Shown piece by piece: positions 1-64,000 of a DNA stretch of 64,000 bases. Under the pieces are notes generated by a model, which saw only the letters and a program-made list of their open reading frames with translations, was not told the DNA's origin and searched no databases. This DNA comes from an uncultured bacterium (GTDB taxonomy: Bacteria; Muiribacteriota; Ozemobacteria; Ozemobacterales; Ozemobacteraceae), in NCBI GenBank assembly GCA_964474705.1, contig CAYYUI010000005.1, positions 41,965 to 105,964 on the forward strand, read 5' to 3'. Within the stretch, counting starts at the first letter, position 1; every line of letters starts with the position of its first letter. The translations under genes were made by a program, and so were the position numbers.

Positions 1-21
1 AAGAATCAATATTCTTGTCAT

Positions 22-2226
22 TTATTGTTCGGGCCTCAGTCTCGTATTTTGTTGCTGGCGAATGCGGTTGTCATAGTCGATGAATTCGCTGCACCAGGTC
101 AGCATGTCCTGGCGCAGAGTATAATGCTGTTCGATGCTTTCGGCAAAGTTTTCGTTGGCGAGAATTCGCTCGAGTTGACGCCGTGCGCGCAGAAATACTG
201 ACTGACCCCGGGAAATGAGCATCATGAAGTCATCAGACCTTGACCTGGTGAGAAGTGAAGAATGCATGACGGTTTCTGCCAGCACGGCGATTGCAAGGTT
301 GCGCTCGCGGACAGCCTGATGAATGCGTATTTCACCTGGCTGCGGCGGCGGGTTAAGATGGGTGCTGACACGGTTGAGGATTTCGTTGCCGGCAAGAGCC
401 ATGAGAAAAATATGCGACTGCAGAAGTCTTTCGGGCTCGGCGTTAAAGGCTTCGCGGTCGAGATCGTTTATCAGGTGATAGAGATTCTGGCTTTCGATAC
501 TGAACAGGTTCAGAGGAACACTGCCATCAGTTTTGTTGTTAATATTTTTGAGAGGCTTGCGCCGGCATTCGCAGAGCATTTCGTCCATAGCTGTGAGTGT
601 GGGACCATGCTTGAACGGGTGTGGCTGGCGGCGGGTGGCGGATGCCGGTTGTTGATGAACCTCAGGAGAGCTGTTTCTGCTGTTCTTTACTTCGGGAGCG
701 GGTGAGGTTGATTTAGCAGCGGCGGGGCCGGTTTCAGAGGTGGAAGTGGCGGCCGGTTGACGGGCCAGAATCTGTGACCGGTTATATCTGGCGGCGGCAT
801 AGAGCATACCGGCATAGATTGCGGCGATAAGAACCCCGGAGAGATTGCCGACATAGAAATATTGTCCGGGAATAGCCTGAAATTTCGCGAGGATGAAGAG
901 CATGCCATCAAGAACGAGCGAAAGGCCCGGAGCGACAAGAATCGCTGCGGCCGGCCAGAAAATAGCCAGAAATGCGGTTATAAAGGCAACGGGCAGAATA
1001 TAACTGAATGACCAGACAATCAGAGGGTTGACCAGCAGGGCCGAAGTTGAAACGGTTCCGAAGAGAAATGCCGTCATTGGCATGGTTCCAAAGCCGGCTG
1101 CCATAGATATGGCGAGATATCTGGCCAGAATATCAGGGAAATAGAAGCGTTTGCAGGCGTCTTCAAAGGGGCCTCGCAGGAAAACTATACTGATGACTGC
1201 GGTGAAACTGAGCTGGAACGCAATGTTGCTTATCAGCTGCGGGTTGATCAACAGCAGCAGAAATGCTGCGATGGCAACCGGCCTTACTGGCGATGGATAC
1301 GCTTCGATATGAAGAACTATGGTAACGCACAGGTACATGATGAACGCACGCCAGATAGATGGGCTGCCGACGGTAGTCAGAGAGTAAAAGAGCAGAAAAA
1401 AACCGATCATGATGCTGCGGGATATCGGTGGGATTTTGAACCAGTGAAGAACAGCGGCGAGAAAAACAATCAGAACCATTATGTGCTGCCCGGAAACGGC
1501 AAGAATATGACTTATGCCGGTTTCTCTGAATAACGTTCGGTCTTCACGGCTCAGTTGGCCGGTGTCTCCCAGAACAAGCCCCGTAACAATGCTGGAGTGC
1601 CGAGGAGGCAATACTGTATTCAGACCATCGCGTAATCGCCTTTGTATGCGCCCGGTCAGATTGTATGGCGAAAGATTGCCGGAAATGTTGTTGATACTAT
1701 CAGCATGAAAGACAGGTGGATATCCGGGAGAGCCGATGGAAAAACGCCCGGTGAGTGCAAAGCTCTGTTCAGGTTCCGGGATGATTTCCGGGTGGTTGAG
1801 GCTGCAGTCGACCAGACCAGGGATTGAGACCTTCTGCCCGTTGCTCTCGAAGATGGTATCCGTCATTTTGAATCGGATGCTGCCGGAGCTCTTCATGCTT
1901 AATTCGCCCTTGAATTGCCCTGAGATTGTTCCGCTGCTGCCATCGATTGCCAGAAAATGTGAATAATCAGCAGGCAGCACGATCAGTAAATTGCCGTAGA
2001 AAGCTGCAGACGACAGTGCTGCCATGCCCAGAAAGATGATACGCCACCGGTTGAGGCTTTCTGGGAAAGATAGAAGCAGGCAGATTATAGCTGCTGTCAG
2101 CAGCGCGGCATGCATTCCTGACGGCAGGAGTGAGGCAAGCATCAGCCCGATGCTGAACAGTGCTGAAAAAACCACCAGTATATCGGAAGGGGCGATAAAA
2201 ATGTCTTTGCCGGCATGCTTAACCAT
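22..2226 (-). CDS. comEC: DNA internalization competence protein ComEC/Rec2 (N-terminal membrane + competence domain; C-terminal ~220 aa not MBL-like)
   Basis: Multi-TM N-terminus, DUF4131/competence-domain region (LVLGDTGQLSREDRTLFRETGISHILAVSGQHIMVLIVF), more TM helices, directly downstream of comEA with 8-nt overlap. No HxHxDH metallo-beta-lactamase motif in the C-terminal part. Confidence 0.8.
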   Translation of the reverse strand: MVKHAGKDIFIAPSDILVVFSALFSIGLMLASLLPSGMHAALLTAAIICLLLSFPESLNRWRIIFLGMAALSSAAFYGNLLIVLPADYSHFLAIDGSSGTISGQFKGELSMKSSGSIRFKMTDTIFESNGQKVSIPGLVDCSLNHPEIIPEPEQSFALTGRFSIGSPGYPPVFHADSINNISGNLSPYNLTGRIQRRLRDGLNTVLPPRHSSIVTGLVLGDTGQLSREDRTLFRETGISHILAVSGQHIMVLIVFLAAVLHWFKIPPISRSIMIGFFLLFYSLTTVGSPSIWRAFIMYLCVTIVLHIEAYPSPVRPVAIAAFLLLLINPQLISNIAFQLSFTAVISIVFLRGPFEDACKRFYFPDILARYLAISMAAGFGTMPMTAFLFGTVSTSALLVNPLIVWSFSYILPVAFITAFLAIFWPAAAILVAPGLSLVLDGMLFILAKFQAIPGQYFYVGNLSGVLIAAIYAGMLYAAARYNRSQILARQPAATSTSETGPAAAKSTSPAPEVKNSRNSSPEVHQQPASATRRQPHPFKHGPTLTAMDEMLCECRRKPLKNINNKTDGSVPLNLFSIESQNLYHLINDLDREAFNAEPERLLQSHIFLMALAGNEILNRVSTHLNPPPQPGEIRIHQAVRERNLAIAVLAETVMHSSLLTRSRSDDFMMLISRGQSVFLRARRQLERILANENFAESIEQHYTLRQDMLTWCSEFIDYDNRIRQQQNTRLRPEQ

Positions 2227-2554
2227 CGTGGTTTAGTTTAACCCCGGCTTCTTTAAGAGTTCTGATCTTGCCTGGGCCGATATTTTTGACCCGGTCGTCG
2301 AGATCGCGCCAGTCGAAGAATGGCCTGATCCGACGTTCGTTGATAATCAGGGTTGCAGTTTTCGAACCTATGCCCGGGCAGGCGGCCAGATCTTCGTGCC
2401 CTGACTCATTGATTATTACGTGATCGGGGGCAGCAGGCCCTGATTGTTGAATTTCTGACACGACTGGAAGACGCGAGTTCAGTTTGATGCCGATCTGATG
2501 AGAACCGGCGGCGATGTAATTCTGCAGAGAAACAGAGTCGTAGCCGGTCAGCAT
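2219..2554 (-). CDS. comEA: ComEA-like helix-hairpin-helix DNA-binding competence protein
   Basis: C-terminal tandem HhH motif (LAACPGIGSKTATLIINERRIRPFFDWRDLDDRVKNIGPGKIRTLKEAGVKLN); overlaps comEC start. Frame stays open upstream through a hydrophobic stretch, so the true start may be a non-ATG codon upstream. Confidence 0.8.
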   Translation of the reverse strand: MLTGYDSVSLQNYIAAGSHQIGIKLNSRLPVVSEIQQSGPAAPDHVIINESGHEDLAACPGIGSKTATLIINERRIRPFFDWRDLDDRVKNIGPGKIRTLKEAGVKLNHDG

Positions 2555-2619
2555 GAAAACTGTGCCTGTCAGCAGCGGAATCAGGCAGAGAATGCGAAAA
2601 TTTCTTGCATCGGTTTGGT

Positions 2620-3372
2620 TCAGAGAAAGCAGATGCGCAGCCCTCCCTCAGAATGAACTAACTTTGCCGGCCTGTTTCCAAGGGCTTTGCGCACCTGCCT
2701 GAGTGATTTCAGTTCGCCTATCGGGTTTTCGCCAAACCTTCGCCGGTCAAAGACCTTTTGATTCCAGCCCCCCTGTTCGATTGCAAATCTTACACAGACA
2801 AAATCCGTGAAACCTGCAATCGTTGCCGGCAAATTCTGCCATGAAAAGTCGTTGTGCCCGGCAAAATGCATGGCCAGCAGCGGGGCAAACGGATAAAGAC
2901 AGGCGGTAACCAGAGCTTTTTCCAGCATTCCAAGTTGCAGGCCTGGAGGAGAGATCTTGACCGCATGTTTAAGCTGCGCGAGCGCGGCGGCGGGATTATT
3001 TCTGCCGATCACGTGATCTCTGGTCTGAATGGCAGTCTCAAGCCATGCAGTTGCTGTAAATGAACGCCGGGGCGAACCCAGTTGATGATAGAGCCTGGCG
3101 AGCCATTTGAATGACGGTTCAAGCTCGCTTTCTCCTGCTTCTGAACTTTTGATTATGGATGCAACTCTGCAGGCATCGATGCCATATTCGCTCTGCAGCC
3201 CAGCGTCAAAAGCAATTTGGCATGAAAATGGCGAGATCCAGCCAGGGTTTTTCGCCGACCATAATTGCTCGACCCGCAGTCTGACATCGGCTTCCAGGTT
3301 GGGGCTCGATAGCAAAACAGGCCATTGTCTGGCCTGTTTTTCGATACTGTGTGGATTATACCGCGCGGTCAA
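2620..3372 (-). CDS. hypothetical protein (250 aa, soluble)
   Basis: Long ORF in a same-strand gene array; no motif I can assign. Confidence 0.5.
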   Translation of the reverse strand: MTARYNPHSIEKQARQWPVLLSSPNLEADVRLRVEQLWSAKNPGWISPFSCQIAFDAGLQSEYGIDACRVASIIKSSEAGESELEPSFKWLARLYHQLGSPRRSFTATAWLETAIQTRDHVIGRNNPAAALAQLKHAVKISPPGLQLGMLEKALVTACLYPFAPLLAMHFAGHNDFSWQNLPATIAGFTDFVCVRFAIEQGGWNQKVFDRRRFGENPIGELKSLRQVRKALGNRPAKLVHSEGGLRICFL

Positions 3373-4070
3373 TGGGTAAGCAGGCCCCAGAGCTGCCTGG
3401 TCTTTTCGTTTTCGATGCCGGCATCAGTTGTTGCAAAAAACAACAGTTCCCGCGCCTGGTTGAGTATTTCGGGCTCGCGTAAGGCCTTGCCGCAGGCAAT
3501 GAGAAACCTGATTTCGAAAATGAAAAAGTCCTGGTCGGTCGTAGCGGCATTCTTTTCGACTTCCAGAAGATCTTTCATCGCTTTTTCAATGTCTCCGGCC
3601 TTATAAAGTTCGAGCAGTCCGGTGATTGCCGCAGCAGTTCTGACTGTCTGACTGTTTTCTTTCTGGCGTTCGCGGTCAGTGAGAAGTTTTACAGCTTCTT
3701 CGGCTCTTTTTATCCAGGTGGGGGCAGTTTCAAGTTTGAAAAAACTGTCGTGGGCAATAGATAGACTCATGCTTATGATGACTTCATTCACTTCATCACG
3801 GGTATAGAAAGTATCTGATGCTATTTTGCGGTAAAAATCGACGCTCGCGGTAAATGTTTCCCGCGCTGCAACAAAACTTTTGTAAGCTTCTTCGGGCTTG
3901 CCATTGTTGAAGTCAAGAAAGCCTGATGTAATAAGCTGAGTCTGGGCTTTCTGCTGCCGGCTGCCATGGAAAGCAAAACCGCCGACAGCGATTGCCCCGA
4001 TCAACAGGATCAGGACAATCAATACCAGGGCGATATTGCCGTTTTTTCGTGAATTATTCGCAGTTTTCAT
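3369..4070 (-). CDS. membrane-anchored hypothetical protein (N-terminal TM, helical/TPR-like ectodomain)
   Basis: ATG at 4070 followed by hydrophobic anchor (IALVLIVLILLIGAIAVGGFAF); ORF track start 4133 is probably an over-extension. Confidence 0.5.
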   Translation of the reverse strand: MKTANNSRKNGNIALVLIVLILLIGAIAVGGFAFHGSRQQKAQTQLITSGFLDFNNGKPEEAYKSFVAARETFTASVDFYRKIASDTFYTRDEVNEVIISMSLSIAHDSFFKLETAPTWIKRAEEAVKLLTDRERQKENSQTVRTAAAITGLLELYKAGDIEKAMKDLLEVEKNAATTDQDFFIFEIRFLIACGKALREPEILNQARELLFFATTDAGIENEKTRQLWGLLTH

Positions 4071-5052
4071 CTGGTTCGTCAGAATCAGGTTCGTCCTGAG
4101 GTATGGGCATGTTCGGCTGGGTGTTGGTTTCATGGCGCATTTCGCGGGCCTGGTTTACAAACCAGAGAATGATGCCCTGGGCACTCTGGCTGCCGTAGAT
4201 GATCTGTTCAAGATACTTGTTGCTCTGTTCGAGGTTACCGAGCAGGCGGTTTGCGCCGGCAAGAATATACATTATTTCGAAAACGCGGGACTGCGGAATG
4301 TTTTCTTTGGGAATTCTTGAACCATCCGGCATGAAGGCGTCATCTACCCCGGTGGCCAGATTGGTGATGGTCAGAAAGCTCACTGCTTCCTTGAGATAGG
4401 CCTTTTCGAAGTCGCGGTAAAGCTTCTGCTGTGCCGGATCAGCGGTGCCTTCAGCGGCATCACGGGCAGTCCAGGCAGCGTTCAGATAAGTGTAGCCGAG
4501 CAGGCGGTGATTGGTCTTGCGGGCCTTGCAGCAGATGGCCGCCAGTTCCCATGAACGAATGGCAGCTTCAAGGTCACCATCTCTCTGAAGCTCGTTAAAA
4601 GGCTTTCCTTTGGTCAGAAGATTCCCGGCTACTCTTTCCAGAAGCGGTTTGATCTGCCGCAGAATGGCGATATTGGTTGGCGTGAGTTCACGCAATTTTT
4701 CTGCTTCAACGTCTTTCCAGATTTGCTGACCCGAAGAAGCTGCCTTGACGCGGTTTGCCGCTTCCCATTGGGATTTGTGGTTGTCGAGAAACGCTTTTCG
4801 ACGGGCGTCTTCCTGACTCATCAACGGGCAGAAATATTTGTCTTCGGCTGAATAATAGCAGTTCGGGCAGACACAGACATTGAAATATCTAGGATTGATC
4901 GAGCCAAGATAAACCGGTCGGTAATCTATATCGCGTTTGTCGAGGCTGAACTGCTTTTTCTTGAGTAGATAACGCTTGAACTCCTTGCTACATACTGGAC
5001 AAACTACGTCCTTCGATACAAAAAGTTTTTCGTTTAGAGCCATAAATGCCAC
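4054..5052 (-). CDS. DUF2225-type protein (zinc-ribbon + TPR-like domain)
   Basis: N-terminal CPVC...CPNC zinc-ribbon pattern (VCPVCSKEF...CVCPNCYY) followed by a helical repeat region, typical of the DUF2225 family. Confidence 0.55.
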   Translation of the reverse strand: MAFMALNEKLFVSKDVVCPVCSKEFKRYLLKKKQFSLDKRDIDYRPVYLGSINPRYFNVCVCPNCYYSAEDKYFCPLMSQEDARRKAFLDNHKSQWEAANRVKAASSGQQIWKDVEAEKLRELTPTNIAILRQIKPLLERVAGNLLTKGKPFNELQRDGDLEAAIRSWELAAICCKARKTNHRLLGYTYLNAAWTARDAAEGTADPAQQKLYRDFEKAYLKEAVSFLTITNLATGVDDAFMPDGSRIPKENIPQSRVFEIMYILAGANRLLGNLEQSNKYLEQIIYGSQSAQGIILWFVNQAREMRHETNTQPNMPIPQDEPDSDEPDENCE

Positions 5053-5103
5053 CGTCGTTTCTGGGTAGTATGAACAGAAAATTTATATAACCATAACTTA
5101 ATT

Positions 5104-5850
5104 CTAGAGAATTCGCAACAGTTTATGAACTTGCGGAATCCATCTCACCTGATGAAAATGTGGCTGAAACAGTTGAATCCAGCTGATGATCGTGCCGGTA
5201 TCCCAGTCACTGATATGGGCGGGAAAAAGCGCACAGGGCTGAAGAATCAGGGTGTACTCTTCCGGTTGGAGCCCGGTGATCATTCCCAGAAGTTTTTCTG
5301 GATCGTCGTTCACGTCAATTGCGAGTCGAAAATATGTGTTCTCCGGTGTCGAAGCTTCGATTATCTTTTCCAGTGTCCGACTGCAGCGCAGTGTGTTTCT
5401 GGCTGTTCCGCAGTTGAGATCGATACACCAGTGATCGACCAGACCTGACAGTTTCAAATAGCTTTTGATCGGGGCACCCGCCGTTTGTACGAATGTAGCC
5501 AGACAGTTCTTTTTGAGAATCTGCAGCATGTCTTCGAGAAACTCTGGCTGATGCAAGGGTTCGCTGCCGATAAAAGAGATGCAGAAAAAATCTTTGAGAG
5601 GATAGGTGTCGGAAAGCAGTTGAAAAAGCCTCTCTGCTGAGACCGGGTTGCGGGCATACTGATTTTTTGCTCCAGGCAGGGTTCGCAGAACGAACGTTCT
5701 TTCGTCGGCAGGCTTGTCGTCAAATCTGATGAACAGCTGCATTGTGCCTACAAACAGCCCTTCACCCTGTATCGAGGCAAAAACCTCGCTGATGTTACCC
5801 TTTATTCTTGTCAATTTCTTTTCCCAGGGTTCTGAATAATTCATGTTCAT
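5104..5850 (-). CDS. QueE-like (7-carboxy-7-deazaguanine synthase fold) protein lacking the radical-SAM CxxxCxxC motif
   Basis: N-terminal ISEVFASIQGEGLFVGTMQLFIRF aligns with the QueE signature (EMFQTLQGEGxxxGxPxxFIRLxGC), but the Cys triad is replaced by DDKPADE. Later IGSEP and LQP...H-K-LL-I blocks also match QueE. Confidence 0.55.
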   Translation of the reverse strand: MNMNYSEPWEKKLTRIKGNISEVFASIQGEGLFVGTMQLFIRFDDKPADERTFVLRTLPGAKNQYARNPVSAERLFQLLSDTYPLKDFFCISFIGSEPLHQPEFLEDMLQILKKNCLATFVQTAGAPIKSYLKLSGLVDHWCIDLNCGTARNTLRCSRTLEKIIEASTPENTYFRLAIDVNDDPEKLLGMITGLQPEEYTLILQPCALFPAHISDWDTGTIISWIQLFQPHFHQVRWIPQVHKLLRIL

Positions 5851-7822
5851 CGATAATGGCGATCTTCAGTTGTACTGCTTTGCTCTTTTTGGTCGAGATG
5901 TAACCTTCACCTTCAAGGGAGCCGATGAGCAGATAGTCTGTTTTTGGCGACACCGATGATTTGATCTGGCCGCCGTGTGCCTTGATCGTTTCTTCTATCT
6001 GACGGCGCGGAATTACCGCTTCGCCGGTCACTACAAAAGATTTGCCTTTGAGCTGTTCGCCGGCCTTCCTTTCGGCAAGTTCCTGCTCTGAAGGCCCACG
6101 CCACCAGTTCTGGACGGCTTCTATGAACTGCCGGTTCTGAGGGTTGGCGAGAAATTCGGTGATACAGCCGGCAACTCGTTCCTTGATGCCTTCAATCTGC
6201 ATCAAATCAGCTGCGTTCGTCTGCAGAAAGGCCGTCAGTGACTGGCCGACGCTGGCTGCAATTTTTTCGCTTACCACTATGCCGACGTTCCCGATGCCCA
6301 GGGCAGAAATCAGTCGATACAAAGGTTTGCCGGCAGCAGCACCAATACTGGCAACGATTTTGGCGGCTGACTTTTCACCCATGCGTTCAATCCCTGCCAA
6401 TTCAGCGGTTTTCAGGTTTAGAATGTCTTCGGCATTTTTAACCATGCCGGTTTCAAGCAGGCGATCAACAAGTTGCGGCCCGAAATTCTCAATTTCCATC
6501 TGAGTGATGAAATGAATGATGCGCCTCGCCATAACCCCACGACAGTCGGGGTTTTCACAACGCACAATCGTGGCTTCCTCATCGTTTCTGCTGACGGTGA
6601 TTGCCTGCCCGCATGATGCACAGTTCGCGGGAGGGATTATCTCCTGCTCCTGGCCGCTTCGCATGTCTGGAAGAGCTTCGACAATGTAGGGAATGATATA
6701 ACCTGCCTTCTCGACAACAACCCTGTCACCGATACGGATATCTTTCTCTCTGATCTGGTCGAGATTGTGCAGGGAGGCTCTCGATACCGTTGTGCCGCCA
6801 AGTTCTACCGGCTCAAGATTGGCAACCGGTGTCAGCTGTGAACGCCCAATCTGCCATTCAACTGAAACCAGCGTTGAAACAGCACGTTCCTGAGGATATT
6901 TGTAGGCAATTACCCAGCGTGGTGCCTTGGCTGTGCTGCCAAGCTCCTGCTGCAGTTTCAGATCGTCGATTTTTATTACGATGCCATCGATGTCGAAGTC
7001 AAATTCATGTCTTTTTCCGGCAATCGATGCAATGAATTCACTAATTTCGCCAGACGTGCTGCAGACTTTCCAGGCTTTATTCAGTTTGAAGCCTTGCGCT
7101 TCGAGAAAGTTCAGCGCTTCTGAGTGCCGTCTGAAACCAAGCTCAAAAGCCTGGGCGATCCCGTAGACCATTATCTGCAGACCGCGCCCGGCTGCGACTG
7201 ATGGGTCAAGAGATTTAATGGTGCCGGCCGTCAGATTGCGGCAGTTCTTGAATGGCTCTTCGCCGGCTTCGATCCGCGCCTGGTTGAGTTTTTCCAGGAC
7301 CGGGCGCGGTGTGTATATTTCACCTCTTACATCCATGTCATGACGGCTTTCAATCGCAAGCGGCAGTGATCTGATCGTTCTGACATTGCCGGTGACCAGA
7401 TCGCCCTCCAGGCCGTTGCCGCGGGTAGCTCCCGCCATGAAAGAGCCGTTCCGGTAATTGAAAGTACCCGAAACCCCATCGATCTTAAGTTCGGCGACTA
7501 CCGGAAACGGGCTTCGGCCAAGAAGCTTTTCGCAGCGGTTCAACCAGTCATCGATATCTGCCGGCGAATAGGAATTTTCGATGCTCATCATCGGGACACG
7601 GTGTTGAATTGCAGCAAAGGAAGTTACAGATTCGCCAACCCTCTGGGTCGGTGAATCCGGAGTTACAAGCTCCGGGTGCTGCTTCTCCAGTTCCTGCAGT
7701 TTTGCAAGCAGTCGATCGAATTCCCCATCGGAAATCTCAGGATCGGCTTCGACGTAATAAAGATATTCATGTCGTCTGATCTGTTTTCTGAGGCTCTCCA
7801 GAAGTGTTTTGATGTCTTCCAT
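5795..7822 (-). CDS. ligA: NAD-dependent DNA ligase LigA
   Basis: Adenylation KxDG motif (ELKIDGVSG), Zn-finger cysteines (CASCGQ...CENPDCRG), HhH region, C-terminal BRCT (KSFVVTGEAV...). Likely start is ATG at 7822 (MEDIKTLLESLRKQI). Confidence 0.95.
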   Translation of the reverse strand: MEDIKTLLESLRKQIRRHEYLYYVEADPEISDGEFDRLLAKLQELEKQHPELVTPDSPTQRVGESVTSFAAIQHRVPMMSIENSYSPADIDDWLNRCEKLLGRSPFPVVAELKIDGVSGTFNYRNGSFMAGATRGNGLEGDLVTGNVRTIRSLPLAIESRHDMDVRGEIYTPRPVLEKLNQARIEAGEEPFKNCRNLTAGTIKSLDPSVAAGRGLQIMVYGIAQAFELGFRRHSEALNFLEAQGFKLNKAWKVCSTSGEISEFIASIAGKRHEFDFDIDGIVIKIDDLKLQQELGSTAKAPRWVIAYKYPQERAVSTLVSVEWQIGRSQLTPVANLEPVELGGTTVSRASLHNLDQIREKDIRIGDRVVVEKAGYIIPYIVEALPDMRSGQEQEIIPPANCASCGQAITVSRNDEEATIVRCENPDCRGVMARRIIHFITQMEIENFGPQLVDRLLETGMVKNAEDILNLKTAELAGIERMGEKSAAKIVASIGAAAGKPLYRLISALGIGNVGIVVSEKIAASVGQSLTAFLQTNAADLMQIEGIKERVAGCITEFLANPQNRQFIEAVQNWWRGPSEQELAERKAGEQLKGKSFVVTGEAVIPRRQIEETIKAHGGQIKSSVSPKTDYLLIGSLEGEGYISTKKSKAVQLKIAIIDEHELFRTLGKEIDKNKG

Positions 7823-7823
7823 G

Positions 7824-8972
7824 TCAGTCCACCATCGCCGTGTTGATGAATTGCACTCCTTTATCGGTGCCAATCCAGAGTATATCTCCGCTTGCCGACA
7901 ACTTGCGTATATGTGGGGAAAAATCGCCGGAGCTTGCTGCTATCAGCTGAATCCGCTCGTTTCTTATGCGTGCGAGACCCTCGTCGGTTCCGATCCAGAT
8001 AGCACCACGGTGCGCAATCAGCGTGTTGACGCGATTGCCTGGCAGTCCGTGAATACGTGAATAACTTACGACGTTGGGCATGAAATCGTTGAAGAAACGT
8101 TCGACCGGTGTCGACAGCATCAGAGCACCCCGGGCGGTGCTCAGCCAGATGTTGCGCCCGTCGAAAGCTATATCGGTGATCGGCCTTGAAATTGCCGACC
8201 TGGCATGGTCGACATTTTTCCACAGTTCCGGGTTGGAGGCGGGAAAATTTATATTCCAGATGCTGAGGCCACGATCGTGAGCCGCTAAAAACCAGCCTCC
8301 AACCCGATCGATGTTTCGGCACCAGTTATTACGCAGGCCGTTGTTGGTATTGTGCTCATTCAGGGTTTGAAAGCCGCTGCCGGGTTTCATGAAGGCTGCC
8401 CCGTTCTGAGTGCCCGCCCAGAGGGTCGTTCCATCCCATTTCAGGCTCCAGATAACCTGCGATGGAAGTGTTTCGGATAATTCGGATCTGACAAATCTGC
8501 CGGATTCATTTTGAATACAGAGACCTGATAAGGTGCCGACCCAGACTGATTTGCCGTCAAAAGCCAGGCAACCGGCCTGAGGATATGGAAAGCTTCCGCT
8601 TTCGCTGGAATAGTTCTGCAGCTGTTCCTCATAGATACAGCCGATTCCGGCCTCGTGGGCAACCCAGACCCGTCCTTTTGGGTCGACGAAGATATCGTTG
8701 ACCGGAGGAGTTGGAAAAACCTTGCTGAAGGGCACCGCTAGCGTTCCGGTGGTTTCACGGCTGTCAGTGATGAGTTTTGAGGCTTCACTTATGCCGGTTG
8801 CGGGTTCTGCCTGTTCTGGCAACTGCCCGGCAACGTTTTCCTGGCCTGGCAACTGTTCCTGACGGTTTTCATCCTGACTCTGAATCAACATGAAGACAAT
8901 GGCAATAACGGCAACCGTCAACCAGAAAAGCCAGGCGGCGTTGCGCGGGGTGGTTGCATTAGCGGCGTTCAA
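7824..8972 (-). CDS. membrane-anchored two-component-regulator-propeller (Reg_prop) repeat protein
   Basis: N-terminal TM anchor, then at least six repeats of the xxxVWVGTxxGLxxx type (RVWVAHEAG, SVWVGTLSG, TLWAGTQNG, NIWLSTARG, AIWIGTDEG, ILWIGTDKG). Confidence 0.6.
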   Translation of the reverse strand: MNAANATTPRNAAWLFWLTVAVIAIVFMLIQSQDENRQEQLPGQENVAGQLPEQAEPATGISEASKLITDSRETTGTLAVPFSKVFPTPPVNDIFVDPKGRVWVAHEAGIGCIYEEQLQNYSSESGSFPYPQAGCLAFDGKSVWVGTLSGLCIQNESGRFVRSELSETLPSQVIWSLKWDGTTLWAGTQNGAAFMKPGSGFQTLNEHNTNNGLRNNWCRNIDRVGGWFLAAHDRGLSIWNINFPASNPELWKNVDHARSAISRPITDIAFDGRNIWLSTARGALMLSTPVERFFNDFMPNVVSYSRIHGLPGNRVNTLIAHRGAIWIGTDEGLARIRNERIQLIAASSGDFSPHIRKLSASGDILWIGTDKGVQFINTAMVD

Positions 8973-10138
8973 AACAGCCCCTCCATGGTTTCCGGTATTT
9001 TCTGACGATCTTTGATTATGGCGATTTCTGCCGGTCGTACCTGATTGCCGTCGTCGTCAAAGCCGCCAGATCCGGCGACGCTTTCCCAGCCATGCAGCGA
9101 GGCAAGTGCGTTGCGTACCGCAAGCCGGTCAGTGTCACCTGATTTCAGGGCCAGCGCCAGCAGCATGAGAGCTTCGTAGCCCATTGCTGCATCGGCATCT
9201 GCAGGCTGATCGTAAGTTTCAGCATATTCACTGAGAAAATAGTCGGCCCGCTGCCCGCCGGCTCTGGCATTGAACGGCAACGTCGTCACTACAGCCTCTG
9301 AATAGACGCCGGCAAGAGTCATGAACTCACTTGCTGCCAGCTGGTTGCCACCCAGAATCGGTTTCGAAAAACGTGCTTCCCTGAATTGCCGCAAAATCAT
9401 CGCCGAATCGTCAGCCGGCGCAAGAATCGTCAGTGAATCAGGGTTGGCAGACATAATGGTTTCGATCTGCCTGCGAAAATTCAGGCTGCCGCGTCTATAG
9501 GAAATTGCCGCACAAACCTGCTGTCCGAGCCGGCTGCAAATCTCGATGAATTTCTGAGCACTGTCCGGGCTGTACAGCTCGAGGTCGTAGATGACGGCAG
9601 GTTTTCTACTGTTGAAGCGTTTCAGCGCATAATCTGCCAGAGCTTCGAATTGACGGCGGTCATCGGTGATGCTGCGAAATGTGAAGCGGTTTCCGCCCGC
9701 GGTTACCTCAAAATGAGTGCAGATGGCGGTTATGAACGGAACCTGCGCTCTTTCAGCCATTTCCTGAATAATTCTGGTGTTGGCGGGGCTGAAACCGCCT
9801 AGCAAGGCAATGACTTCACGGTCATAAATCAGATCACGCGTTACCTCGGCAGAAATTTCCGCCTGCCCGACGGTGTCACGTATTTCCAGGGTTATATTGC
9901 GGCCGTTGATGCCGCCAAGCTCATTGATATGCCGGGCGGCCAGCTTCAAACCGTTTAGATGATTCTGGGCACGATGGGAATAACCCCCGGTCAAAGGCAG
10001 AACGATACCGATCTTCAGGCTGGCGGCATCGAAATCTATTGAAAAAATGAAAACTGCCAGCAGAACCGGCAAAGCCATCAGCTGATAAACATCGAATCTG
10101 GCGAAGAATGAGCCGAGTTTTCTTATCTGGGGTTTCAT
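8969..10138 (-). CDS. periplasmic substrate-binding protein, LivK/Peripla_BP_6-like (orphan, no ABC permease/ATPase adjacent)
   Basis: Signal/anchor, then KIGIVLPLTGGYSHRAQNHLNGLKLAARHINELGGINGRNITLEIRDT, a typical branched-chain amino acid binding-protein fold signature. Confidence 0.7.
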   Translation of the reverse strand: MKPQIRKLGSFFARFDVYQLMALPVLLAVFIFSIDFDAASLKIGIVLPLTGGYSHRAQNHLNGLKLAARHINELGGINGRNITLEIRDTVGQAEISAEVTRDLIYDREVIALLGGFSPANTRIIQEMAERAQVPFITAICTHFEVTAGGNRFTFRSITDDRRQFEALADYALKRFNSRKPAVIYDLELYSPDSAQKFIEICSRLGQQVCAAISYRRGSLNFRRQIETIMSANPDSLTILAPADDSAMILRQFREARFSKPILGGNQLAASEFMTLAGVYSEAVVTTLPFNARAGGQRADYFLSEYAETYDQPADADAAMGYEALMLLALALKSGDTDRLAVRNALASLHGWESVAGSGGFDDDGNQVRPAEIAIIKDRQKIPETMEGLF

Positions 10139-10500
10139 ACGCAGCTATTTCTGATGAAGGTCAATACCAGGAGAAAAATGCCCATGTAAACGGCCATGGC
10201 AAAGAAATACAGAATCGCAAAAAAGAAAAATGGCATTTCTTTGATGACTTTGTTGAAAAATTCGTTTTCAACCTCTTTAAAAATCGGGTTTTTGGTGGCG
10301 AAACGGTCAAAAGCGAAGACCAGAATCGAGCCCAGCCCGAAAAAGCCGAGGGCGCTGCCAAAGCCGAAGGCAAAGACAGGCGTGTAAATATTCTGAGGCG
10401 CAGTTGAATAAAGCAGGTTGGCAACTCCAAGGCTGAGGGCCAGCAGCCCGCAGAAAACCACCGATGCCCAGAATATCCACGCCCACACGAATTCTTTCAT
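10135..10500 (-). CDS. small integral membrane protein (3 predicted TM)
   Basis: Hydrophobic segments; translationally coupled to upstream mazG. Confidence 0.45.
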   Translation of the reverse strand: MKEFVWAWIFWASVVFCGLLALSLGVANLLYSTAPQNIYTPVFAFGFGSALGFFGLGSILVFAFDRFATKNPIFKEVENEFFNKVIKEMPFFFFAILYFFAMAVYMGIFLLVLTFIRNSCV

Positions 10501-10509
10501 AGAATGATG

Positions 10510-10893
10510 TTATGCTCTGACTTTTTTCCAGGTGCCAAGATTCGCGTTGATTGGGTATTTCTTGCGGTTTTTCTGCATTTTGGCCCGCATTGAAGAGGCT
10601 ACATCTATCTGCAGAACATTGGCAAGACTGAGCAGATAGGCCATGACATCCGAGAGCTCTTCGGAAATCTGCTGCAGTTTGTGCTGGTCGAGACCTTCTT
10701 CGGCCGGCGGTGACCACTGAAAATGCTCGAGCAGTTCTGCGGCTTCAAGAGTGACTGATACCGCCAGATTCTTCGGAGTGTGAAATTTCTCCCAGTTTCT
10801 TTCTGAGACGAAATCGCTCACCAGTTCTTTAAGGTCTTTGACGCTGGTGGAATCGTCACATTTTTCCGTATGACTTTGCTGCAGCTGATGCAT
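10510..10893 (-). CDS. mazG: MazG-like nucleotide pyrophosphohydrolase
   Basis: Small all-alpha NTP-PPase pattern (VKDLKELVSDFVSERNWEKFHTPKNLAVSVTLEAAELLEHFQW). Confidence 0.7.
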   Translation of the reverse strand: MHQLQQSHTEKCDDSTSVKDLKELVSDFVSERNWEKFHTPKNLAVSVTLEAAELLEHFQWSPPAEEGLDQHKLQQISEELSDVMAYLLSLANVLQIDVASSMRAKMQKNRKKYPINANLGTWKKVRA

Positions 10894-10894
10894 G

Positions 10895-12220
10895 TTATCT
10901 GGTTTCAGGACTGATGCCGTAGATATACATGGCAGCGGCGTTCATTCTGAGGATATTCCGGCAGAGGTCTTCATTGACAATCGCCATGGTATCGGTAACC
11001 TGGTGGTAATTTGGGTTGTTCTCGAATTCTGATTGAATGGTCAATACGGCCGGAACTTTCTGATTCAGAAAGGGTGCGTGGTCTGACCCGTAGGGGTTGT
11101 AGCTCGTTACGATGCTGAAGTTGGCGTAACTTTTCGCCAGCTCGATCATTTTCTCCACCATCGTTTTGTTGAATGAACTGGTTTCAATCATGACTGACAG
11201 CGGCGCTACTGCATCGAATCCGATCATGTCGAGATTGAAAACCGCTTTGATCTTGCTCTTTTCTTCGGCAGTAAGAGCTTTTACATAAGCCTTTGAACCA
11301 TAAAGCCCCTGTTCTTCGCCCATGAACAGAACAAATTTGATCGTGGCAGCCGGCTTCAATCCGGCATCTTTGATTAGCCTGGCCATGGCAACCGCACCGG
11401 CAGCGCCGCTGCCGTTGTCGTCAGCTCCCGGGGCATTGGTGCGCGGCTGACGCGAAGTACTATCGAGATGCCCAACCATGAGAACCTGGCCATATTTTTC
11501 TTCGTCTGTGCCTTTTATCTCGCCAATCAGGTTGTTGGCCAGCGTTCCGCCCATGTTGAACTGGGCCTGCCAGGTTTTGCAGCCGAGACTTTCGAGAATT
11601 TTCTGGCAATGATTGACCGCCTGCTGTGCAGGTTCTACATAGGTATAGCGGGTTTTTAAATTGACCAGGTCGTTGAGGTCATTCATGAAAGCCTTCATAT
11701 CGAGCTTGTCGACGAAAGCTCCTACGGCATCGTCAGCCCTGGCAGATCCCTCGCACATGACTGGAGCGGTCAGTATCACCTGATTCGCGGGCAGAAGGTC
11801 AATTCTCGTAAAATCTGAAGCTTTGGCAGTCAGGTTCATGGCTGCGGTTTCGCCGGCCAGAAGCACGATAAAGCCATGGCTGCGATAAACGGTTCTGGTA
11901 CCAGGAAAAGTAGCGGTGAGAATGGCCGGGTCTTTTGTGGTCACCAGGTAGAGCTTCTCGCCCGGTCTTACCGGTATAGAATCCGCCTTTTTGGTTTTAT
12001 TGGCTTCGTCATTGAAAATCTCGCCGCCATGAATGACTAGCGTTTCGCCAAATTGTGTGTATTTTTCGCTGCCTGAGCCTGATTTCTTGATCAGTGCGTA
12101 ACCTTCTGCTGCAGGCATGACCTGCACCCAGTTGCCGGCAAAAGCCGCACTGCAACCCAAAAATGCCATAGCAATAGACAATTTTGCAAAACCGGATCTG
12201 GCGAAAAATTTCATCTTCAT
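10895..12220 (-). CDS. secreted M28-family zinc aminopeptidase
   Basis: Signal peptide; M28 metal-ligand motifs HLDS and ADDNGSGAAGAV. Confidence 0.8.
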   Translation of the reverse strand: MKMKFFARSGFAKLSIAMAFLGCSAAFAGNWVQVMPAAEGYALIKKSGSGSEKYTQFGETLVIHGGEIFNDEANKTKKADSIPVRPGEKLYLVTTKDPAILTATFPGTRTVYRSHGFIVLLAGETAAMNLTAKASDFTRIDLLPANQVILTAPVMCEGSARADDAVGAFVDKLDMKAFMNDLNDLVNLKTRYTYVEPAQQAVNHCQKILESLGCKTWQAQFNMGGTLANNLIGEIKGTDEEKYGQVLMVGHLDSTSRQPRTNAPGADDNGSGAAGAVAMARLIKDAGLKPAATIKFVLFMGEEQGLYGSKAYVKALTAEEKSKIKAVFNLDMIGFDAVAPLSVMIETSSFNKTMVEKMIELAKSYANFSIVTSYNPYGSDHAPFLNQKVPAVLTIQSEFENNPNYHQVTDTMAIVNEDLCRNILRMNAAAMYIYGISPETR

Positions 12221-12295
12221 ACTCCTTGCCTGTTTACGCAGATACTTCTTTAATGATAACTTATTGAATAGAGAATCTCAAAAGTTTTTAGTGCG

Positions 12296-12802
12296 ATGGC
12301 AGACAAAATTATGTCCGACAGCCAGAATACCATTCTCTCAGGGAACCCCCCGGCGAAGCCCGGCGGTTTTACCATGCCCGAACTGCTGATCACCATTCTG
12401 CTGCTCGCGATTCTCTTTACACTGACTATTATTTTTTCCAGTGGCCTGAACCAGTCGAAGAAACTCCGCGACTACAGTATCGCGGTTGCTCTGGCACAAC
12501 AGGCGCTCGAAATTGCCAGATCTGCACCGTTTTATCTTCTCGATGATGCCGATGCCGGCAGAAACAGTGTCGAAACTGACCTGAATACCGCCTCCGACAA
12601 CAGCGACCAGCTTTCTCCCGATTTTGAATCAGGCGGCATCAGATATCGGCGTGAAGTTGAAATAGGCGATGTGATGGCGGTTGAAGACAATAAACGTCCC
12701 ATCGGTCTTAAGCTGATCAAAGTCACCGTTGACTGGAAACCCCTCGACGGCGGGAAAGCAGAACCTTTCGTAGTCACCTCAACGATTGCCAATATGAACT
12801 GA
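12296..12802 (+). CDS. prepilin-type N-terminal cleavage/methylation domain protein (pilin/pseudopilin-like)
   Basis: GFTMPELLITILLLAILF class III signal with Glu+5, after an unusually long ~24 aa leader. Confidence 0.7.
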   Translation: MADKIMSDSQNTILSGNPPAKPGGFTMPELLITILLLAILFTLTIIFSSGLNQSKKLRDYSIAVALAQQALEIARSAPFYLLDDADAGRNSVETDLNTASDNSDQLSPDFESGGIRYRREVEIGDVMAVEDNKRPIGLKLIKVTVDWKPLDGGKAEPFVVTSTIANMN

Positions 12803-12804
12803 TT

Positions 12805-13548
12805 ATGATAAACAAAAAACGCTTGTCATTGGCTGATTCACATGGTTTCACCATAGTCGAAACCCTGATGGCCGTCGTGCTTTCAACGATGATTCTGTTT
12901 TTTGCCTACCGCGTTTTCTTTTCGCAGACTGAGATGGTCACCAGGTCGATTGAGTTTCTGCACGTAAATGAAGGTTTCCGCAAGGTTATGACCTTTATGG
13001 GTGATGATATTCGTGAATCGACTACCATTCTCAAACCGGTTCCGGTGTTTGGCGATAAAGTCGCTTCACAGACAACCATGCCAGGGGTAGTTCTCCACCT
13101 CCAGAGTTCCGAGCTTGATCCCCAGATTCCTTTCAACAGCCCATTAGGAGGGCAGATTGCGGTGCGCCGGCAGGTGGTTTACGAACTTGAAAAGATGCCC
13201 AACCCAGAATCTCAGACTATTCCACGTTTCAAGCTGATCAGAACTGCAAGTTTCGAAGAAAAGCCCGGCCAGAAAAATTCCCAGCGCCAGGTGCTTGTTG
13301 AAAATATCCGCGATCTCGTCATCTATAGGACTGTCCGCAAGCCGTTCAAGCCCGCCAATATCAGTTCTTCCGGTGACAGTATGGTGCTGTCGCAGCCTTT
13401 GAGCCAGTCAGGCACCGGCAACAGTCTGGTTCATGTGAGAATGGTTCTTGAAAGAACCCGCAAAGAAACCGAAACCGGCCAAGTATACAACATTACTATG
13501 AATACAAGTTTCTATAAGCGCGGAAAAGAGATTTTCAAAAACCCATGA
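12805..13548 (+). CDS. minor pilin/pseudopilin-like protein (PilW/GspJ-like)
   Basis: HGFTIVETLMAVVLSTMILF prepilin N-terminus; 2-nt gap from upstream gene, ATGA overlap with downstream gene. Confidence 0.7.
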   Translation: MINKKRLSLADSHGFTIVETLMAVVLSTMILFFAYRVFFSQTEMVTRSIEFLHVNEGFRKVMTFMGDDIRESTTILKPVPVFGDKVASQTTMPGVVLHLQSSELDPQIPFNSPLGGQIAVRRQVVYELEKMPNPESQTIPRFKLIRTASFEEKPGQKNSQRQVLVENIRDLVIYRTVRKPFKPANISSSGDSMVLSQPLSQSGTGNSLVHVRMVLERTRKETETGQVYNITMNTSFYKRGKEIFKNP

Positions 13549-15899
13549 GCAACACATTTAACAAACGCCGCCGTGGCTCCGGATACCTCATCGTGTTGGG
13601 GTTTGCCGGTCTGTTGCTGATTTTCTTCGCTATTTTCTTCCGGGTCAAGTCGGGTCATCAGCAGCTGCAGTCAAAAGATGTGCGCCGCTTCGTGGCCTCA
13701 AATCTGGGTGAAGCCGCCTTGAACTGTGTTATCGCCGAGTTGAACGCCAACCGCGCCTTCAATACCCATCGCTATTTTCGCGACAAGGAAGATTACTACT
13801 GGAACACACCAGTGAAAAAGCGTGAATCGCTGATCGGCAAGATCGACGGCATCAGCCTTTCCGGCGTCAGCTCAGGAATTTACAGCGGCTCATCGGATGC
13901 CGGTGAATTCAAGGCAAAATTTGCCCAGGTCTGGGGTGCCCGCGAAAATTCAAAAACCGAGACTCTTCTTGAAGCCCAGATGTATACCCGCGCTGAAATC
14001 GTCGTTAAAGTTGGTTCCGGCTGGGGTATCAATGAACAAACCTGCCGCAAGATCACGGCGTTGATCGAGCGGCGTTATCCGGCCGGCGAAAGCCTTCTCT
14101 ATGACGGCGAATTTCTTGATCTCGGCGCTCTCGGCCCTTACCCGGGCCGCGAAAATCAACTCCGTCAGGGGCGTCTCTATGGCTATCACTGGATAACCTC
14201 TAATACTGCCGGCGGAGCCTGCCGTGGTTCAGAACTTCTCGACATGGAAAAGATTGAAACCCCTGGCTTCATAAGAGCTTTGAAAGATACAAGAATTTCT
14301 TTCGCCGATAAATCGAGCATGACCCTTAATGCAGCGAATGATTCGATGAAGATCAGTAATTTTCAGGCTCAGGACGGATTTCTGCTCGATGGTGCGCATG
14401 GAGCCCACCCGATCAAACTGGCGAGATTGCCTCGAGAACGTATCAAGGCTACCGCAACCCGCTATCGAAAAACATACGGCCTGACCATTGACGAAAAGAC
14501 TCTGCCGGCCGGTAATTACAAGAATCCATATGATACCAGGAGCCGTTATGTCGATCTCAATTTTGCTGATTTCAAGGTTGTCAAGGCCATAACCGCGAGC
14601 AGTTCTGCCGGAACATCCACAGGCACCGGAACCGGAACCGGAACGGGTACTGGAACCAATACCGGCGGCGATGGCGAAGAAGAGGTTGACGAAACCGATT
14701 ACAACCTCACTTCTGATGAACCTGAAGTTATCCGCAAGCTGAAAGGCGACAAAATCCTAATTTATGCGGAAGTTCCCTTGCGCATCTGGGGTTGCCCCGA
14801 CCGCACCGTTACTATTTACAGCACCCGGGATATCGTTATTGCCGGCGATTTCAACCAGAACCCCCGCACCGTCCAGATCTATCAGGACGATTCCCTGATG
14901 AAATATAAATATGACATCGAAAATGGCAAAGGCCGCAACAAGGTTGGAGCACTGATAATGTCTGAAGGCCGGGTTCTTATCGACATGTCGCGGCCGACCC
15001 TTTTTGCCAGAAACGAAATCAAACCGTTTTTTCTTTATTGTCTGGCGCAAGCCATGCATCCATCAACTCCAGAGATCGAAGCAGAGATCAAAACACTTCT
15101 CTGTCCGCTCGACCCGGATAATCGCAAATCCCTGATCGGCCTCGGAGAACTCGGCGCTGATGGCAATTTTGAAGCTCGCTTCGGTGCCATGGCTTTTTTG
15201 TACAACAATAAAGAACTGAACGGCGGCGGCCTCTATCAGTCAAAAATGGAAGATGTCATCAACTTTTTCACCCCGGGAGTCGGTGACAAACCAAGGTTTG
15301 GCATCAATGACGAAAAGACCCGCACCGCAGTCATCGAAGCCCTGAAAACAGCCGTCAGAAGTGCCGGCGACTTGACGATGACCGAACAGGACCAGATTTT
15401 CGATATGGCCTGGAACCAGGCGGTTGTCGAAGAAGAGACCGCACCGCTGCCGAATTCGGGCGCGATGGGTATGATGCGCTGGCTTTTCGAAGAAGCAAAA
15501 AAAGACCCCAATGATGCCATCTATTATCCCGAAATTACCATCAACGCAGGTCTGGTCAGTTCAGCCTGCCGCTCGGCACGCTGGCAGATCGGGAACTCAC
15601 CTGACAAGGTCGATGATGAAATCGGCAACGCCGGCAGCGGTGAATATATGCGCGAACCCGGATTCATCATTCAGCGGGTGTTTGGTGGCGTCATCAGACT
15701 GGCTGCAAAAAAAGCCGAATATTTCATTTCAGGAGCCCATACCGGCAAAAATATTCTGCGTCGCCGCCTCTGGGACCCAACCAACCTGCGTAATGAACCT
15801 TTCAAGCCTCTTGAAGCACCGGCAGTTCATAACCTGCTGACCTTTTCTGAAGAATCGATCAGCGTTCGTGAATACGACAATTTCAGCGGTAAAAACTAA
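13545..15899 (+). CDS. giant (784 aa) GspK/PilX-like minor pilin with large C-terminal extension
   Basis: N-terminus RRGSGYLIVLGFAGLLLIFFAIFF (pseudopilin-like hydrophobic segment without Glu5, as in GspK/PilX). Internal (GT)n low-complexity linker; translationally coupled to the two pilin genes. Confidence 0.5.
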   Translation: MSNTFNKRRRGSGYLIVLGFAGLLLIFFAIFFRVKSGHQQLQSKDVRRFVASNLGEAALNCVIAELNANRAFNTHRYFRDKEDYYWNTPVKKRESLIGKIDGISLSGVSSGIYSGSSDAGEFKAKFAQVWGARENSKTETLLEAQMYTRAEIVVKVGSGWGINEQTCRKITALIERRYPAGESLLYDGEFLDLGALGPYPGRENQLRQGRLYGYHWITSNTAGGACRGSELLDMEKIETPGFIRALKDTRISFADKSSMTLNAANDSMKISNFQAQDGFLLDGAHGAHPIKLARLPRERIKATATRYRKTYGLTIDEKTLPAGNYKNPYDTRSRYVDLNFADFKVVKAITASSSAGTSTGTGTGTGTGTGTNTGGDGEEEVDETDYNLTSDEPEVIRKLKGDKILIYAEVPLRIWGCPDRTVTIYSTRDIVIAGDFNQNPRTVQIYQDDSLMKYKYDIENGKGRNKVGALIMSEGRVLIDMSRPTLFARNEIKPFFLYCLAQAMHPSTPEIEAEIKTLLCPLDPDNRKSLIGLGELGADGNFEARFGAMAFLYNNKELNGGGLYQSKMEDVINFFTPGVGDKPRFGINDEKTRTAVIEALKTAVRSAGDLTMTEQDQIFDMAWNQAVVEEETAPLPNSGAMGMMRWLFEEAKKDPNDAIYYPEITINAGLVSSACRSARWQIGNSPDKVDDEIGNAGSGEYMREPGFIIQRVFGGVIRLAAKKAEYFISGAHTGKNILRRRLWDPTNLRNEPFKPLEAPAVHNLLTFSEESISVREYDNFSGKN

Positions 15900-15970
15900 G
15901 GCCTCATTTATTGACAACAATGTCTTTGTCTGTCTGGGGCCTGTTGAATTTTTCGCCTAGGGCTGAAATT

Positions 15971-17026
15971 TTAATAACTGCTTTTGCCGCCTGCACCCGC
16001 TATGGTGAACAGCCAGCCATGCTGTGCAGTTATGCCGGTGTTGCGGTCGCGTAGATAGATATCGATGAAGTAATTACCAGGGCCGAACGGATTTTCGATG
16101 CTGGCAAACAGGGTTCTGGAATCATTGTCAAAACGAAAGCTGACCTTTCGACCGGTAGCTTTGGCGTTGAGAACATATTTCTCAGGTGTGTAATCCTTGA
16201 GGTTATCGAGGCGGCAGCTGAATGTGGCAAGCCGATCGACCACCTGACCGGGGGCCGGGTAATGTTCTGAAACCGGCAGTGCTGCCATGCCAAACCTGAT
16301 GAGAAACTTGTCCATGTCGTCGGTTGAGTAGATAACCTGCCTTTTGATCAGCCATGTCGACAGGCCAGGGTAGTTAGAACCGCCGTCTACGGTCATTGCT
16401 CCGGCAAACCCGGCCTCCTGGGCCAGCTTCATTGTTCGATCACTGTAGACTCCATAGGGCCAGACCATGAACTTAACCTTATTTCCGAGCTTGCTCTCGA
16501 TAATCTTCCTTGAGGCGACTATTTCCTTTTCAAGAAAAGCCTTCTCTTCAGCCGGATTCTGATATTTTCCGGCCAGGTTACTGTGGGTCATCGAGTGGCA
16601 TTCGACACTCCAGCCGGCTTTGATCAGCTCTTCCAGTTGCTGCCAGCTCATGGCCTGGGATGAGCCGATAAAAGCCGGGTAAATGCAGACTATACCCTTG
16701 AAGCCAAATTCCTGCATTGCCGGAAAAGCGTAATCATAAACAGTGCGAAAGCCATCGTCAAAGGTGAATACGACTTTATTGCCTGAACTGGTTGAACTGC
16801 CGTTCAAGGCCTCAAGCAGTTCTTCAGAGTTGAGACTGCAATAGTTGCGATCTTTGAGATACTTCAGCTGGCTTCTGAATCGCTCCAGCGACAGCGAAAA
16901 CTTGTTGGCCGCCTTTGGTTCAACCTGGTGGTAACAGAAGGCGACAATGTCGCTGCGGGCATACAGTGGGGCGGTGAGAGCTGTCAAAGCAAGGGTCAGC
17001 AGTAGAATAAAATGTTTCATTGGCAT
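15971..17026 (-). CDS. secreted polysaccharide deacetylase (NodB-domain) family protein
   Basis: Signal peptide; FTFDDGF...W...HSMTHSNL NodB motifs; extra C-terminal beta-rich domain. Confidence 0.75.
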   Translation of the reverse strand: MPMKHFILLLTLALTALTAPLYARSDIVAFCYHQVEPKAANKFSLSLERFRSQLKYLKDRNYCSLNSEELLEALNGSSTSSGNKVVFTFDDGFRTVYDYAFPAMQEFGFKGIVCIYPAFIGSSQAMSWQQLEELIKAGWSVECHSMTHSNLAGKYQNPAEEKAFLEKEIVASRKIIESKLGNKVKFMVWPYGVYSDRTMKLAQEAGFAGAMTVDGGSNYPGLSTWLIKRQVIYSTDDMDKFLIRFGMAALPVSEHYPAPGQVVDRLATFSCRLDNLKDYTPEKYVLNAKATGRKVSFRFDNDSRTLFASIENPFGPGNYFIDIYLRDRNTGITAQHGWLFTIAGAGGKSSY

Positions 17027-17324
17027 TTCCTGGGGTTATCTTGGTGTTCAAAAGAACTATAGCAGGTTTCCGGGTAAAAAAAAAGGCCACTCTAGGCAGC
17101 CTTGATCAAGGAAAGGAATGATTGAAGACAACTGACGAATAAGTCGTGCAGTGTTATTAATATATATGCAATTTGTATGCCAACTTTTTATAACCTTTAA
17201 TGGTGCGATTTTGCACATATTTTTTGCTGCAAAGGCCTTGATGATCAATCTTTATACAGTAAAGAGAAAATTTCTGTGCAAAATCTGCACAAACTCCTCT
17301 GTTGAATCATGAAGCACGTGAGGC

Positions 17325-17354
17325 AAAAAAAAAGACCACCCATCAGGGTGGTCT
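17325..17354 (-). terminator. rho-independent terminator downstream of hfq
   Basis: AGACCACCC-ATCA-GGGTGGTCT hairpin with adjacent A-run on + strand (T-run on the - strand). Confidence 0.6.
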
Positions 17355-17372
17355 TCTCGTTAAGACTCAGCT

Positions 17373-17606
17373 TCAGCCGGGAAGATTAAAGTTGTCAGGC
17401 AACTGAACAGTAGAAATGGCGTGCTTGTAAATCAACTGTTTTTTGCCTTCTGATTCGAGGAGAATCACAAAAGTGTCAAAGTCAAGGATTGTTCCCTGAA
17501 TCTGGAACCCTTTCATCAGAAAGATCTTAACAGCTTCCTTTTCGTCTTTCAGATACTGAAGGATATTGTCTTGTATGTTTACAGCAGGCATTTCTATTAC
17601 CTCCAA
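17373..17606 (-). CDS. hfq: RNA chaperone Hfq
   Basis: Sm1/Sm2 motifs including IYKHAISTV; 77 aa; GGAGG RBS upstream. Confidence 0.9.
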   Translation of the reverse strand: MEVIEMPAVNIQDNILQYLKDEKEAVKIFLMKGFQIQGTILDFDTFVILLESEGKKQLIYKHAISTVQLPDNFNLPG

Positions 17607-17649
17607 TTGGTGTCTTAATTAAATAGACTATTTTGGAAAAAAAAGCAAA

Positions 17650-20643
17650 TCAATTTTCATGCTCGCTGCATTTGATACCTTTTTCATCGCCGGTCCAGGT
17701 GCCTGAGGTCGGACAAAGTGGAACGCCGCTTTCTTTAGCGGCATTGTCGATGATCGCGGAATCGCTGCTCAACGGCGTTTTTGTGTTCTGCAGATATTTC
17801 AGCATGCGCGTCCGGTTGTAGCTGCAGCAGGCGTGTTCATCGAGAATCAGCGGAATAGCGGGAACATCGTTGTGCTGATTGCAGAAAATCAGGCCGCTGT
17901 TTTCATCGCTTCGGATTTTGCCGCCGGCAGGGCAGCTTTTTTCAAGTTCCGGGGTATAAAACATCCGGTTGAGAAAGCAGATTGTTCTGGCTAGATAAAA
18001 GTCTAATACCTTCCTGATGAGTGGGTGGCCGAGTTTAAACCTTACCTGCAGCCAGCCGGCAATATTCTCGAAGTCAGTCGAAACATAGATCAGTTCTTTG
18101 TCGTCGCGAACTCTGATCGTTGTTTCAAGGCCCAGGTTCTGGGTCTGAAGCTTGAAAGCGAACAGGTTGCGTGCGAACCTTTTCATGAATTCGTCATTCT
18201 CGGCTTTCCCGGTCGTAGCCGTCGAGAATTCGTTCAATGTCCCGTCTTTATAGGAATAGCGTGTATATATTCTTATGAAAGGAGCGAGAGGATTGCTGAC
18301 CAGCGATTGAAGCATTCCGGGAACAAGTGCCTGGATATTTTTCCAGTCGTAGATGATTTCGATGAAACTTTCGGGATTGAAAGGGATGATCTGGCCGGTC
18401 AATTCAGGTGTGTCGCTGGCTTCAAGTGGTCTGGCGCTAAGATAAACCGCATTTCGGTCAGCAAACGCATGTATTTTTTGCCTGCCGAAGTTGAATACGC
18501 ATCGGTCGGGGGTTTCGCTCAGCTGCTGTTTGACGTTGATCTGAGAAAAGTAGTTGTTAAGAAGTGCCAGAATCGTCGTTCCTGAGGTCGATTCGGTTTC
18601 AAGACGAACAATTGTTGATTTTCTCAGTTTAATCAACTTTTTGATGAAAACAGTTACCGATTTGTCGGTAAAGTTGGCAGCTGCCGGAACAAAAGCTGCC
18701 AGCTGGCGAAAAAACTGCGGCCCGAAGGAAATAACCAGCGGATAGTGGCTTGCGGGCGGTAGCCCGGCAAACAGCTTGTCGACAGGACTGACCGGGTTAG
18801 TCTGTTTTTGGCCCGTCGATTGATCATCTTCCTGCGGTGTCGTTTCCGGGGCCGGTGCATCTGAAGTCAGGTCACTTTCAAGCTCGATGGCCGGTGCGGC
18901 CGGTGCGCCGGTTTCGGCTTCTTCAGCTTTAACAGATTTTCTATCGAGGACGTAGCTGCTGAGAACCGGTTCTTCAAGCGAGCGAATGCCGGCCTTGATG
19001 TCGGAGCAGAGCTTAGTCATGTCTATTGCCTGATCGTATAGTTTTTCTTCCTGGTACAGTCTGGCGATGCTCATGAGAATATTGGTGACTTTTTCTTTGT
19101 CGGCCCGGTCGCCCATGAGGGTGTGATAATCGGCCATAGCACCATGATATGCCTTGAGGCGTACGGCTAGATAAAGAGTGTTGTCAGGGTCTTTCAATTT
19201 TGGATCGGCTTTGAAAGCTTCACGCAGATAAGTAATCGCCGAATCGAAATCGCTGCGGTCGAGATAAACTCGTCCGATGTGCAGTAGGACTTCTCCCTGG
19301 CCTGGAACCAGCTGATTCGCCTTGAGCAGCAGATTGAGGGCTTTTTCTGCTTCGCCGTTCCGATAATATGCCCACCCAAGGGTGTCGATGTAGGAGGCGT
19401 TATTTTTTTCGAGCTGAACCGCGGCTTCGGCAAGTTCGATAGCCTTGCCGATGTTGGTGTTTTGCTCGGTATAGAGGTAGGCCAGGTTATTCATGGCTTC
19501 GCCTGAATCGGGTCTGATTTTTATCGCCTGTTCATAGTGCTCTGCTGCGTTTTTCAGGTCGCCTGCCGCATAATATACGGTTGCCAGATGATAATGAGGC
19601 TCATAAACGTTCATTTTCATCGACAGTGAGCGGGTAAGCTCCTCGACGGCCTTTTTGTGGTCCTGGTTTTTGAATGAAGCCCAGCCAAGGCTGTCTCTGA
19701 ATCCGGGGTTTTCCGGGTCCATGTCGACGGCACGCTGACAGAGCTCCTGGGCAGACTGAGTGTTGACTCCATATTCTGCGTAAAGATAGCCAAGGTTATT
19801 GAGAGCATGCGGATTGTTGGGCGAAAGTTCGAGAATTTTCTTGTAGACGGCTTCTTCAAGCCAGAAAGGTTCTGGTTTGTTGCGGCCCTGATAATCTTCG
19901 TGCAGACCCATGTAAATGCCAAGAAGCGAATTCTGCAGCTTGGGATTTCGTGGGTCCAGAGATGATGCTTTCTCATACGAGGCAATCGATAAAAACAGTG
20001 AAGAATCCATGGAACCAAGAAACCTGAAAGCCTGCCCCATGACGTAATAATAGTGGGCGGTGCGTGGAATCAGAGTCAGGGCTCTTTTCAGGTCTTCTTC
20101 AGGTTTCATCGGCTCAAAATAGCCATTGGGACGGTTGCGGAGTTCCTGGAAGATGATGCCCTTTGCCAGCCAGTAATCAGGATTTTTTACCAGTCTGTCT
20201 TCTGAGTCGATCAGCAGATCTTCCAGATTTTTATCCTGCAGGTTGGATTTATCGTCGCTTTTATCGATGCTTAGAAGCAGACCGGTAAAGAAAATGTCGC
20301 GCAGTCTCTCTTCTTCCGAAAAGTCCTTTTTGCCGGTGCTTTTGAAAAAACTGGTGCTGAGCTTAATGAGCTCGTCGCGTCGCGGAGTGTCGGACAGCTT
20401 GATCAGGCTGAACCACCTGGTTATGGCATGCAGCTGCGCCAGAGTGTTGCCCTGTTGCTCGTTCAGATATTTCTTGAGCAGCTGCAGGTTGAAATCGCTT
20501 GGTTTCGTTTTTTCAAAGCGAATTTCTTCGTGGCCGAAAAGCGGCAGGCCGAAATCGAAGTTAATTTCGCCGGAAACCGGCGAAAATAAGGCAGCTATGA
20601 AAAAAATGGCAAGACAGAAAACCCTGTATGATTTGTTCAGCAT
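17650..20643 (-). CDS. large secreted TPR-repeat protein (997 aa) with Cys-containing C-terminal domain
   Basis: Signal peptide, at least 8 TPR-like repeats (AxxxYxxAxxLDPxN patterns), ~350 aa non-TPR C-terminus; 27 nt downstream of the vWA gene. Confidence 0.6.
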   Translation of the reverse strand: MLNKSYRVFCLAIFFIAALFSPVSGEINFDFGLPLFGHEEIRFEKTKPSDFNLQLLKKYLNEQQGNTLAQLHAITRWFSLIKLSDTPRRDELIKLSTSFFKSTGKKDFSEEERLRDIFFTGLLLSIDKSDDKSNLQDKNLEDLLIDSEDRLVKNPDYWLAKGIIFQELRNRPNGYFEPMKPEEDLKRALTLIPRTAHYYYVMGQAFRFLGSMDSSLFLSIASYEKASSLDPRNPKLQNSLLGIYMGLHEDYQGRNKPEPFWLEEAVYKKILELSPNNPHALNNLGYLYAEYGVNTQSAQELCQRAVDMDPENPGFRDSLGWASFKNQDHKKAVEELTRSLSMKMNVYEPHYHLATVYYAAGDLKNAAEHYEQAIKIRPDSGEAMNNLAYLYTEQNTNIGKAIELAEAAVQLEKNNASYIDTLGWAYYRNGEAEKALNLLLKANQLVPGQGEVLLHIGRVYLDRSDFDSAITYLREAFKADPKLKDPDNTLYLAVRLKAYHGAMADYHTLMGDRADKEKVTNILMSIARLYQEEKLYDQAIDMTKLCSDIKAGIRSLEEPVLSSYVLDRKSVKAEEAETGAPAAPAIELESDLTSDAPAPETTPQEDDQSTGQKQTNPVSPVDKLFAGLPPASHYPLVISFGPQFFRQLAAFVPAAANFTDKSVTVFIKKLIKLRKSTIVRLETESTSGTTILALLNNYFSQINVKQQLSETPDRCVFNFGRQKIHAFADRNAVYLSARPLEASDTPELTGQIIPFNPESFIEIIYDWKNIQALVPGMLQSLVSNPLAPFIRIYTRYSYKDGTLNEFSTATTGKAENDEFMKRFARNLFAFKLQTQNLGLETTIRVRDDKELIYVSTDFENIAGWLQVRFKLGHPLIRKVLDFYLARTICFLNRMFYTPELEKSCPAGGKIRSDENSGLIFCNQHNDVPAIPLILDEHACCSYNRTRMLKYLQNTKTPLSSDSAIIDNAAKESGVPLCPTSGTWTGDEKGIKCSEHEN

Positions 20644-20670
20644 TGAATGCCTCCGTATTTGCGAATCAGT

Positions 20671-21714
20671 TTATTTCCAGGTGCGGGTTCTGGTGAGTTT
20701 TTGCCCGCCTTCGTTGATTGTGAGCTCGATTGAGCCAGGCTGATTGATGTCGCTGGCTACCGAAAGTTCGATTACCTGAACATTGTTGATTATCTGGCCA
20801 AGCTTCTTGAACCAGTCTGCAAGCCTGCTGCTGTCGGGAACATAGGAATAATAGCCATCGGTGCTGTTGGAAAGGTTGCGGAGATTGGTTACCTCGAGCC
20901 AGCCGAAGCCGAAAACAAAAACCGAAATATTATGCATCTGGCATCTTCTGATAACATCATCGATGCTTGCGATCGAGGCATTATCGTTGCCATCGGTGCT
21001 GAGGATCAAGAATCTGAAGTGCGGGCGGGCCTGGATTTTTTCTACTCCGGTATCGACCCCGTCAAACAGCGCGGTGTTCTGCAGAGGAATGCGTTTCTTG
21101 ACAGCTGTTTCAAGAACGGTTTTATCGGCGGTCAGAGTCTGAACTTCATGAACCTTGTTGTTGAACTTGATCACCCCGGCGGTGAAAGGAATAAGAAGCT
21201 GGCCGATAAGCGCTGACGAGTTATCTTCGATGGCGGTAAGGTCTTCGGGAAACATGCTGCCCGAGTAATCCATGATATTGGCAAAACTCATCGGGTCGGC
21301 AAGGTCGCTATATGCATGCAGTGGCCTTACCCGGTCGACTATGATGCTGATATCAGCTCCGGATTTGTCTTTGCCTGTTACCGTCACGTTCGCGGCATTG
21401 ATGACTTTGACCGGACTTGCGTCTTTGTCTGTCATCGATACGAACATGAAGAACTTTTTCGGGCTGCTTTTCTCGATGCCGTGAATGCGCAAAGCATTGC
21501 TGAAGTCGTCTTCGGGCTTCAGGTTAGGGTGGAAGGCACTGATGAAGGTAAGATAGCGTCGCAGGGTTTCGAGAAGTGAATTTGAAGCCCCGTAATTCGA
21601 AGCCAGAAGATACCAGAGTATCCCGAGGCACAATAACAGAAAAAGAACCAGAAACAATATATATTTCCAGGCTGGAATTCTAAGCCTTTCGCCTCCTGGA
21701 GCTACTTCAACCAT
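20671..21714 (-). CDS. membrane-anchored von Willebrand factor A (vWA) domain protein (BatA/BatB-like)
   Basis: N-terminal TM; MIDAS motif DYSGSM; STDGND motif. Confidence 0.75.
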   Translation of the reverse strand: MVEVAPGGERLRIPAWKYILFLVLFLLLCLGILWYLLASNYGASNSLLETLRRYLTFISAFHPNLKPEDDFSNALRIHGIEKSSPKKFFMFVSMTDKDASPVKVINAANVTVTGKDKSGADISIIVDRVRPLHAYSDLADPMSFANIMDYSGSMFPEDLTAIEDNSSALIGQLLIPFTAGVIKFNNKVHEVQTLTADKTVLETAVKKRIPLQNTALFDGVDTGVEKIQARPHFRFLILSTDGNDNASIASIDDVIRRCQMHNISVFVFGFGWLEVTNLRNLSNSTDGYYSYVPDSSRLADWFKKLGQIINNVQVIELSVASDINQPGSIELTINEGGQKLTRTRTWK

Positions 21715-22350
21715 CAGTTCTCACCCCATGATCATTTGAATTGCCCATATCATAACACAACCCGCAGGTTTCTGACAGAATATTGCTGCAATGAAAATTG
21801 CCGCAAAATTTCTTCTGCCTGTTATCCTGGAGATTGCAGGGCTCAGTTTTTCAGAAAACTTCTGATGACTTCAAGATTTGATTCGGTTCGGATCTGATTG
21901 CTGCGGGGATCTTCAGGAAAACTGTTCTTATCCGAAATGCCTGTGTCTGAATTTTGCGAAGGAGACTCCTGTTGCACCGATGCTCTCTGCAGGCACTTCT
22001 CGATAAGAGTGCGAAATGAGGCGGAAACTGGTTCGTTTTGCATTTTGTGAGGTCCTTTCATTGTCACAAACAGCAGAAGAGAAACAGAAAAAGCCGCTAA
22101 AACAAAAACTCCCCCATGAAGATAAACGATCTTCGCGGGGGAGTCGCATTGACTGCGCTTCCTTGGGCCGGATTCGTCGTCCTGGTTTTTTGTGTTCCGG
22201 TTGCAGATTGCCTTCGGCTCCTGATGATTTTACCCGGTGATTATAGCCTTTTGTGTCTCGGGAGTCAAATTTCCGGTATTGTTTGAAATCTGCTGAAGAT
22301 GGGTGTTAACGTCGGTTGAAGGCTTTTGTCTGCCGTCTGGCGCAGATTGT

Positions 22351-22716
22351 TCACGTGTTGCGGAGACTGAGAAGTCTGCAGATCATATAAATGCCGGTGC
22401 CATACAGAAGACTTATCAGGCCAAGGGCAAGATGAGGTCCGATGCGCTGAGGGGTTTCGAGATTAGCGAGAACCAGGATTATACTGATGATGCAGGTTAT
22501 CAGGCCTGTCATCCAGGCTCCATGACCGGCGGCCAGCAACTGATTGCCATCCTTGTGTTCTGAGTTTTCGACAAGAAAATACGAACCGGTGGTGCCAAGA
22601 ATTATGACAATCGCCGCGGGAAAGTCTATGAACATGGAGATGTTGCCGGAACTATAAACCAGAAAAGCTGCGAGCCCTGCCGGTATGACTACACCAAGAT
22701 AATTGTTTGTATTCAT
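22351..22716 (-). CDS. small polytopic membrane protein (4 TM)
   Basis: ATG at 22716 with AGGGAG RBS; hydrophobic helices. Confidence 0.45.
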   Translation of the reverse strand: MNTNNYLGVVIPAGLAAFLVYSSGNISMFIDFPAAIVIILGTTGSYFLVENSEHKDGNQLLAAGHGAWMTGLITCIISIILVLANLETPQRIGPHLALGLISLLYGTGIYMICRLLSLRNT

Positions 22717-23011
22717 GCGTTTTCTCCCTGGTTTGTGTTTTGGTTGATTGATATCTTGCATAGAGCATGCCAGAAACGAAATAAATTCCAGTCTGCTCAA
22801 AAGCGGGTTTTATCTGGCGATAGGGAAAATTTGCTTGCCAGAAAGGGAAAATGTCTTCATGTGTGGTTGTTCTTTGACTTCCGGCCGGAAGCATGCTATT
22901 TGTGAAGGCAGAATAGTTTGATTGCTGCCGGCTGCTGTAGATTGCAGACTGCTATCTTGCATGGCGCGATGCAGGGAAAAGGTTGGGCCGGCGTAGGCCG
23001 GCAGGAAAAGG

Positions 23012-23803
23012 ATGAATCAGCAGAAATTTGCATATTTGAAGAGCATTTTTTGTGGCTATGTAGACTCTTTTCGCGATGAAAAAGGCAGTCTGCATCCGAT
23101 GCTGCAGCTAAAATACGACCATTCTCTGCGCGTAGCCGATGAAGCGCGTGAGATCGCCTCAGACCTTGGCTGGGGCAGCGAAGATATCAGGCTTGCAGAA
23201 ACTGTCGGGCTTTTCCATGATGTCGGCCGCTTTTCGCAGTTTCAGGAATTCAAAACCTATTATGACCCGAAATCTGTTAATCACGGTTGTCGAGGCTTTG
23301 AGGTTCTGCAAAAATCCGACTGGCTCACCGGCCTCTCCGATGCCGAGAAGTGCACGATTCTCGAGGCGGTGCGCCTGCATAACTGTCACCTGTTACCGGA
23401 GAATCTTTCCCCGCAGCTGGAGCGCCATGTAAATCTGGTCAGAGATGCCGACAAGCTCGATATTTTCTTCGTTCTCAACAATGCCATCGAAGAAAGACGG
23501 CTGAATGACAACCCCGGAATAATCTGGAACCTGCCTCGAAATATGCCGCCCAGCCGGGTGATCCTCGACGACCTTTGCAATCATCGGCAGGCCCGCTACG
23601 AAAATGTCAAATCAGAAGCAGACTTTTGTCTGCTGCAACTCTGCTGGATCTACGATCTTAATTACCTGCCTACCATCAGAAGAGTAGCCGAAAGAGAAAT
23701 TGTGACGCGGATTGCCAGTACACTTCCGGTTCACGATGATATCAACGCTGCTCTGCAGCATCTGCACGACTTTTTGCATAAATCCGTCTCCGGGCAGCAG
23801 TAG
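23012..23803 (+). CDS. HD-domain phosphohydrolase family protein
   Basis: H...HD...D metal-binding pattern (YDHSLRVADEA...GLFHDVGRF...DADKLD). Confidence 0.7.
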   Translation: MNQQKFAYLKSIFCGYVDSFRDEKGSLHPMLQLKYDHSLRVADEAREIASDLGWGSEDIRLAETVGLFHDVGRFSQFQEFKTYYDPKSVNHGCRGFEVLQKSDWLTGLSDAEKCTILEAVRLHNCHLLPENLSPQLERHVNLVRDADKLDIFFVLNNAIEERRLNDNPGIIWNLPRNMPPSRVILDDLCNHRQARYENVKSEADFCLLQLCWIYDLNYLPTIRRVAEREIVTRIASTLPVHDDINAALQHLHDFLHKSVSGQQ

Positions 23804-23820
23804 CAGAAGTTCATAACTCT

Positions 23821-24936
23821 ATGAAATCAGCAGGTATCTCCCGAGTTTCTTCGTTTGACAATGTTCGTGCCCTTGCTGTCATCTGCATGATCATTTCTCA
23901 TGTCTCTCTTATGCTTGGCTCTGCAGATGCCTGCGCAACACCGGTTGGCCGTTTCATGAACGATTTTTGCGGTACCGCCCCAGCGGCGCCTGTATTTATG
24001 CTGCTGATGGGTATTTTTTTTGTGTTTCCACATGATCGATCCCTGTCGGTTAAAGTTTTTCGTGGTCTCAAGCTTTTTCTGCTGGGCATAATGCTGAATT
24101 TCCTTCGCATGGTGATCCCTTTTTACATTCTGTCGATAAATGCTCCGGAAATGTTCGACGGCATGGTCACTGCTCTGCAGGTGGGCAGGGATGTCGTTTT
24201 CTGGCGCATTCTTTACAATGTCGATATTCTTGGATTTGCCGGTGTGGCATATATCATCCTGGCTCTTTTGCAGCATCTGCTGACCAGAAGCTGGCAGTGG
24301 ATCTCCGTCGGTGCGGTAATGATTTTTGCGGCCCCGTATTTGTGGGGGGCCGGCGAAAGCCTGGGGATAGCATTTTACCCGCTTCAGCCTCTCTGGGGGC
24401 GTGCATTTGTCATGGGCGCACCAACCGATACTGCTTTTCCGGTTTTTCCCTGGCTGGTTTTTCCAATCATGGGTTTGTTGATCGGCCGGTTGCTGAAATC
24501 TGACGTGCCTGAGTCTGAAATTGCAGCCGGAATGACCCGTTTCGGCCTGTTGTTTGCAATTCTCGGTGCCGCATTTGTTTCAGTTTACGGAACCGGGCAA
24601 TTTGGTGACTATTATCGCATGTACGCCGGCGGCACTTTTCTGGTAATGAGTTTTGCTCTGTTGTGGACAGCCATGTTCATGCGGCTGACCTTAAAGGGTT
24701 ATATGGGGTGGGCATCTTCGGTGCTGACTTTCTGGAGCGAAAACCTGACGCTGATTTATTGTGTACAGTGGTTCTGGTTCGGGTTCAGCATTCTTCTGCC
24801 GTATTTCCGGCGTGTCGACAGTCCCATTGTGCTGATGGCCGTGACTCCGGTGTTTTTTCTGCTGACCTGGGGTTTTACCAGGCTGCTTCTTTTTTCTCCG
24901 CGCTTTATTGGAATCTTTCGCTGGTTTACCCGCTGA
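23821..24936 (+). CDS. polytopic membrane protein, DUF1624/acyltransferase-3-like
   Basis: N-terminal FDNVRALAVICMIISH motif typical of heparan-alpha-glucosaminide N-acetyltransferase-like (DUF1624) proteins; ~10 TM. Confidence 0.5.
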   Translation: MKSAGISRVSSFDNVRALAVICMIISHVSLMLGSADACATPVGRFMNDFCGTAPAAPVFMLLMGIFFVFPHDRSLSVKVFRGLKLFLLGIMLNFLRMVIPFYILSINAPEMFDGMVTALQVGRDVVFWRILYNVDILGFAGVAYIILALLQHLLTRSWQWISVGAVMIFAAPYLWGAGESLGIAFYPLQPLWGRAFVMGAPTDTAFPVFPWLVFPIMGLLIGRLLKSDVPESEIAAGMTRFGLLFAILGAAFVSVYGTGQFGDYYRMYAGGTFLVMSFALLWTAMFMRLTLKGYMGWASSVLTFWSENLTLIYCVQWFWFGFSILLPYFRRVDSPIVLMAVTPVFFLLTWGFTRLLLFSPRFIGIFRWFTR

Positions 24937-24960
24937 CTGCTGTTTATATCGACAAAAATA

Positions 24961-24992
24961 AGCCGCGGCGGGCAATGATGCCTGCCGCGGCT
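24961..24992 (-). terminator. hairpin terminator downstream of the tubulin-like gene
   Basis: 12-bp GC-rich stem (AGCCGCGGCGGG/CCTGCCGCGGCT) followed on the - strand by a T-run. Confidence 0.5.
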
Positions 24993-25004
24993 CTCTTTAA
25001 GCAA

Positions 25005-28000
25005 TTATTTGGCTACTTCACCTTCGATGGTGCCTGATGGACGCTGACTGAGAATGTGGTTGAACTGTTCGTTGTAATCCTGGAGAATGCGCAGAATGCC
25101 GCGTTTGATCGACAGCAGTTCGTCGCTGGCCGGGCTGACTTCGTGGTTCTTTTTGATTTCTTCTTCAATGGCGTCTTCAAGTTTTTTGACTTTGTCGGTC
25201 ATGATCGGCAGATACTTGCTGACTATTTCGCGCTGTTTCGGGAACGGCAGTGATTTCCAGTATTCATTGTAGACGCTTCTGATCAGGTAAATACCCATGG
25301 TGTTGTTCTTGAGATAGTCGAACAGCTGGGTGATGGTGCGGCCGATCGGCTGCGGTTTGTCCTGTTGATACCAGAGCTCATACTGCACCAGCTCATTGTT
25401 GTATTCGATACCGTATTTGCTCTGAACCGTATCAGCGATAAGCTCATAGCGCAGTAGCAGGTAGACCATGTAATGCTCTTCGAGCTTTTTGGCCGGAATC
25501 AGGCCGTAGCTCGACCAGAGAACCGGGTAGGCATCGTTAGTAAGAAGAGCGTGGCAGTTGATTTTTGCGGTGTTCTGGCGATAGAGATTGTGCCATTGCG
25601 TTATGGCGCTGATATTATACGGAGCGATGCCGTGTAGAGTCTGCAGCAGACTGATTTCATAAGGGTTGCGGGTCGGAGCCACGGTTACGCCGATGTCTCC
25701 TTTGCGCAGCGCATCCTTGATTTCTTCAGAAAGTTTGCTGTTCTCGTCGGCAATGCCGAGGGTGACGATATTCATGCGCTGTGGCTGGTTGTTGCCGCGA
25801 TCGTTCATAGTGATCAGCGGTGTCGACTGGTTCATCATGCTTTCGACCAGACTCTTCTTGAAGCCCTTGCGCACTGAGTCCTTCCAGTGAATGAAATCTT
25901 CGATGCCACCGAACAGGCGGCGCTCGATAATACCGCGGCAGTATTTGACGATTTCTTTTTCGAGTGAATTGCCTTCAGGATTGGTGAACTTTTCCCAGTT
26001 TTCCTTGAGGTTGATCTTGACCAGAAAGTCACCTTCGATGTCGTTGTTTGAAAGGTCGCCGAGCAGATATTTGTAGAACGGCTCGATATCGCGATCTTCA
26101 AAAATATAGGTTCTGATGAAATCCTGAACTTTCGAATAAGGCTTGATGCGCTCGAGGCAGTGTTCATACTGTCGTTCGATCATGCCATCCTTGGAAATCT
26201 GCGCCAGCTTTGTCGAGAAAACCTCGACCTGTTTGCGTATCGACTGAGACTGCACGTTCAGGTATTTAAGAAAATCTTCAGCACATGAAATACAGAACAT
26301 TTCATATTCCATGTCGACGGCTTCCTTGGCTTCTTTCAGCAGTTTATCGCGTTCGTCGTTGATGTCGGTCATGCGCAGCACAGTGCCGAGTTCCATGAGC
26401 TTGCCGCCGAGGCCGGCAAAGCCACCGAGCTTTTCCTTGAGCCGATTGGCTATTTCACGGTATTCACGCTGTTCTTTTTCGAGTTTGCCCTTGATTTCCT
26501 GGACTTTACGCGACAGAATTTCGCGGGGGTAGCGGGTCAGATATTTTTCGAAGGCGACGAGAAAGTCGATCGCAATGTGAGCGCCAAGGTCGGGGTTATT
26601 GATAATTTCGATAACCTTGTCAAGAAGATGCTCGCCTGCTTTGACGGCATTCTGTTCGAAATTGACCCTGACCTTGGCTCTGATCTCGTCTTTTTTGACG
26701 CGGTTCTGATTCATTTCATCGATCTGGCGAAGAATGAAAGCCGAGGCAGATTCGCCTTCCTTCTGTTTGTTCACGGTGCGCAGCGAATGGAACATCGGGT
26801 TGTCCCAGTATTGCTTGCGATCGATGATTTCTTTGGTCATCATGAACAGGCCTTCAGGAGTGAGATCGATTTTGGTCGGGTTGTTTTCGGCGAATTCCTG
26901 AACCATGCTGTCGATAAGAATTCGGTCTACCGAGAGTTTCAGCCAGTAGGTGACATCCATCGAGAGTTTGTAGGTATAGAGGTCGCGGATGACGTCGAGT
27001 GGGTAATAGAAGCTCTTGAAACCGGCTGAGCTGAAGCATTTCAGCTGCTTGCCCTCCAGGTCTGAACTGTTTTGCCCGAGAATCTGTGAAGCGTTGTCGA
27101 GCATCGAGTTCTGCGCCTGGCGAAGCTGGGTGGCAAGTTTTGTAAAAATCAGCTCGGAGGCGATGCTGTAATAGGTCGGGATGTCGTCCTGATTGCTGGT
27201 GCCAAGCAGGTAGCACTGATCGAAAGGCGGTTCTTCACTGACCGAACCGTAAGTGGTTGTGTCGTTGCTCTTGCCGATCGGGCCGTAGTTGACCATAAAC
27301 TTGTTGCGGCGGTCCTGGCTGATAATGTCTTTGGCGGTACGGGTCGGCGGAAACTTCTCTTTGTTCATGAAATAGAAAGTTTCTACGAGTGAAGCATAGC
27401 CATTGCCTTCGAGACGCCCGGTTGAATTGACGTTCGGGTCGATGGAAATCTGGGTGAAGGCTTCCGGAGTCAGCTGGATGCCAACGATGGTCGGCTTGCC
27501 TTTGCCGCCTGAGAGCTGATAATAAGCCATTTTGAGCAGGTAGGCGATGTCGAGAAACATGCCGGCGCCTGACCCGCCGCACAATGAACCGACGACGTAG
27601 AATTCAGGGGTGAGAATCTGGCCCTGCTTATTGGTCAGGGGAACGATGATGTCGTCCTGATTGACATTGCTTCGGGCCATAATTTTGCTCATCTTGGCCT
27701 TGATCTGCTGAAAAATCTTCTGGATATCGACAAAAATGCCGAAACGGCCGGTAAACCTGAACTGGTGAGCTCCCTGGCTTATCTGACCGATGTGATGTTT
27801 CAGTTTCTGCGGGAACCATTCGTAGAGATAATTGTAGGTTTCAGAATCCAGATTTCCAGTTATCTGGCCGGCATTCTGGATGTTGATCTGATGATACTCA
27901 CTTTCGGTGAGTTTTGAGCCGGTCTTGGGATCGTCTTCAGGCTGGCTGGCGTCGAAAATGTCTGTGTCGATGCAGAGAAGATCGATAAAATCAGGCAGCG

Positions 28001-28157
28001 CCGGTTCGCCTTTTCCTGAGATTGCATAGGCCTTCTTGATCTGGGGGCTATTGAGAAAAGTTTCTTTGAAATTGATCAGTGATTTTTTGCCGGTACCCCC
28101 GAGCCCTACAATCAGAGCAGGGTTGAGTGCAATGCGGTTTTCATAGTTTGTGCTCAT
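25005..28157 (-). CDS. giant tubulin/FtsZ-superfamily GTPase-like protein (Tubulin_2-type N-terminal domain + ~800 aa helical/coiled-coil extension)
   Basis: T1 loop ALIVGLGGTGKK, FtsZ-like CIDTD (NTD) motif, T4 loop VVGSLCGGSGAGMFLD, in the spacing expected for the tubulin/FtsZ fold. Probable start is ATG at 28157 with GGGAG RBS; the ORF track start is 28238. Confidence 0.6.
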   Translation of the reverse strand: MSTNYENRIALNPALIVGLGGTGKKSLINFKETFLNSPQIKKAYAISGKGEPALPDFIDLLCIDTDIFDASQPEDDPKTGSKLTESEYHQINIQNAGQITGNLDSETYNYLYEWFPQKLKHHIGQISQGAHQFRFTGRFGIFVDIQKIFQQIKAKMSKIMARSNVNQDDIIVPLTNKQGQILTPEFYVVGSLCGGSGAGMFLDIAYLLKMAYYQLSGGKGKPTIVGIQLTPEAFTQISIDPNVNSTGRLEGNGYASLVETFYFMNKEKFPPTRTAKDIISQDRRNKFMVNYGPIGKSNDTTTYGSVSEEPPFDQCYLLGTSNQDDIPTYYSIASELIFTKLATQLRQAQNSMLDNASQILGQNSSDLEGKQLKCFSSAGFKSFYYPLDVIRDLYTYKLSMDVTYWLKLSVDRILIDSMVQEFAENNPTKIDLTPEGLFMMTKEIIDRKQYWDNPMFHSLRTVNKQKEGESASAFILRQIDEMNQNRVKKDEIRAKVRVNFEQNAVKAGEHLLDKVIEIINNPDLGAHIAIDFLVAFEKYLTRYPREILSRKVQEIKGKLEKEQREYREIANRLKEKLGGFAGLGGKLMELGTVLRMTDINDERDKLLKEAKEAVDMEYEMFCISCAEDFLKYLNVQSQSIRKQVEVFSTKLAQISKDGMIERQYEHCLERIKPYSKVQDFIRTYIFEDRDIEPFYKYLLGDLSNNDIEGDFLVKINLKENWEKFTNPEGNSLEKEIVKYCRGIIERRLFGGIEDFIHWKDSVRKGFKKSLVESMMNQSTPLITMNDRGNNQPQRMNIVTLGIADENSKLSEEIKDALRKGDIGVTVAPTRNPYEISLLQTLHGIAPYNISAITQWHNLYRQNTAKINCHALLTNDAYPVLWSSYGLIPAKKLEEHYMVYLLLRYELIADTVQSKYGIEYNNELVQYELWYQQDKPQPIGRTITQLFDYLKNNTMGIYLIRSVYNEYWKSLPFPKQREIVSKYLPIMTDKVKKLEDAIEEEIKKNHEVSPASDELLSIKRGILRILQDYNEQFNHILSQRPSGTIEGEVAK

Positions 28158-28276
28158 TAAGACGCTCCCGGAAGAGAATGATTTAAGGCAGTATAACAAT
28201 TTTACCTTACCCCGGCAATCTGTTATACTGAATTTCATTCAGGCCATTTATTCAACCCACTTTATGGCAGGAGAAA

Positions 28277-29224
28277 ATGATGAAACCACTTGAATTGAGC
28301 TGCATAACCGCGATCTGGAAATCAGCCCTTGCCCGGCTCGACGAGAACATGGCCGGCATTGGCAGTGACCTGCAGTTGTGGTTTCCATGGAGCGGTATCT
28401 GGCGCGGTCATGATCGCAACGGCAGTCTGCCGCCAACCGACCTGCCCGAAGATCTTGCTAAGCCCGGTGTCAGCAGATTTGGCGGTCGCTTCTGGAAAGC
28501 TTTTCCGATAAATGGTACCAGCTGGCTTGTAAGTGTCAGGGCTCCGGTATCAGCCACCCCTGAAATGGAAAACTGGGAATTGCCCTCTCATGTTCAGGAA
28601 TCTCTGCGGATTTTGAGTGATTTTGTCCGCCTGGAGTGCCTGCTCGGTCTGACGATGAAAATTCTTGAAAACCAGTCGCACGAACACGTCGGTCATTGGG
28701 ATCGCGTTCGTAACCTGAGCGTCGCCATCGGCAGTGAAATGGGGCTCTCACCCCGCGAACTCGCCGATCTTGAACTTGCCGCCATGCTGCATGACATTGG
28801 CAAGGTCGGACTTCCTGACGAACTGCTCGACATGGCCGGTCCCCTTTCACCCGAAGAACGCAAGCGTGTCGAATCGCATTCGCTTGTCGGCTCTGCGATG
28901 ATTCGTGAAATACCCGGAATGGAAATGGTCGCCGAAATCGTTCTCGGGCATCACGAAGCGATCGACGGCAGCGGCTATCCACGCGGGCTGAAATTCGAGG
29001 AAATACCGTTTGGGTCGCTCGTTATTGCGGTTGCTGACGCCTTCGATGCCATGACTCATTACCGGCCATATGCAATCGAGCGCACTTACCACGAAAGTTT
29101 CGATGAAATGAAACGCGAAAGCGGAAAATATTCTCCCGAAGTCATGGCAGCCCTCGAAAAGGTATTGCGCCGGCTCGGCATACTTGAAACCAAGCCTCTT
29201 GTCGGAACCAGTGAAGACTGGTGA
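28277..29224 (+). CDS. HD-GYP domain protein (putative c-di-GMP phosphodiesterase) with N-terminal uncharacterized sensor domain
   Basis: LHDIGKVGLPDELL...HHEAIDGSGYPRGL (HD and GYP motifs). Confidence 0.8.
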   Translation: MMKPLELSCITAIWKSALARLDENMAGIGSDLQLWFPWSGIWRGHDRNGSLPPTDLPEDLAKPGVSRFGGRFWKAFPINGTSWLVSVRAPVSATPEMENWELPSHVQESLRILSDFVRLECLLGLTMKILENQSHEHVGHWDRVRNLSVAIGSEMGLSPRELADLELAAMLHDIGKVGLPDELLDMAGPLSPEERKRVESHSLVGSAMIREIPGMEMVAEIVLGHHEAIDGSGYPRGLKFEEIPFGSLVIAVADAFDAMTHYRPYAIERTYHESFDEMKRESGKYSPEVMAALEKVLRRLGILETKPLVGTSEDW

Positions 29225-30216
29225 ACAGAAAATATAGCTATCTGGAGGAAATTGTGAATCGGAAATCTTTGCTTCTAACGGTGCTGCTGTTTGTCGTTCT
29301 GTCTTTGCCGGCATCTGCCGGTATGTTGCGCGTCGGCCTGGTTCTGTCGATCGGTGGTCTGAGAGATGAATCTTTCAACGATGCCGCCTACGAAGGAGTC
29401 ATGCAGCTGCGTCGCGAGGGAGACTGCATCGTCGAAGTCATAGAACCGGGCAGCATAAGCTCTATAGAGCCGGCTCTGCGCTATTTCTGCGAACGGAACA
29501 TGGATCTGGTCTGTGCGGTCGGTATTTTCGCCAACGATGCGGTGCGCCGTGTCGCCCAGGAATTTCCCGAGAGCAGGTTCGTGCTTCTTGACTCGGTTGT
29601 CACCGTGCCAAACGTACTTTCGATACTTTTTGACGAGGAGCAGGGTTCTTTCTATGCCGGCGCTTTTGCAGCAATGATCAGCAAAACCGGCAAGGTCGGC
29701 TTTCTCGGTGGCATGGATTCGCCGGTTATTGCCAGCTTCGAGCGTGGGTTCAAAAACGGGGTTCGCTTTGTTAAGCCAGAAGCTGCCGTTATTTCGCGCT
29801 ATCTCGGGAACACTCCCGAAGCCTTCGATATGCCTGATAAAGCACAGACTCTGGGCCTGGATATGGCCAAAGAAGGTGCCGATGTCGTTTACCATGCTTC
29901 CGGCAAAAGCGGACTCGGACTGATTCAGGCTTCACGCCGCGGCAACTTTCTGGTTATCGGTGTTGATTCCGATCAGAGTCGCACCGCTCCCGGAAAAGTG
30001 CCGGCCAGCATGGTCAAGCGTATCGATACCGCTCTGGTAAAAGCTGCCGATGTATTGCGCCTGGGTACCTTTGAAGGCGGCATCTGGACTCTTGGCCTCC
30101 AGGATCATGGCATCGAGCTGGTTCTTTCTCGATTCAACCGCGATCTGATGACGCCCGAAGCAGTGTTGAAGCTCAAGGAAATCGAAGACTTCCTGATTCA
30201 CAAGGACGAAAAATAA
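29221..30216 (+). CDS. BMP-family (PnrA/Med-like) nucleoside-binding lipoprotein
   Basis: Signal peptide; LRVGLVLSIGGLRDESFNDAAYEGV and FLGGMDSPVI motifs of the basic membrane protein family; 4-nt overlap with the HD-GYP gene. Confidence 0.7.
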   Translation: MNRKYSYLEEIVNRKSLLLTVLLFVVLSLPASAGMLRVGLVLSIGGLRDESFNDAAYEGVMQLRREGDCIVEVIEPGSISSIEPALRYFCERNMDLVCAVGIFANDAVRRVAQEFPESRFVLLDSVVTVPNVLSILFDEEQGSFYAGAFAAMISKTGKVGFLGGMDSPVIASFERGFKNGVRFVKPEAAVISRYLGNTPEAFDMPDKAQTLGLDMAKEGADVVYHASGKSGLGLIQASRRGNFLVIGVDSDQSRTAPGKVPASMVKRIDTALVKAADVLRLGTFEGGIWTLGLQDHGIELVLSRFNRDLMTPEAVLKLKEIEDFLIHKDEK

Positions 30217-30308
30217 CTATGTACACCTCTTGCGGGTCGGCCAGACGATTCTTATAATCTAAGCATAATTCGACTCGAACCGCTCTTGTATTGTCAGGAG
30301 GAAATTAT

Positions 30309-31073
30309 ATGATGACGATGACTTATAACCAGAGACAGAGCATTTCTACCATGCTGCTCGTCTCGATGCTGTTTTCACTGTGGGTAGCCGTAGCGCCTGT
30401 CACACCGGTTCACGCCTCCCTGCTCAGCAGTGTCGGCGGTGCCGCTAAGTCGATTTTTGTCAATGTCGGCGCTATTGCAGCCGGCGCTTTCGGCGGCGTT
30501 CTTGGAATGGCAGTCGGTGGTGGCCCACTCGGAATGGCTGTCGGGGCTGTCGGTGGTTACATCGTCGGTAAAAAGGTCCTCAACTGGACAACCTCCAGCG
30601 TTGCCAACTTCGCAACCGTAGCCGGAGCCGTAGCCGGCGGCGCTCTCTGTATCGGCATGGGTTTCCCGATGCTGGCGGTAGGTGTTATCGGTGGCGGCCT
30701 GATTGCCCGCCTGGCTGTTAAGGGTATTCAGAAATTGTTTGGTAATAAGAATATCGCAATAAAACAGAGTGATATCGACCCGGCTGCCGCAAAGGCCGAG
30801 AGTGCTGCAACCGCCGATTTTATCGCCAAATTGAATTCAGGCAGCTCAACTCCTTCGACTGCAACCGTCAGCAAACCGGAACCCAAACCGGCCGCAGCCG
30901 CTCCGGCAGCTACGGTTAAAGATTCGCAGACCGCATACAACAACTATCTGGCTGCTTATCAGAAATATATGGCCGCAACCCAGAAGGGCGATGCAACTGC
31001 TGCCAAGACTGCTTACACAGATTATAAAACCAATCTCGATCTCTACAATACTCTGATCAAGAGCGGAAAATGA
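30309..31073 (+). CDS. secreted Gly/Ala-rich glycine-zipper protein, function unknown
   Basis: AGGAGG RBS, signal peptide, GxxxG-rich hydrophobic region (GAFGGVLGMAVGGGPLGMAVGAVGGYIVG), polar Ala/Lys C-terminus. Confidence 0.5.
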   Translation: MMTMTYNQRQSISTMLLVSMLFSLWVAVAPVTPVHASLLSSVGGAAKSIFVNVGAIAAGAFGGVLGMAVGGGPLGMAVGAVGGYIVGKKVLNWTTSSVANFATVAGAVAGGALCIGMGFPMLAVGVIGGGLIARLAVKGIQKLFGNKNIAIKQSDIDPAAAKAESAATADFIAKLNSGSSTPSTATVSKPEPKPAAAAPAATVKDSQTAYNNYLAAYQKYMAATQKGDATAAKTAYTDYKTNLDLYNTLIKSGK

Positions 31074-31090
31074 TCAACTGATCGCGCAGA

Positions 31091-31125
31091 AAAAATAACC
31101 GGCCTGCGGGCCGGTTATTTTTTTT
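31091..31125. terminator. bidirectional rho-independent terminator
   Basis: AACCGGCC-TGCG-GGCCGGTT hairpin flanked by an A-run and a T-run, between convergent genes. Confidence 0.6.
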
Positions 31126-31900
31126 AGATGCCCCAGCTTTGCAGACGCGCCACTGATTTTATGACGTGAGCGCGGTCTTTCTGCTCAAGGGTCAATACCG
31201 GCCGATTGTCTGCAGGGCGGGCGTTATACCAGTCGATAAGCGGTTGATAGTCGATGCTGCCATCGCCGATGGCGCTGTGCTGGTCGGAACTGCGGTCGTT
31301 GTCATGCAGATGAAACTCGAAAATGCGGTCACCGAGCGTGTTGAGCCACGCCTGCATCGGTTGCGGCGAAAACAGGTTGAAATGCCCGACGTCGAAACAG
31401 ATTCCGGCATGCGGCGAATCGAGAAATTCGAGCAGCCTGGCCAGATAATCGGGCCGGCTGTCGAAAATATTCTCAAAGGCTATTTTTATGTCACGCGCTG
31501 CGGCATATTCAACGAGTTTTTTCAGCAATCCGCCGGCTCGGGTGAGCCATGGAGAAATTTCGATTTCGCCAGGTCCGACGCCATAGCCGGGGTGAACGAC
31601 AACCAGTTTTGAGCTGAGCATGGCTGCGGTTTCGACCGCCCAGATCAGGCGCTCGAAACTGGCAATTCTAATGCTTCGGTCACGGGCGCCAATGTTCAGA
31701 TCATAAAATGGCGCGTGCAGGGTTGAACTGAAGCTGCTGCTTTCGACCAGACCCCGTAACTCGGTAATGGTCTGACGTTCGATCGTGTCGATGCTGTCGC
31801 CGCAAAAATAGAATTCCGGGTGCAGCTGCCGATCGGCGAGAAACTTGAAGCCGTCAGGGGTCATGCGTTGATACGCAATGTTGACAAATATCCGGGCCAT
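31124..31900 (-). CDS. sugar-phosphate isomerase/epimerase (xylose isomerase-like TIM barrel) family protein
   Basis: LVVVHPGYG and HLHDNDRSSDQHSAIGDGSID pattern. Start reassigned to ATG at 31900 to avoid overlapping the Trm112 gene. Confidence 0.6.
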   Translation of the reverse strand: MARIFVNIAYQRMTPDGFKFLADRQLHPEFYFCGDSIDTIERQTITELRGLVESSSFSSTLHAPFYDLNIGARDRSIRIASFERLIWAVETAAMLSSKLVVVHPGYGVGPGEIEISPWLTRAGGLLKKLVEYAAARDIKIAFENIFDSRPDYLARLLEFLDSPHAGICFDVGHFNLFSPQPMQAWLNTLGDRIFEFHLHDNDRSSDQHSAIGDGSIDYQPLIDWYNARPADNRPVLTLEQKDRAHVIKSVARLQSWGI

Positions 31901-31901
31901 T

Positions 31902-32087
31902 TCAGCGCTTTTCAACGTTGGCCGGCATTCTTGCTTCTTCGACCAGCATGACCGGGATTTCGTCGCGAATCGGGTAACTGCGGCGACATTCGAGGCAATC
32001 CAGGGTGTCCTGGTCGTCATTATAGACAATTTTGCCACGGCAGGCAGGGCAGGCAAGTATTTCGAGCAGTTCTTTCTTGATTGGCAT
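31902..32087 (-). CDS. Trm112/YcaR-family small zinc-ribbon protein
   Basis: LLEILACPACRGKIVY...LDCLECRRSYPIRDEIPVML. Confidence 0.8.
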   Translation of the reverse strand: MPIKKELLEILACPACRGKIVYNDDQDTLDCLECRRSYPIRDEIPVMLVEEARMPANVEKR

Positions 32088-32166
32088 GATATGGCCTCCA
32101 GCCGGCAGAAATCTGCCGAAGTTTTTGCATTATAACATAAACGACGCCCTTGTTAAACTGATGTCC

Positions 32167-32703
32167 TCAGCCAAGCAGCATTATCCAGCGCGCCAGAACC
32201 GCGATCAAAATGAATAGAAGGTAAATGAACAGCGCTGCCTCGACATAGTTTTTCCCGGTCGGTGCCGATCCGTCCTTGTAGCCGGTTTTCTGCTTCCATA
32301 CTGCCAACTGACGCCGGTCTTCGTCGCCAAGCAGGTCTATTCCGGAACGGTTTTCCCAGTGGTGAAGCAGTTCGTGGGTTATGGTGCGGGAGATTTCGAG
32401 ACGCAGATGCTCGATCTTATGATGCGGAAAGGCTTTGACGAATGAGCCAAAATATAAAACCACGACCGGATTGCCGAAGTGGCCGCGCGGCATGTAATGA
32501 CCGAGAGTGTACAGGCCGCGCATGTATTTGCTGTGCCGGTGTTCGCGCTCTTCCAGAATGAATTCAGCCACGCCTTCCTTGAATTGCCCCGGAATTCGCT
32601 CGAGTTCGTTTCTGAACAGTTCGTCAAATTGATCAAAACTTATTGCAGAAGCTCTGGTGTCGCTATTTTGCAGATGATCAGCCGTCATTTCTGCCTTTTC
32701 CAT
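32167..32703 (-). CDS. zincin-like metallopeptidase-domain protein with C-terminal TM
   Basis: HELLHH zinc-binding motif in a small alpha/beta domain; C-terminal hydrophobic helix. Confidence 0.45.
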   Translation of the reverse strand: MEKAEMTADHLQNSDTRASAISFDQFDELFRNELERIPGQFKEGVAEFILEEREHRHSKYMRGLYTLGHYMPRGHFGNPVVVLYFGSFVKAFPHHKIEHLRLEISRTITHELLHHWENRSGIDLLGDEDRRQLAVWKQKTGYKDGSAPTGKNYVEAALFIYLLFILIAVLARWIMLLG

Positions 32704-32776
32704 ACCAAAATACAGGCGCTGAATGAATTTTTTCCGGCCGATCTGGCTGATACGCCTGGAGCGACTCTATGGCGTA

Positions 32777-33517
32777 TCATTGCGATATCGAGCCCCTGAA
32801 ATTGATTCCTGCCGGAGAGATAGCATAACTGTCAACTTCGGCACGGTAGGGAAGAATCGAAAAATCCCAGACCGGGTTCATCCAGCTGTGTATCTGGGTG
32901 CGCAGTTCAGGAGTCATCGGCTGACCATTGACCGTTGCATCGACAATGTTGAGGTTTATCAGGCTGCCACTGCTTTCAACACTAAGTGTAGCTGTGAACG
33001 GCGAAAAATCTGTGACCATGAATGCAAGAACATTGCCTGGAATCTTTCTGAAGTCGACCAGGCCTTCAACTTTTACCTGATTGTCGAGAAAAGTGATCGC
33101 CAGCCTGTCGAGAATTCTATTGCCTGGCTTCAATCGCGAAATTTCGCGTCTGATCAGACTGTTTATCGCGGTGGCACTTATGGTTGCCTGAGCATCGATG
33201 CTGTCGCCGGCAGTGATATCTGAAACGGTAAACCCGGTTTCCTGCATGTTTTTGATCATGGCCGCCGAATAGCCATGAAAGCTGATGGTCGCCGACTTTA
33301 TTTCAGTGTCTCGAATGGTTTTGCCGCTGAGGTCGAAGTCGACTGAGTTGCCCGAAGCAGTTGAATCAAATCTGAGTATCTCATTAACGATCCTGGTTAA
33401 TTCGCGGGTGAAGTGAGCTGCCTGAGGCTCGCCCATCGGCAGTGACCAGCACGGAACCGCGAATGAAAGAAGAGACAGCATGGCTGTGGCAAACGCTCTG
33501 CGGCAATGTTTATACAT
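32777..33517 (-). CDS. secreted hypothetical protein
   Basis: Signal peptide; beta-rich; no motif assignable. Confidence 0.45.
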   Translation of the reverse strand: MYKHCRRAFATAMLSLLSFAVPCWSLPMGEPQAAHFTRELTRIVNEILRFDSTASGNSVDFDLSGKTIRDTEIKSATISFHGYSAAMIKNMQETGFTVSDITAGDSIDAQATISATAINSLIRREISRLKPGNRILDRLAITFLDNQVKVEGLVDFRKIPGNVLAFMVTDFSPFTATLSVESSGSLINLNIVDATVNGQPMTPELRTQIHSWMNPVWDFSILPYRAEVDSYAISPAGINFRGSISQ

Positions 33518-33629
33518 CCTAACCTCCGAAATGCCAGAAATATGGTCGTTTGCACGCGATTTTTCAGGCCGCTGCAGCTGGCCTTATTCAGCATACTTGA
33601 AAGGAGGGAAAAGTTCAAATCGACTGCTT

Positions 33630-35870
33630 TCAGGTGCGCAACAGACTGGTAAAAGCCGAGAACAGGTTCAGCAGACGTTCGTAAACTTCGGCTATCAGTT
33701 CACGTATGCGTTCGATTGCCGCGGCTTCAGCTTCCTCGTCAGAAGCATCGCTGCCCGTCAGGCCTGCTTCTTCACTGCCGGCGTTACTTTCATCGCCAAC
33801 GGTTTCGTTGGCCGATGTTTCTGAGTCATTGTCGGAGCCTGTTACTTCATCGATTTCTTCAAGGTTGTCATCGGTCGGTGAAATTTCGCTTTCTGGCTTA
33901 TCATCGCTGACTGTAGGCGTAGCGTCGATAAGTTCGTCGTCAGAAACTGTTTCAGAATCATTTTCAGGTTCGAGTTCCGATTCTTCTGCTTCGGGTTCGT
34001 CGGAATCGTGGTCAGGCTCTTCGATTGAGGTGCTCTGATTTTCTTCTTCCTTGTCCTGGTCTTGATCACGATCCTTGTCGTCGGCTTTTTTGCGGGCTTT
34101 CAGTTCGATCCTCAGGGCCGGGTGTTCTCCGGCAAACAGACCCGGAATATCTGCAGGTGACATATAATAACGTTTGACCGCCTCGTGAGTGCGCGGTGTC
34201 CATGCCAGCCACATGAGTTCTTTGTTGACATACGAGAGGCCGAGTCGTTTGAAAATTCTACCCGGAGCCATGTTATGAGAACGGGCATTGGCGCGTGCAT
34301 CACACCAGTTGAGGTCGCCGCCGATAATGACCGCCCAGCCATCTTTGATATCATCGCGCCATTGTTTTTCAAGTCTGGTAAGGCCTTCCCTGGTTACGTC
34401 CCAGCGGTTCGAGGCCATGGGTTCACCGCTCTTCTGCTGAATTACTGCGTTGAGATGCAGCGAATAAACTCTTGTTTTCAGACCGGCAACCCTCGTCTGC
34501 ACTCTTTTCCACCAGCGGTCATGTGCGATACCGATGCCCAGATCAGGTGATATTTTGCCCTGGTCGTGACTGGAAACCGCCAACCCATGCCTGACCACGA
34601 CTGAGACTTCCTGCTGGCCTTTGCTTTCGTTGCCGGCATTAAGAAACCTGCCGGCTTCTCTGAGATGAGGAGCCATGTTTACCGATTCGCTGACCAGTGC
34701 AAGGTCCGGGTCCTGGTTGTCGAGCCATTTGCCGAATCCGTCGCGGTCTCGATTGCCTCCGGCATGGGCGTTAACGATAATTATTCTGGCTTTCTTCAAG
34801 CCCTGAATATCATTCTGGTCGACATTTTCAGGCTTTTGGTCGTCGGCTTTGCCTGCCGTTGCAGGTCTGAATACCCGGGTGTGTTTTTTCAGATATCGGC
34901 CGGTTCTGACATCCATGGTTCTGATGACCGCACCCTTCGATGAAAGTGATACGGCATGGAACCATGCAGAATGAATCTGTATTGGTGGAACATGGATTAC
35001 GGTCACCTTGCCGACCTTGTTGCCGGCGAAATTGAAATATTTCTGCGCCGGGGTTATATGCAGGTGCCCGGCAAACCAGAGATATACCTGAGGATTCGCC
35101 CTGAGGATGCGTTGCAGTTTGCCGGCAGGTTGCGCATTGGCCTGCAGCGGTGGCATGGTCTTTTTGTCGCCATAACTGCCGGCCAGAGGAGCGTGGCTGA
35201 AAATTATCGTTGGCAGATCACGGTTTTTACGCAGTGTTTCGCGCAGAAATTCCAGTGTCTCGTCAGACGGCATAGAGCAGGGGATTGCCGAAAGGGCATC
35301 GTTCGGCAGGAAAACCAGCAGGTGCCCGCCGGCTTTTCGAGAGTAATAGAGCGATTTGAGGTTGAGAGTTTTTTTGAAGGCTTCCTGCTTTGCTCTTTTT
35401 TCAGCAGGGGTGCCGCGTTTCTTTTCGCCGTTGACCAGATTGTCTTTGTAAAGAATGTCGTGGTTGCCGGGCACTGCATAAGCCGGCACCTTCAGGCCTT
35501 TCAGGCCGCGATGAAGAACTTCGTATTCGTAGCCGGTGCCGAGTTTGCTGCATAGATCGCCGGTAATCGCCAGAGCGTAGATGTCTTTGAGCGAGTTAAC
35601 CCTTGCAATGGCTTTCTCCAGCATTGGCAGACTTTCCGGTCGGGCGTGCAGGTCGGCCATAACCGCCAGAGTTACTGATTTTGCATCCCTCGCCTCTGCT
35701 TTTATATCGGCCCTTTTGCCTGCGCTGTCTGCGGACTTCGCTGAGCCGGTTTCAGAAATGTTGAGAGAGTCTTTTGTCGTGAAAGGATTGATTGCATAGA
35801 CTGGAAACGAGGCCAGGCAGACAAACAGCAACAGAAAAAACTGAATAAGTGACTTTTGGTATCCGGTCAT
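33630..35870 (-). CDS. secreted calcineurin-like metallophosphoesterase + endonuclease/exonuclease/phosphatase (EEP) fusion with poly-acidic C-terminal tail
   Basis: Signal peptide (start ATG 35870, GGGGG RBS). MPP motifs (VMADLHARP, GDL, VPGNHD, GHLHI). EEP motifs (IIIVNAHAGG, DLALVSES, GGDLNW, GEHPALRIEL). ~130 aa D/E/S-rich tail. Confidence 0.6.
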   Translation of the reverse strand: MTGYQKSLIQFFLLLFVCLASFPVYAINPFTTKDSLNISETGSAKSADSAGKRADIKAEARDAKSVTLAVMADLHARPESLPMLEKAIARVNSLKDIYALAITGDLCSKLGTGYEYEVLHRGLKGLKVPAYAVPGNHDILYKDNLVNGEKKRGTPAEKRAKQEAFKKTLNLKSLYYSRKAGGHLLVFLPNDALSAIPCSMPSDETLEFLRETLRKNRDLPTIIFSHAPLAGSYGDKKTMPPLQANAQPAGKLQRILRANPQVYLWFAGHLHITPAQKYFNFAGNKVGKVTVIHVPPIQIHSAWFHAVSLSSKGAVIRTMDVRTGRYLKKHTRVFRPATAGKADDQKPENVDQNDIQGLKKARIIIVNAHAGGNRDRDGFGKWLDNQDPDLALVSESVNMAPHLREAGRFLNAGNESKGQQEVSVVVRHGLAVSSHDQGKISPDLGIGIAHDRWWKRVQTRVAGLKTRVYSLHLNAVIQQKSGEPMASNRWDVTREGLTRLEKQWRDDIKDGWAVIIGGDLNWCDARANARSHNMAPGRIFKRLGLSYVNKELMWLAWTPRTHEAVKRYYMSPADIPGLFAGEHPALRIELKARKKADDKDRDQDQDKEEENQSTSIEEPDHDSDEPEAEESELEPENDSETVSDDELIDATPTVSDDKPESEISPTDDNLEEIDEVTGSDNDSETSANETVGDESNAGSEEAGLTGSDASDEEAEAAAIERIRELIAEVYERLLNLFSAFTSLLRT

Positions 35871-36252
35871 TGATTTACCCCCGACAAAAGAATATCTTCC
35901 CACATAAGATACTGGTTTCAAGCCTGGAAGTTTTTCGAATGAATTCGTTTACTACGACTTGTCGGAGTTGCTATATCAACGGCATTTTGCTAGAATTCGA
36001 GGCATACTGATAACAGTATTATAACCGAAGTGAGATGACATTAAATGTGCTTGCCCTGAATTCTAATGGCAATTTCGGCTAAATAAAATATTCCGGTCTC
36101 TCGGATATTGCTCTGAGGCTTAAGCGCAATGACATTCTGATTGTTCTTGCAGAGCGCCTTCGTTGGGGCGATTTAAAGCCATAGGCTCAGGGGTAGTAAT
36201 CTGATTGTGGAAATAATTGAGCCGGCAGAACGGAGAAGGAGATAATTCGCCC

Positions 36253-39200
36253 ATGGAAATGACTGAACGTTTGAGAAGTCTGGCGTTCGAGAGTTATCCG
36301 ATACCTGTTCTGATCATTGATCCCGAAACATTGAGAAATATTGATTTTAATCAGGCAGCGACGAAGGCTTTCGGCCTGGATTCAAGAGAAGCAACCCTGC
36401 AAACGACTCTGCTGGATATTTCGGCACCCGGTCAATATGATGGCTCTTCATCCCGTGAAAAGATACATGATTACATTCGGGAAGCTATCCAGAACGGGCA
36501 CGTGAATTTTGACTGGAAGCATCAGAATCCGGATGGAAAGATATGGGATGCTGAAGTGTGTGTACATACTTTTCTGCTTGATAACCGCCAGTTGCTTCAA
36601 TGCACTTTTCTCGATGTAACTGCCAGAAAGCACAAAGAGCAGGAGTTGCACCTGAACGAAAGCAAATTCAGGAAATTTTTTGAGCTGCCACTGATCGGAT
36701 TTGTGGTCGCCACCCTGGAAAAATCCTTTGTTGAAGTTAATGACCGGTTCTGTGAGTTGCTTGGCTATGATCGTCAGGAACTTTCAGCAATGACCTGGGC
36801 GGACTTAACCTATTTCGAGGATCGGGCAGAAGAAGAATTAAGGTATAAAAAATTTCTCGCCCGGGAAATCGATTCATATACCATGGTTAAAAGATTCGTC
36901 AGAAAAGACGGCACTCTGGTTCATGTAGTTCTCTCTGGTACATGTCTCAGAAACCCGGATCATTCAATATCCTTTCTGGTGGCTGCTGTTCAAGATATCA
37001 GCGAAATCAAGCGCATGGAAAGCCTGATGTCTGAGAACAGCGAAATTTTCTCTCTGTTCATGCAGCATTCTCCAATTATGGCGTATGTCAAGGAAATTAC
37101 AGCCGACGAATGTGTTGTTCTGCAGGCCAGCGATAGCTTTGTCAGCCTGATAGGTCGTGGTGGCCAGGATATTGTCGGCAAAAATATGCATGAATTGTTT
37201 CCTGCTGATTTTGCGGCTAAAATTATAGCTGATGATCATGCTGTGGTCGCTGCCAAAAAGATTCTGCGCATTGAAGAAACTTTTGATAACCGGTTTTTCA
37301 CCACCATAAAGTTTCCCATTGCTATCGGCAAACGAATTCTTCTTGCAGGGTATACCATTGAAATTACCGACCGGGTAATGATGGAAAAAGCGTTGCGTGA
37401 GAACGAAGAGAAAAAAATCGAACAGGAGCAAATCAAGGAAGCTTATAACCGTTTGTCCACGGTTATGGACAGCATGGATTCTCTTGTTTATATCGCTGAT
37501 ATGCAGACTTATGAGCTGCTGTTCGTTAATTCCCTCGGCATTAAAATCTTTGGAAACATTATCGGGCAGGCATGCTGGAAAACCATACAGAAGGGCCAGA
37601 CAGGGCCTTGCCCTTTCTGCCCGAATTCCAGGCTTATTGACAAAGACGGCAATCCCACCGGAGTTTATCAGTATGAATTCCTGAATACAATCAACAACAG
37701 ATGGTATGATTGTCGTGATATGGCTATCAAGTGGATCGATGGCCGCATTGTCCGAATGGAAGTCGCTACCGACATCACTGCCAACAAGCAGGCTGAGGCA
37801 GCGCTCCGTGAAATCGAGGTTCTGAGAGAGAGCGAGAAAAAGGTTCGCAAGGCTCTCGAGTTTCTTCCGGTTCCGATAGCGCTGGCAGATAAAACAGGCA
37901 GAATCACTTTCCATAACCGGCGGTTTGTTGAAACATATGGCTACACCGTCGAGGACATTGCCACCGTTGAAAAATGGATCGAATTGGCTTTTCCTGATGA
38001 AGAATACCGGCATCAGGTTGCCAGAGCACTGGGTAATGCAGTTGAATCAGCTTTGAACAACGACTCATTTATTCCGCCGATGGAATTCATGGTTACCTGC
38101 AAAAATGGTGATGTTAAGACCGTTGAAATTTCTGCGTATTATGAGAAAGACATTTCCATTGGCCTTTTCATTGACACCTCGGAACGAAAACGTTTGGAAG
38201 CGGCGCTGCGCAATGTTCAGAAACTCGAATCGCTGGGTATTCTGGCGGGTGGTATCGCTCACGACTTCAATAATCTGCTTGGCGGCATTTTCGGGTTCAT
38301 CGACCTTGCGAGAATTTATTCCAGGGATGACCAGGTAACTTCCTGCCTTGACAAGGCAATCGGCACTATGGAGCGGGCTCGCAGTCTCACTCAGCAGCTA
38401 TTAACCTTTGCCAAAGGCGGCGTTCCGGTTCAGAAAGTGGCCGGCCTGTTTCCGTTCATTCAGGAAACTGTGCAGTTTGCCCTCAGCGGTTCCAATGTTT
38501 CTGCCGGTTTCGATATTGAAGAAGGACTCTGGTTGTGCAATTATGACCGGAACCAGATCGGCCAGGTTTTTGATAATCTCGTAATCAACGCTCAGCAGGC
38601 GATGCCGCTCGGAGGAGCGATCGAGCTTACTGCACGAAATACCAGCCTCCCTGAAGGAAAGCATCCGCTTCTTGCAAATGGCGATTACATCAGGATTTCG
38701 GTGAAAGACTCCGGAGCAGGAATTCCCAGGGAGATGATTTCGAAAGTTTTCGACCCATTTTTCACCACAAAATCTAAAGGCCACGGGCTGGGTTTGACTA
38801 CCTGCTATTCTATCATCAGCCGTCATGGCGGTTGTATCGAAGTTGAATCTGAGCCAGGCCATGGCAGTGTTTTTCATGTTTATCTTCCGGCTTCGCACGA
38901 AGCGGCTGCTGACGAGCCTCAGCTTTCCGCAAAGAGTCATCATGGTGCCGGCCGTATTTTGCTTATGGATGACGAAGAGACAATTCGGGAAACAGTTGGT
39001 GGAATGCTCGAACATCTTGGATATTTCGTCGTTTCGAAAGACAACGGATGCGACGCCGTGGAATTTTTTCAGGCCGAAAAGCAGGCCGGCGAAAAATTTG
39101 CCGGGTTGATTTTTGACCTCACGATTCCGGGCAGCATGGGCGGAATTGAAGCAGTTGCCGCAATAAGACAGCTGGATCCTGATGTTCCGGTCTTTGTCTC

Positions 39201-39330
39201 GAGCGGTTATGCAAATGATCCGGTAATGAAAAATCCCGTTGCATACGGGTTTACAGCGAGTATCTGCAAGCCTTTCCGGCTGAAGGATCTTTCGGAATTG
39301 CTCGAAAGGCATGTGAAAACCAGGAAATAG
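36253..39330 (+). CDS. hybrid sensor histidine kinase / response regulator with multiple PAS domains
   Basis: Several PAS-like modules, HisKA H-box (IAHDFNNLLGGIFG), HATPase_c (GLGLTTCYSIISRHGG), C-terminal receiver (ILLMDDEE...D). AAGGAG RBS before ATG at 36253. Confidence 0.85.
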   Translation: MEMTERLRSLAFESYPIPVLIIDPETLRNIDFNQAATKAFGLDSREATLQTTLLDISAPGQYDGSSSREKIHDYIREAIQNGHVNFDWKHQNPDGKIWDAEVCVHTFLLDNRQLLQCTFLDVTARKHKEQELHLNESKFRKFFELPLIGFVVATLEKSFVEVNDRFCELLGYDRQELSAMTWADLTYFEDRAEEELRYKKFLAREIDSYTMVKRFVRKDGTLVHVVLSGTCLRNPDHSISFLVAAVQDISEIKRMESLMSENSEIFSLFMQHSPIMAYVKEITADECVVLQASDSFVSLIGRGGQDIVGKNMHELFPADFAAKIIADDHAVVAAKKILRIEETFDNRFFTTIKFPIAIGKRILLAGYTIEITDRVMMEKALRENEEKKIEQEQIKEAYNRLSTVMDSMDSLVYIADMQTYELLFVNSLGIKIFGNIIGQACWKTIQKGQTGPCPFCPNSRLIDKDGNPTGVYQYEFLNTINNRWYDCRDMAIKWIDGRIVRMEVATDITANKQAEAALREIEVLRESEKKVRKALEFLPVPIALADKTGRITFHNRRFVETYGYTVEDIATVEKWIELAFPDEEYRHQVARALGNAVESALNNDSFIPPMEFMVTCKNGDVKTVEISAYYEKDISIGLFIDTSERKRLEAALRNVQKLESLGILAGGIAHDFNNLLGGIFGFIDLARIYSRDDQVTSCLDKAIGTMERARSLTQQLLTFAKGGVPVQKVAGLFPFIQETVQFALSGSNVSAGFDIEEGLWLCNYDRNQIGQVFDNLVINAQQAMPLGGAIELTARNTSLPEGKHPLLANGDYIRISVKDSGAGIPREMISKVFDPFFTTKSKGHGLGLTTCYSIISRHGGCIEVESEPGHGSVFHVYLPASHEAAADEPQLSAKSHHGAGRILLMDDEETIRETVGGMLEHLGYFVVSKDNGCDAVEFFQAEKQAGEKFAGLIFDLTIPGSMGGIEAVAAIRQLDPDVPVFVSSGYANDPVMKNPVAYGFTASICKPFRLKDLSELLERHVKTRK

Positions 39331-39446
39331 AGGAAGATAAGCACTGCGATTATTTTAACCCATTCCGGAGCCATAATTTGCGACGCTGCGAAAATCTGTT
39401 GCCTGTCAGAAGAGTTTCTGATATCATCATGCCGTTGGCCCTTAGC

Positions 39447-39530
39447 GCGAGGGTGGCGAAACTGGCAGACGCGCCAGACTTAGGATCTGGTGGTTAACAC
39501 CGTGCGGGTTCAAGTCCCGCCCTTCGCACC
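39447..39530 (+). tRNA. tRNA-Leu (anticodon TAG)
   Basis: Cloverleaf with long variable arm, anticodon loop CTTAGGA, T-arm GGTTCAAGTCC, acceptor GCGAGGG/CCTTCGC. Confidence 0.8.
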
Positions 39531-39550
39531 CTTGAGGCTTTATAGAGCTT

Positions 39551-39624
39551 GCGGGAGTAACTCAATGGTAGAGTCCCTGCCTTCCAAGCAGGTGGTTGCG
39601 GGTTCGAGTCCCGTCTCCCGCTCC
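39551..39624 (+). tRNA. tRNA-Gly (anticodon TCC)
   Basis: GCGGGAGTAACTCAATGGTAGAG..., anticodon loop CTTCCAA, T-arm GGTTCGAGTCC, acceptor GCGGGAG/CTCCCGC. Confidence 0.8.
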
Positions 39625-39628
39625 GAAA

Positions 39629-39662
39629 TCAAAAGTCGTGCCTTTCCGGTACGACTTTTTTT
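39629..39662 (+). terminator. rho-independent terminator after tRNA-Gly
   Basis: AGTCGT...ACGACT hairpin followed by T8. Confidence 0.6.
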
Positions 39663-39931
39663 TACCCGACGAATAACTGTGGATTCGTTGTCGCAGGCTG
39701 ATGCCGCGCTGTTAAATCACCACCGGATTAACCGTATCGAGAAAGTTTGCGTTTGCCCCTTTTATTGAGGCAGCGCCGGTGTCTTTACTTTTCAGACAGA
39801 CTACCTTATAATAGAGAATCCATATCTGTCTCCTTCCCGGCTGGTGAAAGCTTTGTGTCCTGATCTGCCACGGGTGAAGGATTACAGTAGGTCTGGTACT
39901 TTGAAATTCTCTCCCCAAGGAGTTATCGCAC

Positions 39932-41266
39932 ATGTTAAAGACACAAGTTCAGGAACTGGAAGCCAACAAAGTTGCATTGACCGTCGAAGTCGAAAAGGAA
40001 AAAGTCAATGCTGCCTATGCAAGCTTTTATAACCGTGCCGCCCGGTCGGTGAAAATCCCCGGGTTTAGACAGGGCAAGGTTCCCAAAGCGGTTCTGGTTA
40101 AATTTATCGGCCCGGAAGCAGTTCGAGAACAGATCGAAGAAGAACTGGTCCAGGAAGTATATCCGCAGGCCATCCGGGAAACCAAACTGCACCCGGTCAG
40201 CCGCTTCGAACTTGAGGAATCGAACCTTCAGGAAGGCGCCCCATTTACTTTCAAGGCGGTTTTTGAAGTCAGACCGAAACTTGGCGACTTCAATTACAAG
40301 GGTTACACCGCTCAGGTTCAGCATGAAATCGTCGATGAAGAAAGCGTGCAGAAGGTTCTCAGTCAGGTTCGTGAACAGCAGAGCAAGACAGAAACCGTCG
40401 AAGATGGTGAACTGTGCGTCGGCGATTATTTTTCAGCCAACGTTCAGGTTGCTCATGAGGGCCAGATCGATGAAGAACTTTCCGATGAAAAAGCAGCCCA
40501 CAAGCTGATGGAAAATGACAAAATGTTCGCCGCATGCCTTGGTATGAAGGTTGGCGAAACCAGAACCTGGCAGCACAAGGTAGAAGGCGAAGCCGAAGCA
40601 AATTCCAAATATTTCGGCAAGACCCTCGATTATACCGTAACCCTCAATCGTATTTCCCGCCCGACTCTGCCCGAACTCAATGACGAATTTGCTAAAAAGG
40701 TCGGCGATTTCGAAAACCTGGCGGCTCTCGAAGCCAAGGTCAGGGAAGACCTGAGCGAACGCGCCAAATATGATGCCGAAGAACGGGCTTTCGATGAAAT
40801 TCTCAGCCAGATCATCGGCGACTATCAGTTCGATGTTCCTGAGTCAATGGTTCAGAGCACAATCGACTTCTTCATTCAGGGGCTCGATCGCCGCTGGCGC
40901 CAGTTTGGCACCACTATCCAGGACTACCTGCGCAATTCCGGCAAAGATGTCAACGAATTCCGGGAAACTTTCCGGGAAAGAGCCGTGCGTCAGACCAAAA
41001 CCATGCTGCTGATCGACTCGATCGGTAACAAGGAAAATATCGATGTCACCGACGCCGATTATCGTGAAGAAATCGAAAAGCGCGCCAAAGAATACAATAT
41101 GCCGGTTGAAAAGCTGCTGAGCACCCTCGCAGAAAATGATGGCGAAGAAAACGTAAGATTTTCGCTCAGAAGTCAAAAAATTCGTGACTTTATGCTAAAA
41201 AATAACCAGATTAATTACGATATGGTTAAAGAAGCCGATGATAACAAGGGGGAAGCTGAAGCGTGA
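39932..41266 (+). CDS. tig: trigger factor
   Basis: N-terminal ribosome-binding domain with GFRQGKVP motif; 444 aa; upstream of clpP-clpX. Confidence 0.9.
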
Positions 41267-41871
41267 CTCTCGTTCCAATAGTAATTGAACAAAGCAGCCG
41301 TGGCGAACGGGCGTTCGACATCTATTCGCGTCTATTAAAAGACCGCATTATTTTTCTGGGCGGCGGAATCGATGACGGCATGGCAGATCTTGTCGTAGCT
41401 CAGCTCCTCTTCCTCGAATCTGAAGATCCTGAAAAGGATATTTCGATTTACATCAACAGCCCGGGTGGCGTGGTAACAGCCGGCATGGCGATTTATGATA
41501 CGATGCAGTACATCAAACCTGATGTCAGTACCATCTGCATCGGTCAGGCTGCCAGTATGGGTGCTCTGCTGCTTGCGGCAGGCGCACATGGCAAGCGCTA
41601 CGCCCTTCCCAATTCACGCATCATGATTCATCAGCCTCTGGGCGGGGCACAGGGTCAGGCCAGCGATATCGAAATTCAGGCTCAGGAAATCCTGAGAATG
41701 AAGGATATGCTGAACGACATTCTGGCGAATCACACGGGTCAGCCTCTCAAGCGCATCAAGAGAGATACTGATCGCGATTTCTTCATGTCTTCGAAAGAAG
41801 CCAAGGAATATGGTCTTATCGACGAAGTAGTTCAGCGAAAAGTAGTTGCAGCAAAACCCAACGAGGAGTAA
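41263..41871 (+). CDS. clpP: ATP-dependent Clp protease proteolytic subunit ClpP
   Basis: Ser-His-Asp catalytic context ([19 protein letters not shown]), 202 aa. Confidence 0.95.
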
Positions 41872-41873
41872 GC

Positions 41874-43115
41874 ATGCTTTCTAAGACCCCTCAGTTCCGT
41901 TGTTCTTTCTGCGGAAAGAGTCAGGATCAGGTTCGCAAGTTAATTGCCGGGCCCGAGGTCTACATTTGCGACGAGTGCATTGGCCTTTGTAACGAGATTA
42001 TTCTCGAAGAACTCGATGACGACGGCCCTCTGGTAATGCAGAATGCGCTCAAGCCCAAGGAAATCGCCAAGATTCTCGACCAGTATGTGGTTGGCCAGGA
42101 TCAGGCGAAAAAGATTCTCTCGGTGGCTGTTTACAACCACTACAAGAGAATCACCCTCGAGGAATCACGTCGCGATGATGTTGAAGTACAGAAGTCAAAT
42201 GTGCTTCTCATCGGGCCTACCGGTTCGGGCAAAACCCATATTGCCCAGACGCTCGCCAAGCTGTTGAATGTTCCGTTCTGTATCGCCGACGCCACCACGC
42301 TCACTGAAGCCGGTTATGTCGGTGAAGACGTCGAGAGCATCCTGCTCAATCTGCTGCGGGCCGCTGATTATGACGTGCAGAAAGCTGAACGCGGAATTGT
42401 CTACATCGATGAAATCGACAAAATCGCCCGCAAGAGCGAAAACGTTTCGATTACCAGAGATGTATCGGGTGAAGGCGTGCAGCAGGCTCTTCTCAAACTG
42501 CTCGAAGGCAAGGTTGCTCATGTGCCGCCGCAGGGTGGCCGCAAGCATCCGCATCAGGAATACATACAGCTCAACACCAAGAATATCCTTTTCCTGCTCG
42601 GCGGGGCATTTGAAGGGGTTGAAAAGCTTATCGAAGCCAGATCGTCGACCAAAACCATGGGGTTCGGTTCGACTCCGGTTCTAAAAAGCGAACGCCGCGT
42701 CGGCGATCTTCTCAGAGATATCATGCCCGAAGACCTGTTGCGTTTTGGCATGATCCCTGAATTTATCGGTCGTGTGCCGGTAATCGCCACTTTCAACAAT
42801 CTGGCCGTTGAAGATCTGGTCAAGATTCTCACTGAACCCAAAGATGCACTGATCAAGCAATACGCCCGCCTGCTGCGCATGGAAGGCGTCGAACTCGAAG
42901 TGACTCCCAAGGCTCTGCAGGCGATTGCCCGCAATGCCATTCAGCAGAACACCGGTGCCCGCGGCCTGCGCCGTATCATCGAAGATCTGATGCTCGACCT
43001 GATGTATGATATCCCATCTGATAACAATATCAGCAAGGTTATCATTCATGAGCGCTGCGTCGAGAAAAAGGAACCCTACCAGATCATTTTCAAGGTCGAA
43101 AGCCAGATCGCCTGA
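41874..43115 (+). CDS. clpX: ATP-dependent Clp protease ATP-binding subunit ClpX
   Basis: C4 zinc finger (CSFCGK...CDECI), Walker [12 protein letters not shown]-like loop, sensor motifs. Confidence 0.95.
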
Positions 43116-43129
43116 AATTCCGTTAACGA

Positions 43130-43163
43130 AGCGGCCTCTCAATCCTTGAGAGGCCGCTTTTTT
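43130..43163 (+). terminator. rho-independent terminator after clpX
   Basis: AGCGGCCTCTC-loop-GAGAGGCCGCT followed by T6. Confidence 0.75.
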
Positions 43164-43236
43164 CATGGTCGATTTACCGTCGCTGATTTGTGTGCTAGCA
43201 TGAAGCAGCCTGAGTTCAAGAGAGGGAGACACCAGT

Positions 43237-44049
43237 ATGAAGAATGGCATCAAGGCTGATATAGGTATTTTCAGCGGCAGCGGCATGTATGAGCTGGCGG
43301 CTGACAAGATAGAAAAAGTCAAAATCAGTACGCCCTATGGCCCGCCCAGCGATCTGATCGATGTCTGCACCATCGGTGACAAAAAAGTGGCCTTTCTACC
43401 CCGCCATGGCCGTCAACATACGATTCCGCCGCACATGATCAATTACCGCGCCAATCTCTGGGCGATGAAGGAACTGGGTGTTTCGCGCATCATCTCGCCC
43501 TGCGCAGTCGGGTCGCTGCAGACGAACATCAAGCCCGGCGATTTTGTCGTCAGCGATCAGTTTGTTGACCGAACCAGCGGCCGTAAAGACACTTTTGCCG
43601 ATGGCCCTGATGTGATGCATATCTCTGCAGCCGAACCCTATTGCCCTGAATTGCGCGAACTGGCTATCGCCGCCCTGAGATCCGAAAATGCCACTGTACA
43701 TACCGAAGGAACCGTTGTCGTCATCAACGGGCCGCGCTTTTCAACGAAGGCCGAAAGCAGATGGTTCACGCATATGGGCTGGCATACCGTCAACATGACC
43801 CAGTATCCTGAAGTCGTGCTGGCTCAGGAACTGGGCATCTGTATCGTCAATGTCGCGATGATAACCGATTACGATGCCGGTCTGGTTGGTAACGTGCCCG
43901 AGGTGACCACCAAAGAGGTGGTGCGCATGTTTCAACAGAGCGTCGGGCAGCTGCATAACGTTCTGATCAGGCTGGTTAAGATGATCCCGGCCGAACGCGG
44001 CACAAAATGCCGTTGTGCAGCAAAACCCGAAGAAGGGTGTTTCTGTTAA
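43237..44049 (+). CDS. mtnP: S-methyl-5'-thioadenosine (purine nucleoside) phosphorylase
   Basis: IGIFSGSG, VAFLPRHGRQHTIPPHMINYRANLWAMKELGV and later PNP-family motifs. Confidence 0.8.
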   Translation: MKNGIKADIGIFSGSGMYELAADKIEKVKISTPYGPPSDLIDVCTIGDKKVAFLPRHGRQHTIPPHMINYRANLWAMKELGVSRIISPCAVGSLQTNIKPGDFVVSDQFVDRTSGRKDTFADGPDVMHISAAEPYCPELRELAIAALRSENATVHTEGTVVVINGPRFSTKAESRWFTHMGWHTVNMTQYPEVVLAQELGICIVNVAMITDYDAGLVGNVPEVTTKEVVRMFQQSVGQLHNVLIRLVKMIPAERGTKCRCAAKPEEGCFC

Positions 44050-44490
44050 AAGGCATTCTCCGTCTGAATGCATCTTTTGCAATTCCCCACCGGAATTATT
44101 GATAACTGCAGAATTTATACAGATTTTACTGACCCCTTCGAAGAATAATCCGGGAGGGCGGCAAGCGACGCCCTACTGATGGCCGCGCCGGCCTTTAAAA
44201 CCGACATTTGTTTTGCAGGACTCAATAAAATCCAAAATTTCCTGTCTTTATAAAATAATGCAGGGGTTCAGCATGCTGAACCCCTGCGGTCTGACAACGA
44301 TCGGGCCGACGGCGCGGTCACACGGCCTGTTCACAATTTCGACAACGGTCCGGCCACGTTTTTATTGCAATTCTGTCGTGTTTTCAGCAATAATTCTGCA
44401 GCAGTTTCACCAGATGGTTCTGGTGCCGCGAATTACAAAATCTGTATGACGAAAATCCGGAAATGAATTCTTCTCAGAACCCCGGGTCGA

Positions 44491-45402
44491 TCATTCAACC
44501 GTTACCATAGCCTTCAGGGCTTTATAACGTTCTTCGATCAGCTCGGGTTTTAGCTTGAGATAAGAATCGAGGCTGAAATTTTCGACGGTAATCGAGCCCA
44601 TGGCACTGCCGTAGAGCATGCTCTGTCTGAAACCATTTTCGGTGAAATTGCCGTGGCGAGCCAGACTGCCCATGAAGCCGCCGGCAAAAGAGTCGCCGGC
44701 TCCGGTCGGGTCGGTGATGTCGAGGCACGGGAATGCCGGCGTGAAAAAGCGGGTTTCTCTGGTAGCGGTCATCGCGCCGAGTTCGCCCAACTTGACGATG
44801 ACGCGTTTCGGCCCCATGGTCAGCAGTTTTGCGACGGCAGGTGCGAATTTCTTTTCGCCGGCCAGCATCAGGGCTTCCTGAAAATTGATGAACAGGATAT
44901 CGATCTTTTTGATTGCCTGTTTGAGGAGGTCGGGGGTGGTGTTGATCCAGAGGTTCATCGTGTCGAGGGCAATGATCTTTGGCTTGTTGACCTTTTCGAT
45001 TACCTTGATCTGCAGGGCCGGATGGATGTTTCCGAGAAACACGAGTTCGGCGTTGCGATAATTTTCGGGAAGCTGCGGGTCGAAACTTTCGAAAACGTTA
45101 AGGCGGGTGTCGTGGGTGGTTGCATCACCGAAGTCATCGCCGTAACTGCCGGCCCAGTGAAAGGTTTCGCCGTCTTTCTTCAGGTCGAAACCTGCAAGAT
45201 CGACACCGTGGTTTTTGAGAAAATCAATATGGGCCGGTTCGAAATCTTTGCCGGCGACGCCTACCAGGCCGACTTTGGTGAAGTAGCTGGCGACAGTGGA
45301 AAAGTAAACGGCTGAACCGCCGAGAGCTTTTTCTCTTTTGCCTTTGGGCGTCTGAAGAGAATCATAGGCTATTGAACCGACAACGATCATTTTAACGCTC
45401 AT
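44491..45402 (-). CDS. PfkB-family carbohydrate/nucleoside kinase
   Basis: C-terminal DPTGAGDSFAGGF motif, N-terminal GG motif region. Confidence 0.75.
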   Translation of the reverse strand: MSVKMIVVGSIAYDSLQTPKGKREKALGGSAVYFSTVASYFTKVGLVGVAGKDFEPAHIDFLKNHGVDLAGFDLKKDGETFHWAGSYGDDFGDATTHDTRLNVFESFDPQLPENYRNAELVFLGNIHPALQIKVIEKVNKPKIIALDTMNLWINTTPDLLKQAIKKIDILFINFQEALMLAGEKKFAPAVAKLLTMGPKRVIVKLGELGAMTATRETRFFTPAFPCLDITDPTGAGDSFAGGFMGSLARHGNFTENGFRQSMLYGSAMGSITVENFSLDSYLKLKPELIEERYKALKAMVTVE

Positions 45403-45423
45403 TTGTGCCTCCGGAAAATTTGA

Positions 45424-46935
45424 TCAGCCCGCTGACGTTTGCGGCATCAGCGAAGCGGAGCCCGTCTGCTGCAATCGTTGCGCATACAGACCTGCGGCCC
45501 TGAGTATAACATAAAATTGCAGCGCCATGACGCCGAGAATCGAATAATCGATCCAGAATCCGTAACCGAAAATTCCCAGCCCGGCATAGATGCCTGCAGA
45601 AGACAGGCCATCGCCGAATCTGAATATTACCGTGTCGATGAAGCTCTTGCCCTGGTATTTGGCTTCGCGGTCGAGCGGAATGTAGATCAGCTCACGCAAA
45701 ACCCGACCGGTTGAATAATTGAGGGCATAGCGGATGATTATGGTCATGGAAATAATGTTCAGAGAGGGTTTGATCAGCATCATGGCAGTGCCGGTGACCT
45801 GAATGAGGTTGAGCATCAGCAGGCCGTAGATCGGATTGGCGAAAATCATCATCAGCCGGGTTACCAGAAACTGGGTTACCAGTGAAACGATGTTGATGTA
45901 GCCATAAATGCCGGCCACGAAAGCGGTGCGCTCGTTGATATTGCCGAGTTCGCTTTCGACAAGATGGTTGAACTGCTGCGAAAAAAGAGTCGCAGAAAAG
46001 GTGTAAAAAAACATTTCCAGCGCCATAAGTATGAGAATCTGGTTGCGGCAGACTGAAAGAAAGCCGTCCCAGGGCCGGGGCGGGTGCGCGGGCACCACCG
46101 GTTTCTGGTCGATATCGGGAATGCCCTCTGGGCGGTAATGATTGCGGTGAATATACTGCATACACCAGATTGAAGGGTAGAGAAGCACCATTGCCAGAAT
46201 GAAAAGGTTCGGGGTGCCGGTGTGTCTGACGAGAGTCGAAGTCAGGGTGCTGCCGACCAGCCCACCGATCAGGCCCCCGTAGCCTATTATGGCGTAGAGC
46301 TTCTTGCTCTGGGCGACCGAAAACACATCGTTCATGAAAGACCAGAACATGCTTACGGCCATCAGCGAGAACATGTTGACCCAGATGTAATAGGTACCGA
46401 TGGCAAGGATCTTGAACAGGCCCGGAAACTCTCTTTTCTTTATAATGCCTTTATTTGCGCCTGTTTCTGTCATAAGACTCCGGGTCGCGATCGCGCCGCT
46501 TTCCGGAAGCTCGGCCGTCATGGTCGCTGCCGTTACGGTTTCTGCCTGCTGCTGTCTGCCGTTTGCCGTTTCACTGACAAATCTGCCTGGTTCTGAGCCT
46601 GGAATCGGCAGCATGAAAGAAAAAATGGCCCAGAACCCGAGAAGGCTCAGAGCAAAGAATCTGGTAATGAAAGGTATGAAAATGTCTCGTTTAAAATGCC
46701 CGACGATCAGACTGTAAATCGCGTTTATAACTACCAGGCTGGCCATCGAAAAAATATTCAGCAGCGGAATGTTCTCTGAGCCAAGTTCGAGTGCCAGGCT
46801 TTCGCGTACCGGTTTGATGACGTAATAAGAGCAGATGACGCAAAAAAAGTAGGCCAGCGAGACCAGTGTTATTTTCAATTCAGCCTTGTCATGGTGCTGA
46901 ATGCTGCTGGAATCACTTTGTGACTGAATGGCCAA
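45424..46935 (-). CDS. TLC-family nucleotide (ATP/ADP) translocase-like transporter
   Basis: 12-TM protein whose N-terminal block (AYFFCVICSYYVIKPVRESLAL) matches the NTT signature FxxFNYxILRxxKDxLVV; long hydrophilic insertion in the middle. Confidence 0.5.
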   Translation of the reverse strand: MAIQSQSDSSSIQHHDKAELKITLVSLAYFFCVICSYYVIKPVRESLALELGSENIPLLNIFSMASLVVINAIYSLIVGHFKRDIFIPFITRFFALSLLGFWAIFSFMLPIPGSEPGRFVSETANGRQQQAETVTAATMTAELPESGAIATRSLMTETGANKGIIKKREFPGLFKILAIGTYYIWVNMFSLMAVSMFWSFMNDVFSVAQSKKLYAIIGYGGLIGGLVGSTLTSTLVRHTGTPNLFILAMVLLYPSIWCMQYIHRNHYRPEGIPDIDQKPVVPAHPPRPWDGFLSVCRNQILILMALEMFFYTFSATLFSQQFNHLVESELGNINERTAFVAGIYGYINIVSLVTQFLVTRLMMIFANPIYGLLMLNLIQVTGTAMMLIKPSLNIISMTIIIRYALNYSTGRVLRELIYIPLDREAKYQGKSFIDTVIFRFGDGLSSAGIYAGLGIFGYGFWIDYSILGVMALQFYVILRAAGLYAQRLQQTGSASLMPQTSAG

Positions 46936-46988
46936 TATCCGGTTCCTGATTGTGTGGTGCGCCTATTATAAAGACCGGCAGCTAAAAG

Positions 46989-47558
46989 TCAATTATTATG
47001 TTCGATTATCCAGCCGGCTGCTTCGCCCAGTGAAGAAAAGGTTTTGACCTGCTCGTAGCCGGGTAGAGGTTCCGGGCCGATCAATATTGGAGTCACGCCT
47101 GTCTTAATGCCGATTTTGATGTCAGAGCTGCGATCGCCGATCACATAAGATACTGCCGGGTCGATATCGTGCTCGCGAATGGCCCGCAGAATCATGCCGG
47201 GATTCGGTTTGCGGCATTCGCAATCGCTCAGGCCATCGCTATATGGAAAATCAGGGTGATGCGGGCAGTAATAAATGGCATCGAGTCTGGCGCCTGCAGT
47301 TGCCAGCTGATTCTGCAGTCTGGCATGAATTTTTTCGAGCTGGTCGAGGCTTATCAGACCGCGCGAAATGCCTGACTGATTGGTGATAAGAATCAGCAGA
47401 AAGCCTGTTTGCTGCAGTCGGGCAAGGGCTTCGGCTACCCCATCGTAAATGTTGAAGTCGTCGGGGTTCGAGATGTAGCCCGGGTCGGGGTTCAAGGTTC
47501 CGTCGCGGTCGAGAAATACAGCTTTATGCATTGGTTTTCCTGGTATCTGCAAGGTCAT
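46989..47558 (-). CDS. gmhB: D-glycero-D-manno-heptose 1,7-bisphosphate phosphatase GmhB (HAD family)
   Basis: FLDRDGTLN, ITNQSGI, CxCRKPxPGM motifs. Confidence 0.85.
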   Translation of the reverse strand: MTLQIPGKPMHKAVFLDRDGTLNPDPGYISNPDDFNIYDGVAEALARLQQTGFLLILITNQSGISRGLISLDQLEKIHARLQNQLATAGARLDAIYYCPHHPDFPYSDGLSDCECRKPNPGMILRAIREHDIDPAVSYVIGDRSSDIKIGIKTGVTPILIGPEPLPGYEQVKTFSSLGEAAGWIIEHNN

Positions 47559-48561
47559 ATTTGTCGATTATCTTTGCCAGAACAGTCTGGGGCTTGATCG
47601 CCCACATGCATGATTTGTGCGGGCAGGTTTCCTGGTGGCACTGCAGGCAGGTCAGGCTTTCTTCATACAGGGAAAGATGCCTGTCGCCGCGAGGTTCAAC
47701 AGCTTCGCGGGTCGTCGGGCCGAAGATCGCCACCGTCGGGGTATCGACCGCCCAGGCAATATTCATCGGGCCGGTATCAGCAGTGACGAAGAGGTCGAGG
47801 CAGGCCAGCAGAGCGGCAAATTCATCGATTTTTACTGCTTCGTGAACAAAGGCAGATCCGGTTCCGGCAGCTGCGACGATGGCTTCGGCCGCGGCCCGCT
47901 CACCCGGCCCCCATGTAACCAGTACCGGGTTGCCGGTGTGCGCATGCCAGAGTTTTATCAGCTCGACCCAGTATTCTTCGGGCCATGCTTTTGACGGGTA
48001 GGTGGTATGCGGGTTGATGCCAAGCAGTGGCCGATGCCCGAAAAAACCTGCCTTTATCGAATCAGCAGCTTTTCTGCCAGCGCTTTCAGACATCTTCAGG
48101 CCGGGAAAAGCGAGTTCGCCATCGATGCCAAAATGGTTGAAGAATTCACCGAACAGAAACATCAGATGGCGGTTGGGGTTGGCCGGGGAAAAGGTTTTTG
48201 TATAAGCGTGGCGGCGAAAACGGTAATCAAATCCGTATCGCTCGCGAATTCCGCTTAAAATGCTGATGACCGCCGTGCGTGGGTTGGCGAACAGGTCGTA
48301 TAGAGTCGAAAAGCGTTCGCGTCGTATTGCCCGCAGCAGTTTCACCGTTTCGACGATGCCCGCATGATTCGGCAGTTCGAAAAGCTTGATGCCAAGCTCG
48401 GGTGGAACTATCTGACCAAATGGTTTCTGGCAGAGCAGGGCAATGGTTTCATCGGGGTTCTGACGGCGCAACAAACGCAGCACCGGAATCAGATGAACGA
48501 TGTCTCCGAGCCCTTTGAGTCTGATTATCAATTTGCCGGGCATTTCTGGCTCCTGCTCCAT
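47524..48561 (-). CDS. glycosyltransferase family 9 (LPS heptosyltransferase-like)
   Basis: N-terminal IRLKGLGDIVHLIPVLRLL and C-terminal GT-B features; 35-nt overlap with gmhB. Confidence 0.75.
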   Translation of the reverse strand: MEQEPEMPGKLIIRLKGLGDIVHLIPVLRLLRRQNPDETIALLCQKPFGQIVPPELGIKLFELPNHAGIVETVKLLRAIRRERFSTLYDLFANPRTAVISILSGIRERYGFDYRFRRHAYTKTFSPANPNRHLMFLFGEFFNHFGIDGELAFPGLKMSESAGRKAADSIKAGFFGHRPLLGINPHTTYPSKAWPEEYWVELIKLWHAHTGNPVLVTWGPGERAAAEAIVAAAGTGSAFVHEAVKIDEFAALLACLDLFVTADTGPMNIAWAVDTPTVAIFGPTTREAVEPRGDRHLSLYEESLTCLQCHQETCPHKSCMWAIKPQTVLAKIIDKYDLADTRKTNA

Positions 48562-48680
48562 TTAGATGGCTGCTGCAATATAGCAGAGCTGCGGAATTTT
48601 TTCCAGCATCATCGATCTTGCGGGAGAGGCTGTTGACCATTATAATTAACGCATAATCAATGAGGACGAGGTACATTTTG

Positions 48681-49724
48681 ATGAAGAACCGGTATTTACA
48701 GGCTCTGCTGGTCGCTGTTCTGTTGTGTGTTTCAGCTCAGGCATGGGCGGGTTCTTTTTATCGCGTAATCGGCATGCTCGATGTGCGTGATGAGCAGGTG
48801 ATTCTTTCAACCGATGATTGCCGCGTCTTCAACCTGGAAATGTCATTGGGTGAAGCCCGCAAATATGATGGGCAGCTGGTGCAGATCGACGGAGTCGCCA
48901 AAGATTCAGTGCAGCTGGCAAAGCTCGATGTAAAAGCGGTTCGCCCATATGAACAACGAATTGAAATTAAAGACCCGCAGCCATACAAAAATTTTCAGAA
49001 GCCGGCTGAAGTTCTTAAATTCGGCGAAAAAGAGCTTATTGTTAAAAACGTTCGCTGGAAACGCCTCAAGGAAAAAAATGCCGCCGGCGAAACCGTATTC
49101 GCCTGGAAAACCGTAAAAATCAACCCTGACCTGGTTGAGGGCGCCTATCTGATCAAGAAGCCGTTCCCACCCGAATGGATTGCCGCCCATTGTCTGATGC
49201 TTTTCACCTTCAAAAAAGGCGGCATGGTCGACGATCAGGGCAACGAATCGCGCGGCCTGGTACTGACGATCGAGGCTTATCAGCGCAAAGACCAGAATTA
49301 TTCCCTCAAAGAAGGCATGAAGAAAACCTTTGGCATCCTCTGGATTCTCACCACCTGGGAAGACTACGCCGCCGAAACCTGCCATTTCGATACCAAAAAG
49401 CTGATTGCCTACCCGATCAAGTTTACAGCCGAACAGAACCGCAATCTGCTTCGAGAAGCGGTTCGACAGGCTGGTGTCAACCGGGCTGGCGAGTTCTATC
49501 ACACCACCCGCAACAATTGCACCAACAATCTGCTGGTGCTGATGAACAAGGTTGGTGACAAAAAACTTCGCTTCTGGACAATCCCCAGCATGATCTATAA
49601 CGTGCGTGCCACCATGCCGACCATGGTTCCGAAGTATCTGCAGGGCAAAGGTCTGATCGGCAAAGAATACCCGCCGGTAACCAAAGATAACTTCTTCGCA
49701 GACCCTGCTCAGCTGTTTAAATAA
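48681..49724 (+). CDS. secreted protein, possibly DUF4105-like
   Basis: Signal peptide; C-terminal YHTTRNNCTNN motif. Confidence 0.4.
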   Translation: MKNRYLQALLVAVLLCVSAQAWAGSFYRVIGMLDVRDEQVILSTDDCRVFNLEMSLGEARKYDGQLVQIDGVAKDSVQLAKLDVKAVRPYEQRIEIKDPQPYKNFQKPAEVLKFGEKELIVKNVRWKRLKEKNAAGETVFAWKTVKINPDLVEGAYLIKKPFPPEWIAAHCLMLFTFKKGGMVDDQGNESRGLVLTIEAYQRKDQNYSLKEGMKKTFGILWILTTWEDYAAETCHFDTKKLIAYPIKFTAEQNRNLLREAVRQAGVNRAGEFYHTTRNNCTNNLLVLMNKVGDKKLRFWTIPSMIYNVRATMPTMVPKYLQGKGLIGKEYPPVTKDNFFADPAQLFK

Positions 49725-49742
49725 TTAGAGCTGGCCTTCAAA

Positions 49743-49785
49743 GGGGGCTGTTTCAGAATCACTGAAACAGCCCCCTGATTTTTTT
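49743..49785 (+). terminator. rho-independent terminator (copy 1 of repeated GGGGCTGTTTCA hairpin)
   Basis: GGGGGCTGTTTCAG-AATCA-CTGAAACAGCCCCC followed by T7. Confidence 0.7.
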
Positions 49786-49961
49786 CCCGAAATGCTCGCA
49801 CTCATTTTAAACTTTAGTTTGCAGACAATTTACGGTAGACTGGGTGAAACAGCCATTATTGATAACTGTGAAAGCTCCTGTTGATTTGTCGTGTCGGTTG
49901 GTTCGACTGTTTTGTTTTTGCATTACTCAATAATTGCATATTCTAAGTTTCTGAGAATCTT

Positions 49962-51788
49962 ATGAAAGAATTTGAACTCGATCAGGAGCTGATTCCGCTG
50001 GCGCGCAAAACCCTCGGAATCTCAGACATGTTCGTCTGTCTCGATGAGACTGTGCTTGACAACCTTGTCGGCCTTGCCGGCAAACTGCATGTCTACGAAG
50101 ATCATGAACTGGTAATAACCGCCGGCAGCGCCTCTGATTTCTTTCTCGTTGTCATTAAAGGCGAAGTATCGGTTTCGATCGGCCAGGAAGAGAACTTTAT
50201 CGAAATTGCCAGACTTGGGCCGGGCCATATGGTTGGTGAGATCGCCATGCTGCGCGACGAGGCGCATTCATACTCGTATTTTGCCCGTGGGCGACTGGTG
50301 GCTCTCTGTTTTTCGTCATCGTTATTCTATGACCACATTCTAACGATTCCGGGAATAAACATTCCTTTGCCGCAGATTGTCGGCAGAAGATTTCAGGAAT
50401 CACCTGGTTATCAGGTTTCCATGGAAAATCGCAAAGAGATGCCGCTTCCCGATATTGGCCTCATGAAGCTTTTGCCTGCAGATTTTTTGCAGAGAAATCG
50501 TCTGTTTCCAGTTAAACTCATCGATAATCGTGTTGCAATCGGCTATTGCGAAATAATGCATCGTGACCTGCGTGAGTCTATAGCCCGTCTTCTGCCTGAT
50601 TATGAAGTTAGAACCATATTTTTTTCCACTGAATATTTCAATAGGGTCATGCAGAGATTTCTGGGTGAGCCGACAGCCGTTCAGGTTGGTAAAAGCCCCG
50701 GAAACCGGAGCGTAGATGATCTGCTCAGGCTGCTTGTCGCCGCCGGTGGTTCTGATCTATACCTTTCTGCCGGGCAGATCCCAAGATGGCGCATCGATGG
50801 AGAGATTCAAGAGATTCCCGACGCCGAAAAATTCGGTTCAGAAGAAGTTCTCGATCTTCTCAGACCGGTTGCCAGAACCGAGATTCTTGCCTCTTTCGCA
50901 GATTCATGCGATGAGGATTTCGCCTATTCAATGAGCTGCGGCTATCGTTTCAGAATCAATCTGCTGCGCGATCACAATGGGGTCAGCGCTGTCTTTCGTC
51001 ATATTTCGACTGAAATACATTCACTGGAAACGCTTGAATTGCCTGACATTCTCACTAAATTCTGTGAGATGCCAAAGGGGCTGGTGCTGGTGACCGGGCC
51101 GACCGGTTGCGGCAAATCGACGACTCTCGCTGCGATGATCGACTGGATCAACCGCCGCCGCCGCCGCCATATTCTGACTATCGAAGATCCAATCGAGTTC
51201 GTTCATGGCAGTCAACAGGCTCTGATTAATCAGCGTGAGGTAGGCATTCATACCCGTAGTTTTGCCAAGGCTCTGCGTGCCGGTTTGCGTGAAAACCCGG
51301 ATATTGTCATGGTGGGCGAAATACGTGATAACGAAACCATGGCAATGGCCCTTGAAACCGCCAATACCGGCCATCTGGTCTTTGCTACACTTCATACGGC
51401 TACGGCACCGAGCACGATCGACCGGGTAATTGACAATTTTCCGCCCGAAGGGCAGAACCAGGTGCGTATGTTTCTCGCCGACAACCTGATCGGCGTTGTC
51501 TGTCAGACTTTGTGCCGACGCATCAGTCGCGGTTGCGTTCCAGCCTTTGAAATCATGGTAATGGACCCGGCCATGGCCAATCTCATCCGTACCGGAAAAA
51601 CCTACATGCTGCCGAACGCCATGCTCACTGCCCAGGCAAATGGCAATCGTCTTCTCAACGACGATCTCTGCAATCTTGTGCGCAATGGCACGATTACTCT
51701 TGCTGAAGCTATGAATAAAACGCGCGACAAGACAGAACTCGAACGCAAGCTTGGTGAAATTGCCCATCCCCCGGAACGGAAAGACTGA
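49962..51788 (+). CDS. PilT-family type IV pilus retraction ATPase fused to N-terminal cNMP-binding-like and GspE_N-like domains
   Basis: PilT motifs: Walker A GPTGCGKST, EDPIEF, NPDIVMVGEIRD, His box GHLVFATLHT, C-terminal AMANLIRTGKTY. N-terminal ~120 aa beta-roll with GEIAML (cNMP-binding-like), then a T2SSE_N-like segment. Confidence 0.7.
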   Translation: MKEFELDQELIPLARKTLGISDMFVCLDETVLDNLVGLAGKLHVYEDHELVITAGSASDFFLVVIKGEVSVSIGQEENFIEIARLGPGHMVGEIAMLRDEAHSYSYFARGRLVALCFSSSLFYDHILTIPGINIPLPQIVGRRFQESPGYQVSMENRKEMPLPDIGLMKLLPADFLQRNRLFPVKLIDNRVAIGYCEIMHRDLRESIARLLPDYEVRTIFFSTEYFNRVMQRFLGEPTAVQVGKSPGNRSVDDLLRLLVAAGGSDLYLSAGQIPRWRIDGEIQEIPDAEKFGSEEVLDLLRPVARTEILASFADSCDEDFAYSMSCGYRFRINLLRDHNGVSAVFRHISTEIHSLETLELPDILTKFCEMPKGLVLVTGPTGCGKSTTLAAMIDWINRRRRRHILTIEDPIEFVHGSQQALINQREVGIHTRSFAKALRAGLRENPDIVMVGEIRDNETMAMALETANTGHLVFATLHTATAPSTIDRVIDNFPPEGQNQVRMFLADNLIGVVCQTLCRRISRGCVPAFEIMVMDPAMANLIRTGKTYMLPNAMLTAQANGNRLLNDDLCNLVRNGTITLAEAMNKTRDKTELERKLGEIAHPPERKD

Positions 51789-51819
51789 CGAGAGAGGGCA
51801 GCACTTTTCAGGAGGCCTT

Positions 51820-53061
51820 ATGAAAAAACCTTTGGTCGCTGAAATGATCAGCGTCGGAACCGAACTCCTTCTTGGCGAAATTATCGATACCAACGCGGCA
51901 TTTCTCGGTGAGCGTCTTCGCGACCTCGGTATCTTTGTATATCGTCGCCAGACTCTCGGTGATAACCTTGAACGCCTGGCTTCTTCGATAAAAGATGTTC
52001 TTGAAAGGGCTGATCTGCTGATTCTCTGCGGCGGGCTTGGGCCTACTGACGATGACTTGACGCGCGAAGCAATCGCAGGCGCATTGGGCGAAACGCCTCA
52101 TGTCGACGCCGGGCTGCTAAAAGACCTTGAAGAGAAATTCCAGGCCAGAAAACGCGTCATGGCCGAAGGAAACCGCAAACAGGCCTGGCTTATCGACAGT
52201 GCCAGAGCTCTTGCCAATCCATACGGCACTGCACCGGGCTGGTTTGTCGAAAAGGGCGGAAAAATTATCATCGCCCTGCCGGGGCCGCCTTCCGAGCTTA
52301 CCAGAATGTGGACGGAACAGGTCGAGAAACTGTTGCCCGAATCGGGCCGGGTTCTCTACCACCGCACTCTTCATACCATCGGCATCGGCGAGTCTGATCT
52401 TGCCGAACGCATTAGAGATTTTACCCGGCTTGAATCTCCGGGAATCGGCACTTATGCCCGTAACAGCGGCGTCGATGTCAGAATTGCCGCCAGTGCCGGC
52501 AATTCAACTCAGGCGCAGGCGATCGCCGACCCGGTCATCCGTGAGATAGAACTGCTTCTTGCCCCCTGGATTTTCGGCTGTGACGACGAAACAGTGGTTT
52601 CAGCCATCAAAAAGATTCTCGAGACCAGGCACCAGACTTTTGCCTGCCTGGAATCAGTGACCGGCGGCAGTCTTGCCGCTGAGATCACTGATTGCCCAGG
52701 TATCAGCAGCTGTTTCAGTGGTTCATTGACCGCTTATACCGCGCAAGCGAAAATCATGGCAGGTGTCGATGCCGCGCTTATCGAGCGTTATGGCGTAGTT
52801 TCTGCTGAAGTCGCTGTTGCTATGGCCGTCGCGGCGCGCAAAATGTTCAAGGCCGACTGGGGTATGTCTACTACTGGTGTTGCCGGCCCTGCAAGTCTCG
52901 ATGGTAAATCTCCGGGAACCGCCTGGGTTGCCGTGTCCGGCCCTGCCGGTGATAAGGCGGCATTCGTGGATTGGCCCGGAGACAGGGCTATGGTGAAGAA
53001 ACGTGTCTGCCGGACCGTTTTCCAGACTTTTTTAGATCTCCTCAAAGGTCGCACCGGGTGA
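51820..53061 (+). CDS. cinA: CinA (competence/damage-inducible protein A; MocF-like N-domain + nicotinamide-nucleotide amidase C-domain)
   Basis: AEMISVGTELLLGEIIDTNAAFL N-terminal signature, C-terminal CinA domain (ESVTGGSLAAEIT); AGGAGG RBS before ATG at 51820. Confidence 0.85.
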   Translation: MKKPLVAEMISVGTELLLGEIIDTNAAFLGERLRDLGIFVYRRQTLGDNLERLASSIKDVLERADLLILCGGLGPTDDDLTREAIAGALGETPHVDAGLLKDLEEKFQARKRVMAEGNRKQAWLIDSARALANPYGTAPGWFVEKGGKIIIALPGPPSELTRMWTEQVEKLLPESGRVLYHRTLHTIGIGESDLAERIRDFTRLESPGIGTYARNSGVDVRIAASAGNSTQAQAIADPVIREIELLLAPWIFGCDDETVVSAIKKILETRHQTFACLESVTGGSLAAEITDCPGISSCFSGSLTAYTAQAKIMAGVDAALIERYGVVSAEVAVAMAVAARKMFKADWGMSTTGVAGPASLDGKSPGTAWVAVSGPAGDKAAFVDWPGDRAMVKKRVCRTVFQTFLDLLKGRTG

Positions 53062-53585
53062 TGGAAGCAACCATGCGTCTGTTCTTTGCTTTGCAGGTTC
53101 CCGATACCGTCTGTGCGCAACTGGCAGCGTTTTCGCAAACCCTTGCTGAGCCATGGCGCCCGGTATCGGCCGAAAGGATGCATATTACTCTTGCCTTCAT
53201 GTCCGAAGTTCCGGAAAGCCGTCTGGCCGAAATCATCGACTTTGGAAAAAAAGCTGCCCTGGAAGTTGAGACTTTTGTCGTTTCCCTTGCGGAATGTGGC
53301 TGTTTCCCTGAAAGAGGGAATCCGAACGTTTTGTATGTAAAGATCGAAGGTGGAGCATGGTTCATTAAACTTGCTGAGGGTTTGCGCCGCCGACTCGGGC
53401 CCCTGGCGGATCAGAAAGAGGTGAAGCCTCATCTGACGCTGGCCAGGTGCCGTCATGGTCGCGCTGAAAAATTCGAACACCGGTTCGCGGGCGGCTGGAA
53501 AGTCAGCGGGTTTTGTCTGGTAAAAAGCGACCTGACCTCAGAGGGAGCCAGATACGAGGTGTTGCAGGAATTTTCTTTCGGGTGA
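53061..53585 (+). CDS. thpR: RNA 2',3'-cyclic phosphodiesterase ThpR/LigT (2H phosphoesterase)
   Basis: Two HxT/S motifs (HITLAF, HLTLAR); ATGA overlap with cinA stop. Confidence 0.75.
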   Translation: MEATMRLFFALQVPDTVCAQLAAFSQTLAEPWRPVSAERMHITLAFMSEVPESRLAEIIDFGKKAALEVETFVVSLAECGCFPERGNPNVLYVKIEGGAWFIKLAEGLRRRLGPLADQKEVKPHLTLARCRHGRAEKFEHRFAGGWKVSGFCLVKSDLTSEGARYEVLQEFSFG

Positions 53586-53588
53586 ATG

Positions 53589-53630
53589 AAAAAAGGGGCT
53601 GTTTCAAATTCTCATGAAACAGCCCCTTTT
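53589..53630. terminator. bidirectional rho-independent terminator (copy 2 of GGGGCTGTTTCA hairpin)
   Basis: A-run, GGGGCTGTTTCA-AATTCTCA-TGAAACAGCCCC, T-run; between convergent genes. Confidence 0.75.
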
Positions 53631-53641
53631 GCTGATCGAGC

Positions 53642-54967
53642 TTACTTGAAGTTCGCGTCGTGCAGAGTTTTGATCAACTCATATGATGCTTTTGCCTGGC
53701 TGACCTGGCGTTTATACGGGGCCACATATTCTTCGATAAAGCTGCTGTGGCTGGCGATCAGACGATCGTAGTCATGGCGGGCTTCTTCAACTTTGTTTTC
53801 ATAGGGGCGCATATAGTCTCTGATGATACCTTCGCGATTTCTTCTTACATAGTCACGGTCACGGCAGGCCTGATCAAAATTGCTCTGGGCGCGGGTGATT
53901 TCGTCGGGGGTTGCTGTCGTGCTTGCTTTGAGTTGTTTAAGCCGTTCATCGGCGCGTCTGACGTTGTCTTCGGCACCACGCATGCGCTGTTCATAATCAC
54001 GTTCGGCATCCCAGCGGGCGCGATGCAGGTTTTCTTCAGCATCCTTGATTTCGTTGCTGGCGCGGCGAACCTTGTCTTCGAAGTTGCGTTCGGCTGCTTC
54101 CTTCTGGCGTTCAAGAATTTCGATGGCGGCGCTGTACTCATTATGATAGCGGTCGACCAGTGAAAAACTGACCAGGGCCGGAGTTTCGTTCAAGTCGCCG
54201 GCGAGCAGGTCGACTGCTTTGCGGTAGTCTTTGGAGGCTTGAATGAAATTGCCGGAATGGCCCATGACCGCTTTGGCGATATAAACGTCAGAGAGGCGTC
54301 TGAAGAAATCGGGGTAGTCGATTTTGCGCTGCGGGTAATCGTATTTTTCGATAAGTTCGAGAGCGGTAAGTTCGGCGCTGTTGCCTGCCCAGGGGCTGAG
54401 AACCTCGAACAGCCAGTAAACCGCTTCCTTCATGCCATTGTCGAGTTTGTAGCAATCGACGACTTCAAGCAGCACGTTGTCGGTTCGCTGCATTTCGAGC
54501 AGCCACTTGACCGCCTGCTGATAGTCAGCCGAAGCTTTGTAGCAGCCGGCAATGCGTTCTCTGACCGCATCGTTGCGATTTTCTACCTTGAGATAATATT
54601 CAATTGCCTTACTATACTGGCCATGTTTCTCAAAAGTCTGGGCAACCGAAAAGACCATTTTCTGAACCTGTTCGGAGACACTGCGAACCTGAGCATACTG
54701 CTGGTCGACGAGTGTCTGATTTTTGGCGATTTCGGCATCGAGGGCTTTCTTTTTGCCTCCCTGAAACCAGCCGCTGGCCCCGTCGTATTTTGAGCGGTCT
54801 TTCTGCAGCTGGTCAAGACGAAGTTCGGGAACGAGAAGCTGAGTTTCGGCCTGAATCAGCTGTTTTTCAAGTTCGGCGATGTCCTTTTCTTCGGCTGCCT
54901 GGGCGACAAAAGAACTGAGAGCGATACCACCAGCGAAAATACCAGTCAGAAGTCTGTTGTATTTCAT
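53642..54967 (-). CDS. secreted TPR/coiled-coil protein, function unknown
   Basis: Signal peptide (start 54967, GGGAG RBS); TPR-like Y/A-rich repeats, then a charged coiled-coil C-terminus. Confidence 0.5.
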   Translation of the reverse strand: MKYNRLLTGIFAGGIALSSFVAQAAEEKDIAELEKQLIQAETQLLVPELRLDQLQKDRSKYDGASGWFQGGKKKALDAEIAKNQTLVDQQYAQVRSVSEQVQKMVFSVAQTFEKHGQYSKAIEYYLKVENRNDAVRERIAGCYKASADYQQAVKWLLEMQRTDNVLLEVVDCYKLDNGMKEAVYWLFEVLSPWAGNSAELTALELIEKYDYPQRKIDYPDFFRRLSDVYIAKAVMGHSGNFIQASKDYRKAVDLLAGDLNETPALVSFSLVDRYHNEYSAAIEILERQKEAAERNFEDKVRRASNEIKDAEENLHRARWDAERDYEQRMRGAEDNVRRADERLKQLKASTTATPDEITRAQSNFDQACRDRDYVRRNREGIIRDYMRPYENKVEEARHDYDRLIASHSSFIEEYVAPYKRQVSQAKASYELIKTLHDANFK

Positions 54968-54990
54968 TTTTGTTTCTCCCATTTTTGCTT

Positions 54991-56007
54991 TCAGCGGGCG
55001 CTCACATAAAGATCGCCAAGTTCCGAACTGCTGGCGTAGACGGCGTTGCGGGCATTGCCGTTCTTCGAGGTTACGCGGATCTGAGCTACGACATTCTTCA
55101 GCTGAAGTTTGCTTTCACCGGCGACATTTTCAAGAGAACCGAGAGTAGCCAGTTCGCTGTAATTGTGTTCGGCCAGATAGGCGATCGGATCCTTTTCGAT
55201 AACGGATTTGTACCAGGAGAGTTCGCCCATGACACTGCTGCCGCTCTTGGGAGCGATAACGAATTCAACACTTTTCTTACCAGACCAGAAACCACCGGCG
55301 GTGATGGTAATATAGGCTTTGAGATCGGACTGAACGACGTCGCCGCCGAAGTGGCCGAGCAGGGCGTCGACAACGTATTTTTTGCCTGAGAAGTAAAAGC
55401 CGTGAACCGGGTTTTCGGCACCTTCATTGGTATTGTCTGAGAGAATGCGGCAGCCATGGCGCTTGAAGATTTCTTTGAGATTGTCGAGTCTGCGGTTCTG
55501 TTTGGTATCTTCAAGAGAAATCACTGCTTCGACGACCGGAACGTCGATCATGATCATGCGGCGCTGTCGGCTGTTAAGAAGTTTCGTGGGTTCACTGGCA
55601 GCCCGGCCGCTGGTTCTGACGCTTACTGCAGCTGCGGCGGGAGCAGTGCTGCTGACGAAGGCAGCGCGCTGCTGCAGCATTTTTTCTACTGCAGCGACTG
55701 TGTGGGCGTTGAGGTCGCCGGCAGCGGCAAAGTCTGCGAGGGCCTTTTCCGCAGCGGCAAAGTCTTCGCTGCTGTTGAGTGAGCCAAGTATATCTCTGAT
55801 GCGTTTTTCGGCGCGATCAGCACGGTCGGCGGCGGCTGAATAAGCTTCGCGCTCAGCACTGCCGGCACGTTCGCTTATCGAATAAGCGGTCTGGGAAATA
55901 CCTTCGGAGAGTTCGCCAAGGGCGCCGGTAAAATCTGCGCCATCGAAGGCATGAAGGGTCAGGGATGCGAGGGTAAAAAGAACAATCAGAACGGTTTTTC
56001 GCAACAT
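54991..56007 (-). CDS. secreted hypothetical protein
   Basis: Signal peptide; Ala-rich helical N-domain plus C-terminal beta domain. Confidence 0.45.
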   Translation of the reverse strand: MLRKTVLIVLFTLASLTLHAFDGADFTGALGELSEGISQTAYSISERAGSAEREAYSAAADRADRAEKRIRDILGSLNSSEDFAAAEKALADFAAAGDLNAHTVAAVEKMLQQRAAFVSSTAPAAAAVSVRTSGRAASEPTKLLNSRQRRMIMIDVPVVEAVISLEDTKQNRRLDNLKEIFKRHGCRILSDNTNEGAENPVHGFYFSGKKYVVDALLGHFGGDVVQSDLKAYITITAGGFWSGKKSVEFVIAPKSGSSVMGELSWYKSVIEKDPIAYLAEHNYSELATLGSLENVAGESKLQLKNVVAQIRVTSKNGNARNAVYASSSELGDLYVSAR

Positions 56008-56231
56008 GGGCCACCTTCTTAAAAAAAGTGAGAACAAGAAAGAATTGAAGCAATTTCTATGCCATTAGTGTAAGTCCCGGTACATCATGTTTGCTGTGGG
56101 GTGCTGCTGAAATTTGCCCAAAATCCGGCGACTGAAAGACAAATTTCCGGCATTGGGCAGGTGGTTGCAATTGAATTGGGAAAGCGGTATATTTCGCGAT
56201 GCTATCTGATTCATGTAAAGGAAATCATCAT

Positions 56232-57245
56232 ATGACGAGAAAAATTCTGCCCGTCTGCATTCTGACCGCGTTGATGCTGACCGGCAACCTCAGCGCCCAG
56301 CAGCCTGCGAACCCAACTCAGGGTTCAGCCTCGGCCCCGAATGTCGGGCAGACAGTCAAACCCGCCTCTACAGCAAGAGTTGTAACCGTCCAGGTTGCCT
56401 CACAGACAGCCAAAGTTGACCCGATCGTTCTGACCAACCAGATGATGCTTGTTTTCATGGAACGCATGAAGACCGGTAACCTCAAGGAAGCCAGAGACGT
56501 GGCCAACGAAATGGTTTTCGGCAATGAAAAATACCAGGATACCGAACAGAAAGTTCACAAGAGTTTTCATTCTGCCATGGAAAAGGAACTTTTCAGTCTT
56601 CTTGAAGAACGCTCCGGTGGCAAGCGTGCGGTGGAATGGGCTGATCAGCCTGTCTCAGACGGCTTCTATTTTCTGGCGATTCTCGACTTCCAGGAAAACA
56701 AGCACGAAGAAGCACTTGCCAATATGCAGAAGGCGATTTTCTGGAACCCGGTTCGTTCGGCTTTTTATGCCGAACGCGGTTTCATGTTTCTTCGCAAGAA
56801 CAGTGGCCCTGATATTATCGGAGCCCAGATTGCTTATGAAAAGGCTCTTGAACTGGCTGACAACGCCGAAGATTTTGCCGCCGCTCTGCGCGGTCTCGCA
56901 TTTGTTCTGGTCGAACGCCGCGAACTCGAAAAGGCTCTTGCCTGTCTCGTCGTTTCCAAGGAATTCGATGCTGAACAGCAGGACACCGATGAGGAAATTC
57001 AGTTTATCCGCAGGGCCGACCCGGCGCTGGTCACCGATATGACTCTGGCCCGTGCCCGTGAAGTTATGAAAGATGCAAAAATTCTTTCCAGTTATTCTCC
57101 CGATCATACTGAAGTTCTCATAAGACTGGCAGACACCTTCAAGGGTTCCGACCAGCAAAAGGCCATCATGCTGCTCAAAAAGGCCAGAGAAATGTCTCCT
57201 AAGAATCAGGATGTCGCGAATCGTCTCAAGGCTATGCAAAAGTAA
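56232..57245 (+). CDS. secreted TPR-repeat protein
   Basis: Signal peptide, TPR-like repeats (AIFWNPVRSAFYAERG..., AYEKALELAD...). Confidence 0.55.
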   Translation: MTRKILPVCILTALMLTGNLSAQQPANPTQGSASAPNVGQTVKPASTARVVTVQVASQTAKVDPIVLTNQMMLVFMERMKTGNLKEARDVANEMVFGNEKYQDTEQKVHKSFHSAMEKELFSLLEERSGGKRAVEWADQPVSDGFYFLAILDFQENKHEEALANMQKAIFWNPVRSAFYAERGFMFLRKNSGPDIIGAQIAYEKALELADNAEDFAAALRGLAFVLVERRELEKALACLVVSKEFDAEQQDTDEEIQFIRRADPALVTDMTLARAREVMKDAKILSSYSPDHTEVLIRLADTFKGSDQQKAIMLLKKAREMSPKNQDVANRLKAMQK

Positions 57246-57263
57246 GCAGTTTATTCCAGTATT

Positions 57264-57302
57264 AAAAAACCCGGCGATCACGTGTATCGCCGGTTTTTTT
57301 TT
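57264..57302. terminator. bidirectional rho-independent terminator
   Basis: A6-CCGGCGAT-CACGTGT-ATCGCCGG-T9 between convergent genes. Confidence 0.75.
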
Positions 57303-57309
57303 CTGGCGC

Positions 57310-58749
57310 TCAGTTGGCAGTGGTCTTGTGGCTGAACCTGTAGGGCAGATTGCGAAAAACTTTCCAGATGCCGTCTTCCCTGCGCCATTCGACCAGAGCT
57401 TCAATATTGCCAGAATCTATATCGACTCCGGGAATCAGGTTGATCACTCTGACATTGGCATGGCATTTAACGCTTGCCTGATCGGTGCCATGAAAGTCGA
57501 CCGAATCGATGACATATTGGGCAATTTTCACATCCATGGCGTTGAAGCGACTTTGCGCAGTGACCAGCAGGTCGTTCTTCGTGCTGGTTACGTCGAAATC
57601 ATTACCGAAAACATTCGAGATGCGATTGGAAAAAACCGCCAGGTTTTCTACTGCCAGTGCTGCCTGCAGTTCGCTATGGGCTGCTGCTATTTCGCCCCAG
57701 CGGGCATCTGCGCCGATCTGGGTCGGATGTGAGTCGCGATAGGGCATGTTTCTGAAAACTTTCCAGAACGTTCCTTCGAGACGCCAGACAGCATCGAAGT
57801 TATAGGTTTTATCTCTGACAATCTGCTCAGAGCCCAGGTCGCGAAGCTTGATTTTGACTTCGGTGCGGATCCTTGCCTTGTTTTCCGGCAGAAATTCGCT
57901 GTCGACAACCCTCCAGGTTATCTCATCGAAGGAAAATTCTTTGAATAGCCCGGTAAAATGATCGATAGCATCCTTCCAGCTGGATGCTGAATCCCAGTCA
58001 TTTCCAAATGACGGAGATATGTAGACCTTGAGAAGGTCCAGGTCCTTGCGCATCAGGGTGTGTCTAAGAATGCTGTTGGCATCCTTGAGAACAGTCTCAC
58101 GTTCAAGAACGTTCGCTGCCGTATTCTTTGCGGGAGTCGTTACTGCAGGAAGGTCGAGAACGGTTTTGTTGACCGCGGTAGCGGGTAACTGCAGCATGAG
58201 TTTGATTGCTGTCGTTATGCTGGCCACCTGGGCTTCGTATTCGCGTGCTCTGATGTCGGCCGGGGTCAGATTTTTGTCGAGAAGAAGTCCCTGCTGATAC
58301 ACCAGAGCTTCGGCAGTCGTCTGCAGGTTTATCGTCAGATTGCTGAGGTCGGAATAAAACAGGTCATCCTCGGTAACCCGCCGCAGCATTGCAATTTTTC
58401 CTGATTCAGCACGCAGAACCATGGTTTGCGAGAACGGCACTTCTTTAAGGCTGAAGCTGCCGTCTTTGGCCGCTCGCACCGTTATTTCGCCGGCACGGAT
58501 GGTAAAGGTCGAAAAGTCGCTGATTTTCCCAAGCTCGGCACGTATTGAAGCCGCAAGACCGGTTTCGACTATTTCGGGCAGACTGAGTTTGCCTGAAATT
58601 GCGAATTCGCTGCCGTCCGGGGTCGGGTTGAATCGTAGATCACCTTTGCCGGTGCATCCATTGAGAAATATCATTATTGAGAAAAGGATTGCGGAATAAA
58701 TCAGGCTTCCCTGTCTGCGCAAACCCGTTTTTACTGTTTTTGGCCGCAT
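57310..58749 (-). CDS. lipoprotein with tandemly duplicated C-terminal domains
   Basis: Lipobox FLNGC; two homologous ~110 aa modules ending WKVFRNMPYRDSH / WKVFRNLPYRFSH; GGAGG RBS. Confidence 0.5.
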   Translation of the reverse strand: MRPKTVKTGLRRQGSLIYSAILFSIMIFLNGCTGKGDLRFNPTPDGSEFAISGKLSLPEIVETGLAASIRAELGKISDFSTFTIRAGEITVRAAKDGSFSLKEVPFSQTMVLRAESGKIAMLRRVTEDDLFYSDLSNLTINLQTTAEALVYQQGLLLDKNLTPADIRAREYEAQVASITTAIKLMLQLPATAVNKTVLDLPAVTTPAKNTAANVLERETVLKDANSILRHTLMRKDLDLLKVYISPSFGNDWDSASSWKDAIDHFTGLFKEFSFDEITWRVVDSEFLPENKARIRTEVKIKLRDLGSEQIVRDKTYNFDAVWRLEGTFWKVFRNMPYRDSHPTQIGADARWGEIAAAHSELQAALAVENLAVFSNRISNVFGNDFDVTSTKNDLLVTAQSRFNAMDVKIAQYVIDSVDFHGTDQASVKCHANVRVINLIPGVDIDSGNIEALVEWRREDGIWKVFRNLPYRFSHKTTAN

Positions 58750-58962
58750 GCCGCCTCCGGAAAATCTGTATATTGGAATCTCTATCGGCATTACAGGGCA
58801 TATTTCGAAGTATTCTTGTAAGGGCTCGTGTTTTTATGCTTAAATGGCGGTACCAATTTGTCTGCATATGTGATAAAGTTATCGTAAATAGCATGACAGG
58901 CATTGTGATGCCGGATGATAAACGACGCCGGCATCGGCATGACTTGAGCTTTGGAGGCTGAT

Positions 58963-61900
58963 ATGAGTGATAATGAGAATAAACCCGCCAGACCCGCCAG
59001 GGGCCTGTTCTTTTACTTCAAGGTGCTTGCGGTTTTTGTCTGTCTGATGGTTCTCTCAGCTGGAGTTGCCGTTTATTACGTTTACCATCGCCTGACAACC
59101 GACAGTCAGCTCGAAAAGATGGTGATGGAAAAAGTCAGCAGCGCGATTAATATGGATGTCAAATTTGCATCCCTTGCCGTCGTTTTTCCGGGAATCGAGA
59201 TCAGCAATGTCACGGTAGCCACCGATACCCCTGAAATGAAGCTCGATGCCAGGATTGCTCAAATCAAGATACGTCCTGATCTCATGGCGGCATTTGGCGG
59301 TGAGCTGTTGATAGATGCTCTGACGGTAGCTTCAGCTGCGACTGATGTCGAGCTTAAAAAAACGGTAAGTAAGCCCGGCACGGTTGCGGCTCCGACTGCC
59401 GGTCCCGGCCTGGATCTCGCTTCAATTAAATTTCCGTTCAACAGCGTCGACCTCAACGGGTTGAGGTTTTCCATCAACGACCAAAATTCGGGTCAGGCGC
59501 ATGAATTGATTGTGAATAGCGCCGGATTGAACCGGTCCATGCTCTCTACATCGGTGCCATTCAATGTCGATGCGGTTCTGACCGGCCGGGCGAAATTGTC
59601 TGTCGAAGGCAAGATCTATTGGCCTGCGAACGTTGTTGCCGACCTGACGGTAAAGTCAGAGAATATCGACGAACTGAAGAAGCTCATACCTGAAAAATAT
59701 CGTAAACATGCCGACTTCCTCAAAGGAGTTGAGATCAAGGCTGCGATAAAATACAATGTCGGCGACGGCAGTCTGGGAGTGGAAACCTGCCAGGTCAAGG
59801 CTGAGCCAGGTTTTCAGGCTGATGGCAAATTCATGGTCGCCAGGTTTTCGCCACTCGATGCCGAGGCAAATTTCAAGGTGACACCTATGGAAGTCAATGA
59901 TCTCTGGCCAATGGCGAAGAGTTTCGTTCCGGCCGAACACGGGTTGACTTTGAACGGTGGGCGTATTTCGACTGCCGTCGATGTGGTTCTGGCTGAAGGT
60001 GCGATAAAGAAACTTGCGGTAACGGTAACCCCTGAAAAAATCGAGGTCAAAGCGAAAGCACTGCCTGAGAAAGTTAATCTCGACCGCGGTCACATCAGTT
60101 ACGACGACGGCAAGATCAATTTTTCCGAATTCGAAGCCAGAATGGCCGATACTCTGCTGAAAATGCCCTCCGGCACCCTCGTTGCCGATCCGGTTGCTTT
60201 CAATGGCGAAGTTGCTGCAGAAGTGAACCTTGAAAGCATTTATAAGCTTGTGTCCGGTCAGTTAACTGCCGAACAGAAGAGAATCATTCCTGCCGGTAAG
60301 GCGGCTTTCAGTGGCAAGCTCGCCTATGACGCCAAGGGGTTCAGAGTCGATGGAACTCTCAATTCCGAACAGATAAAAGTCAAAGAGCAGAAAACTTCTG
60401 CCCAGGCGACAATAGAGAGATTGCGCGTTCACTTCGACTCGATCGGCCCGTCTGCGGGGGTGATCAAGATCGAAAGCCTTGAAGTGAACGGGGTTGGCGC
60501 TTCGGTAAAAATCAGCGGCAATATCAAGAATGCAAAAGATCTCGGTTTTGATCTCGCAGCGGCCGGTAATCTGAAGGTCGATGAATTTTCCAGGCTCGGT
60601 GCCGGACTTTTCAAGATTCCCGTTCGTGAGGGGCAATTCAAGGGTGATTTGAGTCTCGATATGAAAGTTGGCGGCTCAGTATCTGATCCAAAACCGAAAG
60701 GACGCATCGAATTCAGGAATGTGCATGCCGACTTCTCTGATCGCGGTCTGATTGTCGATGGTCTCAATGGTGCAGCCGCAGCCGATATCGATAATCTTGA
60801 GCTCGAAAACCTCTCTGCAGAGCTGCTGGGCGGTAAACTTTCAATCAGCGGCAGTCTGAAGAACTTCAAAAAGCCGGTTGCCGATGCGAAAGCTACGGTT
60901 TCCGGAGCTGACCTTGCCGCTATCCGCAAGTTTCTCAAAGTGAACTTTCGCGAAATGTCAGATGAACTGGACTTTGCCGGAAATGCTGATTTGAACGTCA
61001 GCCTGACCGGTCCGGCAGCAGCTCCGACCCTCAAAGGTGACGCGGTTCTCAAAGCATGCAGATTCAGTCACCCTGCTGTGCTGCGTCCGCTTGAAAACAT
61101 CGGCGGTCCGATCGGCTTCAGTAATGCCGGGCTCGATACGACCGGTCTGGCAGCCTCCTGGGGCAGCTCAAAGGTCATGGTCACCGGCTCGATGAAGAAC
61201 TGGGCTAAATTCATCACCGACTTCAGATTTGTCGTCGATCCTCTCGATGTAACCGACGCCGGCAGCTTTTTTCTCAAGGATACCGGGTACAAAATCGACG
61301 GCCGGGGTACCGGCGCTGGTTCGATAAGCGGCGAAGTCGCAAAAATCAAGGTTGAAGGGGTTGCCTCGGTACCGTCCGGGATCTTTTCCGCTCCGGTAAG
61401 CGAAAAGGGCGATGTGTTCAAATTTCCATTCAAAAGTCTGCAGGCCAAAGCTGTGTATTATGAGAAGCAGGTCAATGTAAGTTCTGCAACTATGGAGCTT
61501 TTCAGCGGCAAAGTCTCTGCCAGCGGCAAGGTTTTTCTCGACAAAGAACCGATTGTCTTTGAATTCGATACCAGAATCGACGATTTGATGACAGAACAGT
61601 TTCTGGCAGAAAACACCTCCTACAAAGATATTCTCCAGGGAGGCATCGACGGCACTTTCACCGCCGGCGGCAATACTGCGGGACTGGTCAGCATGAATGG
61701 CAAAGCCTCTCTGGCTATGCAGAAGGGCTTCTATAATTCACCGCCTTTCGTTAAGCAGCTGAGTCAGCAGCTCGGAACGCCACAGCTGGCCTCCGGGCCT
61801 ATCGAAAACGTTGCCGGCGATTACCTCATATCGGGCGGGCGAATCAGTTCCAAAAATACCGTTGGCAAATCGAAAGCCGGGAAAGTCACCTTCGTGGGTT

Positions 61901-62364
61901 CAGTCGGTCTCGATGCGACTCTCGACGGGGAAGCCCAGATACAGATAAAAAGAGAAATATGCCAGCAGAGTGACGTTTTGCGTCAACTGGTCGGAAACGC
62001 TGAAACGCTTGACATTCCGGTGACTCTCAAGGGTTCTTTCATGTCACCGTCGGTCGGTCTGCCTCTTGATCGCATGCTAAGGGATGTGGCCGAGCGCCGT
62101 GCCAAAGAGACCGTTCAGAAAGAGGCTGAGAAGGCGCTGGGTAAAATATTCGGCATAAAAACTGGGGATTCGCAAACCCAGACCGCCTCTGCTGCAACGA
62201 CTGTACCCGCCGGCAATGTACAGGTTCCGCCCCCAGATACTACAACTCAGACTGCTACTGCTACCCAGCAGACGCCACCACCGACTCCACAGAAAAAAAT
62301 CGAGAACAAGATCAAGGAAGTTGGCAAAGAGTTAAAAAATCTCGGAAAAATCTTTAAATTTTGA
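58963..62364 (+). CDS. AsmA-family / TamB-like envelope protein (1133 aa)
   Basis: N-terminal TM anchor, then ~1000 aa beta-rich repetitive region with AsmA-like N-terminus (IxIxPDLxAxxGGELxIDALTV); T/Q-rich tail. Confidence 0.6.
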   Translation: MSDNENKPARPARGLFFYFKVLAVFVCLMVLSAGVAVYYVYHRLTTDSQLEKMVMEKVSSAINMDVKFASLAVVFPGIEISNVTVATDTPEMKLDARIAQIKIRPDLMAAFGGELLIDALTVASAATDVELKKTVSKPGTVAAPTAGPGLDLASIKFPFNSVDLNGLRFSINDQNSGQAHELIVNSAGLNRSMLSTSVPFNVDAVLTGRAKLSVEGKIYWPANVVADLTVKSENIDELKKLIPEKYRKHADFLKGVEIKAAIKYNVGDGSLGVETCQVKAEPGFQADGKFMVARFSPLDAEANFKVTPMEVNDLWPMAKSFVPAEHGLTLNGGRISTAVDVVLAEGAIKKLAVTVTPEKIEVKAKALPEKVNLDRGHISYDDGKINFSEFEARMADTLLKMPSGTLVADPVAFNGEVAAEVNLESIYKLVSGQLTAEQKRIIPAGKAAFSGKLAYDAKGFRVDGTLNSEQIKVKEQKTSAQATIERLRVHFDSIGPSAGVIKIESLEVNGVGASVKISGNIKNAKDLGFDLAAAGNLKVDEFSRLGAGLFKIPVREGQFKGDLSLDMKVGGSVSDPKPKGRIEFRNVHADFSDRGLIVDGLNGAAAADIDNLELENLSAELLGGKLSISGSLKNFKKPVADAKATVSGADLAAIRKFLKVNFREMSDELDFAGNADLNVSLTGPAAAPTLKGDAVLKACRFSHPAVLRPLENIGGPIGFSNAGLDTTGLAASWGSSKVMVTGSMKNWAKFITDFRFVVDPLDVTDAGSFFLKDTGYKIDGRGTGAGSISGEVAKIKVEGVASVPSGIFSAPVSEKGDVFKFPFKSLQAKAVYYEKQVNVSSATMELFSGKVSASGKVFLDKEPIVFEFDTRIDDLMTEQFLAENTSYKDILQGGIDGTFTAGGNTAGLVSMNGKASLAMQKGFYNSPPFVKQLSQQLGTPQLASGPIENVAGDYLISGGRISSKNTVGKSKAGKVTFVGSVGLDATLDGEAQIQIKREICQQSDVLRQLVGNAETLDIPVTLKGSFMSPSVGLPLDRMLRDVAERRAKETVQKEAEKALGKIFGIKTGDSQTQTASAATTVPAGNVQVPPPDTTTQTATATQQTPPPTPQKKIENKIKEVGKELKNLGKIFKF

Positions 62365-62732
62365 AGGTGAACCATTTGAACAGGGAAAGATATACGCTTG
62401 CATGCCGCAAGGTCGAAAACATCTGGATCATTGAGTTTTCAGGCTTTCTAACTACTGGTCTGACTGACGTTCTGGCGCCTGAAGTCGGCAAAGGTCTTGC
62501 TGAGGGCTGCCGGTTTTTTCTTTTCGATTTTTCCGGGGTCACGATGCTCGAAAGTCCTGCTGTTGCAGCGCTTTTGACCATGACTGAAAAAATCGTCGAC
62601 GAGAGTGAGGGAGAACTGGCTTTCTGTTGCCTGAATGACATGACCGCAAAAGTCCTGGAAATGGTGGGTGTGTTTCTCTACGCCGGCAGGTTCAATACTG
62701 CAGAAGAAGCTGTCAGGGAAATGTCTGCCTGA
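62361..62732 (+). CDS. STAS-domain protein (anti-sigma-factor antagonist-like)
   Basis: SpoIIAA-like pattern (FLFDFSGVTMLESPAVAALLTM...); TTG/GTG start uncertain; overlaps asmA-like stop. Confidence 0.6.
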   Translation: MKVNHLNRERYTLACRKVENIWIIEFSGFLTTGLTDVLAPEVGKGLAEGCRFFLFDFSGVTMLESPAVAALLTMTEKIVDESEGELAFCCLNDMTAKVLEMVGVFLYAGRFNTAEEAVREMSA

Positions 62733-62733
62733 T

Positions 62734-62765
62734 TTTCAGCAGCAGATTGCTGAAAATTTGTTTGA
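62734..62765 (+). terminator. putative terminator hairpin
   Basis: TTCAGCA-GCAGAT-TGCTGAA followed by AATTTGTTT. Confidence 0.4.
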
Positions 62766-62887
62766 ATTTGGTGGTTGATTCAGCTAAGCTGTATTTGTAC
62801 AGAAATTTGCCCGTGGTACACCTCTTGCGTAAATCAGGAACGATGGGTATAATTTATTTATTATTTTATGATGGAGGGCATGAACCG

Positions 62888-64000
62888 ATGTCAAAGACCT
62901 GGACAAGATTAATAGCTCTTGTAACTGTGTTCTGCGTGTTGTTTTCGGCTGAAGTAAGCGCCGGAAAAGGCTACGGCCATTCCGGTAAAAAGAAGGTCGG
63001 CTTCTTCTGCAAGATTGGACATGCAATCAAGAAGGCAACTCAGAAGGCTGCCAAGGCAGTTAAAGCAGCTGCCCAGAAGACCGGCAAAGCCATCAAGACT
63101 GCCGTCAAAAAGACTGGCAAAGCTATCAAAAATGCCGCCATCAAAACCGGCAAAGCCATCAAGGTTGCCGGTGCCAAGATCAACAATGCTGTTAAAGACA
63201 GCGGCGTCTGGTTGAAGAAGAAAGTTTTCGGCTGCAAGAACCGCGTATGGGTATGTGGCCACTATGACAAAAATGGCAAATGGATCAAAGGCCATTGGAG
63301 AAAGCTCGAATGTAAGCCGGGCAACAATAATCCGGGCCAGGGCAATAACCCCGGTCAGGGTAACAATCCCGGCCAGACCGAAGATCCGTTGCCTCCGGTA
63401 GGCGATGAACCAGGTCTCCCCGGTGGCGACTCAGGCCAGACTCCTTCAGATCCTGGTCAGCCGGCTCCCGAACCTTCTCCGACCGAACCTGCTCCGATGC
63501 CCGGCAGCGAAACCGAACAGCCCGCTCCGACTCCTGCCCCTGAAGATCCGGTTCTCCCCGAACTGCCCGAAGGTGACAACCCGGCTCCGGTTCCAGGCGA
63601 TGAACAGCCCGCTCCCGAACAGCCAGGCGATGAACAGCCCGCTCCCGAACAGCCAGGCGATGAACAGCCGGCTCCAGAACAGCCCGGTGACGAACAGCCC
63701 GCTCCCGAACAGCCCGCTCCCGAACAGCCCGGTGATAACGCCGGTCAGGCAGGCCAGGGTTCGCAGGGTGAACAGTCTGATGACGCCGGCCAGGCAGGCC
63801 AGGCTGGTCAGGCTGGCCAGGCAGGTCAGGCTCCCAAGCAGGATGTCCAGATGTCACTCAGAACCATGGGCATGCTGATGAACGATATCGTCAGACAGTC
63901 CGGCGACATAACCTCCTTCAAAAAGGCTGCCCAGCCCGGTATGAGCTATTCGATGGATGTTCAGAGCAACCTGAATTCAACCTACGAAAGCCGCGAAGCC
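62888..64000 (+). CDS. secreted repeat protein (partial, continues past window end): Lys-rich 11-mer repeats followed by Pro/Glu/Gln-rich decapeptide repeats
   Basis: ATG at 62888 with signal peptide (LIALVTVFCVLFSAEVSA); KTGKAIKTAVKK-type repeats x4; PGDEQPAPEQ x4-5; no stop before 64000. Not in the ORF track because it is open-ended. Confidence 0.6.
   Translation, partial: MSKTWTRLIALVTVFCVLFSAEVSAGKGYGHSGKKKVGFFCKIGHAIKKATQKAAKAVKAAAQKTGKAIKTAVKKTGKAIKNAAIKTGKAIKVAGAKINNAVKDSGVWLKKKVFGCKNRVWVCGHYDKNGKWIKGHWRKLECKPGNNNPGQGNNPGQGNNPGQTEDPLPPVGDEPGLPGGDSGQTPSDPGQPAPEPSPTEPAPMPGSETEQPAPTPAPEDPVLPELPEGDNPAPVPGDEQPAPEQPGDEQPAPEQPGDEQPAPEQPGDEQPAPEQPAPEQPGDNAGQAGQGSQGEQSDDAGQAGQAGQAGQAGQAPKQDVQMSLRTMGMLMNDIVRQSGDITSFKKAAQPGMSYSMDVQSNLNSTYESREA
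63079..63177 (+). repeat. tandem 33-nt coding repeats (TGKAIKxAxxK units)
   Basis: Three consecutive 33-nt units encoding KTGKAIKTAVK / KTGKAIKNAAI / KTGKAIKVAGA. Confidence 0.75.
63596..63730 (+). repeat. tandem 30-nt coding repeats (PGDEQPAPEQ units)
   Basis: GGCGATGAACAGCCCGCTCCCGAACAGCCA repeated about 4.5 times nearly perfectly. Confidence 0.85.

What the first reader, a model, noticed from the sequence alone, without database searches (positions are those of the whole stretch)
12296..15899. Orphan three-gene prepilin operon ending in a 784 aa GspK/PilX-like giant
Three tightly coupled genes (2-nt gap, then ATGA overlap) each begin with a class III prepilin-type hydrophobic N-terminus. 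The first has an unusually long leader. The third encodes a 784 aa protein with a GspK/PilX-type N-terminus lacking Glu5, an internal (GT)n linker, and an ~500 aa C-terminal region of unknown fold. Canonical GspK/PilX proteins are ~150-350 aa. No assembly ATPase, platform protein, prepilin peptidase or secretin is nearby. The locus is flanked by an M28 peptidase and a polysaccharide deacetylase.
Basis: partly seen in the sequence, partly recalled or inferred. Interest (0 to 1): 0.5.

Follow-up and report, generated by a model that had tools for sequence, protein, structure and literature searches.

The report
Pilus-tip minor pilin trio, ComZ-like cap
Three co-transcribed genes of a Riflebacteria genome encode the small priming complex that sits at the tip of a type IV pilus-like filament, and its oversized third member has the same build as the Thermus tip pilin ComZ and cyanobacterial PilX, so this is a new lineage of a known kind.

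Summary
Three + strand genes (12296-12802, 12805-13548, 13545-15899) are joined by a 2-nt gap and an ATGA overlap.

- **Genes 1 and 2** carry G|F-T-x-x-E prepilin motifs, the only two in the 64 kb window.
- **Gene 3** (784 aa) has the Glu5-less GspK/PilX-type N-terminus.

- Gene 1 is PilV/GspI-like, on weak profile hits.

Gene 3 is therefore a GspK-like pilin domain carrying a large beta-solenoid. It also has a helical module of about 165 aa and a hypervariable acidic loop, which is the "(GT)n linker".

The trio is conserved in 9 of 9 loci examined across Riflebacteria and Muirbacteria. Gene 3 has no Pfam or NCBIfam family and no sequence hit in the PDB.

"Orphan" is normal for this phylum. 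A conserved PilB-PilC pair lies 2.3 Mb away in a complete relative, and a PilT-family ATPase sits at 49962-51788 in the window. The tip ligand (DNA, polysaccharide or surface) is unresolved.

Verdict: new member of a known kind, moderate-to-low interest.

The parts
12296..12802 (+). Gene 1: PilV/GspI-like minor prepilin. It is 168 aa from ATG 12296, or more likely 163 aa from ATG 12311. Predicted cleavage is after Gly24, giving mature F-T-M-P-E with Glu5.
   Evidence: TIGR02532 scores 24.1 bits, above the 16.3 cut-off, and TIGR02523 PilV gives E=3e-4 over residues 24-106. Of 47 family members, 41 hit TIGR02532 and 21 hit PilV (best 7.6e-8); a few hit GspI/XpsI. E29 is invariant. The modal homolog length is 163 aa.
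12805..13548 (+). Gene 2: GspJ/PilW-like minor prepilin (247 aa). Predicted cleavage is after Gly14, giving mature F-T-I-V-E with Glu5.
13545..15899 (+). Gene 3: 784-aa GspK/PilX/ComZ-class tip pilin. It has the conserved RRG|SGYLIV N-terminus, with Ile rather than Glu at +5.
13578..14075 (+). Gene 3, residues 12-177: long hydrophobic and amphipathic alpha1 helix (12-68), followed by an antiparallel beta-sheet. This is the pilin-like domain.
14091..15008 (+). Gene 3, residues 183-488: run of short beta-strands, read as the beta-solenoid. It is interrupted by the disordered loop.
14595..14699 (+). Gene 3, residues 351-385: disordered, hypervariable Gly/Ser/Thr/Asp/Glu-rich loop. It contains the (GT)n run, encoded by (ACCGGA)x5.5 at 14625-14657.
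   Evidence: pLDDT is below 50 over 351-382. The loop is 17-59 aa and acidic in 52 homologs, and only 4 aa in P0089 and P0090. TRF row at 14625-14657.
15009..15509 (+). Gene 3, residues 489-655: acidic, mostly alpha-helical module (net charge -9). ComZ is 554 aa in full and about 230 aa shorter, so this module is probably extra; this was not checked on coordinates.
15510..15896 (+). Gene 3, residues 656-784: C-terminal beta-strands, ending in a long strand (761-772) and a short helix.
   Evidence: Secondary structure. I infer that the last strand returns to the pilin sheet, as in ComZ. This was not checked on coordinates.
49962..51788 (+). PilT/PilU-family retraction ATPase (608 aa) with N-terminal cNMP-binding and MshEN-like domains. 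It is a probable partner of the same filament system; the association is inferred.
   Evidence: TIGR01420 scores 401 bits, above the 319 cut-off. Pfam: T2SSE, cNMP_binding and MshEN.

Best explanation
The three genes encode the core minor-pilin (priming/tip) complex of a type IV pilus-class filament in a member of Candidatus Riflebacteria (Rifleibacterium/Ozemobacteraceae lineage).

**Proposed mechanism.**
1. All three products insert into the inner membrane by their N-terminal hydrophobic helix.
2. A prepilin peptidase encoded elsewhere cleaves them after the conserved Gly.
3. The PilV/GspI-like subunit (gene 1) and the GspJ/PilW-like subunit (gene 2) bundle their helices with the Glu5-less GspK/PilX-like subunit (gene 3). 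Gene 3 is the first and topmost subunit.
4. This trimer nucleates polymerisation of the major pilin on a PilC platform, driven by a PilB-type ATPase. Both are encoded far away on the chromosome.
5. The trimer ends up at the filament tip.
6. Gene 3's bulky beta-solenoid plus helical module then caps or plugs the tip and presents a binding surface. It works like Thermus ComZ (a tip DNA receptor) and cyanobacterial PilX (a proposed tip plug or adhesin). A PilT-family ATPase in the same window would retract the filament.

**Shown:** gene structure, prepilin motifs and their conservation, the GspJ-like fold of gene 2, the ComZ/GspK/solenoid fold of gene 3, the conserved trio architecture, and the presence of PilB/PilC/PilT-type genes in the lineage.

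**Inferred:** cleavage by a prepilin peptidase, heterotrimer formation, tip location, and the ligand.
For: **Operon and motifs.** The junctions are tightly coupled. The window's only two GFxxxE motifs lie in adjacent ORFs. Family-wide motifs are (G/A)|(Y/F)(T/S)(L/M)PE for gene 1, (G/A)|FTx(V/I)E for gene 2 and (K/R)G|SG(Y)LIV without Glu5 for gene 3.

**Fold and profile evidence.**
- Gene 1 hits PilV and GspI profiles.

**Precedent.** All cyanobacterial PilX homologs carry the same solenoid, and some carry extra domains (bioRxiv 10.64898/2026.02.12.705559).

**Conservation.** A trio of about 150-175, 215-310 and 750-910 aa was found in 9 of 9 independent loci. These include 30-39% identical orthologs, paralogs, and Muirbacteria.

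**Machinery in the lineage.**
- The window has a PilT-family ATPase.
- A PilB(MshEN-T2SSE)-PilC(T2SSF) pair is conserved at 75-84% identity in 44 loci, most of them titled Riflebacteria/Ozemobacteraceae.
- One of those loci is on the same complete 5.2 Mb chromosome that carries the cassette, at 2.41 Mb against 4.69 Mb.
- The paralogous cassette lies within about 9 kb of PilB in two genomes.
Against: - No prepilin peptidase, secretin, PilMNO or major pilin was identified in the window. The source genome could not be searched as a whole.
- The cassette has no GspH/FimU-type adaptor pilin.
- Gene 3 has no detectable sequence similarity to ComZ, GspK or PilX. There are no Pfam or NCBIfam hits for it or for 30 distant homologs, and no PDB sequence hit at E<=10.
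- Beta-solenoids inflate structural scores, and I could not inspect model coordinates to confirm the insertion topology.
- Whether the filament is a retractile pilus or a T2SS-like pseudopilus is not proven.
Confidence: 0.8

Rival explanations
1. The trio is the GspI-GspJ-GspK tip of a type II secretion pseudopilus, not of an extended pilus. It acts as the piston head that pushes folded exoproteins through a secretin, and the solenoid contacts the substrate or the secretin.
For: The best structural matches for gene 2 are T2SS pseudopilins (XcpW, GspJ, EpsJ), and gene 3 matches GspK and XcpX. The I-J-K gene order matches gsp operons. The lineage's assembly ATPase has the MshEN+T2SSE architecture, which GspE-like proteins share. 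Some homologs of gene 1 are annotated as T2SS proteins.
Against: - No GspC, D, L or M lies nearby in any locus examined.
- The window has a PilT/PilU-family retraction ATPase above its curated cut-off. By established knowledge of T4aP and T2SS, this is a hallmark of retractile T4a pili, not of T2SS.
- The Thermus T4P minor pilins TTHA1219 and ComZ match equally well. T4P minor pilins generally resemble T2SS pseudopilins (PMC6561018).
- The Pfam T2SSK model does not hit.
- A cap of about 85 kDa is large for a periplasmic pseudopilus.
Confidence: 0.12
2. The trio is a tip complex, as in the best explanation, and its specific role is that of a competence DNA receptor. Gene 3 binds extracellular dsDNA as ComZ does, and retraction delivers the DNA to ComEC.
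For: The closest solved structure is the DNA-binding competence pilin ComZ, whose partner PilA2 is GspI-like, as gene 1 is. The window encodes ComEC (22-2226) and CinA next to the PilT-like ATPase. The pilin-like and first solenoid segments are basic, with pI about 9.1-9.3.
Against: - ComEC and CinA are widespread, lie 10-36 kb away, and are not linked to the cassette in other loci.
- There is no sequence homology to ComZ, so its DNA-binding lysines cannot be mapped.
- The protein carries a conserved acidic loop and an acidic helical module.
- Cyanobacterial solenoid PilX proteins also serve motility and adhesion pili.
- Some lineages append a CHASE2-GGDEF gene, which suggests surface sensing rather than DNA uptake.
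Confidence: 0.25
3. The proteins are not pilins at all. The hydrophobic N-termini are ordinary signal peptides or single TM anchors of unrelated envelope proteins, and the motif matches are chance.
For: The Pfam N_methyl scores for the window proteins are below the gathering threshold: 19.6 and 16.7 against 21.2 bits. Gene 3 has no family hit.
Against: - Glu5 is invariant in genes 1 and 2 across dozens of homologs down to about 30% identity.
- The -1 Gly/Ala is retained by all but a few full-length homologs.
- TIGR02532 is passed by gene 1.
- Independent fold evidence gives GspJ-like and GspK/ComZ-like pilin domains.
- The motif occurs nowhere else in the 64 kb window.
Confidence: 0.02

Closest known systems
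ComZ of Thermus thermophilus (PDB 6QVI), with PilA2, in the pilA1-pilA2-comZ-pilA3 competence pilin locus
   Same: - Both have a GspK-like pilin domain plus a large triangular, ice-binding-protein-like beta-solenoid.
- Both have a non-Glu residue at position 5.
- Both are encoded next to a GspI-like and a GspJ-like minor pilin.
- ComZ is argued to be tip-located because the solenoid cannot fit in the fibre body (PMC6561018).
   Different: - Aligned identity is only 16%, and no sequence-level homology is detectable.
- Gene 3 is 784 aa against 554 aa for ComZ.
- It has an extra acidic helical module of about 165 aa and a hypervariable acidic loop.
- The Thermus locus has four pilins plus ComZ, whereas this cassette has three genes.
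- DNA binding is untested here.
Cyanobacterial PilX families (PilX1-3 of Synechocystis; the HpsA-like PilX-EPS subfamily)
   Same: These are PilX-class Glu5-less pilins with an apical beta-solenoid inserted into the pilin fold. Some have expanded solenoids and additional undefined domains. They are proposed to replace PilY1 as the tip plug or adhesin within a PilV/PilW/PilX-type core priming complex (bioRxiv 10.64898/2026.02.12.705559).
   Different: The phylum is different. No named cyanobacterial protein was seen among the homologs checked; only 20 of the 81 exhaustive HMMER hits were looked up for names, and many had none. I made no direct structural comparison with cyanobacterial models, because afdb50 was unavailable.
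GspI-GspJ-GspK (XcpV-W-X) pseudopilus tip complex of type II secretion (PDB 3CI0, 5VTM)
   Different: GspK carries an alpha-helical insertion between strands 3 and 4, not a solenoid (PMC6561018). There are no T2SSK or GspK family hits. No GspH is present in the cassette, and no gspCDLM genes are nearby. A PilT-type ATPase is present in the window.
FimU-PilV-PilW-PilX-PilY1 of Pseudomonas aeruginosa type IVa pili
   Same: It is a core minor-pilin operon, separate from pilBCD and pilMNOPQ, that primes assembly and carries a large tip-associated protein. Gene 1 gives PilV profile hits.
   Different: No FimU or PilE equivalent is present in the cassette. No PilY1-type beta-propeller protein is present either. 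The large tip module is instead fused into the PilX-class pilin.
Modular pilins of Streptococcus sanguinis (PilB with vWA, PilC with lectin module)
   Different: The grafted folds differ, and the host is monoderm. Their modules are attached to the C-terminus, not inserted as a solenoid.

Membership tests
Type IV pilin-like proteins (class III signal peptide; TIGR02532 / PF07963) | Short basic leader ending in Gly/Ala at -1, followed by a hydrophobic stretch of about 20 residues | tested here: met
   All three proteins show it. It is conserved in homologs of each gene. Gene 1 scores 24.1 bits on TIGR02532, above the 16.3 cut-off. The Pfam N_methyl scores of genes 1 and 2 are just below gathering, but many homologs carry a precomputed PF07963 hit.
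Type IV pilin-like proteins (class III signal peptide; TIGR02532 / PF07963) | Glu at mature position 5, except in the tip-capping GspK/PilX class | tested here: met
   Gene 1 E29 and gene 2 E19 are invariant. Gene 3 has Ile at +5, as expected for the GspK/PilX class.
Type IV pilin-like proteins (class III signal peptide; TIGR02532 / PF07963) | Cleavage and N-methylation by a prepilin peptidase (PilD/GspO) | not testable with these tools
   No peptidase_A24 gene was found among the window ORFs scanned.
GspI/J/K - PilV/W/X core minor-pilin tip complex | Middle subunit with the GspJ/PilW fold | tested here: met
   [not shown]
GspI/J/K - PilV/W/X core minor-pilin tip complex | Small subunit of GspI/PilV type | tested here: inconclusive
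   All PilV TIGR02523 hits are below the curated cut-off: the window protein gives E=3e-4, and 21 of 47 members hit, best 7.6e-8. Three of 47 hit GspI or XpsI. The PDB profile search matched only the N-terminal helix.
GspI/J/K - PilV/W/X core minor-pilin tip complex | Capping subunit with a GspK/PilX-like pilin domain lacking Glu5 | tested here: met
   [not shown]
GspI/J/K - PilV/W/X core minor-pilin tip complex | Adaptor pilin (GspH/FimU) encoded with the trio | tested here: not met
   The operon has only three genes in the window and in 9 of 9 related loci. A few gene 1 homologs weakly hit GspH.
GspI/J/K - PilV/W/X core minor-pilin tip complex | Physical heterotrimer at the filament tip | not testable with these tools
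   No complex prediction is available. The claim is inferred from gene order and from strict co-occurrence.
ComZ / cyanobacterial PilX class (solenoid-bearing tip pilins) | Large triangular beta-solenoid of the ice-binding-protein (DUF3494) type joined to the pilin domain | tested here: met
   [not shown]
ComZ / cyanobacterial PilX class (solenoid-bearing tip pilins) | [quoted passage not shown] | tested here: inconclusive
   The order of secondary-structure elements is compatible: pilin sheet 75-177, solenoid, helices, terminal long strand 761-772. Coordinates and contacts could not be inspected.
ComZ / cyanobacterial PilX class (solenoid-bearing tip pilins) | Detectable sequence homology to ComZ | tested here: not met
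   A profile of 54 homologs against all PDB sequences gave 0 hits at E<=10. Foldseek gave no hit with E<1. The resemblance is architectural, and common descent is unproven.
ComZ / cyanobacterial PilX class (solenoid-bearing tip pilins) | DNA binding (ComZ) or EPS/surface binding (PilX-EPS) | not testable with these tools
   This requires biochemistry.
PilY1/PilC tip adhesins | C-terminal beta-propeller (Neisseria_PilC) and no pilin N-terminus | tested here: not met
   There is no such Pfam hit. Gene 3 has a pilin-type N-terminus and a solenoid, not a propeller.

The most novel reading that the evidence does not exclude
The family is unannotated and, among named members, confined to Riflebacteria and Muirbacteria. 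It may be more than a ComZ look-alike. Its conserved acidic helical module and hypervariable acidic loop could form a new tip-located receptor or sensor, for example for a polysaccharide, a cation-bridged surface or a partner cell. In lineages where a CHASE2-GGDEF diguanylate cyclase is fused to the operon (L001, L002), this receptor would be coupled to c-di-GMP signalling. That signal would feed back on the MshEN-domain PilB-like and PilT-like ATPases. The result would be a self-contained surface-sensing circuit built around a three-pilin tip without PilY1 or FimU.
Probability: 0.15. Interest if true: 0.55.

Novelty: new member of a known kind. Interest (0 to 1): 0.3.

Why it matters
- **Annotation.** It names and gives a testable role to about 90 hypothetical proteins of about 780 aa that are conserved across Riflebacteria, a candidate phylum known essentially from MAGs, and its neighbour Muirbacteria.
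- **Distribution of the design.** It extends the solenoid-capped PilX/ComZ tip pilin from Deinococcota and Cyanobacteria to further deep-branching diderm phyla. This supports the idea that fusing the tip plug or adhesin into the PilX-class pilin is a widespread alternative to PilY1.
- **Minimal complex.** It offers a compact three-gene priming complex with no adaptor pilin in the cassette, which is suitable for structural work.
- **Limit.** It does not open a new category of system.

Tried and rejected
- **Sequence family searches on gene 3.** Pfam and NCBIfam gave no hit. Pfam on 30 distant homologs gave only noise.
- **PDB sequence searches.** The profile of 54 homologs found nothing at E<=10. 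The profiles of genes 1 and 2 matched only the N-terminal helix of pilins.
- **Literature on Riflebacteria or Ozemobacter pili.** Nothing relevant turned up.
- **Exhaustive HMMER search.** Only 81 hits were found in 1.84 billion representatives. All named ones are Riflebacteria, Ozemobacteraceae or Muirbacteria.
- **Do orthologous cassettes sit near pilB-pilC?** They do not: only the paralogous cassette does, in two genomes. The PilB neighbourhood in Rifleibacterium sp. holds only TPR-PilB-PilC and no pilMNOPQ or pilD.
- **Promoter and terminator scan.** The counts were at background level and gave no information.
- **Flanking genes as functional partners.** I rejected the M28 peptidase and the polysaccharide deacetylase. 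They are on the opposite strand. The synteny holds in closer relatives (L002, L052) but not in the 39% and 30% orthologs or in Muirbacteria.
- **The (GT)n run as a functional linker.** I rejected this. It is one species' version of a variable acidic loop.

Full report
**1. Observation**

The window carries three + strand ORFs at 12296-12802 (168 aa), 12805-13548 (247 aa) and 13545-15899 (784 aa).

Gene 1 ends in TGA, then 'tt', then the ATG of gene 2. Genes 2 and 3 share an ATGA overlap.

The N-termini are:
- gene 1: ...KPGG|FTMPELLITILLL;
- gene 2: ...SHG|FTIVETLMAVVL;
- gene 3: RRRG|SGYLIVLGFAGLLLIFF.

A six-frame motif scan finds the G-F-x-x-x-E plus hydrophobic pattern only in these two adjacent ORFs of the 64 kb window. 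Gene 1 passes the curated TIGR02532 cut-off. The flanking M28 peptidase and polysaccharide deacetylase are confirmed. The (GT)n run exists and is encoded by an (ACCGGA)x5.5 repeat at 14625-14657.

**2. Source and conservation**

The 784-aa protein has 90 full-length homologs of about 740-820 aa, at 29-93% identity. All are labelled hypothetical, and nearly all named ones come from Candidatus Riflebacteria, Rifleibacterium or Ozemobacteraceae; two carry other MAG labels. Genes 1 and 2 show the same distribution.

An exhaustive profile search of 1.84 billion representative proteins finds only 81 hits. The named distant ones are second copies in Riflebacteria or Ozemobacteraceae genomes, or come from Candidatus Muirbacteria.

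Every locus I could fetch has the same three-gene unit in the same order. The sizes are about 150-175 aa, then 215-310 aa, then 750-910 aa. The loci are:
- L001 (39% identity);
- L002/L003 (Ozemobacter sibiricus);
- L004 (30% identity);
- L052 (a complete 5.2 Mb chromosome);
- L005/L007 and L053 (paralogs);
- L006 and L054 (Muirbacteria).

The N-termini were read.

The flanks are conserved only among closer relatives: L002 and L052 share the M28 / trio / deacetylase / Hfq / TPR / VWA / Tubulin_2 order. They are not conserved in the deep orthologs. The trio is therefore the functional unit, and it is vertically inherited.

**3. What each gene is**

*Gene 1.* The motif (G/A)|(Y/F)(T/S)(L/M)PE is conserved and Glu5 is invariant. 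Of 47 family members, 41 hit the prepilin domain model and 21 hit PilV (TIGR02523, best E 7.6e-8, below cut-off). A few hit GspI or XpsI. It is PilV/GspI-like, at moderate confidence.

*Gene 3.* It has no Pfam, NCBIfam or PDB-sequence hit, and neither do 30 distant homologs. The N-terminus (K/R)G|SGYLIV is conserved, with G11 at least 90% conserved and no Glu5. The paralogs read KKG|SAIL..., which is typical of the PilX/GspK class.

These are the relatives reported for ComZ's own two domains, which were searched separately: GspK for the pilin domain and an ice-binding protein for the solenoid. The paper describes ComZ as a GspK-like pilin domain with an ice-binding-protein-like solenoid inserted between its last two strands. 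ComZ binds the GspI-like PilA2 and DNA, and is argued to sit at the pilus tip (PMC6561018). Foldseek did not recover these matches, so the link is remote and at fold level only.

**4. Anatomy of the giant (from the model's secondary structure)**

| Residues | Feature |
|---|---|
| 12-68 | alpha1 helix |
| 75-177 | antiparallel sheet (pilin-like domain) |
| 183-488 | short-strand solenoid, interrupted at 351-385 |
| 351-385 | disordered loop |
| 489-655 | helical module |
| 656-784 | beta-strands ending in a long terminal strand |

- The 351-385 loop is 17-59 aa and rich in Asp, Glu, Ser and Gly in all Riflebacteria orthologs. It is reduced to 4 aa in the two deepest ones. The (GT)6 run is this species' version of it.
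- The helical module is acidic (net charge -9), while the pilin-like and first solenoid segments are basic.
- ComZ is about 230 aa shorter (554 aa in full), so the helical module is probably an addition. I could not inspect coordinates, so the insertion topology is inferred.

**5. Is it orphan?**

No assembly gene lies within about 30 kb. The window does encode a PilT/PilU-family ATPase (TIGR01420, 401 bits against a 319 cut-off) with extra cNMP-binding and MshEN-like domains, at 49962-51788. It also encodes ComEC at 22-2226.

A PilB-like (MshEN+T2SSE) and PilC-like (T2SSF) gene pair is conserved at 75-84% identity in 44 loci, most of them titled Riflebacteria or Ozemobacteraceae. These include O. 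sibiricus, Rifleibacterium spp. and the complete chromosome OZ223236.1. On that chromosome the pair lies at 2.41 Mb while the cassette lies at 4.69 Mb.

Around PilB-PilC there are no further pilus genes, so pilus genes are scattered in this phylum. The paralogous cassette does lie within about 9 kb of PilB in two genomes. A minor-pilin operon separate from the motor genes is also the norm in Pseudomonas (established knowledge). I could not search for PilD, PilQ, PilMNO or the major pilin in the source genome.

**6. Mechanism**

The best-supported model is a core minor-pilin priming/tip complex.
1. The three prepilins are processed by a prepilin peptidase.
2. The GspI-like and GspJ-like subunits bundle with the Glu5-less subunit, which is topmost.
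3. The complex nucleates filament growth on PilC, driven by PilB.
4. It remains at the tip, where the solenoid and helical module cap the fibre and bind a ligand.
5. The PilT-type ATPase retracts the filament.

Motifs, folds, order and co-occurrence are shown here. Processing, complex formation, tip location and ligand are inferred.

Cyanobacterial PilX proteins have the same solenoid, sometimes with extra domains. They are proposed to replace PilY1 as the tip plug or adhesin (bioRxiv 10.64898/2026.02.12.705559).

Rival readings:
- *T2SS pseudopilus tip.* This is less likely, given the PilT gene and the absence of gspCDLM in every locus examined.
- *Specific role as a competence DNA receptor.* This is plausible but unsupported beyond the ComZ analogy and a distant ComEC.
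- *Not pilins at all.* This is effectively refuted.

**7. Comparison and novelty**

The cassette works like GspIJK / PilVWX, with a ComZ/cyano-PilX-type cap. Membership at fold and architecture level is met for the GspJ and GspK/ComZ features. It is inconclusive for GspI/PilV. It is not met for a GspH/FimU adaptor in the operon or for sequence homology to ComZ.

The family is unannotated and, among named members, confined to two candidate phyla, but the design is already described in Thermus and Cyanobacteria. I rate it a new member of a known kind, with interest 0.3.

The most novel reading not excluded is that the acidic helical module and loop form a new tip receptor. In lineages where a CHASE2-GGDEF gene directly follows the trio (L001, L002), this receptor would be wired to c-di-GMP control of the MshEN-domain ATPases.

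Noticed in passing
window 49962-51788 (+): A 608-aa PilT/PilU-family ATPase (TIGR01420, 401 bits) has an N-terminal cyclic-nucleotide-binding domain and an MshEN-like domain fused in front of the PilT core. Canonical PilT proteins are about 345 aa with no such extension (from general knowledge). This suggests retraction controlled by cNMP or c-di-GMP. It is followed by cinA (51751-53061).
   Followed up: partly
L001 12451-14694; L002 12342-14633: In some Riflebacteria (O. sibiricus and GCA_015232575) a CHASE2-GGDEF diguanylate cyclase of about 750 aa follows the 780-aa pilin gene directly on the same strand, with a gap of 4-26 nt. It is absent at this position in the window and in the complete chromosome OZ223236.1.
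   Followed up: partly
L005 8871-12430; L053 1817-5262: Some Riflebacteria genomes carry a second, divergent copy of the whole trio (about 25-30% identity in gene 3). It always follows a NamZ gene and lies within about 9 kb of the PilB-like ATPase. In L005 it is followed by two paralogous proteins of about 500 aa with no family, and by a CheR-like methyltransferase.
   Followed up: partly
window 25005-28238 (-) and 20671-21714 (-): A 1077-aa protein with an N-terminal Tubulin_2 (PF13809) domain lies a few kb from a VWA-domain protein, which abuts a 997-aa TPR protein. The same VWA/Tubulin_2/TPR neighbourhood recurs in the complete relative (L052). Its function is unknown.
   Followed up: no
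window 22-2226 (-): A ComEC/Rec2-family competence channel protein (Pfam Competence, 1.7e-47) lies 10 kb upstream of the pilin cassette. It is compatible with DNA uptake capacity, but it was not seen next to the cassette in any other locus examined.
   Followed up: partly
window 17373-17606 (-): A 77-aa ORF with an Hfq-like sequence and a TTG start lies between the polysaccharide deacetylase and the TPR gene. It matches the position of the Hfq gene in L002 and L052.
   Followed up: partly
window 45424-46935 (-): A 503-aa membrane protein gives a partial hit to the TLC ATP/ADP transporter family (6e-13). It sits next to PfkB kinase and HAD phosphatase genes. Nucleotide transporters are unusual outside obligate intracellular bacteria.
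   Followed up: no
L001 4621-8289: A 1222-aa protein with no Pfam hit lies immediately upstream of the trio in GCA_015232575. Its N-terminus (KKTG|SIIMVGISMIFIV) resembles the Glu5-less GspK/TadG-type start of gene 3.
   Followed up: no
L004 12139-13011; L054 5707-6678: Major-pilin or GspG-like proteins of about 290-320 aa (MRKG|FSLVELLVVVAIIA...) lie 3-6 kb from the trio in the deepest Riflebacteria-like ortholog and in Muirbacterium. No such gene occurs in the window.
   Followed up: no

Follow-up and report, generated by a model that had tools for sequence, protein, structure and literature searches.

The fusion ATPase encoded in the window (the whole 64-kb stretch of DNA analyzed here) combines, in this order, a CNB domain, an ND1-like half-domain, a disordered linker, and a complete PilT-family core (Table 1). 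We favor, with moderate confidence, the reading that this protein is a hexameric retraction motor of the PilT clade in which the CNB domain has replaced the c-di-GMP-binding ND0 domain and ND1 was kept, and that the pocket of the copy in the window has been re-tuned or has become ligand independent. The architecture is not a chance arrangement, because all three domain matches lie above curated thresholds and the fold was confirmed structurally. The original prediction of a CNB-like beta-roll, a GspE_N-like segment, and a PilT core was borne out by profile, sequence, and structure comparison, with Pfam cNMP_binding, T2SSE_N, and T2SSE all matched above threshold, and its suggestion that retraction may be regulated by a second messenger or a partner is compatible with these findings. 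The gene calls for the open reading frame were identical on two Logan contigs, and the N terminus of the protein lines up with Met1 of its orthologs in the alignment. No paralogue of either half of the fusion was found within the window.

Table 1 Features of the fusion ATPase, its gene, and the surrounding DNA
Feature	Residues	Position in window	Strand	Basis
ComEC		22-2226		
Pseudopilin cluster		12296-15899		
Intrinsic terminator of upstream Lnb_N gene		49742..49776	+	15-bp stem, 9 GC pairs, T-run
Whole gene, 608-aa CNB-ND1-PilT fusion ATPase		49962..51788	+	ORF, ATG start; Pfam/NCBIfam domains
CNB fold domain (N-terminal helices, 8-stranded beta-roll, alphaB/C helices)	~1-160	49962..50441	+	
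Phosphate-binding cassette (PBC), GEIAMLRDEAHSYSYFA	92-108	50235..50285	+	alignment columns
ND1/MshEN_C-like alpha/beta domain	~165-237	50454..50672	+	Pfam PF05157, family profile
Disordered linker, length varies across family	~236-250	50667..50711	+	models, alignment
PilT-family core (N-terminal PAS-like domain and RecA-like CTD)	251-592	50712..51737	+	TIGR01420
Walker A, GPTGCGKST	379-387	51096..51122	+	motif position, family alignment
Asp box, EDPIE	408			
Walker B, DIVMVGEIRD	447			
His box, TGHLVFATLHT	469			
AMANLIRT, counterpart of PilT AIRNLIRE	537-544	51570..51593	+	aligned to PaPilT AIRNLIRE
cinA and thpR/ligT (context only)		51844..53585	+	Pfam MoCF_biosynth, CinA_KH, and CinA; LigT_PEase

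The motor core

The C-terminal part of the protein matches the NCBIfam profile TIGR01420 (pilT_fam) with 401 bits against a cutoff of 319.1, covering profile positions 2 to 343 of 343, and Pfam T2SSE at residues 319 to 540 with 154.8 bits. The PilB equivalog TIGR02538 (141 bits against a cutoff of 675.65) and the GspE equivalog TIGR02533 (154 bits against 630.25) were not reached. In the PDB comparison, the top matches of the core were PilT of P. aeruginosa (3jvu, 2.2e-84) and of Aquifex (4e-82), with PilU scoring below PilT (1.5e-65; 225 bits versus 287 bits). The Walker A motif, the Asp box, the Walker B motif with its catalytic Glu, and the His box are all present in columns that are invariant family-wide, which for Walker A include G379, P380, T381, G382, G384, K385, and T387 in the family alignment. 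The C-terminal PilT-type ATPase with GPTGCGKST and Asp and His boxes that had been described from the sequence is thus upheld by both TIGR01420 and the motif positions. The AIRNLIRE motif sets PilT apart from PilU and PilB; its counterpart in the fusion, where the sequence from residue 537 reads AMANLIRTGK, is identical at five of eight positions, and the family consensus reads AxANLIREGKTH. Judged by profile scores, the motor core belongs with PilT/PilU, probably in the PilT clade, and not to the PilB/GspE clade, and homology predicts that it drives retraction.

The N-terminal module and its tether

Pfam cNMP_binding (PF00027) matches residues 44 to 124 (E 3.6e-12; 46.5 bits against a gathering threshold of 27.5), and structure comparison recovered the features that mark the CNB fold, namely a beta-roll of eight strands, a PBC helix, and the alphaB/C helices. 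The cNMP-binding-like fold that had been proposed is therefore seen in profile and structure comparison alike.

The extension and secretion ATPases PilB, GspE, and MshE run from ND0 through ND1, a flexible linker, and ND2 to the ATPase. In the fusion, Pfam PF05157 (MshEN/T2SSE_N) matches residues 166 to 237 (E 3.2e-6; 27.5 bits against a gathering threshold of 23.1) over profile positions 16 to 87 of 90 only. The family profile matches residues 90 to 160 of the PilB N domain (7lko), 59 to 126 of M. xanthus PilB, and 65 to 128 of MshE (5htl), covering only residues ~60 to 160 within the N domains of PilB and MshE, and the modeled secondary structure of this part is beta-beta-alpha-beta-alpha. 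The resemblance to the GspE N-terminal domain in the original prediction holds for the ND1/MshEN_C half and fails for the ND0 half, which is absent; the CNB domain sits at the position of MshEN_N, the c-di-GMP-binding helices. The window protein and 90 relatives lack the 24-residue c-di-GMP motifs defined for MshEN (PMC5013675), in the strict form as well as in the authors' relaxed form. Because only the ND1/MshEN_C half is present and the motifs are missing from all 91 sequences, binding of c-di-GMP in the manner of MshE was ruled out.

In PilB and GspE, ND1 docks to the platform and a flexible linker of ~30 aa separates it from the motor (PMC8389850). In the fusion, pLDDT falls below 50 at residues 236 to 248 in both models, the same region is gap-rich in the family alignment, and the pTM of the whole-protein model is 0.57 versus 0.84 for the N-terminal module alone. 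As modeled, a flexible disordered tether joins the N-terminal module to the motor. Docking of ND1 to the platform through a PilM-type partner is proposed by analogy, since the ND1 domain of EpsE in the EpsE-EpsL complex gave no detectable sequence match to the ND1-like domain.

Relatives of the fusion and reuse of its module

Relatives were gathered by an exhaustive HMMER search together with a full-length search; a word-seeded search with the N-terminal 250 aa as the query missed them. More than 110 protein clusters with the same architecture were found in the Riflebacteria/Ozemobacteraceae, the Kiritimatiellae, and one Myxococcales MAG. Some relatives are 92% identical across the N-terminal 250 aa, and one ortholog (P0001) is 94% identical to the window protein. 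Among the matches listed, at least two loci were confirmed in genome contigs, one in a Riflebacteria MAG and one in the Myxococcales MAG. By these matches, the fusion is common in metagenomes and is not unique to the window.

Metagenomic ATPases of ~900 aa (P0154, P0174, and P0150) contain two tandem copies of the CNB-ND1 module and are found at E values of 1e-14 to 1e-8 with the N terminus of the window protein as the query. These proteins match the full T2SSE profile with 350 to 368 bits and are of the PilB/GspE type, not the PilT type. Such duplicated reuse supports a portable regulatory module for the ATPase superfamily. A wider reading, possible but tentative, is that CNB and ND1 together constitute a widespread wiring of cyclic mononucleotides, not c-di-GMP, into the motors of type IV pili and type II secretion systems. 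In PilT-type members the module would gate retraction post-translationally by controlling motor-platform docking, and the pocket of the Ozemobacteraceae clade, with its invariant His and its Tyr, would have been re-tuned to another ligand.

State of the phosphate-binding cassette

The Glu of the PBC contacts the ribose 2'-OH of the ligand. The Arg of the PBC makes the charge-neutralizing contact to the cyclic phosphate (PMC10959531). In the window protein, Gly92 and Glu93 are retained, Arg is replaced by His102 (codon 50265-50267), and Ala is replaced by Tyr104. Replacement of the canonical RSA arginine had been claimed at the outset, and the alignment agrees: His102 occupies a column in which 55 of 91 family sequences have Arg, the remainder having His (21), Tyr (12), Phe (2), or Asn (1). 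Of the 91 family members, 55 have the canonical R[ST]A[ST] and 88 the GE pair. Because the pocket across the family is of the canonical form (G-E...R-[ST]-A-[ST]), the CNB-ND1-PilT proteins were most likely cNMP responsive ancestrally, with cAMP or cGMP as the input.

Within the clade of the window protein, His102 is invariant (21/21, with Arg in 0/21), and Ala is replaced by Tyr at position 104 in two thirds of the members, the window protein included; outside the clade this Ala is invariant. In a tree of the PilT part alone, the His sequences fall into one clade and the Tyr/Phe sequences into a second. On this distribution, the clade of the window protein has lost Arg secondarily, and the second clade lost it independently to Tyr or Phe. 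With His in place of the phosphate-clamping Arg and Tyr in place of the adjacent Ala, the window protein has probably lost canonical cAMP/cGMP binding. Constraint in the His clade is similar for the CNB domain and the ATPase (pN/pS of 0.127/0.709 versus 0.101/0.688), which points to a CNB domain still under purifying selection; the selection test was made on a 79%-identical ortholog, and its dN/dS values are only approximate because dS was saturated. Such strong conservation implies a sensor for a different small molecule or a ligand-independent interaction domain.

Ligand-free CNB-homology domains exist in KCNH channels, and the CNB domain of the His clade could similarly be a structural or interaction module, with regulation only through partners bound to CNB and ND1. 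This seems rather unlikely to us, in that the invariant His102 and the retained Gly-Glu pair argue for selection on the pocket and not on the fold alone, and CNB domains devoid of the Arg are able to accept different ligands, for example the nucleosides bound by trypanosome PKA-R (PMC10959531). We regard it as improbable that the window protein is still a cAMP- or cGMP-gated PilT in which His102, protonated or via a water, contacts the cyclic phosphate, possibly more weakly or in a pH-dependent manner. Gly92, Glu93, and the remaining PBC scaffold are kept in an intact fold under purifying selection, the sister clades are canonical, and a His could in principle hydrogen-bond the cyclic phosphate. 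Nevertheless, the charge-neutralizing Arg (PMC10959531) is replaced throughout the clade, a bulky Tyr stands at an otherwise invariant Ala in most of it, and the second clade independently turned to Tyr or Phe, which are unable to mimic Arg. The pattern of Arg loss in two clades suggests release from cNMP binding and not a conservative replacement. A re-tuned or ligand-independent pocket on a PilT-clade motor remains the reading that we prefer.

Genomic context

The terminator of the upstream Lnb_N gene is predicted to set the fusion gene apart as a transcription unit of its own, in whose 185-nt leader no Rfam element (riboswitch or leader RNA) was found. Directly downstream lie cinA and then thpR, as first described and as the Pfam domains of both genes confirm. 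No convincing terminator was found between the ATPase gene and cinA, and the two downstream genes are probably cotranscribed with it, yet stand outside the system. The adjacency of cinA is conserved only inside the His clade, and the locus of the 79%-identical ortholog (P0002) lacks thpR, so that a family-wide functional link to these genes was rejected. Context in general was not conserved across the loci compared and therefore names no partner. Counting in favor of our reading, the gene for one ortholog of the Arg clade directly follows a partner-switching module and a Che cluster, and a class III cyclase is encoded 8 kb from it. The pilin operon that had been placed 34 kb away was recovered as a pseudopilin cluster about 34 to 37 kb upstream, recognized by a GFTIVE motif and by a TIGR02532 prepilin domain that scores 24.1 bits (cutoff 16.3); no PilM, PilC, or PilB gene was found near the fusion gene in the window.

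ND1 domains are otherwise typical of extension and secretion ATPases, cinA follows directly in a probable cotranscript, and ComEC is encoded in the window, all of which would suit an ATPase for extension, assembly, or DNA uptake (for example, a competence-related one) in place of a retraction motor. We consider this very unlikely, as the core scores well above the cutoff as PilT/PilU and far below those of PilB and GspE (630 to 676 bits), carries the PilT-type A-x-x-NLIR-x motif, and adjoins cinA in the His clade only, with ComEC 48 kb distant. A Pycsar-like anti-phage effector whose CNB domain senses cCMP or cUMP is essentially refuted, given that PADLOC matches span only the CNB domain and are marginal (E 8e-4 to 7e-3), that the neighbors have no PADLOC matches and include no adjacent Pycsar cyclase or other defense gene, and that a complete PilT serves as the output domain in a housekeeping context that is syntenic within the Ozemobacteraceae.

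Proposed mechanism and significance

In the retraction motor that we favor, a PilT-clade ATPase would have gained, at its N terminus, a flexibly tethered regulatory module of two domains. ND1 would provide the docking surface for the cytoplasmic platform (PilM/GspL type) or for another partner, and the CNB domain would relay its ligand state via its C-terminal helices, which are continuous with ND1. That state would determine if the motor engages the pilus base and in what way, thereby gating retraction. In the Ozemobacteraceae-type lineage of the Riflebacteria, the CNB domain may sense another small molecule or act as a ligand-independent interaction domain; both the identity of the ligand and the direction of regulation are what we infer.

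How cells choose between extending and retracting their pili remains a central question. The motors are known to receive direct input from c-di-GMP, which acts on extension ATPases of the PilB/MshE type, and from accessory proteins, among them PilZ and FimX, and cAMP is known to act on pili mainly via transcription (Vfr/CRP). If the proposed mechanism is true, a PilT-type motor that has a built-in cyclic-nucleotide sensor together with a PilB-like domain for docking would let a second messenger switch retraction directly; if the module is inert, the gene would be merely a PilT paralogue with a decorative N terminus. The natural variants (the Arg clade, the His/Tyr clade, and the Tyr/Phe clade) make the question of the ligand pocket testable, and the family gives a concrete entry point to motility and adhesion in little-known phyla (Riflebacteria and Kiritimatiellae). 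In a literature search that took in few subscription journals, no publication on a CNB-PilT fusion was found.

Comparison with known systems

The PilT structures of P. aeruginosa (3JVU/3JVV), Aquifex aeolicus (2EWV), and Geobacter (6OJX) align end to end with residues 251 to 592 of the fusion at E values of 2e-84 to 5e-76, sharing all of the catalytic motifs and an AIRNLIRE-like motif. Canonical PilT, of ~345 to 400 aa, begins at residue ~250 of the fusion and is without the N-terminal sensor and ND1; the fusion differs from it further by a Cys in place of the usual Ser in Walker A. The c-di-GMP receptors V. cholerae MshE (5HTL), Thermus PilF, and X. citri PilB (7LKM) have the same logic of a sensor/docking N domain, a flexible linker, and a hexameric motor, and the ND1/MshEN_C subdomain of ATPases of the MshE/PilB/GspE type is homologous to ND1 of the fusion. 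However, the fusion carries a CNB domain instead of the ND0/MshEN_N four-helix bundle and both c-di-GMP motifs, and its motor is of the PilT clade, whereas theirs are of the PilB/GspE clade.

Compared with canonical CNB domains (PKA-R, PKG, HCN/SthK/MloK1 channels, CRP/Vfr/GlxR, and the CNB-EAL protein Bd1971), the window protein has His for Arg and then Tyr for Ala, and the output of the fusion is a pilus motor ATPase. The PKA-R proteins of trypanosomatids (6FTF, 6FLO, and 6HYI) contain CNB domains that lack the Arg and bind purine nucleosides (PMC10959531). In their pocket, Ala is changed to Glu at PBC position 4 (GELE...), Arg to Thr or Asn, and Ala to Val, whereas the window protein keeps Ala at PBC position 4 (GEIA...) and has His-Ser-Tyr. 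A trypanosome-type nucleoside pocket is not favored, the diagnostic Ala-to-Glu change being absent, and a nucleoside ligand is not to be assumed for a CNB domain that does not share the trypanosome substitutions. The ~900-aa PilB/GspE-like ATPases share the CNB-ND1 module with the fusion, but in them it is duplicated and is mounted on a motor of the PilB/GspE type.

Architecture of the fusion ATPase

The open reading frame at 49962 to 51788 (+) begins with ATG and encodes 608 amino acids, as originally predicted, and the same protein is predicted on two independent metagenomic contigs. Pfam annotation places its cNMP_binding, MshEN/T2SSE_N, and T2SSE domains all above curated thresholds. In a PDB sequence search, the closest solved structures are the PilT proteins of P. 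aeruginosa (3JVU, 2.2e-84) and Aquifex (2EWV, 4e-82). Because residue ~3 of the solved PilT proteins aligns with residue 251 of the window protein, residues 1 to 250 constitute a genuine N-terminal extension. An antisense open reading frame of 290 amino acids (51021 to 51893, -), lying mostly within the ATPase gene and running beyond its stop at 51788, is most likely a shadow ORF and no gene.

Features of the window and of the 608-residue protein
Feature	Position	Strand	Evidence or remark
ComEC-like competence channel	22-2226	-	
NAD-dependent DNA ligase LigA	5795-7873	-	
Prepilin cleavage/methylation ORF	12296-12802	+	TIGR02532, 24.1 bits vs 16.3
Pseudopilin-cluster ORF	12805-13548	+	GFTIVE motif
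784-aa pseudopilin-cluster ORF	13545-15899	+	matches no family; TGTGTGTGTGTGT low-complexity stretch
HD/HDOD protein	23012-23803	+	
HD_5 (HD-GYP-type) protein	28277-29224	+	
Trigger factor-ClpP-ClpX	39932-43115	+	
Intrinsic terminator, strong	49742-49776		closes upstream Lnb_N gene
cNMP_binding	residues 44-124		Pfam, 46.5 bits vs gathering 27.5
MshEN/T2SSE_N	residues 166-237		Pfam, 27.5 bits vs gathering 23.1
T2SSE ATPase	C-terminal part		Pfam, above curated threshold
PilT/PilU family core	residues 251-592		NCBIfam TIGR01420, end to end, 401 bits vs cutoff 319
Walker A	residue 379		present
Asp box	residue 408		present
Walker B	residue 447		present
His box	residue 469		present
AMANLIRT, counterpart of PilT AIRNLIRE	residue 537		present

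Given a family alignment of 91 sequences, AlphaFold2 modeled residues 1 to 250 confidently (pLDDT 89.2, pTM 0.84), with disorder confined to residues 237 to 250, and Foldseek supports a CNB fold for the N-terminal module (E about 2e-9). On the strength of the model and the Foldseek match, the beta-roll adopts a true CNB fold. The CNB-like beta-roll of the original prediction is thus recovered by profile, model, and structure comparison alike, whereas the segment described there as GspE_N-like holds up in part: a domain is present, corresponding to the C-terminal ND1/MshEN_C half only. When a family profile of residues 140 to 240 was run against PDB sequences, it matched GSPII/MshEN domains in their C-terminal alpha/beta half alone (X. 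citri PilB N-domain, 90 to 160; M. xanthus PilB, 59 to 126; V. cholerae MshE, 65 to 128). The c-di-GMP site of MshE consists of two 24-residue motifs within residues 9 to 61 (PMC5013675), and the window protein and 90 relatives lack both the strict pattern and the relaxed version used by the authors. The N termini of PilB and GspE comprise ND0, a four-helix bundle (MshEN_N); ND1 (MshEN_C), which touches the PilM homolog GspL/EpsL in crystal complexes; and a flexible linker of ~30 amino acids to the motor (PMC8389850). Since only the ND1 half is matched and the c-di-GMP motifs are absent, the layout in this nomenclature is CNB (replacing ND0), ND1, disordered linker, and PilT core. In the full-length model, linker residues 236 to 248 have pLDDT values of <50 and the overall pTM falls to 0.57, consistent with a rigid CNB-ND1 unit on a flexible tether to the motor.

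Distribution and gene neighborhood

Clustered at 90% identity, the proteins recovered by a full-length search form >110 clusters that have these three Pfam domains in common, at a length of ~600 amino acids and identities reaching down to 43%, with source names of Candidatus Ozemobacteraceae, Rifleibacterium, Riflebacteria, and Kiritimatiellae; their existing annotation is just "PilT/PilU family type 4a pilus ATPase." The N-terminal module is also found in a Myxococcales MAG (28% identity over residues 1 to 235), and in an exhaustive search with the N-terminal 250 amino acids, the match covers both N-terminal domains in 60 of the 150 top-ranking representatives (50% identity level). A word-seeded protein search with this query gave no hits, missing even metagenomic protein P0001, whose N terminus is 92% identical, and its negatives are unreliable for short or divergent queries. 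Some of the representatives matched in the exhaustive search are proteins of ~850 to 907 amino acids (P0154, P0174, and P0150) that carry two tandem CNB+MshEN_C modules ahead of a PilB/GspE-type ATPase, so the CNB-ND1 module is a portable unit that can be attached at the N terminus of ATPases of this superfamily. The gene for P0154 (metagenomic locus L011, 9001 to 11724) is flanked by those for a single-domain response regulator and an Hpt protein. Among the best matches to the CNB part are giant proteins with 9 to 11 repeated CNB-like stretches (P0121, 2659 aa; P0123, 2651 aa; P0128, 3779 aa), for which the analogous PDB match is a 2736-aa Toxoplasma protein (9ya0).

With no convincing terminator between the ATPase gene and cinA, the ATPase gene probably heads a transcription unit with cinA (and thpR). 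The order PNP, PfkB, TLC/MFS, HAD, GT9, Lnb_N, ATPase gene, cinA, and thpR is kept in a 61%-identical Ozemobacteraceae ortholog; thpR is absent from the locus of a 79%-identical ortholog. Neighborhoods in other clades are wholly different (a Che cluster, GroES/EL, or unrelated genes). One ortholog with the canonical Arg (P0030; metagenomic locus L003, 10001 to 11809 of a Rifleibacterium-type contig, 1 to 21809) is encoded immediately downstream of a CheA-CheW-MCP-CheB-CheR cluster and a partner-switching module (STAS, RR-SpoIIE phosphatase, and RsbW-like kinase), and a class III nucleotidyl cyclase fused to AAA/TPR is encoded 8 kb downstream of it.

The presence of ComEC-like, LigA, and trigger factor-ClpP-ClpX genes identifies the window as ordinary chromosomal core. 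Its annotated open reading frames include no cyclase, and their only pilus-related genes form the pseudopilin/minor-pilin cluster at 12296 to 15899 (+). The 64-kb window holds no second secretion-type ATPase or CNB protein, and the 5' leader of the ATPase gene has no match in Rfam. The HD_5 and HD/HDOD products may be cyclic-nucleotide or c-di-GMP phosphodiesterase-like signaling proteins. The 1077-aa product of 25005 to 28238 (-) is predicted to be a large bacterial tubulin-like protein, its N-terminal ~430 residues matching Pfam Tubulin_2 (PF13809, 177 bits) and no NCBIfam model.

The CNB pocket

The phosphate-binding cassette (PBC) of the window protein (GEIAMLRDEAHSYSYFA, residues 92 to 108) retains Gly-Glu. 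Replacement of the canonical RSA Arg, which had been read from the sequence, is confirmed by the family alignment, with His102 in the column of the cyclic-phosphate-neutralizing Arg; the next-but-one Ala is Tyr104. Arg occupies this column in 55 of 91 family members, mostly within RTAS, RSAT, or RTAT, motifs also seen in proteins proven to bind cAMP/cGMP; the others have His (21), Tyr (12), Phe (2), or Asn (1). In a neighbor-joining tree of the PilT part only, His marks a single clade that includes the window protein (13/13 sampled sequences), Tyr/Phe marks a second, independent clade (6/6), and Arg is found in every remaining sampled sequence (24/24). All 21 members of the His clade have His102 and 67% have Tyr104, whereas position 104 is always Ala outside this clade. 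Comparison with the 79%-identical ortholog gave pN 0.127 and pS 0.709 for the CNB and pN 0.101 and pS 0.688 for the ATPase, the ratios being approximate because dS is saturated. The CNB domain of the window lineage is thus not decaying. It is unlikely that the CNB of the His clade is purely an interaction domain, and there is little probability that the His102 pocket still binds a cNMP.

Proposed function and comparison with known systems

That the protein is instead an assembly or competence ATPase is improbable; the PilB and GspE equivalog models score it at 141 to 154 bits versus cutoffs of 630 to 676. A defense effector can be dismissed as highly improbable, PADLOC giving no defense-system signal. 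The best-supported reading is a PilT-clade motor that has gained an N-terminal docking domain in the style of PilB/GspE, in which a CNB sensor takes the place of the c-di-GMP-binding ND0; homology is the basis for the putative retraction activity, platform docking, and ligand identity. At the family level, cNMP would control engagement of the retraction motor. In the window lineage, the pocket has probably lost canonical cAMP/cGMP binding yet is maintained, and would be either re-tuned to another ligand or ligand independent.

The sequences of the fusion proteins and their Pfam domains are already in public databases. Full-text searches of a literature collection with few subscription journals turned up no account of a fusion of the CNB-PilT or CNB-MshEN-ATPase type, and the text of the MshEN paper (PMC5013675) mentions neither PilT nor cNMP. 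None of the components is new in itself, and CNB domains fuse promiscuously with other domains. Even so, a retraction motor that receives a cyclic-mononucleotide input directly, and whose pocket varies naturally, would usefully extend what is known of pilus regulation and would be easy to test. The nucleoside pocket of trypanosomatid PKA-R hinges on an Ala-to-Glu change at PBC position 4 that the window protein does not share; in that system, Arg-less CNB pockets are functional, with purine nucleosides as the ligand.
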